DNA from: Dimorphilus gyrociliatus
Lineage: Eukaryota; Animalia; Annelida
DNA length: 64,000 nt
Reading direction: 5' to 3'
Assembly: GCA_904063045.1 (NCBI GenBank)
Contig: CAJFCJ010000006.1
Span: 1,183,771-1,247,770 of the forward strand
Position numbers and translations under genes: made by a program. A model generated the notes under the pieces. That model did no database searches. It had not been told where the DNA came from and was given only the letters and a program-made list of their open reading frames with translations. Each line of letters begins with the position of its first letter. Position 1 is the first letter of the stretch. This document shows, in pieces, positions 1 to 64,000 of the stretch.

Positions 1-1458
1 CATCTACTCCTAATAGATCATACCAATATTGCGAAGGACCATATCGCCAAGGTGCAATATCTGAATTATCTTTTTCTTGAGCAGATTTTTTATCGTTTGA
101 TAGAGACTTCTTTTCTATTGGTTTTAACATAAGTTCCTGAAATATACAAATAAACGTCTTTTAAATAAGATTTTTTTTAATTCATATTGTACCATATCAT
201 CTTCTGCAAGTTCCTCGGGTTTTGGAATTTTTCCAACTAAACTATCACTACTCCATTCCCAAGTGAAAAGAGGATCTTCAGTCTCCTCTTTTTCTCCAAT
301 GGATTTTTTATCTTTATTGGGGTTTTTGTATAATTTTGGCATGTATTGCGGCTTGAAGAGACGTGTAAATCGCAATACTTTGCCATCCTCAAACTCTGGA
401 AAGAGTTGTCGCACATCGATGTCCTTGTATTCATCAGGCAAGAGATCAGATAGAGGTTTTTTATCAGGACTAGTTTGTCTCATTGGAGACTCTTTTCGAG
501 GTCTCCAATTGGGAGGGGGCATCAAATCACTATCGCCTTTATTCTCAATATGTTCATCTACTTCTACTATATCCTTCTCTTCTCTTACTTCTACAGCCTC
601 ATCAATATTTGAATAATCTTCAGCATCGTCTTCAGCTTTCACTTCACCTAAAGTAAAAAAGATATTAAACAAAGTTGAAAAGTAATTATCTTACGAAGGA
701 AAAAGAAAATGTAGAAGTGAAATTTTTTGTCATTATGAGAATGAACTAAAATGAATAAATTGAAATACAATATAAGTTGAATAAATTGTACCTTCATTCT
801 GTTTTGTTTGCCAGTCTGTATTGTAACCATCATCATCTTCTTCTTGAGTGATCTCTCTTAAAGGGGAGGAAAATCCGAGTACATTTAAACCATCTAAGTG
901 TTTTCTGCTATCCTGCAAATAATAATACAATCTATCGATAATTCTTATATACGTGTATTTCCTATTGATAAAATTGTTACACATAAATTCAACCTATTTG
1001 CATAATCATATGAAATATCCAATTGAGTGTTCAGGTTGTTAGGAATTTTTATTTAAGAAAAAGCAAATAGGAATTGAATAATTCAGACAAAATAACCAGA
1101 GGAGAAATTGAGATGTAAAAGATGTATAAGAGATAAATATATTGATGTTTGAATCACTTCATTATCAATATTTCATTACGAGAAATATACTCTTCCTCTA
1201 TAAACATTGATAAAAGATTTCAGTGTTTGAAATTATTTGGTATCTCTTGAAATTTGAAAAAATTAAATGAAAATTTCTAGCAATAAGTTTTATAGCGTTC
1301 TAAAAATCCATGCATCTTATATTTATGCATAATTCTATAACAAACATAAAAATAAATAAAAAATTTACGTCGTCGAAAACATCGTTCTCTAATTCTCCTT
1401 TCTCATCAATACTCCCAAAGAGAAAACCAGTCAGATTTAATTTTTGAAAATTTGACAT
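1..1458 (-). CDS. TAF1: Transcription initiation factor TFIID subunit 1, 5' part (runs off window start)
   Basis: Exons 1458-1369, 912-792, 647-193 and 136-<1, joined by in-frame GT-AG introns. They translate to TAF1 motifs: LTGFLFGSIDEKGEL (TAND), KHLDGLNVLG, EDYSNIDE, LFPEFEDGKVLRFTRLF and WRYGPSQYWYDLLGV. Confidence 0.93.
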
Positions 1459-1768
1459 TTTTCAATTATTAGAAAACTTCATAATTTCCCCGTTAGGATC
1501 GAGTTTTTAAAGGATACCATCCCCTCCAAGCACACATGAGCGATAATATAGTGTACTGATACATGGAGTTTATAGTACAAGCGAAAGGGACGCGTTCCTC
1601 GTTTTCGAAAATTCTCTAAAATAATAATTATTATAAAAATATTAAACGTTTCTGGAACGAGATGTATAAATTTTATACGAAAACTGATCTCTCCGTGTCT
1701 TTGTTCACTTATTATCACTCATTTTATATTTCGGTATTTTTGCTTTTATGTAACTTAAAGAAAAACAG
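1459..1768. promoter_or_regulatory. Putative bidirectional promoter between TAF1 and RBM7
   Basis: Start codons diverge 310 bp apart; inferred from geometry only. Confidence 0.5.
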
Positions 1769-2458
1769 ATGTCAAATATATCTCCCTCAGTTCCCTCTCT
1801 ATTGTCAAATTCTATTGAGTCAGAGGTCGATCGAACTTTATATGTTGGAAATATTGATGAAAAAGTCACTGAAGATTTGTTATATGAATTGTTTGTTCAG
1901 GTGGTATATCTAACAAAGTTACTTAATTAAATACAGAATTCTATAATTAAAATAACAGGCTGGTCCGCTTGAATCAGTCTGCATACCACCCTCGAAAGAA
2001 AATGAAAGAAAGAAAACATATGCATTTGTATGTTACAAACATGCCTGTTCCGTCCCCTACACTATTCAGATAATGACTGGAGTACAGTTATTCGATAAAA
2101 CATTAGCTCTTCAAGTAATAACATTTTACATATATAAATATGCACTAAGTACATTTTTTCATAGTATCGACCTCAGTCAATTCACGCAAGATTTGAAAGA
2201 AATAGTCAGTCGTCATTGCAAAGATCTTTCTCCGCACCAGGTGTTCAATTTCATCAAAACTCTCCTATGCATGTCACTCAACTTCAAGCCTTCAATAATT
2301 CTTTTCGATCAGTGATGCTAGGTTCTCAGACCGTGAGGGATGAACAAAGGGACCGAGATTATCGATCATACGATGAAGATAGAAGATCGAGGGATAATAA
2401 TAGATATAGGGAAAGAGATAGATCAAGAAGCAGAGAAAATCGCTATCACAGATATTAA
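1769..2458 (+). CDS. RBM7: RRM protein RBM7/RBM11-like with RS/RD-rich tail
   Basis: Exons 1769-1900, 1959-2114 and 2165-2458. RRM reads [28 protein letters not shown]...YAFVCYKHACSVPY, matching RBM7 (RTLFVGNL...ELFHQAGPV...SVPYA). Confidence 0.85.
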
Positions 2459-2663
2459 ATTTTAGTGATATACATTGTATATATTATATGTGTGTTCTTT
2501 GTTCTAATAGAACAAATCCAAACCAAAGCTTAAAAAAAAGCTTAAAAGCTAGTGACATAAATTTGCATGCTTTAACAAATAACGTAATTTTATAAATTAT
2601 TAAAACGCTGAACGCGATCAGGTTAAAAGTTTGATTATGCGGCAGATTGTGGCACAATTAGAA

Positions 2664-3215
2664 TTATTCTTCGATTCTTGTTTTCGCCACCCTCTTGGCG
2701 TGAGTTTTCTCCCATGTGTTCATCCAAATCGGAGCAGACCAGACAACCCATATCAATATAAAAAACACAAAAATGGCGATAAGCGGTCTTTTTCCAGGAG
2801 TCCTTGTAAACAAAGTTGGTAAAATGGTTATTCTGGATCCTTCCTGACCAGTCGAATTAATAAGAATATAGAGGAAGAGAATAAGAACGATTATGACAGG
2901 AATAACATACATAGCTGACATATCGACCAAGTAGACCTGTAGAAATAGACAACGATTTTTAATACTAGAATTTTTTTAATTAGATAATAAAGAAAACTAA
3001 TATGAAATTATGTAATTGAAAATAAATGATAATTCATTAAAAAATAAAAATATTGCCAGTAAAACACGAAAAGCGTGCAAAAAAAAAAGACGTCGCTTAA
3101 ATGTATAGACAACACTACAGTATGCCTTAGGTCTTGTTGACAGTTGAGCATTATCGCTGTATTGTCGTACTTGAATTTCGTCGCTATCGAATTTTGATCG
3201 TTTCGGGACCGTATG
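2664..3215 (-). CDS. Probable terminal exons of the hexosaminidase encoding two hydrophobic helices (or a separate small membrane protein)
   Basis: Phase-0 acceptors at 3215 and 2936 fit the phase-0 donor after DLAK (3325). ORF 2664-2936 encodes YVIPVIIVLILFLYILI and LIAIFVFFILIWVVW. Confidence 0.5.
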
Positions 3216-3324
3216 CTACGGCAAGAAAAATTGTTTTTTTTGTTTTTTTTTCAATTTTCTTTTCTTGTTTTTTTTTTCAACTAATCACTCACGACATCAC
3301 ATTTTGGGATATATTTCTATTTAC

Positions 3325-5831
3325 CTTTGCTAAATCTTCTCTGTCCGATTGAATATCATCATCTGAGCGAAACTTGAATAAATCAACTCCTTTTCGTTGT
3401 CTTTGCGGACTAACAACGTCATTTTCATTTCTCTTTGCTCCTGGACCAGGACCCATGCTCGGACAGCTTCCTGGTCCAGATAGAACACCAACTGGTATTC
3501 CTGTGGCTAACATTCGACATCTTTGCATTTCAATTCGAGGAGCTGCTGCTTGCACATCTCGTACTCTCTTATCGCTCCATAATCTCTCAGCAGCAGCTGA
3601 TGCTCTGGGCCTATTAAAAGATGATAAAGAATATAGAGAAACATATAAAAGTGATTTAAGGCTTATAAAATAGATTAATCAATATGCTAAAGTGCACCAA
3701 TAGAAAAATTGCAATTACTGGCGAACGATATATATTGAAACAGAGAATTATAGAGGCAGCTGGAGAGTGAAAAAATCATTTAAAAAGTAAACAAACCATA
3801 ATCTCGATAAAATATTTTCGTTGTCAACGTATTCCGTCCACATGCAAGCTTCCCCTCCAATCAACAATGATATGTTTTTTATGTTCATATCATCGATTAC
3901 AGCAGGATCTAATTGTTCACATAAATAGTATTTATCCCAATCAACACCAGTATTTATATAGTCCAAATACCAGCAAGTCGAATAAATTGCTCTCAGACCA
4001 GAATTTGTTACCCTTTCAATATCAGTAGCATCGCCCATCCAAATCTCAATAATTGTATCCGGATGAATTTTAAGACCATTATCAAATACTTCTTGCCAGA
4101 CCACATAGCTACTCCCGGTTGCTCGTTTACTCCCTAGGTCATTAATAATATCAAATAGTCTGCAGAGTCATTAAAATATGATTAAAAGGTATTTAAACAA
4201 TAAGTTAACAATTTACTTCTTTTCATAAATTCCTAACAATTGACGAGGATTAGTTATATTATTTCTCTTCATAAAATTGCTGATTTGGGGGTTGAAACTC
4301 CTTTTCAAATGATAATTATACAGTTAAGTTATAATTAATTGATTTATTTAAAATAATCCTTACCAGCAATCGAAAGGCACTTCGTCTCCACCTAAGTGAA
4401 TATATTTATCTTTAAAAACTGTTAACACTTCGGTGAAAAAGTTCCTTAGAAAGTTGTATGTGCCTCGAAGTATGGGATTAATTGGTCCGAACATCTCAGT
4501 TAGTTCATTAGTATATCTGCAATTAATGCAACGAAAATATACTGATTACAGTAACCGTATAGTAAGACAAAATAAAAAACCTACAAGTCATAGCAAGGGG
4601 TTAAAAGAAAATCTTGGCCCAAACCCCAGCTCCATGTATGGCCTGGCGTATCAAATTCCGGTATAACCCGGATTCCTCTCAATCTTGCTTCTTCTAGAAT
4701 TTCAGCCACGTCTGCTGGGCTATAAATATGGTGTTTAGAGTAAGCGCCCATTCTTGTCAGATTTGGATAATTCTTTGAGTAGAAGGGAAAGCTTTGATCG
4801 TCTACAATGTGCCAATGAAATACATTCATTTTATTCTGAGCCATCGCTTCAAGATTCATTATAATTGTCTCTTTTGTTAAAAAGTGTCGTGACGTATCGA
4901 GCAGAATGCCTCGATGAGGGAAACGAGGAAAATCGTTTATAAGTGTTCGATGAATACGATAAATATTATCAGATGATCTATAAACCAATTGACTAAAAGT
5001 TTCCAATCCCTTTAATGCTCCCCAAACCTCCCTTGCAATTATAGACGCTCCAAAACGCCTAACTTCCAGATCATAAGCCTCGTCCATTGCAAGCGAAGGC
5101 CATTTCGAACAAGGTTTTAAAACTGTAACATTTAATTGACGTAATTCTTCATCAACCTTGTCATTCAAATTTTGACGTTCATAACCATCGCTTTGAACTG
5201 AACCATGACCAAACATATTTTTCCTAATTCTTCTGAAAGCGAATCTTAGTATATCGCAGGTCTCACCAGCAGCGTGAATTGTAAATGAATCAGGCTAAAT
5301 GAACACATTATATAAACAAATGACTTTTCCTAATATGGAAAATATATCAAATCAATATACCTGAATAAAAAACTCTTGTTCAAACGTATCGTATTGTTGA
5401 GGGAGGGGCCAAGGACTACCCTGTGCTGGATTTGGTCGCAATCTTAAAGGAAATCTTGGATCCGCCGACAATTTTAAAGCATAAGAACGAGATTCTTCAA
5501 ACCAGATCACGTCCTTCTTATGTGCATTCAAAGGCCTTGGAGGTAATGTTGGTCTCCTATGACGCCGTCTCTTCTTTTTTCTGCGCCGATTTTCTCCATC
5601 AGAATTAAGTGGCTTTCTAAAACTGGGCTTAACTCTTAAATTGTCATGGTCTACTGAGTATAACTGATCTATTGAAATAATACAAGTATAATAAATAATA
5701 TAAACTTTTCCAATGTATCATTTACCATCTATTGTAAGTAGATCCTTTGCGCCATTACCTTCAGTATATGTGTATAAGACATTGGTCAATAGAAAAATTG
5801 CGGTTAAAATAAAGATGTTGATTTTCGTCAT
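3325..5831 (-). CDS. HEXB: Beta-hexosaminidase (GH20), HEXA/HEXB-like; C-terminus probably continues to 2664
   Basis: Signal peptide [15 protein letters not shown], then [48 protein letters not shown], catalytic [19 protein letters not shown] and [12 protein letters not shown], in a multi-exon GT-AG structure. The YLD motif is beta-like. Confidence 0.92.
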
Positions 5832-6321
5832 TATTTTGACAATCTGTAGAGATAGAATTTTAAGATGAAAGTTTGGTAGATATAAATATATATACTGTAT
5901 ATATACAGTATATAGATATGAAAACGTCAATTTTAAACAAATAATTTTGTTAGGCCTAGTTATGAATTATTCTTTTTTTTTTACCGAGTTTACAAAAAAA
6001 TTGGGTATCATCATATGATTGCTGCATTTTCTCACCTCAGTAAAATCTTAAAATACTTCTTTAAAAATACTGTCCGTTAGATACAAACGATTAACGTCGA
6101 CGAATAGCATTATTGTTTATTTATGCATGGGGTTTTTCATAGTATGAAAAAACCCTCCATGATCACTAGAGCTTGTTAGGACATCTACCGACTGGTTACA
6201 AAGTTACTATTGTATTTAGATAATATGAGTTCTCAATGTTAGAGGGCGCCATGAACGTAATATTGAATTCGCTTTGTAAACAAGACAACCTCTCTCATAG
6301 TAATGTGTACTGATAACAAAG

Positions 6322-8088
6322 ATGGCGGACAACAGGGAGTCTTTCTTGGTCGATTTATCCTATGCAGAAAATGTAATTTTCAATAATCTATGGAAGCAAA
6401 AACAAAATAATAATTTCTGTGATGTTATTATCAAAGTCTTTAATCATACTGAAAGCGCTCATGGCAATCTACTGGCAGCTACTTGCATCTACTTTAAAGA
6501 TTTCTTTTCTGAGGCTGATCTCTCACTATTCGCTCCCTCGAGCCCGCAAATTTTACAAATTCATTCAGATTCTTGGGACGTAGAAAAGTCTCTACAGTAT
6601 GAGGAGGGTCTTGCATCATTAGTAGAATTTTTATATAGAGGTCAATTACTGATTAGTTCAAAAAATGTTGGAATCGTTTCAGAGTTAGCTGGAATTCTCG
6701 AATTGAAACATATTGTAGACTTTTGTAGGAGCTTTGAATCTAATGAGCAACATCCTCAAAGATGTATTTGTAAGGGAAACAATCTTTTTGATACTATCAC
6801 AAAAACGGTTGATGCTGCAACTGATACAAATGATGAAAACGGTTTGCCTTTAAAGTCTGTTGTTGAGTTGGGAGTTGTACCAGCAAGAAGAAAGAGAGGC
6901 AGGCCAAGGAAAGGAGAGGAAGTAAATCCAAAACTTGGAGTAGGTCGAGACGATGAATCAGATAAAGATTTTAAAATAAACGATAATCGCATCGACTGCG
7001 ATCAAATTGGCACAAGAAGAAGCTCTAGACGCCATAAACCAACTATGAAATCAAGTAGTGAAGAAGAAGTTAATATTAAAGAAGAACCCGTCCTAAGATA
7101 TAGAAGTGAGGCAGCAGAAATCAGTATTGAAGAGATTGACGATCCATCATTAAGAAAAATCAAATATCAATGCGAAGAATGCTCATTTGTGTGCGAGAAA
7201 AGATATGATATGGATGAGCATATGCGGCTTCATATTATCGACACAAATAAGTGCCCATTTTGCTTCGCTGACTTTTCATCTGTTGATGAAGTAAAACAAC
7301 ATTTAGCAGACAATCATAAAGGCCCTGATAGATTCCAGTGCCGCGAATGTTCTACTTGTTTCCCTACAATTAGACGATTACAATTGCACTTGCCTAAACA
7401 CTCATCTAATCGCCCATTCGCCTGTGAAATTTGCAATTCAGCATTTAAGTGGAAGCATCAGCTAAAAGTTCACTATAAAGTTCATAGCGGTGACAAACCT
7501 CATTTATGCGATGTTTGCGGCTACGCAACAGCTTATCCCGCCCAACTAAGAGCTCACTGTCTAGTTCATTCTGGTAAAACATTAAGGTGTCCAGTTCAAG
7601 ATTGTAATTTTCAGACAATAAAAAAACAAAATTTAAGTGGACACATGAAAACCCACTCAAAAGAAAAGCCATACATTTGTGATAGTTGTGGACAATCGTT
7701 TTCCTTACAAAAGAATCTCAAGCGACACATGTACGTGCATACAAACGAAAGACCCTATTTTTGCTCGATTAAAGACTGCGATTTCTCTTGTACAAGAGCA
7801 GATAAATTGAAAGAACATGAATTTAGAATACATCGTATTGGAAAAGCTCCAAATCCAAGACCAAAAATATCTGAATTGGTCGCGAAGGACAATATTACGA
7901 AAACGACTGTAAAGGATCTCGATTCAGTTGTTGCACCACTTACATGCGTTCCCGAAGGAAGCGTTATTCATGTATTCGATCGGGATAACGTACAAGATAC
8001 TCCAGTAGTTTATAGGGTAGAGGAGGAAAGTATGAATCATGCTTCTACTTCAAAAGAAGAGCATGAAGTCATGTTTGATAATCTTTAA
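6322..8088 (+). CDS. Intronless BTB/POZ, AT-hook, 8x C2H2 zinc-finger protein (ZBTB family)
   Basis: 588-aa ORF with N-terminal BTB (FCDVIIKV...AHGNLLAATCIYF), AT-hook RKRGRPRK, eight C2H2 fingers and TGEKP-like linkers (SGDKP, SKEKP, TNERP). Confidence 0.93.
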   Translation: MADNRESFLVDLSYAENVIFNNLWKQKQNNNFCDVIIKVFNHTESAHGNLLAATCIYFKDFFSEADLSLFAPSSPQILQIHSDSWDVEKSLQYEEGLASLVEFLYRGQLLISSKNVGIVSELAGILELKHIVDFCRSFESNEQHPQRCICKGNNLFDTITKTVDAATDTNDENGLPLKSVVELGVVPARRKRGRPRKGEEVNPKLGVGRDDESDKDFKINDNRIDCDQIGTRRSSRRHKPTMKSSSEEEVNIKEEPVLRYRSEAAEISIEEIDDPSLRKIKYQCEECSFVCEKRYDMDEHMRLHIIDTNKCPFCFADFSSVDEVKQHLADNHKGPDRFQCRECSTCFPTIRRLQLHLPKHSSNRPFACEICNSAFKWKHQLKVHYKVHSGDKPHLCDVCGYATAYPAQLRAHCLVHSGKTLRCPVQDCNFQTIKKQNLSGHMKTHSKEKPYICDSCGQSFSLQKNLKRHMYVHTNERPYFCSIKDCDFSCTRADKLKEHEFRIHRIGKAPNPRPKISELVAKDNITKTTVKDLDSVVAPLTCVPEGSVIHVFDRDNVQDTPVVYRVEEESMNHASTSKEEHEVMFDNL

Positions 8089-8369
8089 GCTCTCAGTGTT
8101 TATTTTTTTACTTGAAAATTTTTAATTGATAAAAACTATCAATTGTTCTTTGCATACATCTCAGTATTAATTCTTTAATGAATGCTTTAAAAAAGAGAAC
8201 ATAGTGGAAACGATTTCTATTCTTCCATTTAAAGCAAAATATACACACTGCTGTATAATGGTAAATAAATGAATTTTTCAGTTTGTTACTATTTTTTTAT
8301 TTAGTTTATGAACAATTTTTTATCATAAATTACTTAATTTGAAACTAATAGCAAAAAGGGAAGAAAGTA

Positions 8370-11300
8370 TTATGTATATTCAAGACTATCTGATAGAACC
8401 CATTGAAGAGTACCACAATCACGGCCTCCAATGGTAAATACGTATTGGTCGTTGGAAGAAAATTCTATAGCCCTTATTGACTCTGAATAGGGTCTCCTTT
8501 CGTCAAAATTCGCTTTTTTAGATGAGCACGGATATTTGTATAATCGCAATGAACCGTCAGAATTTCCAGTTATAAGTAGCTTCTTATCATTGCTCGTGTT
8601 AGCTGCGCTAACATTAACATCAGGCATGAGCTTTTTCCAAGCTCCTATGACTCTTGCGCCTATTGTACACCTGTGCTTCACCCATTCATTCTCAACTATA
8701 GATTGGGGATCTACCGAGAGCATTTGATCAGTATCCCAAAATATAACTTCAAAGTCCTTAGATTCTGTTTGAATATATCTACTATTTGTTGACCAATCTA
8801 AATTAAACACGGCCGCCTCATGGCCGTCTAGAATTCCCTTTCTAGCCCTCCTTCTATAAACGACTGCATCGTCTAAAACGTCGAATACATATACACTTGC
8901 ATTATGGCAAGCTAAAGCCAAACGATTTCCATCCGGTGAAAAAGCCATGGAATCAAGATGATCATGCGACACTTGAAAGGAGGATAAATGTTCACCAGAA
9001 TCGGTACTTAATATTATTAACCGGCCTTGCCCCGTTCCTACGGATAACACTCGGCCAGTTGGATCGATTGCCAAGGAGGAGCAAGGAAACTCAACATGGA
9101 CTTTCCATATCATTTTTTTATCATCAGCAGACCATTTGCAAATAAAAGAATCTTGACCAGCGGTAAAGAAAGATAACTCTGAGGGGCTTGACACTATAGA
9201 TGTAACCGGATTGTGGTGTCCGTGTAAAACAAAGGAAAGTTTATCTTGAAGAGATCCTTCAAGAAGACACGATTTAGCAGTAACCACAAATATTGCACCG
9301 TCCATTGATCCTTGTACTCTTGTAACTATACTTCTAATAGGCCCCGCTGCTTCGGGTATTAGTCGTTCTTTGACCATATTATAACCAGCCGACGAATCCC
9401 AAGCTCTGATCTCATTTCCTGCGCTCGATAGGAGTGTTCCATCAGCAGACATAAATAAGGCCGTAATTGGCTTTGGGGAATGAGCTCTTAGTAAATCTTT
9501 ACTAATTTCCTCATTAATCGAATAGACATCTGAATCATTCTTACTCCAAATCAATAAACGACCTTCGGAATCAGCAGTAATTACTTCTCCATTAGGAGAA
9601 AACGAGATAGCCGTAACATTGGAAGGAGGCGAAGCAAATTCATTACTAAATATACCACTTTCCTTATCTCTAAGCAGTCGATATGTATTTTCTTCGTCAG
9701 AGAATAATTTCCAAAAGTGAACATGTTGACGTCCATATGTAACAACGAGGCTGGGATCGTGAGGGTGAAAAATAGCTGATACAGCCGCAATCTCTCCCGA
9801 TATCTATTGGAAAAAGTAATAAAGTATAGGTAAAGACTTAGATGTATAGCTAATTTCAATGTTATCTCTTGAGAATTCTGTTCAACAAGAAACATTTCTA
9901 TAAAAAGGGGAAAGGTCTTTCTTTATAAATTTAGCTAAGGATGTGAAGAGATATTTCTCTAACGTTTCGTGACAATGAGAGAAATATCCCGCAGTTTAAA
10001 GTGTAAAGGAGAACAATTAGGGATAAAATATAGACATTAGAACAGTCCCATCGCAACATTTCATTCCCTTCCAATAACTCAGTGGGATTGCTTTATAACG
10101 CTTAAAAAAGGATGAATTAGCTTTTATGTCCGTGTTGTGATGGTGCGACATCAATTAATCTTAATTAGTATGCATGCGTGAAGATAGATTATCGCATTCC
10201 TATTTATTATGGCTACCTGTATTGTTTCTTCAACCTACCAATAGCATCTTATACTTAACTAGCAGAGTCGAGTCGTTAAAAGTCGTTAAAAGACCAATCC
10301 AGCTATCAAGCTGGTTTTTTTTTAAGGTAATGTTAAATAAGGCGAACGACAAGTGAACTTTTTAATAAGCTTACCATCGTCCTAACGAGCAATTCATTGT
10401 TCTGCCAATCCCAAATCAATAGAGTATGTTTGTCAGAAGAATCGACTATTAGAAGTAAACCGGATGACGATAATTGGAGGCTTGTTACGTTGCCCTGGAG
10501 AATACCCTCGCCGACAACGCTGTAGGTAGCCATAGATCTAGCATCCCATATCCGAACTAATGGCTCTAATGATTGACCGGAAGCAATGTAAGGTTGTAAA
10601 TTATCTGGATGCAAGGCTATACAGCATATTGGGGATGTATGTGCGGTAAAAAATCGTTGGGTATCTTTCTTTTTATCGTAAACTACAGCAATATTTGAGA
10701 CATAATAGACTAATTCTCCTGTCGAAAGGACATGAAGTGGGTTTCTTGAAAAAGCATTTAGACCATAAACCCAATCAAGTTTTAGTCTCTTAGCAGGTTT
10801 AGACAGGTCCTGTTTGTCTTTTAGACGTTTTGGGCAATAGAATTCCCGCTCTTCGCCATTTATTTCCGCTCTAATAGTTTCATATTCATAATTGTAGGGT
10901 TGTGGTGTCACTTCAGTCATTGACATTTCTACATCCTCCCAACGGTCAATGGGCGGTGACATGTGTTTTTGTTTGTTGGCTCTGAACTGCTGAAGGTAGG
11001 ACTGCTTAGGAACCATCCGAGATGCGTCATGTTCAATTTGACTAATCTCTTTCGGTATACCTTCACTTCCACAAACAATAAACGCTGTATTATGCTTAAG
11101 GTCTCTCAACAATTGAGAATAGCTTTCGACATTCCTATAAGGCGGTTCAGCCGTATACAAGGCAATTGCTGGGGGATAAGTTAAATCTACCATACTCCCC
11201 AAATCAGACAATAGTTCATTAAAGTCTTGAATAGTCTTTGGATTTAATAGAACAGTTTGTCTAGATGACCTTTTCGTGTTGCTAATAATAACTAGCTCCC

Positions 11301-11806
11301 GAGGTGTCGAATTAACACTACGAATCGAATTCGCTCTTGACGACGCCTGACTAGTTTGTATGGATCCATAATCCAATAGGTTTTGTTCGCCCTTTCGAAA
11401 TTTTGCAGGTGTTGGCCGTCTATTATTCCAGTGTCCTTCCTTTGAAAATCCATAATCAACATCTAAAAAAAATAGTTCATTAACAGATAAGAGTTATTTT
11501 TTATAGAAATAAAAATGTCGTATTATCTTTACCAATAAACTTCCTTACACTCGATACAACGAATGCTCCTCCTCTTGTAAAATCACTAATGTCTCTTACT
11601 AATTTAGCATTTGGTAATGAAAATATATATCGAACACCAGCTGTAGTTGGTATTTTATCATTTAGCCATACCAATAAAGTTTCTAAATTATTAAAATGTT
11701 TGGTGCTGACGGCAGTAGTTAGACCTTTGTAATTACAATCTCCATTTCTAAAGAATGTAGCCAGATGACCTCTTCTGAATGATGTTTGTTCGTTTCCGTT
11801 TTTCAT
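8370..11806 (-). CDS. DCX-EMAP: tandem doublecortin domains, HELP motif and WD40 (TAPE) repeats
   Basis: DCX1 FFRNGDCNYKG...GVRYIFSLP; DCX2 LVIISN...VLLNPKTIQDF; HELP PAKRLKLDWVYG; EML-type WD repeats (GHEAAVFNLDWS, LRLYKYPC). Introns about 11410-11516 and 9806-10374. Confidence 0.88.
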
Positions 11807-12612
11807 TTCCTCATTATCCTCGTAATAGCTACCAAAAATCTGAAGAGAGATAAAGAGAAACAAAAAAAAATTAGAGACGGTATTTACAGATTTTACGAGC
11901 AGAAAATCCTATTTTCTTAAAGAAAAATCAGAAGAAAAGGACTTAATCAATTGATAATTATTATTTTTTTTAAATTTCTTTTGATCTAATTGTTAAACCA
12001 GTCAGTACTTTGTTCTATTAAATCCTTTTATAATAATTGTTGTTGTTGTTTAATCAGTTGTAAATAAAATCGAAAAATTTCTGTAAACAAGACGTTTCGA
12101 TCCGATTATAAAATTCTGTTCGATAAGTTCTTCGCAACTGTTACTAGAAACGCAGAATAGGCCTTAGTTTTCGGCTTATCTAATCGATTCTTGTACGCTG
12201 CTGTCAAATTCGATTATCAGAGGCGCGTTATGGAAGGAAAATAATTAGCCCGTTACCAAGCGTCTAATATTGATCTACATAAGTGAAAAGGTTGAACGTT
12301 ATGATAACATAGGCTGTTATAGATTTATAACAAAATATTTCTATTATATGATATCATAATTTAATTAAGAGATAGGAAAATAGGCAAATAAGGAATGAAA
12401 GCGCTATAATAATTCTCATGGGTTACAGTTAGTGAATTATTCATGCAACACCTTTGGCGTGTATCGATAATCCATGTCAATTTTTTTTATCCGTTTTTAA
12501 AAAAAAACTAAATCCTTCTACCAAAGCTGTGCTGGTTGGAATGCCGACAAATGAACGGACCTCTAATAATCCGATTTATAACACTTTCAATTAAAAAGCC
12601 ATATAGCTCCCT

Positions 12613-12840
12613 TTACGTTTTATCGATCGTCTTATCCGTATTAAAAGTAAAGAGAGTGCATAGCCCTACCTCCTCAGTGTAGTCGTCTTCCTCCTCTTCA
12701 TCATCGTCCTCATCAATTGTTTGTTCATAGCCTCTAACAGGCCGCGGTAACTTTGAACGCTTTTTCAATTCATAAAGGCGTTTTTTCTTTCTAATTATTT
12801 CTGTCATTCTCTTAACTGCTGCAGGATCATCCATTTTCAT
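12613..12840 (-). CDS. Small basic/acidic ORF of unknown function
   Basis: MKMDDPAAVKRMTEIIRKKKRLYELKKR...DEDDDEEEEDD, with upstream TATAAAA and TTCCGG and a possible donor after YTEE. No family recognised. Confidence 0.35.
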   Translation of the reverse strand: MKMDDPAAVKRMTEIIRKKKRLYELKKRSKLPRPVRGYEQTIDEDDDEEEEDDYTEEVGLCTLFTFNTDKTIDKT

Positions 12841-13126
12841 ACTGCGCGACTCGATAGAGCTTTCCCACAATATATTGTTATGTTTTTATACCGGAAATTG
12901 ATCTTTGTCAACGTTGCGCCTTCAGTAGAAATATATAATGAGCTAACTTCGACTCAATTGTACTAGAATAAAAGATTGTATAATGTAAAAGAATTCAACT
13001 TTATTGGACGGAATAATTCATTTTCGATCAAAATTGATAGAGACTCGTCTTATATATCGGTGCAAAACAAAAAAAACCAAAAAGCTAATACTGAATAAAA
13101 AATTAAAACATAAAATTGAAAAGAAG

Positions 13127-16100
13127 TCAATCTATTTCCGGATTTTGTCTAGAGCTAAAAGAAGACGGCTTCACGGAGAGCGTATTTTCCATGCTATCGC
13201 TTCTCGCACTTTTTCCTACAATTTTTTCGGCCTTATGGCACTTTGTATGACGATCTGAATACTTTTTTTTCAAGACGTTTGAATCGCTAGCTCTTCTTCC
13301 CATAACTGTTTCTAACTGACTCCGACTTGTAGGAGCACTATACGATTTTATGACGAGTAGATTGTTGCCATTTCCTCTGCTGAACGATTGACAACCTGAA
13401 GGAAATGAGTGTTTTGACGATTCGGGTGTTGTTTTCGGTCGTCCCATATAAAAAGAGGGGGCTACCAATTGTCGACCAGAAACTTCAAGGCGTTCCAGAG
13501 TTTTGCTTACGAGTTTCATATCTTTTTGTAAGTCTAATTTAAAGGAAGTATAGGAAGACGGTCTAGTACTTTCTCCAAGGAGTTTTACAGATGAGCCACT
13601 ACTTGTGGTTGACAATACTTCAACCTCAATATTCTCTTTCTCACTATCAGCAGTACTAGATTTGACAGACGAACAATTAGCACTAGACATAATTTCAACT
13701 TTTATATTCTCTTTTTCTAAATCGTAATCATCATCTTCAATTTGACTGGCTTCAGTGCAAGAACCTGAGCTTATTAAATCTATTTCTTCATCATTATCTT
13801 GTTCGACAGATTTACTTTCTGTTTGCTTCAAACTCTCAGGTAGAGTAGAGTCGGATAGCGTATTAGTTTCTTTTTTCACTTGTATCGGCGGTAATGGTTT
13901 CAAGTTCAACTGATCTAAACAGTTGTTTGAAATTTCTGTGGAGGCTTTCTTTTTTGATTTATTCTTTTTCTTTAATTGGCCATCTTGTATCTTGAAGATA
14001 GATTTCTTTGTCGACTTATAAGTTTCGTTCCTATTCTTCCATTTATGGTCAGGACAATGGCTGAATAAGATATAAAGATTAAAACTATAGATGGCGTTAG
14101 GCAAAAAGCCTAAAATAAACTATAGAATAAAAATTGTATTACCTACGGCATATTCCCATCAGCCAGGTGTCTATGCTCTTAAAAATGTACCTAGATTAAG
14201 ACAACAGTGGCTTGGTGTAAGAATCTTATTATTTTAGCATTAAACATGCTCACGTACTTCATTGAGTGATATGAAGTGCTTTTAAATCTGTAATCGTCGA
14301 AAATACCAACGTGGCCTTTGTGCCAACGTGATCCGATAGTTTTACGTCCCTCTCCCAACCAAATTTCAACATGGGTCAAATTATGCCTTTGCTTTTTCAC
14401 TGTAATCGGAAAACGAGATCGATTCTAAATATAGTTACTAATTAGGAATTCGTTAAAAGCGAATGCGCGACGAATGCCAATTAAGTGCGTTACGAGCATC
14501 AAAGCCACCTTTACGTCTAGGCGCTTTTAACATTTACATAGAAAAATACAAAAAATTCCAGACGAGGGCGTATTCATTCAACAAAGGTACTTTTGTAACA
14601 CCAGTCCCGAAGGTCGCATTCCGTTCATGAAGCCAGTGCACATAAAAGTATATATTTAAATAAAAAGTATATATATATAGTGAATGTATATATAAATATC
14701 TATATTTTTTTAAGTATATTTATAAATATATATATAAATATACGCTTTGAAATGCCTCTTAATCGTTTGCGCCACTCCCCTGATGTACTGTATAGGTGAA
14801 TGAATAATATATGCATAATACATAAATGGGGTATTTGGCTTTTATACGCAAATTGATAAAAAAGCTTAGCTGTTTATGAATTTATGTGTCTTTCACACAT
14901 TCAATAAAAAAGAGTAAATTAACTACGTTTATACTTACTCTTTTCGTTATAGTAAACTGCCGATATGAAAACTAGATCGCCCGGCTTCATATCCTCCTCC
15001 CGTTCAACCGTTATCGGTAAAGTGTCGTGCTGATAAGCTTGATTCCATGACCCAATTCGAAAACCGAATTCATCTTCGAGATCTCGCATTATTCTACGTA
15101 CAAGACCACAGCAGTCGAGAAACAGTTTCGAATGGTATTCGGAATCTTTGAAGGTGTAAATTACGTAATTTTTTAAGTTGTTTGAGGCTTGGGGAAAGTC
15201 AACGATTAACCTACTAACCGTTCTCCGTCCAGTAACGCCTTGCATAAGGCGTCCCGAAATATTTCCTAGCTTGTTCAATCAGTCTATACCTGAGCGCCAT
15301 CATCCGCTCAGGGTTTGCTAACGCCCTCAGAGTTGCCTCACTACGTTTTTTCCTATTCTTTTTTCTGCACTTTCTCATATCATTCTGGGAAGAAAAAAGT
15401 CTAGGGGTAACAATGGGCTCTATTATTCAGCTTGCATTGGGCTACACATTCTTTCTCGTTTCGTCAATATTTGATGTTTGTGCGACAGGTATGACAAAAA
15501 TATGTAACGAAATTCCGCCCCTCCCACAAAACTCTTTTTACTGTTTTATTGCTAATTCTTAAGAAAGGGACGGTCCAATAGGTTCTCTTTGTTACAATTT
15601 AAAAGTATGAATCGGGTACAACGTAAGCAATATTTTCTAAAATGCTGTTTTATCACAAGCCTACACTAGGAAAAGACAACAAACAATTGTTTATTTTGGA
15701 GCGTAAATATAGGCTAAAACTGTAATTGAATTTTTAAGTTGTACGATTTTATTTATAGAGCGCACGTAAACGGATACTAAATTAGAGACTCTCTTTTCAA
15801 GACTAGACGGTAATCGATATATAGGTAAAAATCTCTCGGTGAGCAGATGGATGTGTTTACATTCCGTAGTTATGGCGACTACATCAACAAGCGTCTCATG
15901 ACGTCATAATCTATATCCTTTCTCGTTCATTTTCCGGCTTTGAACTTTGAACCTCGTTGTTGAATGATAACTTATTTTCTTTATCTAAGCATATACCTGC
16001 TTTTTAGTTAAAAAAGTAACCCCAAGCAAGAGTATAAACGACGATCATTAATCCTTCATAAGTTCGATTAGTGAAGTAAAGAGTAACGTAAACAGTGCTT

Positions 16101-17883
16101 TATACAGTATTTTTGCTTGTAGGAAGTTTCTTAACAATTGGTTATTTTTTTCGTCATGCCTGTCTACTTAAGTGTATTATAAAAACGTCGACAAGTAATT
16201 AAACGATAGGCTTTTATTATTTATCAAATACATAACATTAGAGATGATTTATGGCTGCCGCCTGACAATAAAAAACCTCCCATCCTTCAATATATCAGAC
16301 TATTGATAAAAATGGAACAGTAATAGTCATAAAAAGCAAAACATAGGGTATACTAATGCAAGATTCCCTCCAAAACCGGTCTAGACACGTTTATAACGGT
16401 AATCCCATCGAAATCGCCTCAAACTACAGTATACAGTAAGTGTCAATACACACAGGGCGCCGTTGAAATGCTATTACTCTGGTTTAATTACAACTGTAAT
16501 CCCCCAACACAAGACCGATAAAGGAACTCTGCTGGACTAAAAAACTAGCAGACTTTTCGGCACGCGTTAAGCCCGTTCAAGTCCGGTTCAAAGGCGAACC
16601 GCCTTATTTCTTTATCACAATCACGCTCGCGCGTTGTTTACTATGTGAATAGGTCACGAGTGCCCAGTCATCTCACGTCTAACTGAAAAAGCTGGCAAAA
16701 AAAATGATACTATGATATTAACATAAAAGAAAGCGAATGATTTGTGGATGATGCGATGACGTCGAATAGCACTGCCACGTGTATCCAAGAACAACAGAAG
16801 CGTCGTCCCGAGCAACAAACGCTTTGTTTATACTCGTATCCTTGACAACCCGGGGCGTGCGGCTGGCCAGTATAGAATGTAGCTGCAGTTCAAGCAGACA
16901 AGATGAAATCTTTCGTTGATGTTTCGGACTCGGCAGACATCTTTACCTGACAGTATTAAGGCATTGTAGTCTCCTAATGCTGCTAGGTAAGATGCCAGCA
17001 GGGACCGCAATTCCAAAATCTTCTTCAAGTTCTTCATATCACAACTAGACGACATCCAAAAAAATCATAAGAATGATTAAAGGAAAGTATAAAGCTATGC
17101 CAATATCCGTACACCTGGTCAAATGGCGCCTAACTCACTAGGTCGCGGGTTCTAGTACAATAAGCAGGTGCATGCTGGTTGGCCATCACTACTAGCACGT
17201 GACGGGACGTCCAGTAGCAGAGGGGCGAAGCCGATGGGTTTCTTTCATTGAATATGTATTGTTTTCAAACGGCAACATGTCTAGATACGCCCTCAAAACC
17301 GTCATGGCGACCGACGTGTGTTCGCATTTATATTGCATTGAGTTATTGTTAAAGCTTAGGAATTTTTCATCATGGGCGTAATACTACAGGTGAACTCTAA
17401 ATATAGCCAGCCGCCGCCTTAACAGGTTAAGTAAGTCTCAAGCAGGATGTCACGTGATAGTCAAAAATGCTAACGCGTTGTGGCATAAAAAAACTTAGCG
17501 CAGTTAGAAAAAAATCTATTAACGTGCCAAATAGAATGGGGTCAGTGAAGTCGCGACAGCTGACGCCAACCAGCAGCGGCAGCGAGCGTCGACAATGAAC
17601 AACATATGGCGCAAGCATCAACAAATGATAAATGCCTTTTCTCTATGTAAAATATTTGAAGCGTAAAAAGCTGACATTTGCGCCATCTACTTTTAATACG
17701 TACAACAAATATTCGTTGTCCCTTTTCCCCACCCCGAAAAAAAAAATAGGAATATATAGCTACCTCTCGTTTTTTCTTGTACTTTTGGAAGGCGTCTTGA
17801 AGAGTTTCGTTTTTCATTTCGTCGCTTAAACTAACAACAAACGAATCGGACACACTCCGTTTCTGTTCATTTCGGCATTCCAT
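13127..17883 (-). CDS. Eukaryotic NlpC/P60 (papain-like amidase fold) domain protein with long Ser-rich tail
   Basis: Exon 17883-17764 (40 codons, TLQDAFQKYKKKRE) splices in phase 0 to 15384 (NDMRK...ARKYFGTPY). Then LDCCGLVRR (catalytic Cys), MKPGDLVF, THVEIW (catalytic His), FKSIDTWLMGIC and SHCPDHKW, followed by a low-complexity tail to TGA at 13127. Confidence 0.8.
16936..16994 (-). ncRNA. mir-8: Pre-miRNA mir-8 (miR-8/miR-200 family), intronic and sense to its host
   Basis: Minus strand 16958-16936 reads UAAUACUGUCAGGUAAAGAUGUC, the conserved protostome miR-8-3p. 16994-16973 reads CAUCUUACCUAGCAGCAUUAGG (miR-8-5p type). The loop is 14 nt and an imperfect basal stem extends to about 16923/17007. 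Confidence 0.97.
17680..17691 (-). promoter_or_regulatory. CTCF-type motif
   Basis: Reverse complement AGTAGATGGCGC in the mir-8 host intron. Confidence 0.5.
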
Positions 17884-18673
17884 AACGTGAACGCACGTGA
17901 CCCTGTAAAAAAAGGCAAAATGTCAATTTATATCTGTTCATATCTATAATATCTTAAATAGTAGTGCGAACTAAGAAGAAAATCGACTGAAAAACAACTA
18001 ACTAACATAGAGAAGTCAAAAAATTCAAGCAATTTTACCTTTGGCGCCGCCGCCACAGCCACGGCGATTTCGGGAGGACAGGTAAGAAACGACAATATGG
18101 CGGACGTTTGGAAGACTGTCGCTCATTCGTCCACGACGACTTGGCGGGATTTGTTTTAACCAATCATCATTCGCGACTCTTAGTTTACCTGTGCTAATTA
18201 ATCAATAGATGTCGCTTGTGTATGGCCAGTGAAGGGCCTTTTAAATTGGAAACTCAACATGAATTTTGAATTCCTAGCATTATTTATTAATTAGGGCAAT
18301 TTTATGTCCATATGGGCAAGCAATCTGCAAAAGAATAGTAAAGTTGAAAGTGACTTGAAAAACAAATACAGGTGGCACTAATTGTAAAAATTCTATTAAG
18401 ATAAAAAAAATTGTCTAGCTGCGCGAAAATATTTGTAATTTAAATATAAAAAGAACTAGATGACTAAGAGGGTTAAAATGGATTTTATTATACTCTTTAC
18501 CTCTATTGTAAATAGTCAATATGAATTTTACATATACAAAAAGATGATAATTACCACTACAGCCGATGCCCCCATTTTAAAGTAACTTAAGCGTGTTAAA
18601 AGTATGAAAAGCTGTTAAATATTATAGCCATAAAAATGACTAAAAGCGCCCCCTTTTATTCAATGCAGAAAAA

Positions 18674-19167
18674 ATGAAGAGAGTTAGTTATAAAGAAAGT
18701 GACAGATAGTTCAAAATTTGAAGAATTTGTTCGTAGATAGTTATTTAAGGCTTTTAATGCATGAAAAAACCTTTTAGTTATTTATTTATCGCATCATAAA
18801 AACTTCTTCAACGCTCTATTAAAAGCAATCTCCCAACACAAACTTTCACTCTTCACGTTTTAAAATATACAGCATATACAGATAAAAAGTAAAGCACATC
18901 TACTCAATAAAAACAGCACCAAATATCTATTTCCGAAATTTTGACACAGAAACTGGAGAATAAACATTTAAAAGGACTGGAAAATTAACAATCCGCTACT
19001 GTATTTAGAAAGTAAATGACAATTAAAACGCTGTAGAAGACAACTGCAAAACCAAAATCGAAGTAATAGCAAACATAACGTTAAGGAGTACAAATCGAGG
19101 TTGTAGTGCGAATATTGATATTGTATTAAACCATTATACTACAAAAAAAAGCTTTATCTACTTTTAA
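18674..19167 (+). pseudogene. Decayed tandem paralogue of the neighbouring MOLO-1-like gene
   Basis: Remnant translations KRVSY/FEEF, LLKAI and RRQLQNQ-(frameshift)-IEVIAN...GCSANIDIVLNHY match the intact gene's NRVNY/IEDF, LLKAI and RQQMQIEIENLAN...RCAANIDIVLSHY. Stops and frameshifts lie in between. Confidence 0.62.
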
Positions 19168-19710
19168 GAATTAAGCGTTAAATTTGTTATTGAAAACAAG
19201 TAGCCCCCTAGTTGGCTTGTAAAAGAGAAATACGTGGGAAAGAGAGATAGAATAAGAGAGTTTACAAAGAATTCATGAGGAAATGCCTGCTAATTAAATA
19301 AGCGTGAATATTTTCCGATATTTCATGTTATTCTCAAACTCCCTTTAGTACTGCTATAATAAATAGTCTTTTTTTAGACTTGTTTTATTATGTGCCCTTA
19401 TAATGTTGGATATTCTTCTATTAAGTGTATCGATAGTGAACAGATTTGACATTCAAAGATAGATTTCAATATTATTATTCTGTCTATCTCTGCCTATCTT
19501 TACCTACTTGTTTCATAGTGTACAAACGATAGATGGCGTTAAAATTAACATCTTTCGTCCAGAGAAATCTTTTTCAGCTGTTCATATCGGATATAGAGGT
19601 CGCGTAAATCAGTTTGTAAAAAGAGTAAAAAAGCCAATAAAAAACAAAAAGATTATATTGAAAGGAAGATCTAAATTCTATATAATGATTTATGAGAAGA
19701 AAAGGGGATT

Positions 19711-21091
19711 ATGAAGAAACCTTATTCTTATTTGAATTTCGTACTAATTTGGACGGTTTCAGAAGCTTTTAAAGAGATAAATTACGATGAAAAATCAGTA
19801 AATCGCGTAAATTATTCGTTCGAAAATCTACCCAAAATAAATTCAATAGAAATTGAAGATTTTGCAAAAAGTTGTGGGGTAAATCTTAATTGGTTTATAA
19901 GTAATGAAACTAAAAACCTTCATATTTGCGATCCTGAGAATATATTAGACGACAAAGATGGTATATAATTACAACTTTTTTTTATAAAATATTAATAAAT
20001 ATATATTTAAAAATGCAAATATACTATAGAGTGTACTGTATATCTATATGGTATATATAGTGTACTTGTACATACGATTTATATGTTTATGTATATGGTA
20101 GATTTACATTTTTAAATACTGTACATATAAAAAGCAGATAAATACATTAATAAGTAAATAAATAAATATCTATATATAAGTATTTATTTACTTATATATA
20201 TATATATATATACAGTATACTGCATATATGTATATAATTTCTATTACCTCAGTCAAAGGAATTAAGACGTAATTAATTTATTAAAAGCTATTATTCTCAA
20301 CGAAGAAGCGCAAGAACTTTGTTACGTTGATAACTGTCCGTGCAAAAACAAAGGATCATTTATTGTATCGGACGAAGAAAATGACAAATGCTCGTTTTTG
20401 CACGTTTACCGGAAGAAATCTTATCGATTCAAATGTCGTAGTTTTTACCTGAGGCTGTTTATAATACCTGAACTTAAATTTTCACAACAGTAAGTCTTTT
20501 ATTTCCTAAAAAAAAACCGAAGGAGGATATTCTATATACCCTATTTAATGGTTAACATTTAGATATTTAGCAGTAAGGAAAAAGATCTTTTTCCGGTTCA
20601 ATCGATGTTTATACCCTTTTAACGAGTTTCTGTTAATTTTCAGAAATAAAAGAACAAGGCAGCAAATGCAGATTGAAATCGAAAATCTAGCGAATAATTT
20701 ATCGAAAGAATGGGAAAAGAGTCAAAGGTGTGCGGCAAACATCGATATAGTATTAAGCCATTACGACAAGAAGCTCTATATTACAGTTGGAAAGAATATA
20801 ACTATCTTTGCACGATGTATGAATTATATATATAGTCAAGTACTCCAACACTTTAGGAAAGGTGACTATGGAAGGGGTTTAAGTCAATTAATTCAGCGTT
20901 TTAGACAAGCTTTGAAGGAGAAGGGAAAAGACATTTGCGGCAAAATAACAAAAAGAGACCATGTTGTAGTTTTGTTTGTCTCTGTGGGGTTGACTCTATC
21001 TTTCTGCTGTTGTTTTAGTAATATTTTCTATATTAAGAGGTATCTTGATACTAATTATAAGAGTTTGCCAAAAACTGTTAAAACGCAATAA
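19711..21091 (+). CDS. MOLO-1-like TPM-domain single-pass membrane protein
   Basis: Signal peptide, SCG...HICDPENIL (CDPDxIL motif), LANNLSKEW...C..NIDIV, HFRKGDYGRGL and a C-terminal TM VVVLFVSVGLTLSFCCCF. Exons 19711-19960, 20267-about 20489 and about 20645-21091. Confidence 0.72.
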
Positions 21092-21125
21092 TTTATTTAA
21101 CAATAAAAGGAAAATACTTAAAATT

Positions 21126-21138
21126 CAGTAGATGGCGT
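21126..21138 (+). promoter_or_regulatory. CTCF-type motif
   Basis: CAGTAGATGGCGT just downstream of the MOLO-1-like AATAAA. Confidence 0.55.
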
Positions 21139-21503
21139 TGAAAAAAAAAAGTTTAGAAAAAATGAACAAAAGAAAGTCAGAAAGAGAAAAAATATCTGTT
21201 TTGTCCATGCAGCTAATTTGCAGGCGATCGAAAAGTCGGGGGATCAAAGCGCCTGCAAACTGGAAAAGTGCGGCGAAAAGGACGCAGGAAATGAAAATAT
21301 TGAACCAAATTTTTGCAGCGGTCGACGTTGCAACTGCAACAGCGTCTCTAGCGACCGTCACTTTTCGCATTCCGTCGCGCACCTGCATTACGGAATATAA
21401 ATAACTTATACGAAGATATACAACGCCCTCTGGCTATCGCACGCAATTCATTCGGGCGTTCGAAAGTGACGGCGAGCGATGCGAAATAAGACTAATTGGA
21501 ATT

Positions 21504-24500
21504 ATGAAAAGGATGAGAGCGTTCGTCATCGCCGTTGGCTTCCTCTTTTCTTTCCCACGGACGAAAGGTAGGAGATTAGCATTTAGATGATAGGAGCGGA
21601 AAAATAGTTTCCCTAATCAAAAGCCATCGGATCGATAGCGAGATGACCGATTTTTTAAAGTCGTTTTGTCATAGAGACGTCACGGAGTCCTTAATGGATT
21701 CAATTCGATTTTTTCTTATGATTTAGCCGCTCATGATCAAGGAACAAAAATGGATTACGCATATGCAGAGTACGACAACTCCGAATATGATTCGTACGGT
21801 AAAGCCTGAAAGAGAATGATTTTCCTTCAGTCTAAAATTCTTCTTTTTTTGTTCCGACGTTTGGCGTGGTTGCATTCTCCACTATCATTCTCTTTCTCTT
21901 GTATATATCTCTCTCTCTTCTCCCCTCTCTCTCTTTCTTTTGATTTCTATCCATCTATCTCTCTCTCTCTCTCTACTTAAGATATATGCATATATATGTC
22001 TCCGAACATATATATATCTGATTTTTGTATGTGTGTGGGTGTTCTAGATCATTTTTCTATATATAAATATATATATATATATATATGTGTATATTTTTAA
22101 AATGTATACATACATATATATATATACTCTTTAGTTATTTTTTTCTATAATTTTTTATAAGTAATTTTGTTTTTGAACGTCTGGAAACTACGTTAATCTT
22201 TTGAAGGACGAGAGAATTGGACGAGTGAAGTTCTTTTTTCCCAGAACAATTCAATTAGTACGGCGAGATCCTCTAAATGATTCAATTTTTTTGTGAGATG
22301 ATCTCGGAACTTTTCACCCGAACTACCTTCGTCCGAAACTTGATTCGTAGTTTCTCTTAGGCACGATAGAAAGAAATTATTCTAATTGGAAATGACCAAA
22401 TGAATAGAAAAAAAAAAACAACAAAAAATTCCCAAACAAAATTGAGGAAAGATGTCCGCGCCAAACGTCCGTCTTCACGCGTGATTCGTATACATTGTTC
22501 CGTATATATAATATATACAATTTTTTTTTCCAAAAAAAGTATATTTATATATGCAAAATACACCGTAGGCCTATAACGGCTTCTTTCAGCTCAGACAGAA
22601 GGGGATACGGGTTACGAGGAATACGATGATGAAAACTATGAATCTTTCGACTATAGCGATCCAGGTATAGTACTTTTAAACAACAGAGAACAAAGTAATT
22701 TAGTAAATAATAATAAAAGTAAAGGAAAAAAACGAAAAAAAGAATATGAAAAGAGTCACGCGTCTCTGTGTTATATATATATATATATTTTTTTTTTAGT
22801 TTTGTTTTAAGGTGACGCTCGTCGTTGCTCTGCGTCGGTCAAGTAGACTTTACCGTCGCTATAAGCGTATGCTCAAACGTCGCCTAGTTTAATTATAAAT
22901 AGCTTTGCGTGTTGTTTTGTATTCTATTTTGTATAGATGGATAAACCTATGTATTATATACATATTAGTGTACAGATAAGTATACATATTTATTAATAAC
23001 CAGTGTTTGTCATACACGCTGTTTATTAAAGTGTATACTGCCTTTATACTATAAAGATGAGTAGCCAACACACTATAAACACTTTATGCAATTTTCATAC
23101 AAAGTTTTTTTTAATTGCAAACATTATATTACTTTATATACTAGACTAGCCAATTGCGCTGTATAGGCCTTGAGAAAGGTAGGTATTACAAACTATTATC
23201 GTATAATGCTCCTTTTTTTATTTTTCTGTACAATAAAGTGTAAGGGAAAACAACAATAAGGGCACATTGTTTACACAAAACCGCAATAATATAATTATAT
23301 TTTCTGGGAGGCGGAAATGAAATTGGTAGAAATCGCAGTCGCACAAAATGTGTAGGCCTACTGCATAGTCATTTTTTACCCATGTAAACGCTTGTACCCC
23401 TGTAGCGATTTTTCGGGCATGCAATAAGAGGACGACCTTTAACACTAACAGGTTTAGGCCTGGAACCGGAATTTGACGCCCATTTCACAAATTTGTCCTA
23501 CGTTGTTGGGGAGACTGCAATTCTTCCTTGTAGAGTGAAAAATAGGGGAAACTATCAAGTTTCCTGGTCGTCACCGGACCAAGTATTTTTAACAGTTGAA
23601 GACCGTAGAACAGTAGACGATAGCCGTTTCGACATATTAAGGAGCGTTGAAGAAGAATGGAATTTGCAACTCCGTACGGTTCTTTGGGAAGATAGAGGAA
23701 CTTACAAATGCATTGTAAACTACCATCAACCCAAGAGCAAATTAGTCAATTTGAGTGTTCGTGGTGAGTATTGAACGGAGTCGATTGCGTGACTACCGAT
23801 CGCCGGAATTATTTACGATGTTTATATATTGTTAGCTATATATATATATAGTACATAGTAAAATGGGGAGGGTCGAATAGAAGGCTAGCATTGATAGAGA
23901 TAAAAGGAGAAGACGACTAACAAAAAGAACAACAACAAAAATGTATACCGTATAATATTAAGAAGAGAGAAAATTGAATCGGAGAGTTTTAGTCAAGATC
24001 AATGCGACGCTTTGATTGTGCAACAAAGACGCTCCGACTTGCTACTCTAATCGAATGAAGGTTGCGGAGCGAAGCGCGGTTAGTTTGGTAAGGAGACGTC
24101 GTCTCTTATACTTCTGAAATTTTAATGAGCGTTCTCTGAATAATTGCCGTTCTGTAGAATTAAAGTTTTGCAGTTGACCGAGCAAAATTCGAGCTAATAA
24201 GAGTAATTGGTAGTAAATAAGCCATGAGCTGAGCCGTATTGCAGCCACTGCTTAATCCCCAACCGCTAGAAATTCGCGCCAAAAGTAGCTCGACGCCTCC
24301 CCTTAATGCATTTTCTCTCGACACCGGCGTCGCTCGATACGTAAATGGTCTTTTCATATCGATCCACCTATTGTTCGTCTTCTCACAGTTCCCGCCACGA
24401 TCATCGACGAATTGTCGAGCGGCGACGCCACTGTAGAGGAAGGAGCGACTGTCATCCTAAACTGCAACGTAACTGGAGTACCTTATCCAACAGTGTCGTG

Positions 24501-25484
24501 GTACAGGAGACGCTTCGACTCTAAATCGGAAGATGAACGAGAAAGTTTGTTTCTTTATTTTCTTAATTGCGGTTAAAAGCAGTGAAACACCTGCGTCTCG
24601 CTTGCGGGCTTAGTTCCGGTCGAATTTATACTTCGACAAGCCCTAATTTTAACTCTTTTCCCAAGTAAATAAACACGTAAATATCTAATTTGATAAATAA
24701 TATATAAACTTTTTCATTCATGAATTCTTAATTTATTCATACAGGAATAGTGAACAGCACAGGAGAAGCTCTTATTATCCCTAATGTAACACGGTATTGC
24801 GATGATATCTACGAGTGTGTTGCGGATAATGGTGTGTCGGCAGTTAGTCGCCAAATGCGAGTTACTGTCGAATTCGAACCCGAAATTACCTTACCAGCCA
24901 GCCGATTCGGGCAAATTGCGGGCAAGACTACAATGTTAGAATGCCGGATAACGGCACGGCCACAAGGAGAGACGGTATGGAGGAAAAATGGCAAAATAGT
25001 AAATCAAAAAACTGATAAGCGTTACCAATTGCATGCTTACGAGTATGAGCAAGCGCCCCATACAATAAGTGTCTTTTTGACTATTAAAAATGTCAAGAAA
25101 TCAGACTCTGGGGTATACGAATGCTTCTCAACGAATCCTCTTGGTAATGATTCGGAAAAAATGGTTTTCACGGGTAAATTCTATGCTCTATTATTATTAT
25201 AATATTAAATCCGTAGAAAGTCAGTAGACAGAACCGATAAATAATTAATGAATAAATCTAATTCAATATCTGGATTTAATCGGTTTTTTTTTACTCTCCT
25301 TTAAGTCAAACCAAAACCGAATGAAACCTTACCAAAGAGATCGTCTCCAGAGGAAGTGGACCTGGAAGAGAAGCAATCGTTAGACTTTCATACTCGGCCG
25401 GAGCGAACGGGAGCTTCCTCATCGTTTCAAATGTCTTCTCGCCTATTCGCCTTAACCTTTACAGTTCTTGCCGGAACGCTATAA
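21504..25484 (+). CDS. Lachesin/IgLON-like GPI-anchored 3-Ig adhesion protein with acidic Tyr-rich N-terminal stalk
   Basis: Signal exon MKRMRAFVIAVGFLFSF, two acidic exons, then Ig1 (ETAILPCRVKN...WNLQL...DRGTYKC), Ig2 (VEEGATVILNCNVTGVPYPTVSW...DIYECVADNGV) and Ig3 (LECRITARP...DSGVYECFSTNPLG). Hydrophobic GPI-type C-terminus SRLFALTFTVLAGTL. All junctions phase-consistent. Confidence 0.88.
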
Positions 25485-26342
25485 AGCAAAAGAGGAAGGA
25501 GTTTTAAATGAATGAATTAGACTAATTTTTTGGTAAAGAACAATATAAAAAGAAAAAAAAAGGAAGAACGGATAAGATTTATATCCCATTAAAAAGAACA
25601 CCGAAGAGGATGAAGATAGAATGAAATTACGAACTATAATCCTTCACTTTCTCTACCCTTCCTCTTCCGCCTCCTATACCCATTCCCAATCTATATTCTT
25701 ACTCCTAATCCTCTTCTTCTTGTTCTCTTAAAATATTTAACTAATGTTTTTTTTTTAAACAAAAAAAAAGGACACAACTGTCTAATGTATAAATGCGATC
25801 CCCTTTTTTACTGTTCGCCCATTTCGCTTTACTTATTTATCTAAAAAGACTTTTTTTTATTTCCAAAAGTGTTACAAGACCTCAGCCATTTTCTCTCCTA
25901 TAAATAATTTACACTTTTCGCTTCTTCCCGTATGCGTGTCATGTATATGTGGCCAGATCTTCTTGACGAGTAGTTTGTAACAGATTTACGTCTGTTCCTT
26001 TTATATTAAAAGACAAAAGACTCTCGTGAAGAGAAAAAAGAAATTAAAAAAATTAGACAAAAATAAGAATTGAAAGAAACAAAAGAAGGAAGAAGAAAAC
26101 AAAATATACGTTTCTAATTGGGAAGAAGAAAAATCTAATTTTATATCTCTTCTTACTTTGTATTTATGGCTAAAATATAAAATAAATATGCCACATATTC
26201 TATTTACAATTTACAGTGAGTACTGTATAAAGGTATACATAAAAATTAATATAGTGAATTATACAATCTACGGACTAGACGTTATATAATGCGCACATGC
26301 TAAATATACTGCATATATGCGCAGTAACATATATACAGTATA

Positions 26343-26373
<31 letters not shown>

Positions 26374-26529
26374 CTGTATATACGGTATATATATGCTGTA
26401 TGTTTGTTTCAAGTTCCTTTATACTTCTTTACATCATTCAGCTTTAAGAGCAGAAAGTTCCTTTTTATCAAAGTTTTTACCTTTCTCCTCGTTCTATAAC
26501 ATTTTCCGTAAAACTCGCTACAATCATTA

Positions 26530-26542
26530 GTGCCATCTACTG
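26530..26542 (-). promoter_or_regulatory. CTCF-type motif
   Basis: Reverse complement CAGTAGATGGCAC, intergenic. Confidence 0.55.
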
Positions 26543-27057
26543 TCTACAGGGACAAATAAAACTGTTATAAATACATTTATCGTTCAACACATAAGTAATG
26601 TAAGATACCAGATTTCATTGATAGAATTGAATTTTAGTAGATTTCTTGATAAAGAAAACGTACAGTTTGGAAAGATGGAAGGGAAGAGAGCGAAATATAC
26701 GAAGAATGAGTATAGAATTCTACTGAATAAAGCTAAGAATTTACACACGTCTGTTTCATTAGCTATAAATATAAAGCAACACAGGCCAAACATTTTTTTG
26801 TATAAAGAAAAAAAATGGGAGGACCTCCACGCTGGAAGGTAAACAAGGCCAGAGCGAAATAAACATCTATTTGGTCTAATATTACTGCTCAAAAAGCTGT
26901 TGCTCTAGCAACAAAGGTTCGTTCTTAGTTCGAAGAATACAGTCAAATAAATAAATAGGCAACACGAGGTATGCAGGTGGCAAGAGATATATAAAAATAG
27001 GTTTTTGCAGTGCACCGCTCGTGCACATACTGCTAAGGTTCTGAGCTCAACACTACA

Positions 27058-28435
27058 ATGGTAAGCGAGTATTTGTCCATTACTACGGTTACGGTTATTA
27101 TATAAAACACACAGGACTCTAAAGACGCACAGGGACAAGTTCCTCCTCAACCGGAAGGTAAAACGTGAACTTTACTTTAATTAAAATATTTTTTTTAAAT
27201 TTAATCCTTCTGTTCTGTTTTATTAAGTATTGTGCTCTGTTTCGTAAATGTTTAGTTGAAAAGCATCAAGAGGAAAATAAACAGCCGACTGAACAACCTA
27301 TACAAACTCCTCAAGCTGAGGAAAAGAAGGAAGTGAAAAGTGAAGAAAAGGCGGAAGCGAAAGAAAACCCATCAGAGGTGACTCCAGCGACCTCCAAGGT
27401 CGAAGAAAACATAAATGCTCCTGTTGAAACTCAAGAGACGGCCCCAACTCCAACTCCTGTTGAAACTCAAGATACTACCCAAACTCCAACTGCTACCGAA
27501 AGTCAAGCTGTAAACCCACCAGCTACGGAATCAGCGTCGGCGGAAGTCCCAAAGGGCACTCAAGCTGAAAGTTCTACCGAAGCTGTAGCATCGTCGCCGC
27601 CAGCTAACGAGCCTGAAGCAAAATCAGCTGAAGTTCAACAAGAAATTCCCGCAGAAAAGCCGGAAGTTGTTAAAGATATAGAAGTGGAAGCGTCTGCCAT
27701 TGAAGAGCAAAAGACTAAGGAAGAACCAGCTCCGATTGATCAGTCGGCAGCTGAAGAAAAGAAAGAAGAAGAAAAAGCTCCTATTACTGCGGGAGAAGGT
27801 GAGGTAAAGCAAGAAATTGCTCCACCGACTGAGAGTAGTATGGGTGGTTGCAGTACGAAAGAAACCCAAAAAGATGATGTCCCACCTGAGAATCAGCAAC
27901 CCGTAGAAGTAATAGTGTTAATTTTAAATGTTTTTATGAATAAGTTATGCATTATTTCTTGAAAAGGTGAAAGAAGAAACCCCTGCTGCACCGGTCGAGG
28001 CGCCATCAAGTGATGTAAATAAATTCCGTTTTATTTTTTTCTTTATTTCATCTTGTAAAGAAAATAGAGTTAAAAACAACTGCAAATATTATCTTATGAT
28101 GTTAACAGGCAAATAACACATTATCAGTTCCGACTGAAGGAGAGAAACGCGAGTCAAAGTATGACAATGTACCGCAAATTGGCGAGGAAGTTGCGCAATC
28201 CGTTGATAAAATGCTGGCAGAGTATAGCAGCAATTCGAAGGAGGCTGCCGAAAAGGTGGAAAGATTGAAGAAGGATGCCGATGCTATACAATTGTGTTCC
28301 ACTGTGCTTAAACTACAAAAGGAATTGGCTACCGTACAACTGGAAGTTGTTCAATTGCAAAAAACCGTTAGAACGGTTAACGATACGTTTCTAAACGTAA
28401 TGGAATTGTGCTTTGATAAAGTGAACGAGTCTTAA
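27058..28435 (+). CDS. Acidic E/A/P/T-rich disordered protein with C-terminal coiled coil, unknown family
   Basis: ATG|gtaagc at 27058-27060, a short exon DSKDAQGQVPPQPE, a large low-complexity exon, the exon VKEETPAAPVEAPSSD and a terminal heptad-rich exon (VLKLQKELATVQLEVVQLQK). Confidence 0.75.
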
Positions 28436-28480
28436 GAGAATTTCCAAAAAAATTTGTATTTTTGCAGTTTTCAATTAAAA

Positions 28481-28493
28481 GCGCCATCTACTG
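28481..28493 (-). promoter_or_regulatory. CTCF-type motif
   Basis: Reverse complement CAGTAGATGGCGC, 46 bp after a stop codon. Confidence 0.6.
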
Positions 28494-28741
28494 TTACAGT
28501 AGAGTAAACATGAATGCTTAGTTAAAATAACTGCAAGCATACAATTTTATGGAGTATTATAAAAGCTCTCCATGCTTGAATGTAATGTTTGCATTAAAAA
28601 TATACAGTAAAACTGTATATAAATGAATATATTAATGTATTTGAGTATTATCAAATGTAGAACTAAAAGAAAATTACTTAGTTAAATATTCTCGCTTCTC
28701 AAAACATATACATAATAATTCATATGGTATGTACTATATAC

Positions 28742-28745
<4 letters not shown>

Positions 28746-28790
<45 letters not shown>
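28746..28790. repeat. (AT)n microsatellite
   Basis: About 22 AT units read directly. Confidence 0.95.
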
Positions 28791-28791
<1 letters not shown>

Positions 28792-28999
28792 TTATATATG
28801 TATTTAATAACATTATTTCGTAGCCAATCGAACGTTTCATTTCTATTTATAAGCAAAATCAATTGTCTACAAACTATTTTCTTCTTTTCTTTTAAGCGAG
28901 AAACTAATTAGAATAGAACGGTTTTTTCTTTTTTTCAATCCTTTTTTTGTACTGATCCACCATGCAAAAAAAACGAACTAATTACTTAGTCCGTACTTT

Positions 29000-29776
29000 T
29001 CACTTCTGATTAGATAAGAGGAAGAACAATTCTTGCTTGGAGAATACGGAGCTCTTTTCCTTATCATATAATCTGAAGAAGATATTTGCTTGTTCATCCA
29101 CCTCCTTCGGACTGGGTGTCTACGATAGGGAGGGGGAAAATATGCAAATTAGATATAAAAAACAAAAAAGGTCAACGACGCATACGAGCCCTATTTTCTG
29201 CATAATATCCCTAAGGAACGAGTTTAATTCCCGCCCATCCAGTTGTTGACTGGCGTTCTGATCGCGAAAATTGATCGAAATTAGACGCCAATTCGAATCC
29301 GACTACCTACTTTATCGTATTTAGTGAAAACTTGATCAAACTCTTCTCTTCCGAGCTTTTCTCGAATTTCGAACGGTGTGCTAGATGTATCGGTAAAGAT
29401 GATTCTGTGAATATGGGAGAAAAAGAACAGAAAAGAAAAAAGAGAAAAAAGGTGATAAATGTTGTTGTATTCCAACCAACTGGGCAAATTCGTATAATTC
29501 AATTTTCTTATCCCTATTCGTGTCGAACATTTTTAGGAAGAGTCTGGTTGCAGCTTGCACAGCTTCGGGAGAGTTTTGCTTGTCGTCCTTCTTCCGAATA
29601 AGATCGCTTGCGAATTGTTGAAGTTCATCACCTTCAATATATCCGCTTCTATCAATATCGTAATGCATCCATATTCTTAGGAAATCCACTACGTGTATTT
29701 TCTTGCCTTTTTTTAACATCTGAACCAAATTATCCTCTTCTCTATTCGAATTTTCTTTGCAGTAATTACAGCCCAT
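29000..29776 (-). CDS. Calbindin/calretinin/secretagogin-like EF-hand protein (about 4 EF hands) with MGC N-terminus
   Basis: FLRIWMHYDIDRSGYIEGDEL, FDTNRDKKIELYE, YDK|NASQQLDGREL and YDKEKSSVFSKQE across four exons; stop TGA at 29002-29000. Confidence 0.85.
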
Positions 29777-30786
29777 ATTATATATATACGCTATTATATA
29801 CATATACTTATATATATACTTGAAAATAAACAGTATATATATATATAAATATGTATATAAAATATACACACTATATGTATGTTCTATACATCAGTATAAC
29901 AATAAAATTTACATTTTCCCTTAGATGTTCGTCCTACGACGGCTGATCGTCGAAAGGCGCCGTTCTGTATGGCGCCGGACTCGATTAATATTCATAGGCC
30001 TAATTTATATATACATAGTATAAATATGTTTATATCCCGTAATTTCTTAATAATTATTAAACATTTCTTATCATATTTAAGCATTACCCAACAATAAACG
30101 ATACGCTTTTATAAAGAGATATATTGCACCTATTTTAAAGATATCTTATCAGTAGAATATGCGTAGTTTGTAGAATTTTGTAGTGCTACTGTAAAAACAC
30201 AACCGTATTTATTCCTGTATCAACGAGGGTTGTGCACACTATTACTATTCACTATCTATTTTATTCCAACTTTTTTTTACTACTCTATTACTTTTCCCTT
30301 TCACTTTTTATTCTTCTCATCTTGTACTTATTCTTTTTCTATATAGCCTAATCTATCCTTCTCCTATTCTCTTCCTTTCTTTCGTTTTCTTTTGTTTCTT
30401 CTTTTTTCTTCTCCTTTTACTGTATTATTTCTCTTCTCTTCAATCTATTTCTCAACTAGTTTTTCTCTCGCTTTTCTCTTCCTATCATTTCTAACCCTTA
30501 ACCCCTTTTTCCTGCAGCTAAAAGAAAAAAAAGCTACCACTCTTTCGCGTCACTTCCAGATAGTCTACTAGGCCTAGTCATTCCGCCTTTTTAGCCGGTT
30601 CCCTCCCTCTTATACCAGCCTGTCGTCAACTTTTCATTTATTTGCCTGACTATTTGGTTTTCTTTCTGTTTTATTCATCACTTTTTTTTAGTTCCCCTAC
30701 CCCTTCCCCCTCACCCACTCATATTTCTAATGCTTTCTTTCTTATTCTCTTTGCTGAGATAGTATGAATCAATTTCCGGTTCATAG

Positions 30787-32179
30787 ATGGCGTTACCGTC
30801 GTTTGAACCCGTTGAACTTTGCTACGTGCAGGTGCAGTTTAGATAAATAAAAATTTTTGCAAGCAAACGACTGATTGCTAAAAATTACAACGTTGGAGAT
30901 GGCATAAAGATGAATATTTAATTAGCTAGCAGATAGCTCTCTTCCTGTGTACAGTTTACGGAGGTGTTATTGATCGACGTCCTACATAAACGCTGTATTG
31001 CAGTACAATACAATAAAAATGAATTCTGGCGAAGATTACGACGTTCCACCGTCTCCCCGGCCTATACAGTACTACTCTTCACCGTCTGACAGTGGTAGAG
31101 GAACACCGAAATTTTTCGATCCTATATACGATCTGGTAGATGATCAAAGAGATTCTGCAATCGGTTTAGGAGAGAATCGTTTATCATCAGCTTCATCCCT
31201 ACCCTCTGTAGGGTTCGAAGAATTGAATTTATCAAGGGACGAGGCAGTATCGGCTATTTTAAAGGTTGAAAAGAACCTAGATTCGGCTTGTAATCGATTA
31301 CTATCAGCCTCCTCAGCCAAGCAGATAGATGCCACTTTCGAGCGTCAAGTTCATTCGGCATTCAATAATGTTATTACTAGTTTAAGAGAGCTATTAGAAT
31401 TATGCAAAGGTTCAATCGGTAGTGCAGATAGGAATTGCGATGAGAAATCTGTACCAAAGAAATTATTCTCCCTTTTGGAACCAGTCGATAGCGCCTTTGG
31501 AACCCTTACATCGAATATTCACAAACTGGATAGATGTGGGTGGAATTTAAAATCATCTGTCGAAATCCTACAAGCTTCCCTGGCAGTCGTACGACATCTT
31601 ATATCCGATTGTGGACGATTGATAACGGTTATACAAGCAAATAGCTCATCGATTTTTAATCCCGATATACCAGTCAAGACGGAAGATTCAATGACAGCAG
31701 TCTATTCAACTCCTAAACCAAAAACAGCACCAAAACCAAAAAAAAACATATGCATAGTCCGAGCATTAAATAATAAATTAACGGGTGAAGATCGTCATCT
31801 ACTCGACGATTACAAGTCTTTTGTAGAAAAGCAATGCAACATAGTTCAAAGTTACGTATCAGCCTATACAGACAGCGTCTCTAGCAAGGACCAACCGATC
31901 GTTTATGTGGAAAAGATTCGCCAAGTAGTCGTCAGTGCTCAAGCCCTCGTTCATGTTACTGACACCTTACACCGACATCTAAAATGTGAGTCAGTAAGAG
32001 AAGGCATTTACAAAGTTGGAGCATCACTTTGTGAATCTTTAAAATCCTGTGTTTTAGAAGCAAAAAAAGCTTTAGAAATCCACAATCACAGTAAAACAAC
32101 TACTGATTGCGTCAACGAGATTTTACATTACGTTAAACAAGTGAAATTAGTCATTCTTCATGCCGAAACACTCTTATAG
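30787..32179 (+). CDS. CAS-family (BCAR1/NEDD9-like) protein with serine-rich and C-terminal FAT-like domains but no SH3
   Basis: YDVP motif; serine-rich four-helix start LNLSRDEAVSAILKVEKNL; CAS C-terminal domain DRHLL...QPIVYVEKIRQVVVSAQALVHVTDTL...LCESLK. The short first exon MALPSFEPVELCYVQ splices in frame. Confidence 0.75.
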
Positions 32180-32299
32180 AAATCCTTATCATTTTCTATT
32201 TATCTCATTTATATTTCTCCTTTGTTTGTTTTTTTTTTGTTTGTCTTTTTTTCTACGTTTATCAATTCGAATATTTTTATAAATAAAGGAAGAAATAAG

Positions 32300-32974
32300 A
32301 TGAAGTATTTGAAATTAAACTCGACTTTTTATATAGTTTTTATAACTTTTTGCCTGATTATTCATGATTGTCAATCTAAGAGTTTCGATACAAAACCTAA
32401 TAATCGTAAAATTGCGAAAAGAGAAACTCCTGACGCCTATAACGAACGTCAAAATGGGGAAGATGATGGAGAAGATAGCATAGACGATGATATAGATGGT
32501 AGTTTAGAAGATGAAAGAGATGATAATAAAGAACGTGGAGGAGAGACTAGAAAAAGCTACAATTTTGACGACGAAGGAGAAGATGATGAAACGGAAGGTG
32601 ACGAAGGTGAAGAAAGCAAACAAAGCGACCAGGAAAATGACGGGCAAGATGATGACGACAATGGTGAAGTAGAGGATTATAATAAAGATGATGGTGGGGA
32701 AGGGGATCGTAATGAAAATAATGGGATAGTTGGAACTGAAGATGACGACGATGGACAAGGTGATGAAAGTGAAGAAGATGAAGAAGAAGACGAGGGGAAA
32801 GGTGATAAGAAAGAGGAAGAAGACGAGGAAGCAGAAAGAGACGAAGCGAACGAGGAAGATGATGAAGAGGGGGCAGAAGACGAAGAGGAGGAAGAGGAAG
32901 ACGATGAGGATGAGGAAGAAGATGAGGATGAGGATGAAGATGAGGAGGAGAACGACGATAATGACAATATTTAG
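32300..32974 (+). CDS. Secreted extremely Asp/Glu-rich protein
   Basis: Signal peptide MKYLKLNSTFYIVFITFCLIIHDCQS, dibasic KR site, then about 180 aa dominated by D/E/G/N; intronless. Confidence 0.75.
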   Translation: MKYLKLNSTFYIVFITFCLIIHDCQSKSFDTKPNNRKIAKRETPDAYNERQNGEDDGEDSIDDDIDGSLEDERDDNKERGGETRKSYNFDDEGEDDETEGDEGEESKQSDQENDGQDDDDNGEVEDYNKDDGGEGDRNENNGIVGTEDDDDGQGDESEEDEEEDEGKGDKKEEEDEEAERDEANEEDDEEGAEDEEEEEEDDEDEEEDEDEDEDEEENDDNDNI

Positions 32975-33215
32975 ATTAGAGTTGTTTTCCCTCCAATCGT
33001 TTCTTTTTTGTTTTATTAATTCTACATTATACATCATATTAAAAAATTAACATATAAATCGAACATTTATTGACGTAACGTTAATAATATAATGTGTTTT
33101 TTTTACGCTTAAAAAGGCTTTATAAAAAAGCATATAAATAAAAAGTAAAGAAAGGAGAAGGAGCAGAAGAAGAAGAATAAGAAGAGCAAGAAAAGAGTTT
33201 TTCTCTTTAAAAGAA

Positions 33216-35914
33216 ATGATTAAATTAAATTACTCAATTATTATAATTAATTGGATAAAACTGATTCTTTGTGAACTGAATATTTATTCGTTTAAAACTT
33301 CTTTTCTAAGTTGCGAAGATACCGTTGATAAGAACTGTACAAGGTTTTATAATTACAGTATTACGTGGTACAAGTCGACATTTAAAGATAAAAGCTATCA
33401 ATGTGAAATTACACAGAGTTTGAAACCTTACCTTCTGAGACCAAACTGCTTATTTAAAATCCCTTTGAAAGATAGTGAAAAAGACCAAATTTTAACTTGT
33501 AGTCTTAAGGCTACATGCTCGAATACAGAAAAGGTCATCGATTTAACAAGACGTTTTAAGATAATTAGAGAAGGACGTCTGCCATTCATTAAGATTTATA
33601 GACGGTTTACATTTGTTTTAATTAATAAAAACAACTCGAGAATAATGTTGGTAAGGAAATTAAGTAAATTGACGAACGGTCTTTGTATTGATGAAAAGCT
33701 GTTGAATCTCGAATTTGGGGATAAATCCATTTATCCAATTTTTATAGACAGATGTGCACACAGAGTTTACATAGAACGTGGCCTAATTAACAAGAGAAAA
33801 TTAAGAATGAATGATAAAGATAGAGATAAGCTTAAAGCACACGGAATATTCAAGCTAAAGCAGTACCTAATTGTTACCATTAGGATTGATAGTATTTTAT
33901 CAAGCAATTGTGTCAGTGTATGTAGTTTAGAACAGATAGAAGAAAGGTCCCAAATCGACAGGGATTTGGTCTTTGAAGCGATTAGACGGAATTTCGCTAA
34001 AGATGACAATTATTTGGAAATAAAGTAAACAAAAATAGATTAGATATACCTAATAAATATTATCCTTCTCTTATCCTCTACCCACCTATCCACCCACTCA
34101 TTTTTTCTCATTCTCTCTCTTTCCGATGAACCAATCTCTTCTTTCCTATTTTACTAATAAATGAATAATTAATTAATAATGTTGTTACTTTTTACTTATT
34201 TCCTTTGTAAAAATATCAATGGAGCAGAGCTGAATATAAAGATTCACCCTTTTGGAAAGTTTGTCCTAATGGGATGCATTTAAAAGTAGTAAACGATGGA
34301 TTGAATGAAATGGAATTATGCTACAATTGTCCGAGGTCATCAGCCAATTGGGATCATTTAGCTGAGGGGGAATTAATATACAAATGCTTACAGTGTCTAC
34401 CGAATACTTACTTAGATAGAACAAAGTCAAAATGTCGGCCATGTAGATTTAATAGACTATCAAAAAAATATAATTCTAAAGATTGTAAATTGAAAACAAA
34501 CCAAATTTATCCGTTAATTGTGCAATCAGGATTTGAATACTCTCTCATTTGTTGGCCTTGGTTACTAAAAAACTCCTCAGAATCTTTCACATTCCCAAGA
34601 ATAGTTTTCCGCATAGGAAATGAATATATTAATGACTCTGTGACGTTCAGGAAGAATGAGACGTCCTTGTTTAATGGTTTACGTTATGATTGTCTAATTG
34701 CTATTTACAAAACGGGATATGAACAAATAAAAACAAAATTTCATCTATTTAAATATAGGCTGTATTCAATCTGGCCTGAGAGTATTGCTCATTATGGAAC
34801 GGTCAAAGTTCAATTTTGTCCTGATCGCAACCAATTAGAGTTTCTAACTGATAAGCTAATGAATGATTTAAAGAGAAAATTAAGATTAATAACGTATTAT
34901 ACGGATGTAAAAGTCTTTATAGAATGCGGATTGTTTTTATTAGATGAAGAAAGCTTCTTTTTATCCGTAGAATCGGTTCTTGAACAGCCAAAATTGTTCT
35001 TTGCTAGGAATCAAGTTCTTAAGGAGCAGGCGCCTTCACCTTTAGGCAAAAGGTTAAGAATTTGGCTTATTTTCATTAGTCAAAAGCAGGTAGACATGAC
35101 AGAATGTTACAACGAAAATAACAACTTCTATTTACCGTAAGTGCATAGGTCTTTTAAGTTGTTACGTAAGTTTTATACAGTCAATGCATCCAAAACAAAG
35201 ATATTATTTAGGGAGATAAGAGAAGAGGATCCCCTCGAACACTTCCACAAGCATCATAGATTATGCTTTTTGCGGAAATCGATAGGTCTATATAGCAAGA
35301 ACCTACTTTGGAATTCGGTTGACGTTGAAAAGCTTCGAAATTGGGTTGAAGAAGCCGTAAAAGACTATAACATTAACGAGGAGCCAACTGTTTGGAATAT
35401 AACTTTATGGAACGAATGTCCACCTTCGTTCGGTTTGGATAAGTATCAAATACTGTGTGAAAAATGCCAGAATGGAATGTATAGTCAGGACTATTTGGGA
35501 CATTGCTATTATTGCTTAAATCAGGGAATTGACAATTGTATTGGCAGAGATGAAAATTTAAAAAAAAAAGAACAAATTACGCCTAGCAGTAAATTAAGGG
35601 ATAATTTTGTGATTATATTATTCTTTACCTTATTAGGCGGAAGTGTGTTATTACTTTGCACGGTAGGATGTATTTACAAGCTAATTAAATATACGTACGA
35701 CTTTAAGAACTACTGCTACGCTTGGAATATTAGTAACGAAAACATCTTATCAAAAATTCCATCAGTGCCTCCATGGTTCAATCCGGAAAAGCACATAAAT
35801 TGGTACGAATCCGGTAAATTTTATATTGCATTTGGATCAAATGTCTATATCCATTCATATCCGATGGGTTGGATCGATTTTCGTGTAATTAGAGACGATG
35901 AAATAGACGATTGA
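33216..35914 (+). CDS. Single-pass membrane protein with two Ig-like and Cys-rich (ZPBP/sp38-like, ephrin-receptor-like Cys) modules
   Basis: Three ORF blocks joined by in-frame introns (about 34025-34227 and 35137-35211). Repeated CPxG..C..C..xxY......C..C units (VCPNG...CLQCLPNTY...CRPC...YNSKDC; ECPPSFG...CEKCQNGMY...CYYC) precede the TM FVIILFFTLLGGSVLLLCTVGCIY. Confidence 0.65.
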
Positions 35915-36979
35915 ATAAAAATGATACTTTTAATTTATACTAATGAAACAAAGGAATAATAGATTGAGGAAAGTAGTTGTAAACTTATGAAAGGAGAAAA
36001 TTAAATGAGAGGAAAGGAGAAGGAAAGAGAAGAAAAAGAAAAAGAGAGAGTGTGTTCAATTAATCATTTTTTTCTTTTTCTCCTTTTTTTTTCTTTTATT
36101 AATAGAATAAATTCAGAGCTAATAAATAAAGTGGGATTTTTTTTATATCCAAGATGGATAATCGGAACAAGGAATAACGGTTGGATTATGATAAGAATCG
36201 ATGATGTCAGTATTAATCTGACGTAGGAGAAAAATGGAAAAATGATTGACTAGACGCTTATAAATCTGTTTAGGGTTGCTCGAAGTTCTTCTCTTGCTAT
36301 ACAATTCCATTTTCCTTCTGGAAATATATTGGAAAGTGAGAGCGAAACTGATTATTGACTATGATAAGTTTATTTTCCTTTTTTTCGAATGGATGATTAG
36401 TCTAACGATACTTATTCCCAATTCTTTTCTTTGCTTTTTCCCCTTCATCCTACTCGGCGTAAATCTTTAAAAGTCGATTGTTATCACAATCTACTCTAAC
36501 CTTATAGATCTTGGGAACTTTTTCCTTCACTCTTCTAACCCTCTCTTCCTTTTAATCTATACAATTTGTCTGGGAAAAGAAAATAAATCACCTTCGAGTT
36601 ATCAGCTCTAATGTGAACTTCTTGAATTACAAGCTCTAAACCTAAGTGAAAAGAATAAAGATCAGAAGTAAGAGATATACAAAATAGTATGAAGATATAT
36701 TGTATATATAGAGAGAGAGAGCGAGAGAGAGAGAGAGAAAAGCGGAGTTTAAAGGTCAAATATTTTATTTAGACCAAGTGTTAGGCATGTTTTTTTATAC
36801 GACAATGGACCAATAGTAATCTTGTTATCAAGTAACATACGATCTGAAAGTTTTTAACATTCAATCAACACCAGTTGGAAGATTTGGAGTATACAGGATT
36901 TGTCTGTTCGATAAAACACAATTTTGTATGTGTTTGTTCATATATCAAGACGTTAAGAGAAAAGTTTATCTAGACTAAG

Positions 36980-39422
36980 ATGAGGGACCAGTTCGATTGG
37001 ACTGATTATTCAGTTCTTGCTTTTGTCATTGTTTGCAGCTTAGGAATAGGAATTTGGTCAGCCCTGACTGGAGGAAAACAAAATACAACTTCGGAGTATT
37101 TGATGGGTAATAGGTTAATGAATTTTATACCAGTTGCCGTTTCCCTAATGGCCTCCTATCTTTCGGCAATTACCGTTTTGGGAGGATCTTCCGAACTTAT
37201 GTACCACGGAGCTCAACAAACAATATACATTTTTTCCTATATAATCGCTGGAATTATAGTAGTTATTTTCTTCGTACCTGTTTTATATCCATTGCAACTC
37301 ACAAGTATAAATCAGGTACCTAATTCACATTAATTTCACATAGGATTTATTAATAAAAGAATTTTATATATCCATTCCATTAGTATTTATTAGAAAGATA
37401 CGATTCTAAATGGACTAAACTAGTTGGAACAACTTTCCAAGTTCTGAGCGGAGTAGGTACCATTCTATAAGACTTCTATTGATCGATGTATTAATTTTCC
37501 TCAATGCAAACATAAACTTAAAGTAGAATAAATTAACAGCGTTAGATATGTTGCATCTATATTTGACGTATAAGTTACTTTTGTTTCCTCTATTTTTTTA
37601 GGAAATGATGTGCGCAATTGGCCTCTATGGTCCAGCCTTGGCTGTACAAACGAGTAATTTATTTCTTCTATTATGAAAGATATTATTAATATTATTAATA
37701 ATTCTTACTGAAAACAGTCGCATATATTTTCTTTTATTAAAATTTCTTCATTTTATGAAACAGCAACTTCTATTCCAGTTTGGATGTCGATTACGGTCAT
37801 GGGAATATTGTCAACTTTGTATACAACCATTGTGATTATACATATTTATATTCATATACAATATATATACTTTATATCTATATATATAAATAGTATATAT
37901 TAATCTGTTTATTCCAATGCAAAATACATATAGGCCTATAGACTTTTATTGTTTTTGTTCAGGGTGGAATTAGGGCCGTAATTTGGACGGACGTCTTTCA
38001 AAGCGTTATTATTTTGGCTGGTTTATTGTCATTACTTATTAGAGTAAAAACGTTAATTCTATTTTGAAAATTAAGCTAATTGATTTATCAATGAAAACAT
38101 AACAGGGTCTTATTCTGTGTGGAGGATTTAGCGAAGTTTGGCGTATAAGTGAAAAAGGAGGGCGTCTAAAGTTTTTCGATATGGATATGTCATTATACAC
38201 AAGATTATCATTTCCATCTGTGTTACTTAATCAAATACTATTATGGCTTGTCTTGTACGGATGCTGTCAGGCGAGCGTTCAACGCATTTCAAGTGTTCCA
38301 ACAATGACGAAAGCAAGGCTAACTATTCTTTTATGTATGCCAATGTGGGCGATATGTGCAACTATATCTTGCTTCTGCGGATTAATCTCCTACGTATATT
38401 ATGAAAAGAAGGGATGCGATCCGTTTAAAGCTGGTATTATAAGAAACAAGAATCAATTGCTATTGCAGTTGGTAGCGGATATTTTAAATTATCCTTGTAT
38501 GTGCGGCCTATTTTTATCGGCTGTAGTTTCTGGCTGCCTTAGTAATATTTCGTCGTCTTTGAGTGCCTTGGCTGCCAATCTTTGGGATGACATTTTGGTG
38601 GACAAATTCAAAGAACTTCCCGAGTATCGAAAGGCTTTCATCAATAAATTAATAGGTGATATCTTATTGAAAGGGAAAAAATTATCTTGTTTATGTTCCC
38701 TTTTCATCCATACCAGCTTAACCTTTAGTTATTATCTTTGCGCACACATAAACTAAACTTTTATTCTTTCTTCCTTTTCATATTTATGCTAAAGTCTTCA
38801 TCGCTGGAATTTGCAGTATATTTCTTGCTATTGGAATCTCTTTTGTTAGTGGAACACTTGTACAGTTGACAACCACCCTATTATCCACATTATATAATCC
38901 CCTTCTTGTATTATTCATACTCGGTGCAACATTCCCATTTGTGTCAGCAAGAACAATTTTGCCTGGTTTGGCTATTGGTTCAATCTTTGTTACATTTATT
39001 ACAATTGGCGGTATAATGTCTGAATCGCATTTGTCAACATTAGAAACTCGAACGGATAATTGCCCAAGGTCTGTCAACTTTACTTCTACACCAATGCCCA
39101 CTTCTCAAAAGGAATTAAACGCTTCTCGATCCGTATTTACCGAGTTTGTCATAAACAACCTTTTTGGAATTTCCTATATTTGGTACTCTCCTATACAATT
39201 TGCAATATCCACAATTATTGCTCTTATTCTTAGCATCTTTCCAGGTAAACTTTCATTTAAGTATAATTAATATTTATCTATATCTTCTCTATTGAAACAT
39301 TTAAAACCCAACCAGTAATCAATTTATTTTCTATTGAAACAGCCCTAAGACAAAAGAGAGTACCAGCTGCCAAGTACTTCTTTCCTTTTTTGAGGCCTAT
39401 CATTGGAAGGATCCAGAAATAG
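36980..39422 (+). CDS. Sodium:solute symporter, SLC5A8/SLC5A6-like
   Basis: DYSVLAFVIVCSLGIG, EYLMGNR...PVAVSLMASYLSAITVLG, GGIRAVIWTDVFQ, KNQLL, GLFLSAVVSGCLSNISSSLSALAA, ISYIWY; multi-exon. Confidence 0.9.
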
Positions 39423-39744
39423 TGTATCGATTAATATTATCTGATGTAACAGTGTATTCTTAATGTATAAAATCTATAAACAAGCTTTATAGATATAAAA
39501 CATATTAATAAACATATATAAATGTTGTTTTTTTTTGTATCTTTATGACTAATGTATAAGAAACAAATGTACATATTGAAACCAAAAGGTGTCGCTGATA
39601 ACAACAATTAGCTGATAAGAACATTTCAAGCGACTATCAATTATTTCACTAGTTTACGCAACATGCACTTATTTCAGATAATCAACAATATTTCTTACAC
39701 TCAATGAGCAGTTACAGTACGGAACAGTCAATCTTTCTAACATA

Positions 39745-42700
39745 ATGAATAATCGAATTACCCAGAATGGGAAGTTATACCCTGAAAGAAAATGTTCCTT
39801 ACTGTCAACACTGTTCTTCACGTAATATATCTAAATTAATTTCCTTAATATATAACTACGTTAATAGTATTGTTCAAGTTTGTCTCTGTATTTTTTTATT
39901 CATATTCAGATGGGTACAAGGGATAATAGATGTTGGAAGGAAAGAGAAAGGAGGTTTTGGAAAACAACATCATTTTCTACCTCCTAAGAGTGAGATGGCT
40001 GAAAATTGTGGGCCAAAACTAGTTGAAGCTTGGGAGAAACAAGTAAATGATCAGGGAACTAACGCTAAATTGTATTTGGTTATATTAAAGTCCATTCTTG
40101 GTCAATACTTGGTTGTAGGTTTATTGAGTATATTACAGGATTTAGCTACGTTATTACAACCTTTCGTCCTAAGGGAGCTTATGCTCCAATACGGGCAGGA
40201 GAATAATTCGACCTCAATGTTATGGGTTTATTCTATATTGTTATGTGTATCGAACCTTTTTCTATCGCTGATAAAAAGATTCTATTTCTTCATACTGGAT
40301 AGAATATCGCTAAGAATGATGGCTTCAACCACCTATCTTATTTTTCATAAGGTTAGTTTTCCTCTAGGGTTCAACAAGAATCTATCAAATTAAAAAACAG
40401 ATACTTACAACAACAAAGAAAGATCTTAGTTCAATAAGTACAGGAAATATAATTGAGAGAGTTTGTCACGACGCAGAAGCTGTAACTTGGGGAATTTATT
40501 CGGCTAACACTTTATGGACGGGACCTTTACAGCTGTTATTTGTTTTGTTCTACCTTTATTGGCATATGGGGATTTACGTTACGCTTGGAACCTTAATTAT
40601 TCTTGTCCTCTCTCTAATCCAATTCTATTTTGCGAAGACTTTAGCAAAGTATCGTAAACTACAATATATTTATATGGATAAAAGGACGTCTGTGATTAGC
40701 GAATTATTATCTGGAATGAGACTTGTAAAGATGTATTGTTGGGAAAAGCCGTTCAGAAAGTTAATTGATGGAATTCGAAAGAAAGAAATGGGTTTTTTAA
40801 AGAACCTAGTAATCTGCTACACATTGTTATCCGATTTTCTTTTTTTTGGTAAAAAATCCCTCATTGCCATGTATGTTCTAATCTACTATTACCTCGGATA
40901 TAATCTAAAGGCTGAGAAACTTTTCCCCCTTGTTCTCCTTATTAACTGTATATCAAGCGTGATGCTTGACCGTTTACCGTGGGCTATTAAAAAAGTGACG
41001 GAATCTCTAGTTTCTGCTAAGAGAATCCAAGATTTTCTCCTCCACAATGTTAAGAATGATTGCGAAATAAAAGAATCCAAAGTTGCCTGTCGGGAGCAAA
41101 AACTAAATAACCATATAAGGAATCGAAAGTTTAATAAATCAATTATAAGTCTAAAGGGAGGAAATGCTTCTTGGGACAATGTAAGTTTGTTAAGACTAAC
41201 TAGGCCTAAATTAAAGAGTAATCGATATTTGCTAAATTTTAGGCGTCACCCACCCTTAACAACATCGATTTAGAAATAAAAAGAGGAGAGCTCGTTGCTG
41301 TAATAGGGAAGATAGGTTCCGGAAAGGTTATTTAAAATTAACAACTTATTTAAAAGCCTATTAAAAATAAAGAGAGCCTCTTTATGCATTTAGACGTCTC
41401 TCCTAATGGCCTTACTCGGTGAATTACCTATCGTATCAGAAAACAGGACTATAACGGGCAAAATTGCTTTTACCGGTCAGGAATCTTGGATATTTTCCGA
41501 ATCAATCCGACAAAATGTACTCTTTGGGAATAAAATGAATAAAAATAAATATAGAAAAGTTATAGATTCTTGCTGTTTAACTAAGGACATTGAAGACTTT
41601 ACAATGGGTGATGAAACAAAAGTCGGAGAGAGGGGCGTTAAACTAAGTGGAGGTCAAAAGGCCAGGCTTTCTCTGGCTAGGGCATTGTATGAAGATGCCG
41701 ACATCTACTTATTAGACGACCCCCTATCAGCTGTAGACGTAAAAGTTGGAGAGAAACTTTTTAGAGGGTTCAATATTATTTTATTTTGATCTGATTCTTA
41801 TTAAAACTTAGCCAAAAATAAAATAATACTGAATTCGTCCCCAGCTGTTTTAAAGAATTGCTAAAACATAAGACAATTTTACTTGTAACCCACCAATTGC
41901 AGTACCTACAGCAATGCGACAAGATAATCGTAATGGACAAAGTGAGTCATCATTAATATCGATCTACTTTGGCCGTTATAATTTGTATCCTTCAGGGTTC
42001 AATTCAATTTCGGGGAAGTTATGAAGAAGTCCTCCAATCAGGAATAGATCTGATTCGAGTACTATCTGAAAAGAGTATGCCAATATCTCAAGATCAGCCT
42101 GGAATAGAGATAAAAAAAGACGAAAAAGTTTCATTGAAGGGAACAAGGTTAACCGATAAAAATAAACAAAGTAAAAAGAGTATTAGGAATGAACGAGAAA
42201 TAGATCAGGGACAAGAAGACCTACCCATCGGCAGAGTGGGATTAGACGTCTATTGGAGTTATTTTCGTTTGGGAGCATCTCGAAAAATCCTGTTATTTAT
42301 TCTAATCGTCAATTTAATTTGGCAAGTTATATCTAATAGAATCGACTTTACAATTGCCGAATGGTTAAGTGATTTTTTTCTCTTAAATAGAAAAGATGAG
42401 GAAAGGGGTGAAATAGGCGGCAAATCGAAGCATGGAGAGAATATCCCACTCTTTTTTTCTCTCTCGCTCTCTCTCTCTCTCTCTGCCTATTCCTCTTACT
42501 CCTCCTCTTTTCTTGTTTTTTTTTCCTATCTCTTTTCCCATCTAATATAGGCCTAATCATAAATAAAAACAGGTCGGAAACTGATTCCATGAATAAGACG
42601 GAATCGATTGTCAAAGGCCGGAATGATTATCCCTTCGTCTACGTTTCGTTAATTCTAACCGCATTCGGAATAGGATTATTTCGTTCCCTTCTACATTTTA

Positions 42701-44603
42701 CCGTGGCCCTTCGAATATCATCAAATTTGTATTCAAAAATGTGCGAAAGTGTAATTGGGTCGCCAATTCGATTTTTTGATTCGAATTCGATTGGTCAGAT
42801 CCTTAGCCGATTCACCACAGGCATTTCAACAGCGGATAATAATTTAACTTTTGCTTTCTACAATATGACATTGGTATGTATCAAAAGCTAGACTACGAAA
42901 CTTAAGAGGGCGTTGCTAATTTAACAATAACACAGACTTCTCTGAAACTTTTTTAATGTAACTTTGTTCTGTTTCTTTTTTTAAAGGTTCTTTTATCACT
43001 TGGTGGAACTTTTACATCTGCAATTATCGTTAGCCCATTATCATTAATTGCAATTATTCCTTTTACCATTTCATTATTCTACTATCGAAATTATATTAAC
43101 AATGTTAAAATTGAAGTTTGTCGACGGACTGGCGTAGGTAACATCCTTTATTTATTGCCATCTTTATAATAGGCTTAAAAATGTATGATCTATTATATTT
43201 ATATAGTCTAAATCCGATGTTTTGTACGTGATCTCTTGTTCCCTTACAGCCTACAACCCTTTTCTTGGCCACATTAATTCTGTTCTCTCAGGATTAGAGA
43301 CGATTCGAGCTTTTCATCGAGAAAATGCCGTTCGAAGAGAATTTTGCTTATTTTGCAATAATTATATTGGGAACCTATTTACTAGATTTGTCCTATTTAA
43401 TTGGTTCAGTGCAAGAACTCATGTAGCAAGTTCGCTATTCGCTTGCTTCTGTATCCTAACGAGTGCCTCGTTATCGGCTTGTAAGCGTGGAAAAATTGTT
43501 CGCCTTTTCCATTTTAAAAACCTTCTCGCTTTTTTTTATCATAATAGATTTCAAGGCTCATCAAATAGGTTTAATTATTATCTATTCTCTGCCACTTATG
43601 GATAGCATTCACAACTTTTTCTCCATACTATCACAAGTCGAACTTCGGGTAAGTGCTAATTTTCTTTAAAAGGGGGATAAAAAGGGTTGTTTGGGGTACA
43701 ATTTTCGGTAAAGAGACCTATAAAAGTTGAATAGAATAATGAGAGTTATGGGAAAAGTTTCTCCTTCGATTTTAGATGGTAAAGGTCGAGCAGGCTTTAC
43801 AATATACGAGGCTATCCAGCGAAGGCCGGAAGACAACGCCCAAAGAGAGTATGCCGAAAGGGGAATGGCCCAAAAGGGGAAATATACAGTTCGATAATGT
43901 GTCATACTCCTACGATCCAAATGGTGAAGAAATTTTGAAGGATATATCATTTAATATTAACGGGGGAGAAAAAATAGGCATAATTGGGAGAACTGGATCA
44001 GGGAAGAGTTCACTGATCGAAGCTCTATTCAGAATGTCCAAATTTTCACGTGGTGTTATAAGCATAGATGGCGTCAATTTACAATCTCTCGGTTTGGACG
44101 ATAGTAGAAACTGCCTATCCGTTATACCGCAGAATCCGACACTGTTTAATGGCACCATAAGGTACAATCTTGATCCATTTGACGAGAAAAGAAACGACCA
44201 ACTTTGGCAGGCTCTAAAAGATGTCCATATGAGCGAAACAATTAGTAAGATTGGAGGGTTAAATTACGAAATAAACGAATTCGGTTCTAATTTGAGCGTC
44301 GGTCAAAAGCAATTAATATGCTTGGCTAGAGCTATTTTAAAGGATTCTAAAATCTTAATATTAGATGAAGCAACTTCGAATGTAGACCAACAAACCGATG
44401 CTATCATTCAAAAAACCATTAAGAAGTCATTCGCTAGGAAAACAGTCATCATAATTGCTCATCGATTAAATACCTTAGCGGAAGTTGATAAGATTATGGT
44501 CTTATCGGATGGCAAAATCAAGGAATTTGAAAAACCTGAGACGCTCCTAAAAAACAATTATTCATTGTTTTATCAACTCGTCAAAATCGAAAAATCGTTT
44601 TAA
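39745..44603 (+). CDS. ABCC4: ABC transporter subfamily C, MRP4-like
   Basis: N-terminus PERKCSLLSTLFFTW; TMD1 (GMRLVKMYCWEKPF); NBD1 GKIGSGK, LSGGQKARLSLARALY, YLLDDPLSAVD; TMD2; NBD2 GRTGSGKSSL, NLSVGQKQLICLARAIL, ILDEATSNVD. No TMD0. Confidence 0.9.
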
Positions 44604-45711
44604 CGAGACATTAATTTATTATCTCGTTATCTTGTCTCTAAACTTTGATTATGTCAATTCAACTTCCTTAACGGAATAAATATTAAACAATAAATAGCAA
44701 ATAAACTTAAAAAGAGACGCCGATCAGTAAGTAAAATAGTAGGAAAACTAAATAAAGTCTAGCAAGCGTTGAACATCTGGCGTTAGCAAGAACTAATATC
44801 GGCGCCAGCCAATTCGCTAAATTATTAATTAACTTTTATTAAAGTGAAAATTCCTTTTGCATTATAAAAAAGAGAAAAACCCCTACGTTTAAATTTACAG
44901 ATTAAGAATAAGAGAGCCATCACTCTAGCCATCACTCTAAAGGTTAAACGGTTTGAGAGGGGGAAAAAGAAGAGAAAAAGCGGAAAAAACTTCGACCGTT
45001 GTCCAAAATAAATAAATATATATAAGGTACAAAAATCGATTTGAATCGATAAGAACCTTAAATGCGTTCGTATTTTCCATCGACAAACTGGCAAACTATT
45101 ACAGTTAGAAGAACAAATTTATCAAGGCAATTTCTATTCGATAATAATAGCGTGTGGTTTAGCCACATTTAGAATCGGATGTGGTTAGATCGATGCATGT
45201 TCTATTATCTAAAAAAAGAATATATAACACCTAGATACTCAACTACCTATCTCTCTGTCCAATCACTTGTCTTTTTCTATTACATTCTTATAGTTTAAAA
45301 TTCCCCTAACACGCTGAGAAAAATAAGGGATATATGTATTTATACCCGACCCCCCATGGAAGAGATAGCGGTTAATTGTAAAATCTCTTGGCTTAGTGAC
45401 TTTCCTCAAGAGGGGGACCAGAAACGAAAATTATTCAACATTCATTCTAATTTACACACCTTCTTTGTCCTTTCAGCCCATTTCGATAAATAAGTAAAAA
45501 CTAGAATTAATTAATGGAAAATTTATTTTTTATCAGGCTAAAAAGGGGTATTTGAAAAAAATTTAATCCATCACTGGAAGAGTTACAAGAGTAAATATAC
45601 CATATTGATAAATTGATTCATTGTAACGGCCCTTTGAAATGGATAAGAGACGAGTGTTAAATTCTTAAAATAATCATCAGTGTCGTCAAGTAGTGTCGTA
45701 ATAGAAAAGAT

Positions 45712-45713
<2 letters not shown>

Positions 45714-45753
<40 letters not shown>
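45714..45753. repeat. (AG)n microsatellite
   Basis: About 20 perfect AG units read directly. Confidence 0.95.
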
Positions 45754-45756
<3 letters not shown>

Positions 45757-47193
45757 GAGAGACAGAATTTAAGAATGGTTTGAGGCAGGAGGAGGGGAGA
45801 GCAGGGGGAGGGTTTTAAAAGTGATTGTTAGCTTATAGATAAAGGTTGATGAAAAGGTAGATAGGTATGTAAAAAGGTGAGGAAGAATAAAAAAAATGTA
45901 TAGGCGATTCATAAGAAAACATTGACATTAGTGATTTCCTTTTGAATTTTGTACATTACATTCTTCGGTTGAATGAAGTTCGCACGGTTGTACAAACAAT
46001 AAAACTTTGAAGAAAACACAACAATGGTGCCCCTTCTAGTTTAAACATATAACACAGTTTATGGACAAGAAAAAGTCTAGCCTCTCTATATTTTATATAC
46101 TTGTACTTGTAAAATAAAAATCACCATTTCTATAATATCATTTATATAGACTATAGAATAGAAAATATCCAGCGTTTTTCTCAATTTAAACGCCTCCAGG
46201 TAGCCTCTATAGCACAATAATCTAATTAAATAATGACTTATTACTACGCTTTCGGTTATTTATATGTTAATTTCTATTAAAATCACTATTCCTCTACTGT
46301 ATTCACAACGAGAATAATTTGAAATCCTCCTACCTACTAAAATTTTCACTCCCACCCACTGATTTAATACATTCTATACTAATAAAGTAATGTAAAAAAT
46401 ATACTCCAAAAGTTTCTTCTATTTTAACTTATGCATATATTTGCATATAAATTAATTATTTAAGTTTTGTTCCTCTGCAAATTATTTAAAATGAGGAAAA
46501 ATAAACGAATAAAAAATTAATAATAAAAAAAGGGAAAAAATGATTAGCTATGTTTTATTTATTTATGGTTTATACAATTTTACGCGCACCATGATATAAT
46601 TAAACAAAGAAAATAGGAATGTGCTCTGAATGGAAGAGGCTACGTTTGGCTTAATTGGGTTTCAACCCTTCGTTGGAAAATTACTAGGCGAAAATATACG
46701 ACAGTGTACTAATCTTCTCTTTTTTCTTTCTTTATCCCCTGTCTGTCCTCCTCCACCTCCACCTTCTCCTCCCCCTCCCCTTTTTATAAGGGTAAAAAGA
46801 GAGATAATAATAACGGTTTTATGCTTATTAATTCAAAAAGAACCTATCTCGGGATAAAAAAAAAGCAATACTCTTTTTACAGTGCAACATTCGTTCGAAG
46901 CGAAATTAGGTTTTATAATTTTTGTACTTTTTTCGTGTGTTGATTTACTAAAATGTTACAAAAATACAAGTTTATTACTGATGTTGAAGAGTTTTTTTAT
47001 TTATATTTATAACCGATAGATGGCTCTACAGTACAATCTGTAGTCAAATTTTTACATTAAAATAACAAGAGAAGCAGAAAAGCGAGAGGTTATTCCGATA
47101 AAAATGAATTGAAGAGAATTTTTTCGGAAGCAGACAATTAGATAAAAATTAATAAATATATATAAAGCTAATTAGCATAAAGTTTAAATAGGC

Positions 47194-48979
47194 TTAAATA
47201 AAATTTTGTAAAATAACTTTAGGCTTTCCTTCGCCCTTCATAAATTTGTTCTTTATCCTTTTCAAGGTACCAGAGTTCGTTCTCGTATGATGACCAGCTC
47301 CGATTGTTGAAGTACTTGCTACAGAGTTCAAAGATGTATTATGGGCGTTGGCTTCGTTCACCTTCCTTTTCTTCAAGGGCGGTTGGAGAAACTGTATATA
47401 CAAAAATGCGCTTTTGAATTTCTTGTTCCGTGTTTAAGGGGTTGAATATTTTTACTGACCTTTCTCTTCTTGGGCGGCTGGTTCAAGAACTGGTTAATAA
47501 CCCGGAATTGACTCTCTTGCCAGTGCCTTTCAACTTCAAGAATTAGGTGCTTGTGGGAATGCCTATTTAGGTGAAGAGAAAAAAGGAGGAAGGGATTAAA
47601 AATCTAATCCGATAAATTCATGCTAATTTACAAACCTGACAAGTTTGGCAACTGTTTGAGTAGACATTTCAGTGACATTAATTCCATTGACATGAGTAAT
47701 ATAATCACCATGCCGTAAACCAGCTAATTCGGCAGTAGAATTTGACTCAATTTCATACACTTGAACAGGACTAGATCCGGTAACGGTAAAACCAAAGCCA
47801 CTAGCGCCGCGTTTTATTGTTATATTATGCGTGTCCATCCATAAAATATCACGGGAACGTTTATTCTCTTTATCTTCCATTTCAACTGGCGTTTCTGGGG
47901 CAGATGCCTTTAAGTGTTTCCGCTTACCAACATCTTCAGCTAATAAATGATACCAATTTTGTATATTTTGATTCTTCTTGACAATATGCTCTAGACCGAA
48001 ACTCATGCATCCCAAAAATTCACTTTTCCCTTCTCCGTAATCTCTTGACCAGACAGATATAAGTAATCGTTTTTTTAAATCTTCGGGTAACAGCTCAAAT
48101 GAGAATTTCTCATCAAAAACAGGATTGTTCGAATCGAGTATAACGTCGGTCCTGCATCTGGTTCTTTTTACTTCATCCGGATGTAGGGAAAGTTTAACGT
48201 AGGTATTACAATTCCAACAGTGTTCACTTCTCAACTGTTTCGCCTCGATAACTAAACAAATGAATAAAAAGAGGAATTTTTATTAAGGTGTGGAAGAGCT
48301 TGAAAAAATGCAGGTTAGAAAAATATTTCAAACGTTCAATGTCGTGTGAAATAGAGGAAGATATAAACGCTTATTCGCAGTCGGATACTAAAGTCCCAGG
48401 GGATATAAAAACAACGCCTTTTCAAAAACCGATCCCCCTTTAGAAAGGTCCGCTGAGAATCTTAAGCTTAATAGATTCTAGCATAAAGCATACGCTTTTT
48501 CCCTCTCTTCCACATAAGAAAGGGTTAACCTAAACAAGCGTCTATTGACTCATACTTTCCCCAAGCCTCGCCGCCAAAAACTCCCGAAATACTTTCTAGA
48601 GTGTTCTACAAAGAATGGAAAGACCCCCCCGTTGAGTCGCAACTTTCAGATTAAATGTAGTTAATGCCTCTAATTACAAGCTTTTTTCGCGAGACGGATA
48701 CGGTTTGTTGATGCATGCGACCGCCGCATGCGATCTTATTTCGTTCGTTTATGTAAAAATCGTATACTAACCGTGAACTGTCAGCATACCGCTGTTCACG
48801 TAGATGGATAGCTGAAGCTTGCCTGTTAAAAGGGAAAAAAAAGAATGCGTTAAAAGAAAGTGTCGGTAAATTACACAGTACACCTCACAGTGCCTTCAAC
48901 CCCGAAGTTCATAAAAACTTTCAAATTTGAGCTTTTTTATCAAGTGGAGTGTCTTTTTTATGCGTATATCATTCCTCAT
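47194..48979 (-). CDS. C2-PDZ protein resembling the RGS3 N-terminus, paralogue B (5' end uncertain, no RGS domain seen)
   Basis: GKLQLSIY...TYVKLSLHPD...NPVFDEKFSF...RLLISVW...FLGCMSFG...WYHLLAEDVGKRKHL (RGS3-type C2), then PDZ RGASGFGFTV...AELAGLR and a basic tail with PPKKRK motifs. Confidence 0.8.
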
Positions 48980-51900
48980 AAGTTCTTAAGATGTTTGGTT
49001 TTCTCTTTTCATTATCAAAGAATACGTGGGGGGAAGGTGAAAAATATGAAAGGGGGAATATTGTACCTTATAACAGTCTCTTAATTATACGCTTTCAATA
49101 GACATACATCTGCTCGATTGAGTGTATAAACGAGTAAAAATATCTGTTTTTATAGGTACGATAATAGGGCTCGACTTGCACCTGTTCCATAATCTTACAG
49201 TTCAATACTCGCCGTTTTGTCGAGAGGACTTTTGTGTTGGGTGACAAATGTTAAATGGAAACATAAGGCTAAACAGTATGGTCGATTGACAGGAAAATTT
49301 TAAATGATTTGATAGATCATTTCCTGACTCTCTCCTTCTCCCTCTCTCTGTCTCTCTCAGTCCAACTCGTTCAATCTCTCTTTCTCAAATTAGACACATC
49401 AGATTATAAATCACAGTAAACGAGATATTTAAGCGTCTCATTTTCTTCCAATCGGCACATGAACACTTTAAAATACTCGATGTACACCTCATTTCCACCA
49501 AAGAGCCGTCGGCAATGGTCATATTTGGAGGAGTGAACAAAGGGCGAAAGTTGCTTATTTATGCATTCGAATTGCCTATTAGGTGTTGTATGGCGTTCCA
49601 AACTGGTGCAATACCTACAGATTACATTCTTTCTCGTCTCCTTAGGTTCCATTCTTTAGGGCAATTCTCTTTATGCTAATATTGTACCCCTTATCGAGAG
49701 CGAGCAAATCGTATACAACTTTCTATAGGCCATTTTGGAATCTACATATAAGAGTTAATTTTCGCTGCGGCTGGTACGAATAGTGGACATGACCTACGAC
49801 CTTGTCACGCCATGTTCGCATTATCACCGACTAAATTTAATGGGGGTCCTAATAAAGAGATAAAAAGTTAAAAGGAAATACTTTGAAAGCAAAGTAATGG
49901 GAAACAGGAAAAAAAGCGGAAGCCGGAAGCGAACGAACACTTCGCCAAGTAGGAATAGGAGAAAGGAGGAGAAAGATAAGCATCTTGCAATTGCTGTGGG
50001 ACGTACCCCATCGAGTTTCAGTCGGTATTTGGGGCCTACCGCTGAGAAATTCGAAAGACTCAAATTGAAATTAGGTCCTTAGCTCAAACATAACAATTCG
50101 TAAATAGGGCTCGGTGATTGTACAATAGTCTGGTAACGACCATTACGTTAATTAAACAAGGGACCACCCGCATTCCAGATCCTCCTACTAAGCAATCAGA
50201 AAGGGCGACATTTTTATCGTTAAATAAAACCAGCGTAAAAATAACTTAATGTACTTTTATTTTCATGCTTAACAAAAGTCTACGCCGTGCTTTATGACGC
50301 GAGCCAAGATTCAAACGACATCATTTATCAGATGAATACAATTGATACGATTTAAAAGACTGTCGCTAATATTCCAATTCTTTCAATCGCTCCTTCCTTT
50401 TAACTTTCTTAAACGTTTCAATTTGAGATTTAAATCAAGACGTAAATTAGCACTTGGGAAAATATAGGCCAAAATACTTAAAAATATCGGTTAAGTATTC
50501 TAAAATTTACAACGTGCCAAGCCGGACCTCAAGCGTTTCCATAAGCACTTTTTGACGACCAATAATTTTTCGCATTAAAATATCATCGGTCAAAGACCGA
50601 TTCCCAAACGTTCGCAAAATGTCCGTTTGATTAGAGCGTTTAAGCTCAACGATTCGATTGGGAAATTTATGGAATAAAGGTAGTTATTGAGGAGACTTAC
50701 TTGGGTGGCCTACTGTGGTACGGGCCTTTTGTACCGCCTCGGGCGGGCATAGGGGTGAAGAAGACATCAAACGCTTTTAGCCGACAGTCCCAAAATGAAA
50801 CAATCTACTTTGGAAGGTGTTCTAAATACCGTAAATAGTAGGTCTTTTACAAAGTCGAATTACTTAGATTGAGATATCAACCGTTTTTGATTTATATACT
50901 GCATCTGGCAAATGTCACCTTTTCCACCCTCCTCACTGACCCTTTCATCTTTACTACTACCCAATCTCGACCATACGTTAAACCGTTCAAAAGCCGAACG
51001 TGATGGGGTTGAAAGGACGCGCGGAATGCACTTATAGGTTTATAATTGGATTAAAAAGAAGGAATAATACCTTTGCCTTGTAAAATAGAATGATCTTTTG
51101 TCTTCGAATAAAACGTTGTTTGACTTCCATGCTTTTCTAACCGTTTCTCCTCCATGATCACCTGTGGTTCCAATGCCAACTTATTCAAATCTTTCGACAA
51201 CGGTACAGCCATCTTGACCAATGACGTAATCTTATTGCGTAATAGCCCGGTGTGAAGTAGAAACCCTGTAGAGATGGTGAAAAACGTTTCTTAAAAGGTG
51301 TACCTTAGCGAAAGTTTTATAGCGTTTCTAAAAGGAAATTCAAGAGTAGTTCCCGTATTTATGAGAAACGCTCTACACAAGGCCTACTGCACACAACAGG
51401 ATCGAATTCGATTAAAAAGAAAACATAGAAGATTGTATAGTAAATAACTAGAACATCCTTGTAATCAGGTCGAGAAACATATCAAAGAGAGGACAATTGC
51501 AAATTCCAATATGAACCGACGGCAAATATTTGCAGTTTTATCTTATTAAAATAGCGCCTTTGTTGACCTGTGTAGGCCTAATATACTATTTTACGATGCA
51601 TATACCAGCTAACAACAAGCGAGTGGACATGATAAGGGAGATAGAAGTATATTTTTTAAGTAGACCGAGTCTATTTATGAATATACATGTCATTTACCTT
51701 TAAGTAAATAAAATCTGCTTACAAAGTCGAATATTAAGAAAAGAGGCGTATAACCTTAGTATTCAATGACAACAAGCTCGAGGGTTATTTCGAATGTAAT
51801 AAGCCTATGTCGCGAAAATATGCAAATTTTGCTCCGAGTATAACAATTATATTGTTACGATTCCTTATATACATGCGGCTTGCAAGGTAATTAAACCAAA

Positions 51901-54900
51901 AATAACAATTATGTAATATTAAATAAATATTTATCGCAAAGATAAGCAAGAACTACTGATTAATTAAAAAAAAACTTTAAACCGTCTCACTCCTCGCGAA
52001 TGCGGTGTCTATGAGCTAAATGGTTTTGTAAATATTGGCTCAGCGTAAAACAATACCTCAAAGCGACGCATTAGACGTCTAGGCGCCCTAAAAATTAGCC
52101 GAATCTAATGACGTAACTAGAAAAAGTTGTAACAAACAATTTTACACCTACCGAGATGAAGATAAGGTAAAGTGGGCGGCGGAGAGAAAATAGTCGACAA
52201 TTCGGTTCTTATTAAGATACTTCAAGAAGCCCGCATTGGCCGTTAAAGACTACATGAGATCAAAAGCTACTGATCGAACTGTTAAAATACGCCTGTCAAA
52301 CGAACAAAACGAACCAACCAGGACGAGACTACAAAATGATAGCGAAGAAGATTTAAGCTTAGCAGGGGTTAGCGCCAACGTTCCATTATCATCTCCTATT
52401 CTAATTCACTAATGACACTAAACTTCTGGGGGTCTACACAGGCGGATGGTCAGGCACAAGGCCTAGACGACATTTTTCATAAAAGAGAATAGATGACTAT
52501 GACAATAAAATAGCTCTTCCTATTAAAAAACGTTATATCACCTGAGAGTGAAGAGTTGAGATTTGGTTCGTCTGTTTTGTGTTTAAAGTGAAGAATGGCC
52601 GAGACTGAAGGTATACTTTCGTATTATAATAAACGTCCTTGCGCCGATCCTCTGTCCGGTTGTAATGAAACCACAGAACGATTTATACCGCCGCCTATCG
52701 GTACGGTTACTAACTATTTGCTAGCCAATAAGAGCGCTTGTTTATTCGAGCATAAAGCCGGAGGATCAAAGGCGATGGTATTTTCGGCGGTTCGCCATTA
52801 AAATAGTTGCGTTAATTAGCGTCTTGTACTTTGTAAAAATGAACTAATTTGTAAATTTAAACGACGTCGCGTTAAGGCAAAGTTATTTCAGGGAGTTTAA
52901 GAATTTTTTGAATGCCTAGGCCAAAAATTAGACTATTCAAAGCGCGTATCGAATTTATAATCAGACATTAAAATCTCTAAATTACAGGCCAGAGCGCGGA
53001 AGATATCTCAACATTCTGTAACTTTGCATCTATACCTGTCTACGCATTTAATGAAAATAATTTAGACGTAGGTAATAATGGGGTTTGGGGGGGTGGAAGA
53101 ATCGAAATTAAAGTTTAGTCTTCAATCACGCGTAATAAAATATTCCATTATGCAGATTAAATGTCCAGGCCACTCGAAAAAACAGTAGTAAACTGTCCAA
53201 ATTACCGCCTACTCCGGGCATATGTCGCTAAGCAACAATTCGATCCGTAATCGAATCCCATAACGCATAACCTTCGGCCCAGGTCCGACCTCACCTACGG
53301 TAGGGTCTGGGAACATGTGATGCGAAATTGGGTGAAGGTCAAGTCCCGAGGTTGCATTATTCCAACTGACACGTCCGAGAACACGCAGTTTCTTTCACTT
53401 TCGAAGCAGAAAAAACTTTTTAAAAGGTACCCATTTATAATCCGGAAGTATGGCTCTGTTGGTGTTCTTATCTAAAAGATATATATCGCCCAAAGAAGGC
53501 ACTCTCAAGCTTTCTCTCTTCCCGTCCTTCTAGTCTTACCAACAAGGTCGGGTTCGTCTCGATTACGTCAAATTTTATGTTCAAACGAAACCTAATCTAG
53601 CCTTCCCTAAACCCTGCTCGATATGATCGACAGCGCAAAAGTTTGATGAGCATGAAAAAATTGCCTCAGGATTCTTTACATATTGATAGAAAAGATTTTA
53701 AACCGTTCGAAAACTCGGCAGCCCTTGGAGTGTAACAATACTTCAAAGAAACATTTTCCTCCCAAAACCGCTTATAGAACTTTCGAAAATTATTCGCGCG
53801 TTGCTCCTAGGCTATTAGGTAATTTTATAGACAATTTCACCCCCAATTTCAATGTAATAGTATCGTTTAATTGGCGCGTTCAAATTGCTTTACGAAAATT
53901 TTCTCTATTCGGTTGGCGAAAGTTTTCCTCTTTCTCTGGATAGGAAACTTTCTAACGTCAATTCGGTTCGTTTAATTAAACTATAGTCCAATTACAATTT
54001 CCAACACTCTCTTTACTATTCATTCGAGTGGGTTAGCGTCTCTTAACGACGTCTATCGAACACCTCAAGATTATTTTAAAAATACAACAGGTGAATTCCC
54101 CTCCAAAGCATGCAAGTTGCATAATACCCCATGTTTAATCAGGTCATTAAAATTATTCAATTCCTTCTTCTTATATAACGTATACAATCTGCAAATAACA
54201 CCTGGCCTAAACGTCTTTTGTCCAATCTCCTTATCTAATCAAGACAGGCGGTTTAAATAGTCTAATTTTGATAAAATGCGATTTTAATAGTGCATAGCCT
54301 TAAGGGCTATGTACATTAATTAAAACTGAGCACTAAAGTGTTTTTTCTATATTCAAATCTGTTAATCCCATCTTCATACAATCTTTTTAATTAATCTAAC
54401 CAATTTGTAAAACGAAGACAGATTTTATGGGCAAAAAAACAATAAGGAAAAACTTTCGTCTTAGAAAAACAACATAAAAGTAATCTGATATGGGCACTCG
54501 ATACCTTCAAAGCAACGAAAGTAAGATGAGAATTGAGTTTCATAAAAACAAAGAACGTGCCAAAATCTACTCTTTCAAAAATTGAATTTTCTTGAATGAG
54601 ATGAGTCTAACGAAACTGACGTGCTGACAGTAAATACTTGGCTGCAGATAAGGAGCAGTCATCGACTTTTAAAAGCTCGGAATTAGTGACACGACCCGTC
54701 AAAAAGAATGACTTGTTCTGTCCATTCGAGTAGAAATCGGACGCACCCCAGTCGCGTGTCAAAGCATCATCATTCAATCGTTTTCGATGATATTTTTCAT
54801 CATCATCCAAATAGACATATTCTCAACGCCTTAACGGTGGTCATATATAAATTGGCACTACCAAGCAGGTTATCAACCCCTCCAATAATACCATTCTACA

Positions 54901-56674
54901 CCACTTTCATATATCATCATTATTAAGGCGTAGAATACTGGTCTCGTCACGAATATCCGTTGACAAGACAGTTGACTTCCTCCATGTGCGTCAACTAATT
55001 TCAACCAAAGACACGTTAGATTCAATTAAAAAGCCAATCGGACGCAGGTGTTGGATTAATACCGAAAGTGCATGATTTTTTAGACTCGACCCTTACTAAG
55101 AACGACAATACATTCTTTTAAAATACGACTTAACAACTAAGAACTTTTTATGCCCAATGAAATACGATTCTTATTCTGCTAAACAGCTTGACTTTCCATA
55201 GTAAACAATAAATAACGCAGTAGGTGTAACATACTACGGACGATAGAGTGACAAAAACTCGTTGGTTGATAAGACATTATTTATCAGAATTCAAGTACTT
55301 ACTATTCAAAATCTTGTGAAGATATGCCGCTGTTGAATATAAAATTCAAACCACAATCTAAACAAAGGTCTTTGTTAAGTCGGTGAACAAAGGGCGTCGC
55401 TTGAATCACTTCTATGAAAACGTTCCAGGAACAACGCATACGGCGTTTCATACAAAGAATGACAAAGTAAAAAAAAGACCAGAAATGTTGATTTTTCTGA
55501 CGGTATAGACGTCTATCTAACAACTCGGGTTTTAAAAATGTCGGTTACAAACCTTTCATTATCAGGAACCATTTTGGAAAGGGATTTTTCCCAAGCATCT
55601 GCCTCTCTAAGAGATGTGGTACCCTGGTCCGGTATGACGTTAAACAGAGTAATGTTGGCACCAGATGATGTCCATACAGTTTTGGCGCGAAAGAAGTTTC
55701 ACACACTATGGGAAAGTCTTAAAGCTTTTAATTAGGCGGAAAACAGCAGGATCCCTAAGCCATCCTAAATTAAAGTAGATTATGTATTAGCCAACCGGCT
55801 AATCTTAGTACGTGTTTCCAAACTTTCTCAACAAAAGCCTTATTTTATCTTCATATGGTCAAATAAACAACTTTTATCAGATAGGGGATTCCTTATCAAA
55901 GACGGCCGTTAGCCGTTTGCACAGCTGTTTGTCAAGTTTAAATTTGACGCACGACCCAGTTTGCTCACCCCAGGGGCGTTTGGCACGTAAATGTATACCC
56001 GAAAACGCTATACGCATGGTTCACTTCCGTTTAACCTTGTTATAATATACAGTGGTCTACCTAATGGTAAATGTATTTAAAATAGGCCACATTTAAAAAC
56101 GATAAAAATCTCTGCTTGGAGCAATAACGTTCTTCATAATTGGCCAGCCATCGCTAGAAAATATAAAGTAAACATCTATAGATATATATTTACAGCGGGG
56201 GGTCTAGTGTCAAATTATTCCACAAATAATCAAAAATTCATGTTTTTAATGGAGATTTCAACGCGGCGTTTGTCGTGCGTATGAAATTCGTTTATCGAAG
56301 CGTTCTTAAGTAATTACCACCTTTTCTTCAATGAACCAGATAAAACCCGTTCGTTTCATAGCATACGAATATGTTTGCAGAAAGACACAGAAAATAGCAC
56401 TAGAAACTGCGCGTGTCATTTCATTCAAGTGGCTATCTCATTTCCGTTTCCTGTTTACATATACATGATGTAAGACTATCAGAACAAACAAAAGTTGTTT
56501 CTCAACATATGCCGACTCTTATTTATTAGAGCAAAGAAGCACCATTTTTTTTCAACATACAAATATTTTTGGAAAAACTGTTACGACTATATAAATACGC
56601 ATATATTGATATATACTGTATAAATTTACAAGGCTATATAAATTTGAAGAAATTTTTTAAATAAAAATTGAAAT

Positions 56675-59600
56675 TTAACGATGACTTTTTTTCTTTCTTG
56701 CTAAGGATGAAAAACCACATGTAGGCTTCTTGGGCGTTTTGACGGCTGATGCATCGTCTCTAAAATTTCTCATGGCTTGAATGCGTGCGTCTCTCTTTCG
56801 TTGAACGTCTAAGAACGAATCGTCTTTGGCACCTTTCCAATATGGAATATCGTATAAATTATCTTCAGGAAACTCGTCTAGGCATTCGAAAGATGAAGGC
56901 CGATGATAAGCGGCGTTTGTTCGTCTGTTCCATGTGGCGTAGTGGTGATAGTTTTCTTTTGCTTCGGTATATGGCGGGGGATGGTCGATATAAAAGTCGT
57001 CTTTAGCCTCTAGCACCGTCGAACTCAGTCCGTGCGCATTATTATCTTGAGGCGGTGGTCTTTGCACTTCGAGGTGAATGTAACCCTTGTTCGCTCTTTT
57101 GTATAAAAAAGAAGGGGCGGGATTAAAATTGTGCCTAAATGGAGTGGCTTTCATATTTTCTTACCGTATGATTTTCGCAATGCTCTGAGCGGACGACCTC
57201 GAGACGTTCACGCTGTTCACTCGTACAATCAAATCTTCATCTTGTAAACCAGCCAGATGTGCCGGAGAACCTGTGAATGCCAAAAGTTTTATAACGTTAC
57301 ATAACAGAGCGTCGAAAACGGTTTAGCTAGTAGAAAAACCCTCACCTTTCTCTATTTTGCTAATGTATACTGGACAATAGCCCGCGACAGAGAAACCGTA
57401 GCCTTTTCCACCGTGTTTAATTGTGAACTGATAAAACGGAAAAAAGTAAATAAAAGCAGATGTAAAAAAAAGTAAAATGAAAACGTACTGTGTGCGTTTC
57501 GGCGAATTGCAATCCCTGATTAATTTTTGGCAGGACGGGAGGAGGTCTTTTATTCATTTTGGCTTGCAAATGCTTCCTCTTTCCTACTTGTTCGGATAAC
57601 AAGTGGTACCAGCCGGATGTGGCAGCCTTTGTAGAAGTTAATCGTTCCATGCCGAAAGACATGCATCCTAACAATTCGGGGATGCATCCCATTTCATCTT
57701 TGTTCCAAACGGCTATAAATAAACGTTTTCGAACGTCTTCTTCGTACAGATCGCTGTAAGGGAAAAAAGCGTTTTAGAAAGCGAGTTACGTAATTGGCTC
57801 AAAAAATGCTCGAGCTACATCTGCTAGCCAGATGGTATATTGACACTAGCCAGGTGTCACATACTATTATGCAAGGTGGTGAGATAAGGTAGGGGACATA
57901 CAGGACCAATCACCTTTTCGTAGGCCAATGGGAATTATGTTTTTTTTTTACGGATGGTAAAGAAAACTAACGGGGCGTTTGATGTTCGGTATGCGAAAAT
58001 ACTGACCACCGTGCAGCTGTTATTGAATTCCGATATACATGGCTTTCAAAATCGGTGCATTTACTACCACTAGCCCAGTATTAAGTTACAAGGGGCGAAA
58101 GCATTTCCGAATGTAAAGTCATTAAAAGATAAGCTTCTATACTTACAATGAAAATTTTTCGTCCCAAGTCGGATTGTTAGAATTGTAAATAACCTCTGTT
58201 CGACATCTTGTTTGCTTATCTTGGTCTGGGGCTAAGCAAAGCTGTAAGAAAAATGTTTTGATTGAAATTAGTTTATTTTTAAAACGGCATAAAGAAAAAT
58301 GTTATTTCGAAAATTTACCTTGACATAAGATGAGCATCTTGTTCTTGTGTCGTTACGAGAGTGTAGGTCGAGAGCACTGATAACTAGTTTTAAAAAAAAT
58401 AATTAATTAACTAATTAATTATTGACTTTTTAGCTTTAAAATACTTACTGTGTATAGTTAAACGCCCATGTTGTACTTGGATATTCAGTTGCAATTGCCC
58501 TGAAAAAGTATAGAAACATTACCTGGAAGCCCATTGTAAGAAATAGGGTCGACATCTGTTGGTTGCCGTGGAAACCAACGACCGTTTATATTCAAAAAAC
58601 ATTCGCGTCGTCGGAAAGTCGCGCATGAACGCGTTTAGGGAATTGTGAATGGGGTTTGGGATAAGGGTTTTTTGTTGGGTCACTAATTAAGTATCTGGTA
58701 GACAATAGATGCATAATTAAAATTGTTAGTTAGGAAGGCGCGTCATGTAATTGCTAGAATCTCATGTCTTTAATTAAGTCCAAACCGATCTTCGGCTTGA
58801 GCGATTCAAAGATTTCAAGTCTGAAAAGATTGACGTAACAAGCCAGGTGGCGATTTCAACGCACGCTCTGTATGCCGTACGTGCGTACCACACACATATG
58901 TATATACACATCGAAATCGTGTCCTACGGGCTAAATATTTTCTTTCGTCTTGATCATATTCCTACTAAAAATATTGATGGCAGAAAAGGGTCAGGGAAAG
59001 CTTAGGGAAAGGTCGTTCTCGTCAACGAAACACTTATAGGGGAAAGTCTCACTTTCCAAAACCATATATACGTACCGCGGTAATTTTTCACGAAAGACGT
59101 TGTTTCGTCTTGAATTTTTCCGTAGTTGTCACTTTCCGAATAAAAATCGGATTCAGTTGTGTAGTTTGTTGCCATTTCGATAACGTAGCTAATTCAGGTA
59201 CAAATAGAGTAAGGAGATGCAGTGAGTCGAGCTTCTTCGGCGGCTTAGAGTTATTTGAAACTTAAAACATCTTCCCTAAACGCTTTCCGAAGGGAGAATG
59301 AATAGTCATAGACGGGCTACGATTTGTACGCGTCACTTTCGAAAGTAATAGACTGGCTCGGACGGGTACCTGTCTTTTTCTTTTGTTTAGCGCAAAATAC
59401 GAACAAGAACTATTGTTTGCTTGGAACAAAGACGCTTGGTTTGATGTAGGTTTTACATTAGGCGTTCAATTTCTGTCTAATCAGTTTGGCGACTTGACTT
59501 ACGAATGACATTTTATGAGTAGAATTAAATTTTTTTGTTTAAAGTTTAATGGACTGAATCGACGTTTGGGGAGGTCCGTAGGAAAAAAGCTTATCTTTTC

Positions 59601-60292
59601 GGCAGATAGTAATCGAAAGGTGTGATAATTCTAAAACAATCAGTGTGGGAGATCTAGTACACGGCATTCTTTTTACATAAGACTTTTAACGCATTTTTCC
59701 CACATTTTTTTTTTTTATAAGTCACCAATAAAATTATTATGGTACGCGGATATTTTGTATAATTTGATTTTAACGGATTTATAGGTCTATTGTATGTAGG
59801 CTAGGCCCTTGGAAATTTCGAGTTGAAGAGTAGAGTGATTTTCTTACAAAGAGATCTTTCACACAAAAGATCTCAAATATAATATTCTGGAGCTCTATTA
59901 CTTCGACAAGTCGAGTACTTTGTACTTTCCCACAGGACCAGACGCATCTCGAAAAACTTTTTTTTTAGTGAAGTAACGCCATCATGCGGAGTTTAGTTAA
60001 AGTAAAAAGTTTGAACACCACCAGATGTCTCACCCGAAAAAAATTTGGCTAGTCTGATAAGACCGCCATCTAGTGTATTTGAACATAACTAACCTTGTCT
60101 CCTGAAAGTTCCAGTTGAAACTTTTCTTTCCGTTCTTGAAATAGGGGATAAGGATAAATTTCTTAACGGACTTATTAATCTTCTCTTGGCCATTTCGTCC
60201 TCTAAATTTTCTCCGCTGACATTTTCCTTCTTTCTTTTTCGCTTTGGCACTAATGAATCTTGGCTGTGAGATAATTGATTGCTGCACAACAT
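56675..60292 (-). CDS. C2-PDZ protein resembling the RGS3 N-terminus, paralogue A (no RGS domain seen)
   Basis: Exon 60292-60094 ends RRQG| in phase 1 and joins 58499 (QLQLNIQ). Then SYVK|LCLAPD...NPTWDEKFSF, LLGCMSFG...SGWYHLLSEQVGKRKHL, PDZ GKGYGFSV...GSPAHLAGLQ, and a tail with PPPY. Confidence 0.82.
58562..58575. promoter_or_regulatory. RFX X-box
   Basis: GTTGCCGTGGAAAC fits the GTTNCC-NN-GGNAAC palindromic consensus. Confidence 0.5.
60063..60075 (-). promoter_or_regulatory. CTCF-type motif
   Basis: Reverse complement CACTAGATGGCGG matches the CTCF core CCASYAGRKGGCRS. Confidence 0.6.
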
Positions 60293-61540
60293 CTCGAATC
60301 TGTAAAATGAAAATATATGTTTTTAAAAGAATAAACATCTGGTCATAGGTGTTAAATTTCAGCGCGCTATCCTATTAAATCCCCAGTCTGTAAACTACTC
60401 GAGACATTCGTAATCCGTCACGTGTCACTAGTAAGGCGATCGACCCGTTTCAAAATCAACTCAGCAAGACACTCGAATGGATCGAGGGTCAAGTGAGATC
60501 TCTTTTACACAAAAGGAAGAATCACGCAGGGTCTAGAAAGGGTACATGGAATAATCAGGCCGACCTTTGACCGGGTTCGGATTGCCTGCTCGTTCCGCTT
60601 GCTAATTTGTCTTCAGTTAAGTGATGACCATTCGACCCAGGTGTTCAATCTGTGCAAAGCCACCTGCCTCTCGAAATGAATATTGACCATAGATGGTTGA
60701 TTGACTCTGATTTATTCGCTGAGCAAAATGCGCACTGGGACATTAATTGAGGCATTGTTCTAAAGACATAACCTAATTTACTCATGAGTTGACGTAATTG
60801 GACGCGCGTCTCTTCTTTGTTATATATGCCAATGACTACAATTTATAAATTTCACTTCCTCATTAAATCGTGTCAACAAAATAGTGAAGGGAGTTCGCCT
60901 ACGGAAATTGTTTTGACTTATACAAAACGAAGAAATCTATGATAAGATTCTAACTATAGATTAACTTTAATGAGTTTTCTTAACAATTTAATTAACTCAA
61001 TCTTTTTAAAGAATTAATTTTTAATGCAATATATAGCTTTTTTATCATTCCTCTCATTATTCCTAACATAAAGAAGTTATAACAGATTATCAAACAAAAA
61101 AACCTTAAAAAGTTCATCTTTCTCCAAGTAATAAATACATTTTCAAAGAGAGAATAAAATAACCATAAAAGTATATAATTTAAGTTTTAAAAACATAAAA
61201 AACTAGATGCTTTTTGTTGAAAGAATAAAAGAATACACAGACAAAAAAAATCTCCTTTATTCGAACATTTTTTTTTATGTAGAACGTAAATATAACAAAT
61301 AAACGCTATAGCTAAGAGTTATTATTTGTTATTTTTTTGTTCTTTTTAAAAGAATAGAACGTTGCTTAACGCTTAATTGTATTAAAAGCACTCACCGATA
61401 TGTTTCTTTTCGAAGGATGATGTCAAATCAAAAAACAAGTATTGTTATCTCCTCGAATATTTCTTCGAAGTGTTTTTATAACGATATAGCAAAGTTCGAT
61501 TCTCGAATTAGAAGCACCACCTACTCTTGCAAATTTTCGG

Positions 61541-61618
61541 CCAATCAGAATCGTTGGATTTGACTATCACGTGATTATTACGTTCTTTTATTTTATTCCA
61601 ACTTCTTTTTATCCGCCC
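61541..61618 (-). promoter_or_regulatory. Probable promoter of C2-PDZ paralogue A (CCAAT, palindromic E-box TCACGTGA, GC box)
   Basis: CCAAT at 61541, TCACGTGA at 61567-61574 and CCGCCC at 61613-61618. A strong minus-strand donor G|GTGAGT at 61395 suggests a 5'UTR exon. Confidence 0.5.
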
Positions 61619-62219
61619 CTCTTTCTACTTGAGTGAAAGCAAAAATAAAAAGTTGTAAAGATTTTTTCTTTACATATATTACGCAAGCGTGTAAAGTATC
61701 ATCATCGACTCGATAATTGATAAGCAAACAGCATGCCGAAGGCGATTTAAACTCTTCGCATATAGCACACCGCCTTTTGATGTCTATAGGTATTCGGAAA
61801 TCGAAGCTTTTTCGACGGAAAACACCTGCGCCGAAAAAATTGAAACCTCGCAATTTTCTAAATTTTAGCATCAAACACTTCAAAGCTATCTGCTGATTGT
61901 CCACTAGCAACGTACAATTAAACAGTTTATTAGTAACGAAATGTCCTGTTTAACTACACCTGCGAGACGTTTCGTAATTATTCACGGTAAATTAAAGCCG
62001 CCTTTAATTATTACTAATTATTGTTAGCGGGTGGCTTGAGTGTTGAAAAGGAATTTCTAGACCTGATTTATTCATATAAAAATAGATATATTAATACTAC
62101 TCAAAAATTGAATTAATGGGTTAAGGTTCATGTTAAAATTTCAATTTTTTTGACTGTATGTACGTTAAAGGTTATTAGGAGTAGAATGACGAATATGAAC
62201 AGAATTTTCAGTTTCATTC

Positions 62220-64000
62220 TTAGTGATTCCTTTTGTTATTTTCATAAGAAGAGAGGTTAGCAACGTGACCTGACGTGCAGTAAATACTCGAATTTAAATT
62301 GTCTACTCTTGAGCTTTCAGGCTTCTCTTCAATATCTTTTGCGTTGTCCCGTTTTTTCGCTTTTTTCCGCTTTCTGGATAGAATGAGGAGAAGTGCTACG
62401 ATTACCCTGTTCTTGAATGCTTTTACGAATGTACTCTTGGTCTGTTTGAAGATTACCGAAGGTTCATATATGCTCATAGAGGTCATACGTAATTATTTTC
62501 GTTTTACCTTTTGAACATCCCGAAATGCGGCTACGATAAATTCTAGCAACAGTATGAGAACTGCCAAGCCTATCCCAACGGCTATGAAGTAGAACACTCC
62601 CAACAGACTTTCTAAAGTTTGCGATCGGGCTGCCGTTTTAGAAGAGCCTAAAGAACGATAAGTGTCCTCTTTTAAGTATGCATAAACGATATACTAAAAA
62701 TATACTGCATATATATTTAAAGAACAGAAAGAAAAGAGGATGAAAATTTAGATGGGATTAGGCACTAACTAGATTGCGTAGCTGAGCAGGGTCCAGCAAA
62801 CCATTTCCTGTGAAGCGTTTCTAAATACCCGCTTTGTCGGAGCATTAAAATTTCCAATGTGAACGGCGTTAAGTAGGGACTGTTACGCTACGGATTGGCT
62901 TTGAAAGATCGTTTGAAGGGATTCAACACCCGCTTCTATTTTCAATGTTAAAAGACGAATCGTTAATTAGCCACCTAGAGTGAAGGCAATCAATTCTACC
63001 CTGTTCCCTTTCTATACCCCTTTTAAACCCCCCCATCGGATTCATTCTCAAATTATACGGTATTATGCATTCTACGAAGTCACTTTTATGAGTCGAAACC
63101 TTCAAAGCCAATCCGTAGCCAAATTTATTAAAATCGTTTCCGATAATTAAGGTATTACAAGGCTTGATGTTTGAAGCGTATTCCAAAGGGGCCGAATCCC
63201 ATACAAATGCGTAACGTTCATCTGAAAGAAAATGGTAATAAGAAATTACAAGATGAAATAAAAAAGGGCTATTAATCGAAAGTAATTAATTACTTTTGGG
63301 TTTCCCGTAGGACTCTTGAACTTTTCGAATGCCAGCTTCCGCTGTATCAACGTATGTTCCGTCGGCGTTCATAATTGCGAACATAGTTTTATAAGGATCT
63401 ACCAGCTGTTGAGCGAAGAATCTCTGAGGGGCGGAATTTTTCACAGTTCCGTATTCAATATCTCTTTGTTTGGCTAAGTCGTTAACCGATTGAATTCCAG
63501 TATCCAATCGCTTTACCGTCAAAAAGGCGGCCAAATTAGCCGTATACGAAGCAGAGATAACCATTACTGCAAACCACCAAGTACCAAACACGATTCTGGC
63601 AGATAAGCATTTCGGATAAGTTTCAGTCCCTTGTTGCATCCAACACCCATAAGTCGCCCAGAGACTATTACATAAAGTAAGGTTCTCATGTTCCGTTTCG
63701 TTATCCAATTGAGCATAATATCCCAAGCTATAGGGACTAAGTCGACTGCAGATGCAAGTTATCACAGAACAAATAATAAAAGTGCCTACTACGGCTGCCC
63801 ATAATCCCTTTTCAAAGGGCTCCAAGTATCCGTATATATTCACTTTCTCTACTTCCTTGGACAATAGTAATTTAAGCCCTAGGTCCATGTATGGTTTTGT
63901 AAAACCAACAACCTGTTGTCTCTCATAATTTATAGTCAGGGGAGCAACAGCCATATCAATTTCCTCACTCATCACTTCGCCGATCAAGCCGTTCCATTTT
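62220..64000 (-). CDS. Ionotropic glutamate receptor, non-NMDA (kainate/AMPA-like), 3' part
   Basis: APLTINYER..VVGFTKPYMDLG, pore WMQQG, SYTANLAAFLT, IEYGTVKNS, AFVWDS, GYGLALK|RNSPY...LHRKWF...C and M4 LLGVFYFIAVGIGLAVLILLLEF. Exons >64000-63294, 63221-63100, 62887-62770, 62647-62508 and 62441-62220 are all phase-consistent. Confidence 0.95.
62887..63119. repeat. Perfect 19-bp inverted repeat joining an exon end to the next 3' splice site
   Basis: 62887-62905 GCTACGGATTGGCTTTGAA is the exact reverse complement of 63101-63119 TTCAAAGCCAATCCGTAGC. Confidence 0.97.

What the first reader, a model, noticed from the sequence alone, without database searches (positions are those of the whole stretch)
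13127..17883. mir-8 hosted in an NlpC/P60 gene: possible deep miR-8/miR-200-TTLL10 linkage with loss of the ligase domain
Seen: mir-8 lies sense in the unusually long (2.38 kb) first coding intron of the NlpC/P60 gene. Known: the vertebrate miR-200b/200a/429 cluster (miR-8 family) sits next to the ciliary glycylase gene TTLL10. From memory and unverified: this NlpC/P60 type occurs at the N-terminus of invertebrate proteins annotated TTLL10-like. No TTL domain follows here, but FSRGNGNNLLVIKSY (about 13340-13385) faintly resembles the start of the TTLL10 ligase region as I recall it (FYIGGSNGATIISSY). Inference: an ancestral bilaterian mir-8/TTLL10 locus in which the host was retained and the ligase decayed or moved.
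Basis: partly seen in the sequence, partly recalled or inferred. Interest (0 to 1): 0.75.

Follow-up and report, generated by a model that had tools for sequence, protein, structure and literature searches.

The report
mir-8 in split TTLL10 gene
The microRNA mir-8 sits in the first intron of what is really the front half of the ancient tubulin-glycylase gene TTLL10; in this small worm that gene has split in two, the microRNA staying with a stand-alone peptidase-like half while the ligase half is a separate gene elsewhere.

Summary
A mir-8 hairpin (Rfam 55 bits, the only copy in the genome) lies sense in the 2,379-nt first coding intron of a six-exon minus-strand gene (13127-17883). RNA contigs show all five introns spliced.

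The gene encodes an NlpC/P60-type domain plus a low-complexity tail, with no ligase domain. That domain is 70-79% identical to the N-terminal domain of proteins that carry a TTLL10-type ligase (annelid, nemertean, molluscs, starfish, lamprey, shark, salamander, lizard, snake).

In Owenia, Tubulanus, Mya, Acanthaster and Saccoglossus, mir-8 lies sense in the same intron, after a homologous first exon. The deep mir-8/TTLL10 linkage is therefore real, but it is already published (Mol Biol Evol 2025, msaf036, Table 2: MIR-8~ttll10, Bilateria).

The ligase is not lost. A TTLL10-type ligase (52% identical to Owenia's, at most 38%, and only over shorter stretches, for the other TTL loci) is a separate gene on contig C10, so this is a gene fission. 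A possible relic of the ligase start in the host's last exon is suggestive only.

The peptidase domain of TTLL10 appears in no paper I could find. It could be the unidentified tubulin deglycylase, but that is speculative. The scan had not reported this on other DNA.

The parts
16933..16999 (-). mir-8 precursor hairpin; the 3p mature arm is at 16936-16958
   Evidence: Rfam RF00241, 55 bits, E 2e-9. Fold -33.1 kcal/mol, z -3.3. Aligns and co-folds with 6 orthologous hairpins. Only copy in the genome.
17764..17883 (-). Coding exon 1 (40 aa, ends ...LQDAFQKYKKKRE, phase 0)
   Evidence: Sequence reading. The donor at 17764 is used in RNA contigs X1 and X2. The peptide and the intron position align with exon 1 of Owenia, Tubulanus, Acanthaster, Mya, Saccoglossus and Pogona.
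15385..17763 (-). Intron 1 (2,379 nt), which hosts mir-8 in the sense orientation
   Evidence: Joint 15384|17764 in an RNA contig of X1. The homologous intron holds mir-8 in five other species.
15601..17044 (-). Alternative exon inside intron 1. Its acceptor is about 45 nt upstream of the hairpin, and it carries the unprocessed hairpin joined to exon 1.
   Evidence: A 1,484-nt X2 contig (a close relative, about 97% identical) joins 17764 to about 17044 and runs to 15601 (tables 5, 5c, 8). The window has ctag|TTGTG at 17045/17044. X2 is labelled 'RNA?' by the tool, so its RNA nature is inferred from its spliced joints.
15219..15384 (-). Coding exon 2 (helical lead-in of the NlpC/P60 domain)
   Evidence: Joints 15384|17764 and 15145|15219; alignment.
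14939..15145 (-). Coding exon 3: NlpC/P60 core with the catalytic-type Cys (LDCCG)
   Evidence: Pfam PF00877, 19.7 bits. phmmer finds 436 hits at up to 79% identity. D-C-C is invariant in 58 sequences. Sole copy in the genome.
14258..14399 (-). Coding exon 4: carries the catalytic-type His (THVEIWLG)
   Evidence: Joint 14399|14939. H and E are invariant. Aligns with HVGIYLG of 3npf.
14143..14190 (-). Coding exon 5 (16 codons). The 67-nt intron before it is absent from orthologues.
   Evidence: Joints 14060|14143 and 14190|14258. Exons 4 and 5 form one exon in Tubulanus, Acanthaster and Mya.
13127..14060 (-). Terminal exon 6: end of the domain (CPDHKW), a roughly 300-aa low-complexity tail, and the stop codon at 13127-13129. 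It contains no TTL domain.
   Evidence: No Pfam family. An RNA contig covers 13801-14060. The next gene's ORF (12613-12870) begins about 260 nt downstream of the stop; its ATG is read at about 12840.
13355..13462 (-). Possible relic of the TTL-domain start: APSFYMG, then 22 aa, then RGNGNNLL(VIKSY). Orthologues have P.FYIGG.NG..LV here.
   Evidence: Orthologue alignment. The ordered pair of half-motifs occurred in 0 of 300,000 shuffles (post hoc). The profile score is not significant.

Best explanation
The window holds the 5' half of the ancestral bilaterian TTLL10 locus. In the ancestor, one gene encoded an N-terminal NlpC/P60-type papain-fold domain, a disordered linker and a C-terminal TTLL10 ATP-grasp ligase, and mir-8 lay sense in its first coding intron.

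In this worm the gene has undergone fission. The locus here keeps the promoter, exon 1, the mir-8 intron and the NlpC/P60 exons, and ends in a low-complexity tail. The ligase is a separate, intact gene on contig C10.

mir-8 is made from the host's transcription unit. Exon 1 is spliced either to exon 2, giving the mRNA with the hairpin in the excised intron, or to an acceptor about 45 nt upstream of the hairpin, giving an isoform that carries the hairpin. Keeping this arrangement explains why intron 1 stays long in an otherwise compact gene.

Shown: the hairpin, the splicing, orthology of the domain and of the intron position in six other species, and a separate TTLL10-type ligase. Inferred: that the fission went through a duplication followed by complementary loss, that mature miR-8 is processed from these transcripts, and that the NlpC/P60 protein is an active enzyme.
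For: - **Hairpin:**
- **Exon model and splicing:**. All five introns are spliced in RNA contigs, and exon 1 is also joined to about 17044 and runs through the hairpin.
- **Domain orthology:** exon 3 has 436 homologues at up to 79% identity. 18 of 37 long ones have a TTL domain C-terminal to it. They are named TTLL10 in four species.
- **Fused ORFs in metagenomes:** fused proteins also occur on short marine-metagenome contigs (P0148 and others). I read these as single uninterrupted ORFs, which is inferred from how such proteins are usually called and not shown, so the fusion is probably not an annotation artefact.
- **mir-8 in the first coding intron, sense:** Owenia (61.6 bits), Tubulanus (64.2), Acanthaster (58.5), and Mya and Saccoglossus (mature sequence plus co-folding hairpin). 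The exon 1 peptide and intron position are conserved.
- **Separate ligase:** C10:1537516-1538685 is 52% identical to the Owenia ligase (E 8e-122), against at most 38%, and only over shorter stretches, for the other TTL loci. It is 46-48% identical to named vertebrate TTLL10, and its KP..GKGI, KFDLR and IEANVNP motifs are intact.
- **Not a processed retrocopy:** the C10 gene keeps the ancestral intron after ...GGxNGxxL.
- **No second NlpC/P60 copy** of this type in the genome.
- **Published precedent** for the linkage: PMC11848845, Table 2.
Against: - Several species have NlpC/P60-only gene models: Mya, Argopecten, Mytilus, Batillaria, Saccoglossus and amphioxus. In Mya that gene is nested within the range of a separate 865-aa TTL gene on the same strand. 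The ancestral locus may therefore already have made separate products, and 'fission' may overstate the change.
- The 5' end and start codon of the C10 ligase gene are not resolved, and its expression was not tested.
- C6 and C10 are contigs, so their chromosomal relation is unknown.
- Mature miR-8 reads were not examined.
- X2 is only presumed to be RNA, and it comes from a relative about 3% divergent.
- The relic motif is not significant by profile search.
Confidence: 0.82

Rival explanations
1. The ligase simply decayed in situ and the worm has no TTLL10 ligase. This is the 'loss' branch of the first reader's inference.
For: The host gene has no TTL domain. Its tail may hold a degenerate TTL start.
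Against: An intact TTLL10-type ligase ORF of 711 aa with no stops is on C10. It is 52% identical to Owenia's and 46-48% to vertebrate TTLL10, and its catalytic motifs are present.
Confidence: 0.04
2. There was no duplication. The ancestral locus already produced an NlpC/P60-only isoform ending in the large linker exon as well as a ligase-containing isoform. In this worm the ligase exons were translocated away by a rearrangement, leaving the short isoform as the only product.
For: NlpC/P60-only models with a very large terminal exon exist in Mya (418-aa last exon) and other species. In Mya this gene lies within the range of a same-strand TTL gene. The window's terminal exon corresponds in position to the linker exon of the fused genes.
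Against: If the FYMG...GNGNNLL relic is real, both loci carry the start of the ligase domain, which a simple break cannot give. The isoform structure in other species was not checked with RNA.
Confidence: 0.3
3. NlpC/P60 and TTLL10 were always two adjacent genes, and the 'fused' proteins are read-through annotation artefacts. On this view mir-8's true ancestral host is the NlpC/P60 gene and not TTLL10.
For: Long introns (9-36 kb) separate the NlpC/P60 exons from the TTL exons in Owenia and Tubulanus. Several species have split models.
Against: Fused proteins of 676-824 aa occur on short metagenome contigs of unicellular-eukaryote type, most simply read as continuous ORFs. Fused models were produced independently in more than 10 animals, including RefSeq isoform sets.
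Confidence: 0.08
4. The separation is an assembly or contamination artefact.
For: The genome is in 349 contigs.
Against: The host ORF ends at an in-frame stop, and the next gene's first ORF (provisionally the DCX-EML gene) begins about 260 nt downstream on the same contig. The gene has spliceosomal introns confirmed by RNA. The C10 gene has its own upstream exon.
Confidence: 0.02

Closest known systems
MIR-8~ttll10 intragenic linkage (Mol Biol Evol 2025, msaf036, PMC11848845, Table 2)
   Same: [quoted passage not shown] The six extra species examined here agree with it.
   Different: Here the host has lost its ligase half to another locus, so the microRNA is hosted by an NlpC/P60-only gene. 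In its main text the paper names the pair only in a table. As far as the held text shows (its supplements are not held), it does not say which intron, and does not mention the N-terminal domain or any fission.
Human/vertebrate miR-200b/200a/429 cluster upstream of TTLL10 (established knowledge, from memory for human)
   Same: Same microRNA family, same neighbouring gene, same strand. In the king cobra a mir-8-family hairpin lies 9.9 kb upstream of a TTLL10 that still has the NlpC/P60 domain.
   Different: In mammals the cluster is treated as intergenic with its own promoter. Here and in five invertebrates the hairpin is intronic, after a conserved first coding exon that Pogona TTLL10 also has.
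Bacterial NlpC/P60 D,L-endopeptidases (RipB, MepS/Spr, dipeptidyl-peptidase VI, P60)
   Same: Same fold (Foldseek probability 1.0). The Cys in DC[SC]G and the His in HV.I.LG align with the bacterial enzymes and are invariant in 58 family members.
   Different: Cytoplasmic animal or protist protein without a signal peptide or cell-wall binding modules. Only about 20% identical. The canonical third triad position (about 12 residues after the His) is Ile/Gly here. There is an extra helical lead-in and a C-terminal CPxHxW segment. The substrate cannot be peptidoglycan.
Prokaryotic peptidase plus ATP-grasp peptide-ligase pairs (Zhang and Aravind 2012, PMC3495828)
   Same: A papain-like or transglutaminase-like peptidase is genomically coupled to an ATP-grasp ligase comparable to TTL enzymes, and is predicted to reverse the ligated peptide tag.
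   Different: That paper concerns TGL-type domains in bacterial operons and in ciliary proteins such as CC2D2A and CEP76. It does not concern an NlpC/P60 domain fused to TTLL10.

Membership tests
mir-8/mir-200 microRNA family (RF00241) | The precursor scores above Rfam's gathering threshold with the family covariance model | tested here: met
   55 bits against 47, covering the full model 1-72.
mir-8/mir-200 microRNA family (RF00241) | 3p arm with seed AAUACUG and a stable hairpin | tested here: met
   TAATACTGTCAGGTAAAGATGTC at 16936-16958. Its first 23 bases are identical in Owenia, Tubulanus and Mya. Fold z -3.3. Compensatory pairs in a 7-species alignment.
mir-8/mir-200 microRNA family (RF00241) | A mature ~22-nt RNA is produced | not tested
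   Only contigs of long-RNA libraries were laid. No small-RNA data were examined.
NlpC/P60 superfamily (Pfam PF00877 / clan CL0125) | Significant match to the family profile | tested here: inconclusive
   Exon 3 alone scores 19.7 bits, E 8.5e-4, below the cut-off of 23. The joined model was not searched. A profile of 58 family members hits solved NlpC/P60 enzymes 3npf and 3pvq at E 1e-4 and 6e-4.
NlpC/P60 superfamily (Pfam PF00877 / clan CL0125) | Papain-like alpha+beta fold of NlpC/P60 type | tested here: met
   Tested on the orthologue P0002:105-300 (79% identical in exon 3), not on the window protein itself. AF2 pLDDT 92. The top 50 Foldseek hits are all NlpC/P60 domains.
NlpC/P60 superfamily (Pfam PF00877 / clan CL0125) | Catalytic Cys and His conserved | tested here: met
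   LDCCG and HVEIW are present in the window and invariant in 58 sequences. They align with DCSG and HVGIY of 3npf.
NlpC/P60 superfamily (Pfam PF00877 / clan CL0125) | Third polar triad residue (His/Glu/Asn, about 12 residues after the catalytic His) | tested here: not met
   That position reads T-I-G-[AS]-R in the family consensus and in the window. Another residue may serve. The structure was not inspected at atomic level.
TTLL10 (orthologue of the polyglycylase gene) | N-terminal region, exon structure and mir-8 intron orthologous to TTLL10 genes | tested here: met
TTLL10 (orthologue of the polyglycylase gene) | TTL / ATP-grasp ligase domain (PF03133) | tested here: not met
   No TTL match in any exon of the window gene. 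The TTLL10-type ligase is at C10. The window gene is therefore the N-terminal fission product of TTLL10 and is not a TTLL10 enzyme.

The most novel reading that the evidence does not exclude
The conserved NlpC/P60 domain fused to the polyglycylase TTLL10 may be the still-unidentified eraser of tubulin (or NAP1) glycylation: a cysteine isopeptidase that trims glycines attached to the gamma-carboxyl of glutamate.

Three observations point this way. Its bacterial relatives cleave gamma-D-glutamyl bonds. Its Cys and His are invariant from protist-like sequences to reptiles. It is fused to the writer enzyme. In this worm writer and putative eraser are separate genes, and mir-8 is co-transcribed with the eraser only.
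Probability: 0.2. Interest if true: 0.9.

Novelty: new variant of a known kind. Interest (0 to 1): 0.55.

Why it matters
The deep mir-8/TTLL10 host relationship is confirmed independently in seven animals, but it is already in the literature. That part is a solid check and not a discovery.

Two things add value.

- **A natural fission.** The microRNA followed the promoter-proximal, non-ligase half of its host. Whatever keeps mir-8 in this intron for over 500 million years therefore does not need the ligase on the same transcript.
- **An undescribed domain.** The part of TTLL10 that hosts mir-8 is an NlpC/P60 peptidase-type domain with an invariant Cys-His pair, found from protist-like metagenome sequences to reptiles and also as stand-alone genes. 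I found no paper on it. Tubulin deglycylases were still described as unidentified in 2024 (PMC11244163), so a peptidase fused to the polyglycylase is a directly testable candidate. This worm's stand-alone 538-aa protein is a convenient natural construct for that test.

Tried and rejected
- **Pfam NLPC_P60 against the whole genome** found nothing, not even the window's own copy. The model is too distant, so the exon 3 protein was searched instead.
- **ESM Atlas look-alikes of exon 3** gave only generic phage or bacterial NlpC/P60, CHAP and Amidase_5 clusters. This is consistent with the fold and otherwise uninformative.
- **Profile search of the host tail with the TTL-start profile:** not significant.
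- **Lamprey locus:** no mir-8 family hairpin within the gene or 10 kb of flank. The model lacks the conserved first exon, so this says little.
- **Missing DNA:** none could be fetched for Pogona or shark TTLL10 (gene ranges over 100 kb), for a shorter Pogona isoform, or for P0002. Whether the vertebrate miR-200b cluster is intronic to the long TTLL10 isoforms therefore stays open.
- **Loose end of the X1 contig at 13097:** not found elsewhere in the window, so there is no evidence of splicing onward from the 3' UTR.
- **Literature:** no paper holds both TTLL10 and NlpC. Anantharaman and Aravind 2003 is not held, so I could not check whether they noted the fusion.
- **Joined model:** the joined 538-aa model was never sent to a database search or fold tool. 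Exons were searched by reference, an orthologue was folded instead, and the joined translation was built only inside local scripts for reading frames and one display alignment.
Full report
**Observation.** Rfam finds one family above threshold in the 64-kb window: mir-8 at 16933-16999 on the minus strand, at 55 bits against a gathering score of 47. The 3p arm reads TAATACTGTCAGGTAAAGATGTC. The hairpin folds at -33.1 kcal/mol, better than all 200 shuffles. A whole-genome scan finds no second copy.

Reading the minus strand gives a gene with coding exons 17883-17764, 15384-15219, 15145-14939, 14399-14258, 14190-14143 and 14060-13127. This is 538 codons, all with GT..AG introns (I corrected the exon 3 donor by hand from the sequence). 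Intron 1 is 2,379 nt and the others are 73, 539, 67 and 82 nt. The hairpin lies in intron 1 on the coding strand.

Contigs of a marine metatranscriptome (X1) contain all five joints, including 15384|17764.

**How mir-8 is transcribed.** In run X2, from an organism about 97% identical to the window, a 1,484-nt contig joins the exon 1 donor (17764) to about 17044. The window has an acceptor there (ctag|TTGTG). The contig continues through the hairpin to 15601.

Exon 1 is thus spliced either to exon 2 or to an alternative exon that begins about 45 nt upstream of the hairpin. This places mir-8 in the host's transcription unit.

The tool only guesses that X2 is RNA. Its spliced exon 5/4 and exon 1 joints are my reason to accept that.

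**What the protein is.** Searched exon by exon, only exon 3 touches Pfam: NLPC_P60 at 19.7 bits, below the cut-off. A phmmer search of exon 3 against 1.84 billion representatives gave 436 hits at up to 79% identity.

A 58-sequence domain alignment has invariant D-C-C, H-V-E and Arg positions. Its profile hits solved NlpC/P60 dipeptidyl-peptidases VI at E 1e-4, aligning DCSG with DCCG and HVGIYLG with HVEIWLG.

I folded the orthologue P0002:105-300 with this alignment and not the joined window model. It gives pLDDT 92, and its best 50 structural matches are all NlpC/P60 domains such as RipB, MepS, P60 and LytE. The canonical third triad position is not conserved.

**Link to TTLL10.**
- Of 37 homologues of at least 400 aa, 18 carry a Pfam TTL domain C-terminal to the NlpC/P60 domain.
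- Their sources name them TTLL10 in Ambystoma, Pogona, Ophiophagus and Biomphalaria. Unnamed or differently named fused proteins occur in Owenia, Tubulanus, Candidula, Acanthaster, a lamprey and a shark.
- Fused proteins of 676-824 aa also occur on short marine-metagenome contigs, most simply read as single ORFs. That reading argues against the fusion being an annotation artefact and suggests it predates animals.
- NlpC/P60-only models exist in Mya, Argopecten, Mytilus, Batillaria, Saccoglossus and amphioxus.

**Deep linkage of mir-8.** I fetched the genomic loci and mapped exons by tblastn. In each of five species the first coding exon is followed by a very long intron that contains a sense mir-8 hairpin:

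| Species | Exon 1 ends / exon 2 starts (locus coordinates) | mir-8 position | Evidence |
|---|---|---|---|
| Owenia | 10168 / 34479 | 19540-19608 | Rfam 61.6 bits |
| Tubulanus | 10156 / 46240 | 33764-33833 | Rfam 64.2 bits |
| Acanthaster | 10162 / 31409 | 26176-26246 | Rfam 58.5 bits |
| Mya | 10162 / 55559 | mature sequence at 25842 | |
| Saccoglossus | 10398 / 67483 | mature sequence at 52683 | |

The seven hairpins align and co-fold, with compensatory changes at the base of the stem. The exon 1 peptides end in a shared motif. The window has ...LQDAFQKYKKKRE|, and the others have ...LQ[DEK][AS]F.[KR][FY].....Q|. The intron falls at the same point, and Pogona TTLL10 has the same exon.

In the king cobra a mir-8-family hairpin (58.5 bits) lies 9.9 kb upstream of a partial TTLL10 model, on the same strand. 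In the lamprey locus none was found within reach.

The linkage is therefore real and orthologous at the level of the intron. It is also already published. Table 2 of Mol Biol Evol 2025, msaf036 lists '8~ttll10' among microRNA families born in sense introns at the base of Bilateria.

**Where the ligase went.** The window gene ends at a stop codon (13127-13129). The next ORF on the minus strand (12613-12870) begins about 260 nt downstream of the stop, with its ATG read at about 12840. I take it as the first exon of the DCX-HELP-EML gene on position alone, since it has no Pfam match. There is no room for ligase exons.

The Owenia ligase region, searched against the whole genome, hits C10:1537516-1538685 at 52% identity over 388 aa (E 8e-122). 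All other TTL loci reach at most 38% over 100 residues or fewer, or about 30% over longer stretches.

That ORF is 711 codons without stops. It is 46-48% identical to named vertebrate TTLL10 and keeps the ATP-grasp motifs.

An upstream exon encodes ...KEPTFYVGGGNGCA and is followed by an intron at the same place as in Tubulanus (residue 578) and Acanthaster (483/484). The C10 gene is therefore not a processed retrocopy. Its start codon is unresolved.

The genome has no second NlpC/P60 copy of this type.

**The relic.** The host's last exon reads APSFYMG, then 22 residues, then RGNGNNLLVIKSY (13340-13462). Orthologues and the C10 gene read P.FY[IV]GG.NG..L[VI] at the very start of the ligase domain, and the position after a roughly 200-aa linker is the same.

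A profile search is not significant. Relaxed half-motifs in that order occurred in 0 of 300,000 shuffles of the tail, but those patterns were chosen after seeing the data. If the relic is real, both loci carry the ligase start, which favours duplication followed by complementary loss over a simple break. I put this at about even odds.

**Function.** What the stand-alone NlpC/P60 protein does is not shown. Three points make an isopeptidase acting on glycylated or glutamylated substrates the most economical hypothesis:
- the Cys-His pair is invariant;
- the domain is fused to the polyglycylase;
- the bacterial relatives cleave gamma-glutamyl bonds.

Tubulin deglycylases were still described as unidentified in 2024 (PMC11244163). 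A conceptual precedent, peptidases paired with ATP-grasp ligases to reverse peptide tags, is in PMC3495828. No paper in the searchable library holds both TTLL10 and NlpC.

**Limits.** Earlier notes call it a tiny marine worm, and the genome is 77.9 Mb.

It was assembled only inside local scripts.

The statements that mammalian TTLL10 lacks the NlpC/P60 domain, and that human miR-200c/141 neighbours PTPN6, come from memory and were not tested here.

Noticed in passing
window 8370-12870 (-): The gene immediately downstream encodes doublecortin domains, a HELP motif and two EML beta-propellers (a DCX-EMAP-like microtubule-associated protein), so two microtubule-related genes sit tail to head. The ORF at 12613-12870 is taken as its first exon on position alone; it has no Pfam match.
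   Followed up: partly
window 14191-14257 (-): A 67-nt intron, confirmed by an RNA contig, splits an exon that is undivided in Tubulanus, Acanthaster and Mya. This looks like a lineage-specific intron gain in a compact genome.
   Followed up: partly
L028 43999-47894 (-), Acanthaster: The gene just downstream of starfish TTLL10 encodes SH2-SH2-tyrosine phosphatase (PTPN6/11-like). From memory, human miR-200c/141 lies next to PTPN6. If so, the two human miR-200 clusters may be the two halves of one ancestral TTLL10-mir-8-PTPN neighbourhood after genome duplication.
   Followed up: no
L042, Mya arenaria: The 651-aa NlpC/P60-only gene is annotated inside the range of a same-strand 865-aa TTL gene that runs over both ends of the 82-kb locus. 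This may be a complex locus with alternative products.
   Followed up: no
P0002 (ENA ERZ25072999, 1.4-Mb contig): A 553-aa NlpC/P60-only homologue, 79% identical in exon 3, is called as a 1,662-nt gene in an unidentified eukaryote, so it appears intronless. It includes the exon 1 motif with no intron after it, which leaves no room for an intronic mir-8.
   Followed up: partly
P0148, P0149, P0107, P0121, P0128, P0071: NlpC/P60-TTL fused proteins of 676-824 aa occur on short marine or other metagenome contigs, including a TARA sample and a EukProt entry. They point to unicellular eukaryotes with the same architecture.
   Followed up: partly
window 14372-14787: X2 and X3 contigs at depth 41 cover part of intron 3 (14400-14938). 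This could be intron retention or unspliced precursor.
   Followed up: no
window 6322-8088 (+), 4581-5216 (-), 20666-21091 (+), 24750-25202 (+), 29381-29869 (-): Other ORFs in the window, from Pfam hits: a BTB plus C2H2 zinc-finger protein, a GH20 hexosaminidase exon, a TPM-domain ORF, an Ig I-set exon and an EF-hand protein.
   Followed up: no
G000:C6:327558-328106 and C6:915580-916311: Two other TTL-family loci lie on the same contig as the window. Neither appeared among the matches to the TTLL10 ligase query, so neither looks TTLL10-type.
   Followed up: partly

Follow-up and report, generated by a model that had tools for sequence, protein, structure and literature searches.

How does an intron come to end in the exact antisense copy of the exon that precedes it, and what does such an ending do to the RNA? 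The question is raised by a receptor gene in the 64-kb stretch of DNA analysed here (the window). It touches on two matters that have been argued from few clean cases, the birth of introns in animals and the splicing of fresh insertions with poor signals. A first-pass annotation of the sequence had offered three readings of the arrangement: a substrate for editing by ADAR, a structure-controlled splice switch, or the scar of intron birth by inverted duplication.

Gene structure and splice signals

The gene lies on the minus strand and encodes an AMPA/kainate-like ionotropic glutamate receptor. Its joined exons give the C-terminal 435 residues of the receptor, comprising the pore (MQQG), SYTANLAAFLTV, the S2 lobe (YAFVWDS ... 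GYGLALK RNSPY ... KWFAGPC), M4 and the tail. The Pfam families Lig_chan and Lig_chan-Glu_bd (PF00060, PF10613) are recognised on the receptor, and its closest named relatives are of the kainate type, at ~40% identity. The intron of interest separates two exons of the S2 region, both of which are covered by RNA contigs.

63100 to 63221, minus strand: upstream exon (S2 lobe, NERYAFVWDS...FGYGLALK), from RNA contigs
62888 to 63099, minus strand: 212-nt GT-AG intron, phase 0, between ...GYGLALK and RNSPYL...; RNA joint 62887>63100
62769 to 62887, minus strand: downstream exon (RNSPYLTPFTLEILMLRQSGYLETLHRKWFAGPCSATQSS), from RNA contigs

The splice signals of this intron are poor. The donor, AAG/GUUUCG, matches U1 at 4 of 9 positions, which are contiguous, and is very weak. 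The intron has no polypyrimidine tract, and its last 20 nt are not rich in pyrimidines. The three neighbouring introns have donors GUAAUU, GUUAGU and GUAAAA and ordinary pyrimidine tracts.

Several other identities for the intron were considered. On inspection of the sequence the donor is unsuitable for a U12-type intron. Rfam gave no match within the 212 nt at E values up to 1, which argues against a known RNA family, a snoRNA or a miRNA. An origin from a transposon (introner or MITE) or other repeat element would lead one to expect further copies and a target-site duplication; the 64-kb window holds no second copy of the intron, and its junctions carry no direct duplication. The following exon is present in the window in one copy with no paralogue, contrary to what alternative or mutually exclusive exons would require.

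A helix over both splice sites

The two ends of the intron are joined by a perfect inverted repeat of 19 nt (62887-62905 and 63101-63119), in which the arms are 100% complementary and 195 nt apart. With 3 mismatches permitted, the 19-mer occurs just twice in the whole window. In a scan of the window for inverted repeats of at least 16 nt within 300 nt, this was the sole example outside low-complexity sequence. A self-complementary low-complexity tract at 28746-28790 was the source of every other long inverted-repeat match in the window.

63101 to 63119, minus strand: exonic arm, exon positions -20 to -2, codons (G)GC to AA(G), encoding GYGLALK
62887 to 62905, minus strand: second arm, the final 18 intron nucleotides including the acceptor UAG, and the base that opens the next exon (62887)
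62906 to 62907, minus strand: helix-extending intron bases, U 62906 pairing with exon G 63100 (G.U) and C 62907 with intron G+1 63099

The minus strand is the transcribed one, and in the RNA the exon ends ...GGC UAC GGA UUG GCU UUG AAG, followed by GU, while the intron ends ...UUCAAAGCCAAUCCGUAG/C. Exon positions -19 to -2 recur exactly, in inverted orientation, as the closing 18 nt of the intron. Repeat search and folding agree with the first-pass annotation that the exon end and the 3' end of the intron form a perfect 19-bp duplex, and that a G.U and a G-C pair carry it across the 5' splice site, to 21 bp. The duplex energy is -37.5 kcal/mol. When the region was folded in contexts of 281, 601 and 1001 nt, all 19 pairs had a probability above 0.98, and local hairpins competing for either arm were only weak (-4.8 and -6.5 kcal/mol). 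The helix of 20-21 bp loops out the whole intron and holds both the exonic half of the donor and the acceptor AG within it, so that both splice sites of a single intron take part in one stable pairing, as a helix controlling splicing would require.

Age of the intron

No intron is present at the GYGxxx/xNSPY position in seven of seven homologues from other animals with genomic loci (L003, L004, L005, L006, L013, L014 and L015), which were picked as nearest in the large exon described below or in S2; P0098 and P0107 have no genomic record and stand outside this count. In L003, L004, L013, L014 and L015, the last of which (accession GCA_000328365.1) we take to be the annelid Capitella teleta, a single exon reads across the position. 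L005 has an intron eight codons upstream of it. In L006 an intron lies six codons downstream, at ...DSDIR/HEV, which is the position of the vertebrate R/G-flip/flop intron; this position and the GYGLALK/RNSPY intron are therefore six codons apart and are not the same. By contrast, the 72-nt intron before ...YAFVWDS and the two that flank M4 are at or near positions shared with homologues.

Alignments of S2 with the nearest homologues are gapless across the junction, which shows that the insertion was seamless, with no codon gained or lost. Since the intron is absent in the seven homologues and present in the sister-species contig L001 (see below), it is a lineage-specific gain older than the split from L001. 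The suggestion that the repeat is a scar of intron birth is supported by this absence and by the way in which the arms abut both insertion junctions. The recency of the intron is well supported, and the mechanism of its birth is one that we infer. Because the copy is just 18-19 nt long, a templated insertion fits better than a large inverted duplication.

In the upstream part of the gene, a large exon (at least 235 codons) occupies 63294-64000 and continues beyond the end of the window, running from the end of S1 through M1-M3 into S2 without an intron. Homologues are interrupted in this region, for example after FLTV... in L005 and L006, so that the lineage has lost ancestral introns in the same gene in which it gained one. 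In a separate observation, L013 (GCA_019207075.1) carries three near-identical tandem copies of the 26-codon exon before M4 (TGGSECA.EDAKLSTI.IGLDHMLGV), at 31917-31994, 32069-32146 and 32715-32783. Two of the three stand in series in the deposited protein, where the annotation seems to have strung together exons that are mutually exclusive alternatives.

Comparison with the sister species

The sole close orthologue in the collections searched is P0001, which is 95% identical over the 235-residue exon and is represented by the Logan genomic contigs L001 and L002. Beyond P0001, two protein searches returned nothing above 48% identity, and a protein-guided scan together with a degenerate junction pattern in metagenome contigs gave no further relatives. 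Six matches to the junction pattern in the metagenome contigs were discarded as unrelated, the one that was read being GC-rich and bacterial-looking with a weak receptor match.

L001 aligns to the window with 83-87% identity over 2.6 kb, introns included. Both arms are identical in L001 (5048-5066 and 5263-5281, 196 nt apart), against an identity of 74.6% for the intron interior, and the donor there reads GUUUCU. C 62907 is G in L001 and loses its pair with intron G+1, so the helix of the sister species is 20 bp; the U of the G.U pair is the very base at which the conserved run opens. Nowhere else in the 2.7-kb alignment are perfect runs as long as the two that hold the arms (59 and 51 nt). 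The upstream exon has no synonymous change over its final 54 nt, and in the downstream exon the opening 32 nt are unchanged. Within the intron, the most conserved part is a separate short block.

62964 to 62997, minus strand: conserved intron block, a small imperfect hairpin in both species

At the divergence of the interior, a run of 19 unchanged bases has a probability of ~0.004, or ~0.02 if 5 bases at the end are conceded to the splice signal. The figure of ~0.004 has to be discounted, because the last 29 nt of the neighbouring intron 62442-62507 are likewise unchanged in L001, ~4% of 19-nt intron windows are perfectly conserved, and the helix shows no covariation. Compensatory changes of the kind that the first-pass annotation looked to relatives for do not occur in L001. 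As every helix pair is invariant in the one available relative, conservation is the sole evolutionary evidence, and it is modest.

Conservation is also unusually high just 3' of the receptor transcript, whose RNA contigs end at ~62145. The segment 61400-62145 contains perfect runs of 40, 50 and 48 nt against the sister species (for example at 61946-62036 and 61691-61738), has no coverage in two RNA runs, and yielded neither a convincing ORF nor a significant match in Rfam. Its nature may be that of a regulatory element or of a non-coding gene that is not expressed.

Splicing and retention

Two sequencing runs of unknown library type, X2 and X3, gave contigs spliced across four GT-AG introns, which identifies them as RNA-derived. 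Both runs contain the joint 62887>63100, in which 212 nt with GT..AG ends are skipped, and both also contain an unspliced path over 62860-63129 (270 nt) that is identical to the DNA. Word depth was 111.1 for the spliced and 62.6 for the unspliced path in X2, and 21.3 and 9.35 in X3, corresponding to ~36% and ~30% unspliced RNA; these are assembler word depths from two runs without replicates. No unspliced contig was found in either X2 or X3 for the neighbouring introns of 66, 122 and 72 nt, and genomic DNA contamination is therefore not the explanation. The proposal of a structure-controlled splice switch stands in one part, as this intron alone is retained, and falls in the other, as the RNA contigs show only spliced or retained forms and no exon switch. 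The involvement of the helix in splicing is thus partly supported, through a correlation: the one intron with the helix is the one intron among four that is retained.

62923 to 62925, minus strand: in-frame TGA in the retained intron, after 58 intron codons

Two exon junctions lie 3' of this TGA, so that retained RNA should be visible to nonsense-mediated decay. In L001 the intron frame reaches a stop after 15 codons, compared with 58 here, and a coding role for the retained intron as an alternative C-terminus was rejected on this lack of frame conservation.

A third source, the marine metatranscriptome X6, yielded a contig that extends from the downstream exon 49 nt into the 212-nt intron, and spliced joints for two other introns only. 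The haplotype in X6 is ~2% diverged from the receptor gene. Its joint at the 72-nt intron is slightly different (63219>63294, with two other letters between), which suggests a wild population or a sibling strain with a changed acceptor.

Length may also bear on retention. For the genome of a miniature annelid, a median intron of 66 bp and retention that rises with intron size have been reported (PMC7854359). Introns of 66-72 nt, identical sequence under two run labels and the presence of the gene in a marine sample would fit a miniature marine annelid such as Dimorphilus (formerly Dinophilus) gyrociliatus. If the organism studied here is the annelid of that genome, the length of the intron alone could contribute.

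Proposed origin and function of the helix

We propose that the intron is young, that it probably arose through break repair with a templated inverted copy, and that its helix now acts on its own splicing. To this reading as a whole we give an even chance. In outline, repair of a double-strand break between ...AAG and CGU... would have left filler DNA at the site, and this would have become the intron. The final fill-in step would have been snap-back synthesis on the adjacent exon end, primed by 1-2 nt of microhomology. Templated inverted insertions of 5-34 bp do arise at breaks (PMC11724301), and a snap-back fill-in would set the two arms against the left and right junctions respectively, put the AG inside the copy and leave the codons unchanged. 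A search of the 64-kb window gave no source for the remaining 194 nt of the intron, and the break-repair origin itself is something that we infer.

Once made, the helix would be a cis-acting element in the splicing of its own intron. Pairing would keep U1 from at least three of the only four matching donor positions, and the acceptor AG would also be covered. With U1 excluded and the AG covered, the helix would most likely limit splicing, making removal of the intron slow or incomplete. Slow removal would leave a detained or decay-targeted fraction of the RNA, in keeping with retention of one third. An effect of the opposite sign is also conceivable, in which the helix holds the ends of the intron together and compensates for the missing signals; in structured introns a bridging helix can stand in for the pyrimidine-tract factor (PMC4691745). 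Weak splice sites, repeats that overlap them, and stops through which unspliced RNA becomes open to decay are features of newly gained introns (PMC2809761).

The main and serious rival grants the same birth and denies the helix a present role. Here the inverted copy would be a by-product of the insertion, the intronic arm would have been kept for its acceptor, branch or other 3' signals, and retention would follow from the weak donor and the length of the intron. A lineage-specific intron with arms abutting both junctions is expected on this account too, and retention can indeed be explained without the helix, by the weakness of the donor or by intron length, the latter in line with the length-dependent retention reported for the miniature annelid (PMC7854359). 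The helix pairs are invariant with no compensatory change, the 3' end of another intron is equally conserved, and the additional G-C pair is already gone in L001, all of which such a scar would allow. Against it stand the 19 unchanged bases in an intron of 74.6% interior identity, with the probability of ~0.004 (~0.02 sparing the last 5 bases) discussed above, and the fact that the conserved block and the helix end at the same base. In addition, a helix of -37.5 kcal/mol with pairing probabilities above 0.98 over both splice sites is unlikely to be without effect on splicing. We regard a functionless scar as rather unlikely, while a possibility of real weight.

A further account goes beyond our preferred one. 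A random insertion may have become a working intron by virtue of the inverted copy made in its repair, the helix, loosely akin to the way in which self-splicing introns pair with their exon, tying the intron's 3' end to the 5' exon and substituting for the missing donor and pyrimidine-tract signals, and selection may have kept the helix since. We put this version forward with less assurance, as a doubtful one. If such structure-assisted birth were true, the locus would be a direct animal example, and the same inverted signature would be predicted at other young introns of this genome.

Returning to the proposal of a repair-born intron with an active helix, its interest lies in the combination of a gain that can be dated, being absent in seven homologues and common to two sister species, with a repair-type signature that is inverted and not direct and an RNA-level effect that can be measured as one-third retention. 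A single mutational event may have made both the intron and the helix over its splice sites.

RNA editing

The first-pass annotation had seen in the duplex a candidate ADAR substrate. The helix would recruit the deaminase, which would recode Tyr (63116) or Lys (63102/63101) or edit the acceptor A (62889), in a parallel to the vertebrate R/G site that arose independently. The structure has features that would suit such a role. The duplex is 20-21 bp, at a threshold of ~16-20 bp or more, and is perfect; the transcript adenosines of its exonic arm are 63116 (in the Tyr codon), 63112 (silent) and 63102/63101 (in the Lys codon), and in the second arm lies the UAG of the acceptor, with its A at 62889 and its G at 62888. 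The receptor domain is the one that carries the R/G site, as is well established. RNA duplexes that exceed ~16 nt are able to bind ADAR domains, and efficient site-selective editing of short stems usually requires an adjacent long stem (PMC5654063). The duplex here is short and perfect, with no long stem alongside, which speaks against an efficiently edited site.

The RNA contigs, too, lend editing no support. Every piece from X2 and X3, including the spliced 58-nt and the unspliced 270-nt paths, has zero differences from the DNA. In the spliced and unspliced contigs alike, the arms read as they do in the DNA, and so does the acceptor A (62889). As contigs drop minor variants, this comparison bears on majority editing, and majority A-to-I editing is excluded by it. 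Editing of the acceptor, which had been suggested as a way of destroying it, is likewise excluded as the cause of retention, because the unspliced contigs keep the acceptor A of the DNA. Differences do occur in X6; they are of mixed types, none being A-to-G on the transcript strand, and they look like strain polymorphism.

The parallel with the R/G site was sound as to the S2 lobe, which is shared. It did not extend to the intron, which lies six codons upstream of the R/G-flip/flop position and is not homologous to the R/G intron, or to the flip/flop arrangement, the window having a single copy of the exon. What links the locus to the vertebrate R/G site is a likeness of position alone. With a mainly negative outcome to the editing question, we consider an ADAR substrate improbable and editing is not part of the best explanation.

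Chance and assembly error

Markov simulations at the composition of the window put the expected number of bare 19-nt inverted repeats with arms no more than 300 nt apart at ~4e-4 for each window, several-fold above the earlier chance figure of ~6e-5, which was too low. Over ~1300 windows, that is genome-wide, ~0.5 bare repeats would be expected, and the bare repeat is therefore not improbable on the scale of a genome. The improbable part is the coincidence of both arm ends with the two splice junctions, one arm stopping a base short of the donor and the other a base past the acceptor. When the window was scanned for inverted repeats anchored at such junctions, this 19-nt case was the only one at 13 nt or above; the others were of 10-12 nt, about the level of chance, and do not make up a class of such introns within the window. 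A 12-nt anchored case at 50059-50414 was rejected, as it does not resemble an intron.

The repeat is also real. RNA contigs of two studies and the independently assembled sister species carry the arms, and the unchanged unspliced path in independent RNA contigs, together with both arms in the second species, rules against an inversion in the assembly. Although ~0.5 bare repeats are expected genome-wide, arms that meet both splice junctions in the sole such case of the window, seen unchanged in independent RNA assemblies and in another species, leave a chance match or an assembly error a very slim prospect.

Comparison with known systems

The closest precedents for the origin are the break-repair introns of Daphnia and Drosophila (PMC2809761, PMC3020277). 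Like the intron described here, they are absent from outgroups, seamless and weak in their splice sites, contain filler whose source was not found, and give a premature stop on retention. In each, as here, a short repeat overlaps both splice sites. In those introns, however, the repeat is direct and of 8-18 bp, whereas here it is inverted, of 18-19 nt and accompanied by an RNA helix (PMC2809761, PMC3020277). The helix over both splice sites follows from the inverted orientation, since a direct repeat gives none. Retention is low in the break-repair introns and about one third here.

For the inverted copy itself, the likeness is to snap-back and synthesis-dependent end joining (PMC11724301, PMC2943611, PMC5728401), which likewise yield an inverted copy of junction-adjacent sequence from 1-2 nt of microhomology; the copy here is of 18-19 nt. 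Templated inverted insertions are known as experimental repair products, while at this locus the copy stands 194 nt of filler away from its template and the event would have to be reconstructed from its outcome.

The structural precedents are introns whose complementary ends loop them out. In the zebrafish (AC)m-(GT)n introns, yeast RP51B and Drosophila Adh (PMC4691745), such ends accompany a weak or absent pyrimidine tract, as they do here. Both arms are intronic in those cases and the splice sites are free, whereas at this locus the arm on the 5' side belongs to the exon, with the AG and the exonic half of the donor hidden in the helix. The zebrafish arms are moreover simple repeats, and the arm here is unique sequence.

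Structures that cover a splice site are also known. The donor stem of MAPT exon 10 and terminal stem-loop 2 of SMN2 are short local hairpins that regulate exon inclusion. As at this locus, the donor is paired, U1 competes with the structure and splicing is partial. The hairpins of MAPT and SMN2 are local, whereas the helix here is long-range, spans the donor and acceptor of a single intron and is accompanied by retention.

The vertebrate R/G hairpin (GRIA2-4 exon 13 / intron 13) is imperfect, ~70 nt long, and has its pairing partner just inside the intron. It resembles the present helix in lying in the S2 lobe, just upstream of the flip/flop segment, and in pairing the exon end with the following intron. 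The R/G hairpin is local, and here the partner of the exon end is the intron's distant 3' terminus. The R/G intron is six codons away, and at this locus the contigs show no editing and there are no alternative exons.

By analogy, the IBS-EBS pairing of group II introns also joins the intron to the last nucleotides of the 5' exon. Group II introns use other splicing machinery, with the pairing element in domain I, whereas here it is at the 3' end of the intron. The 212-nt intron has no group II features and no Rfam match.
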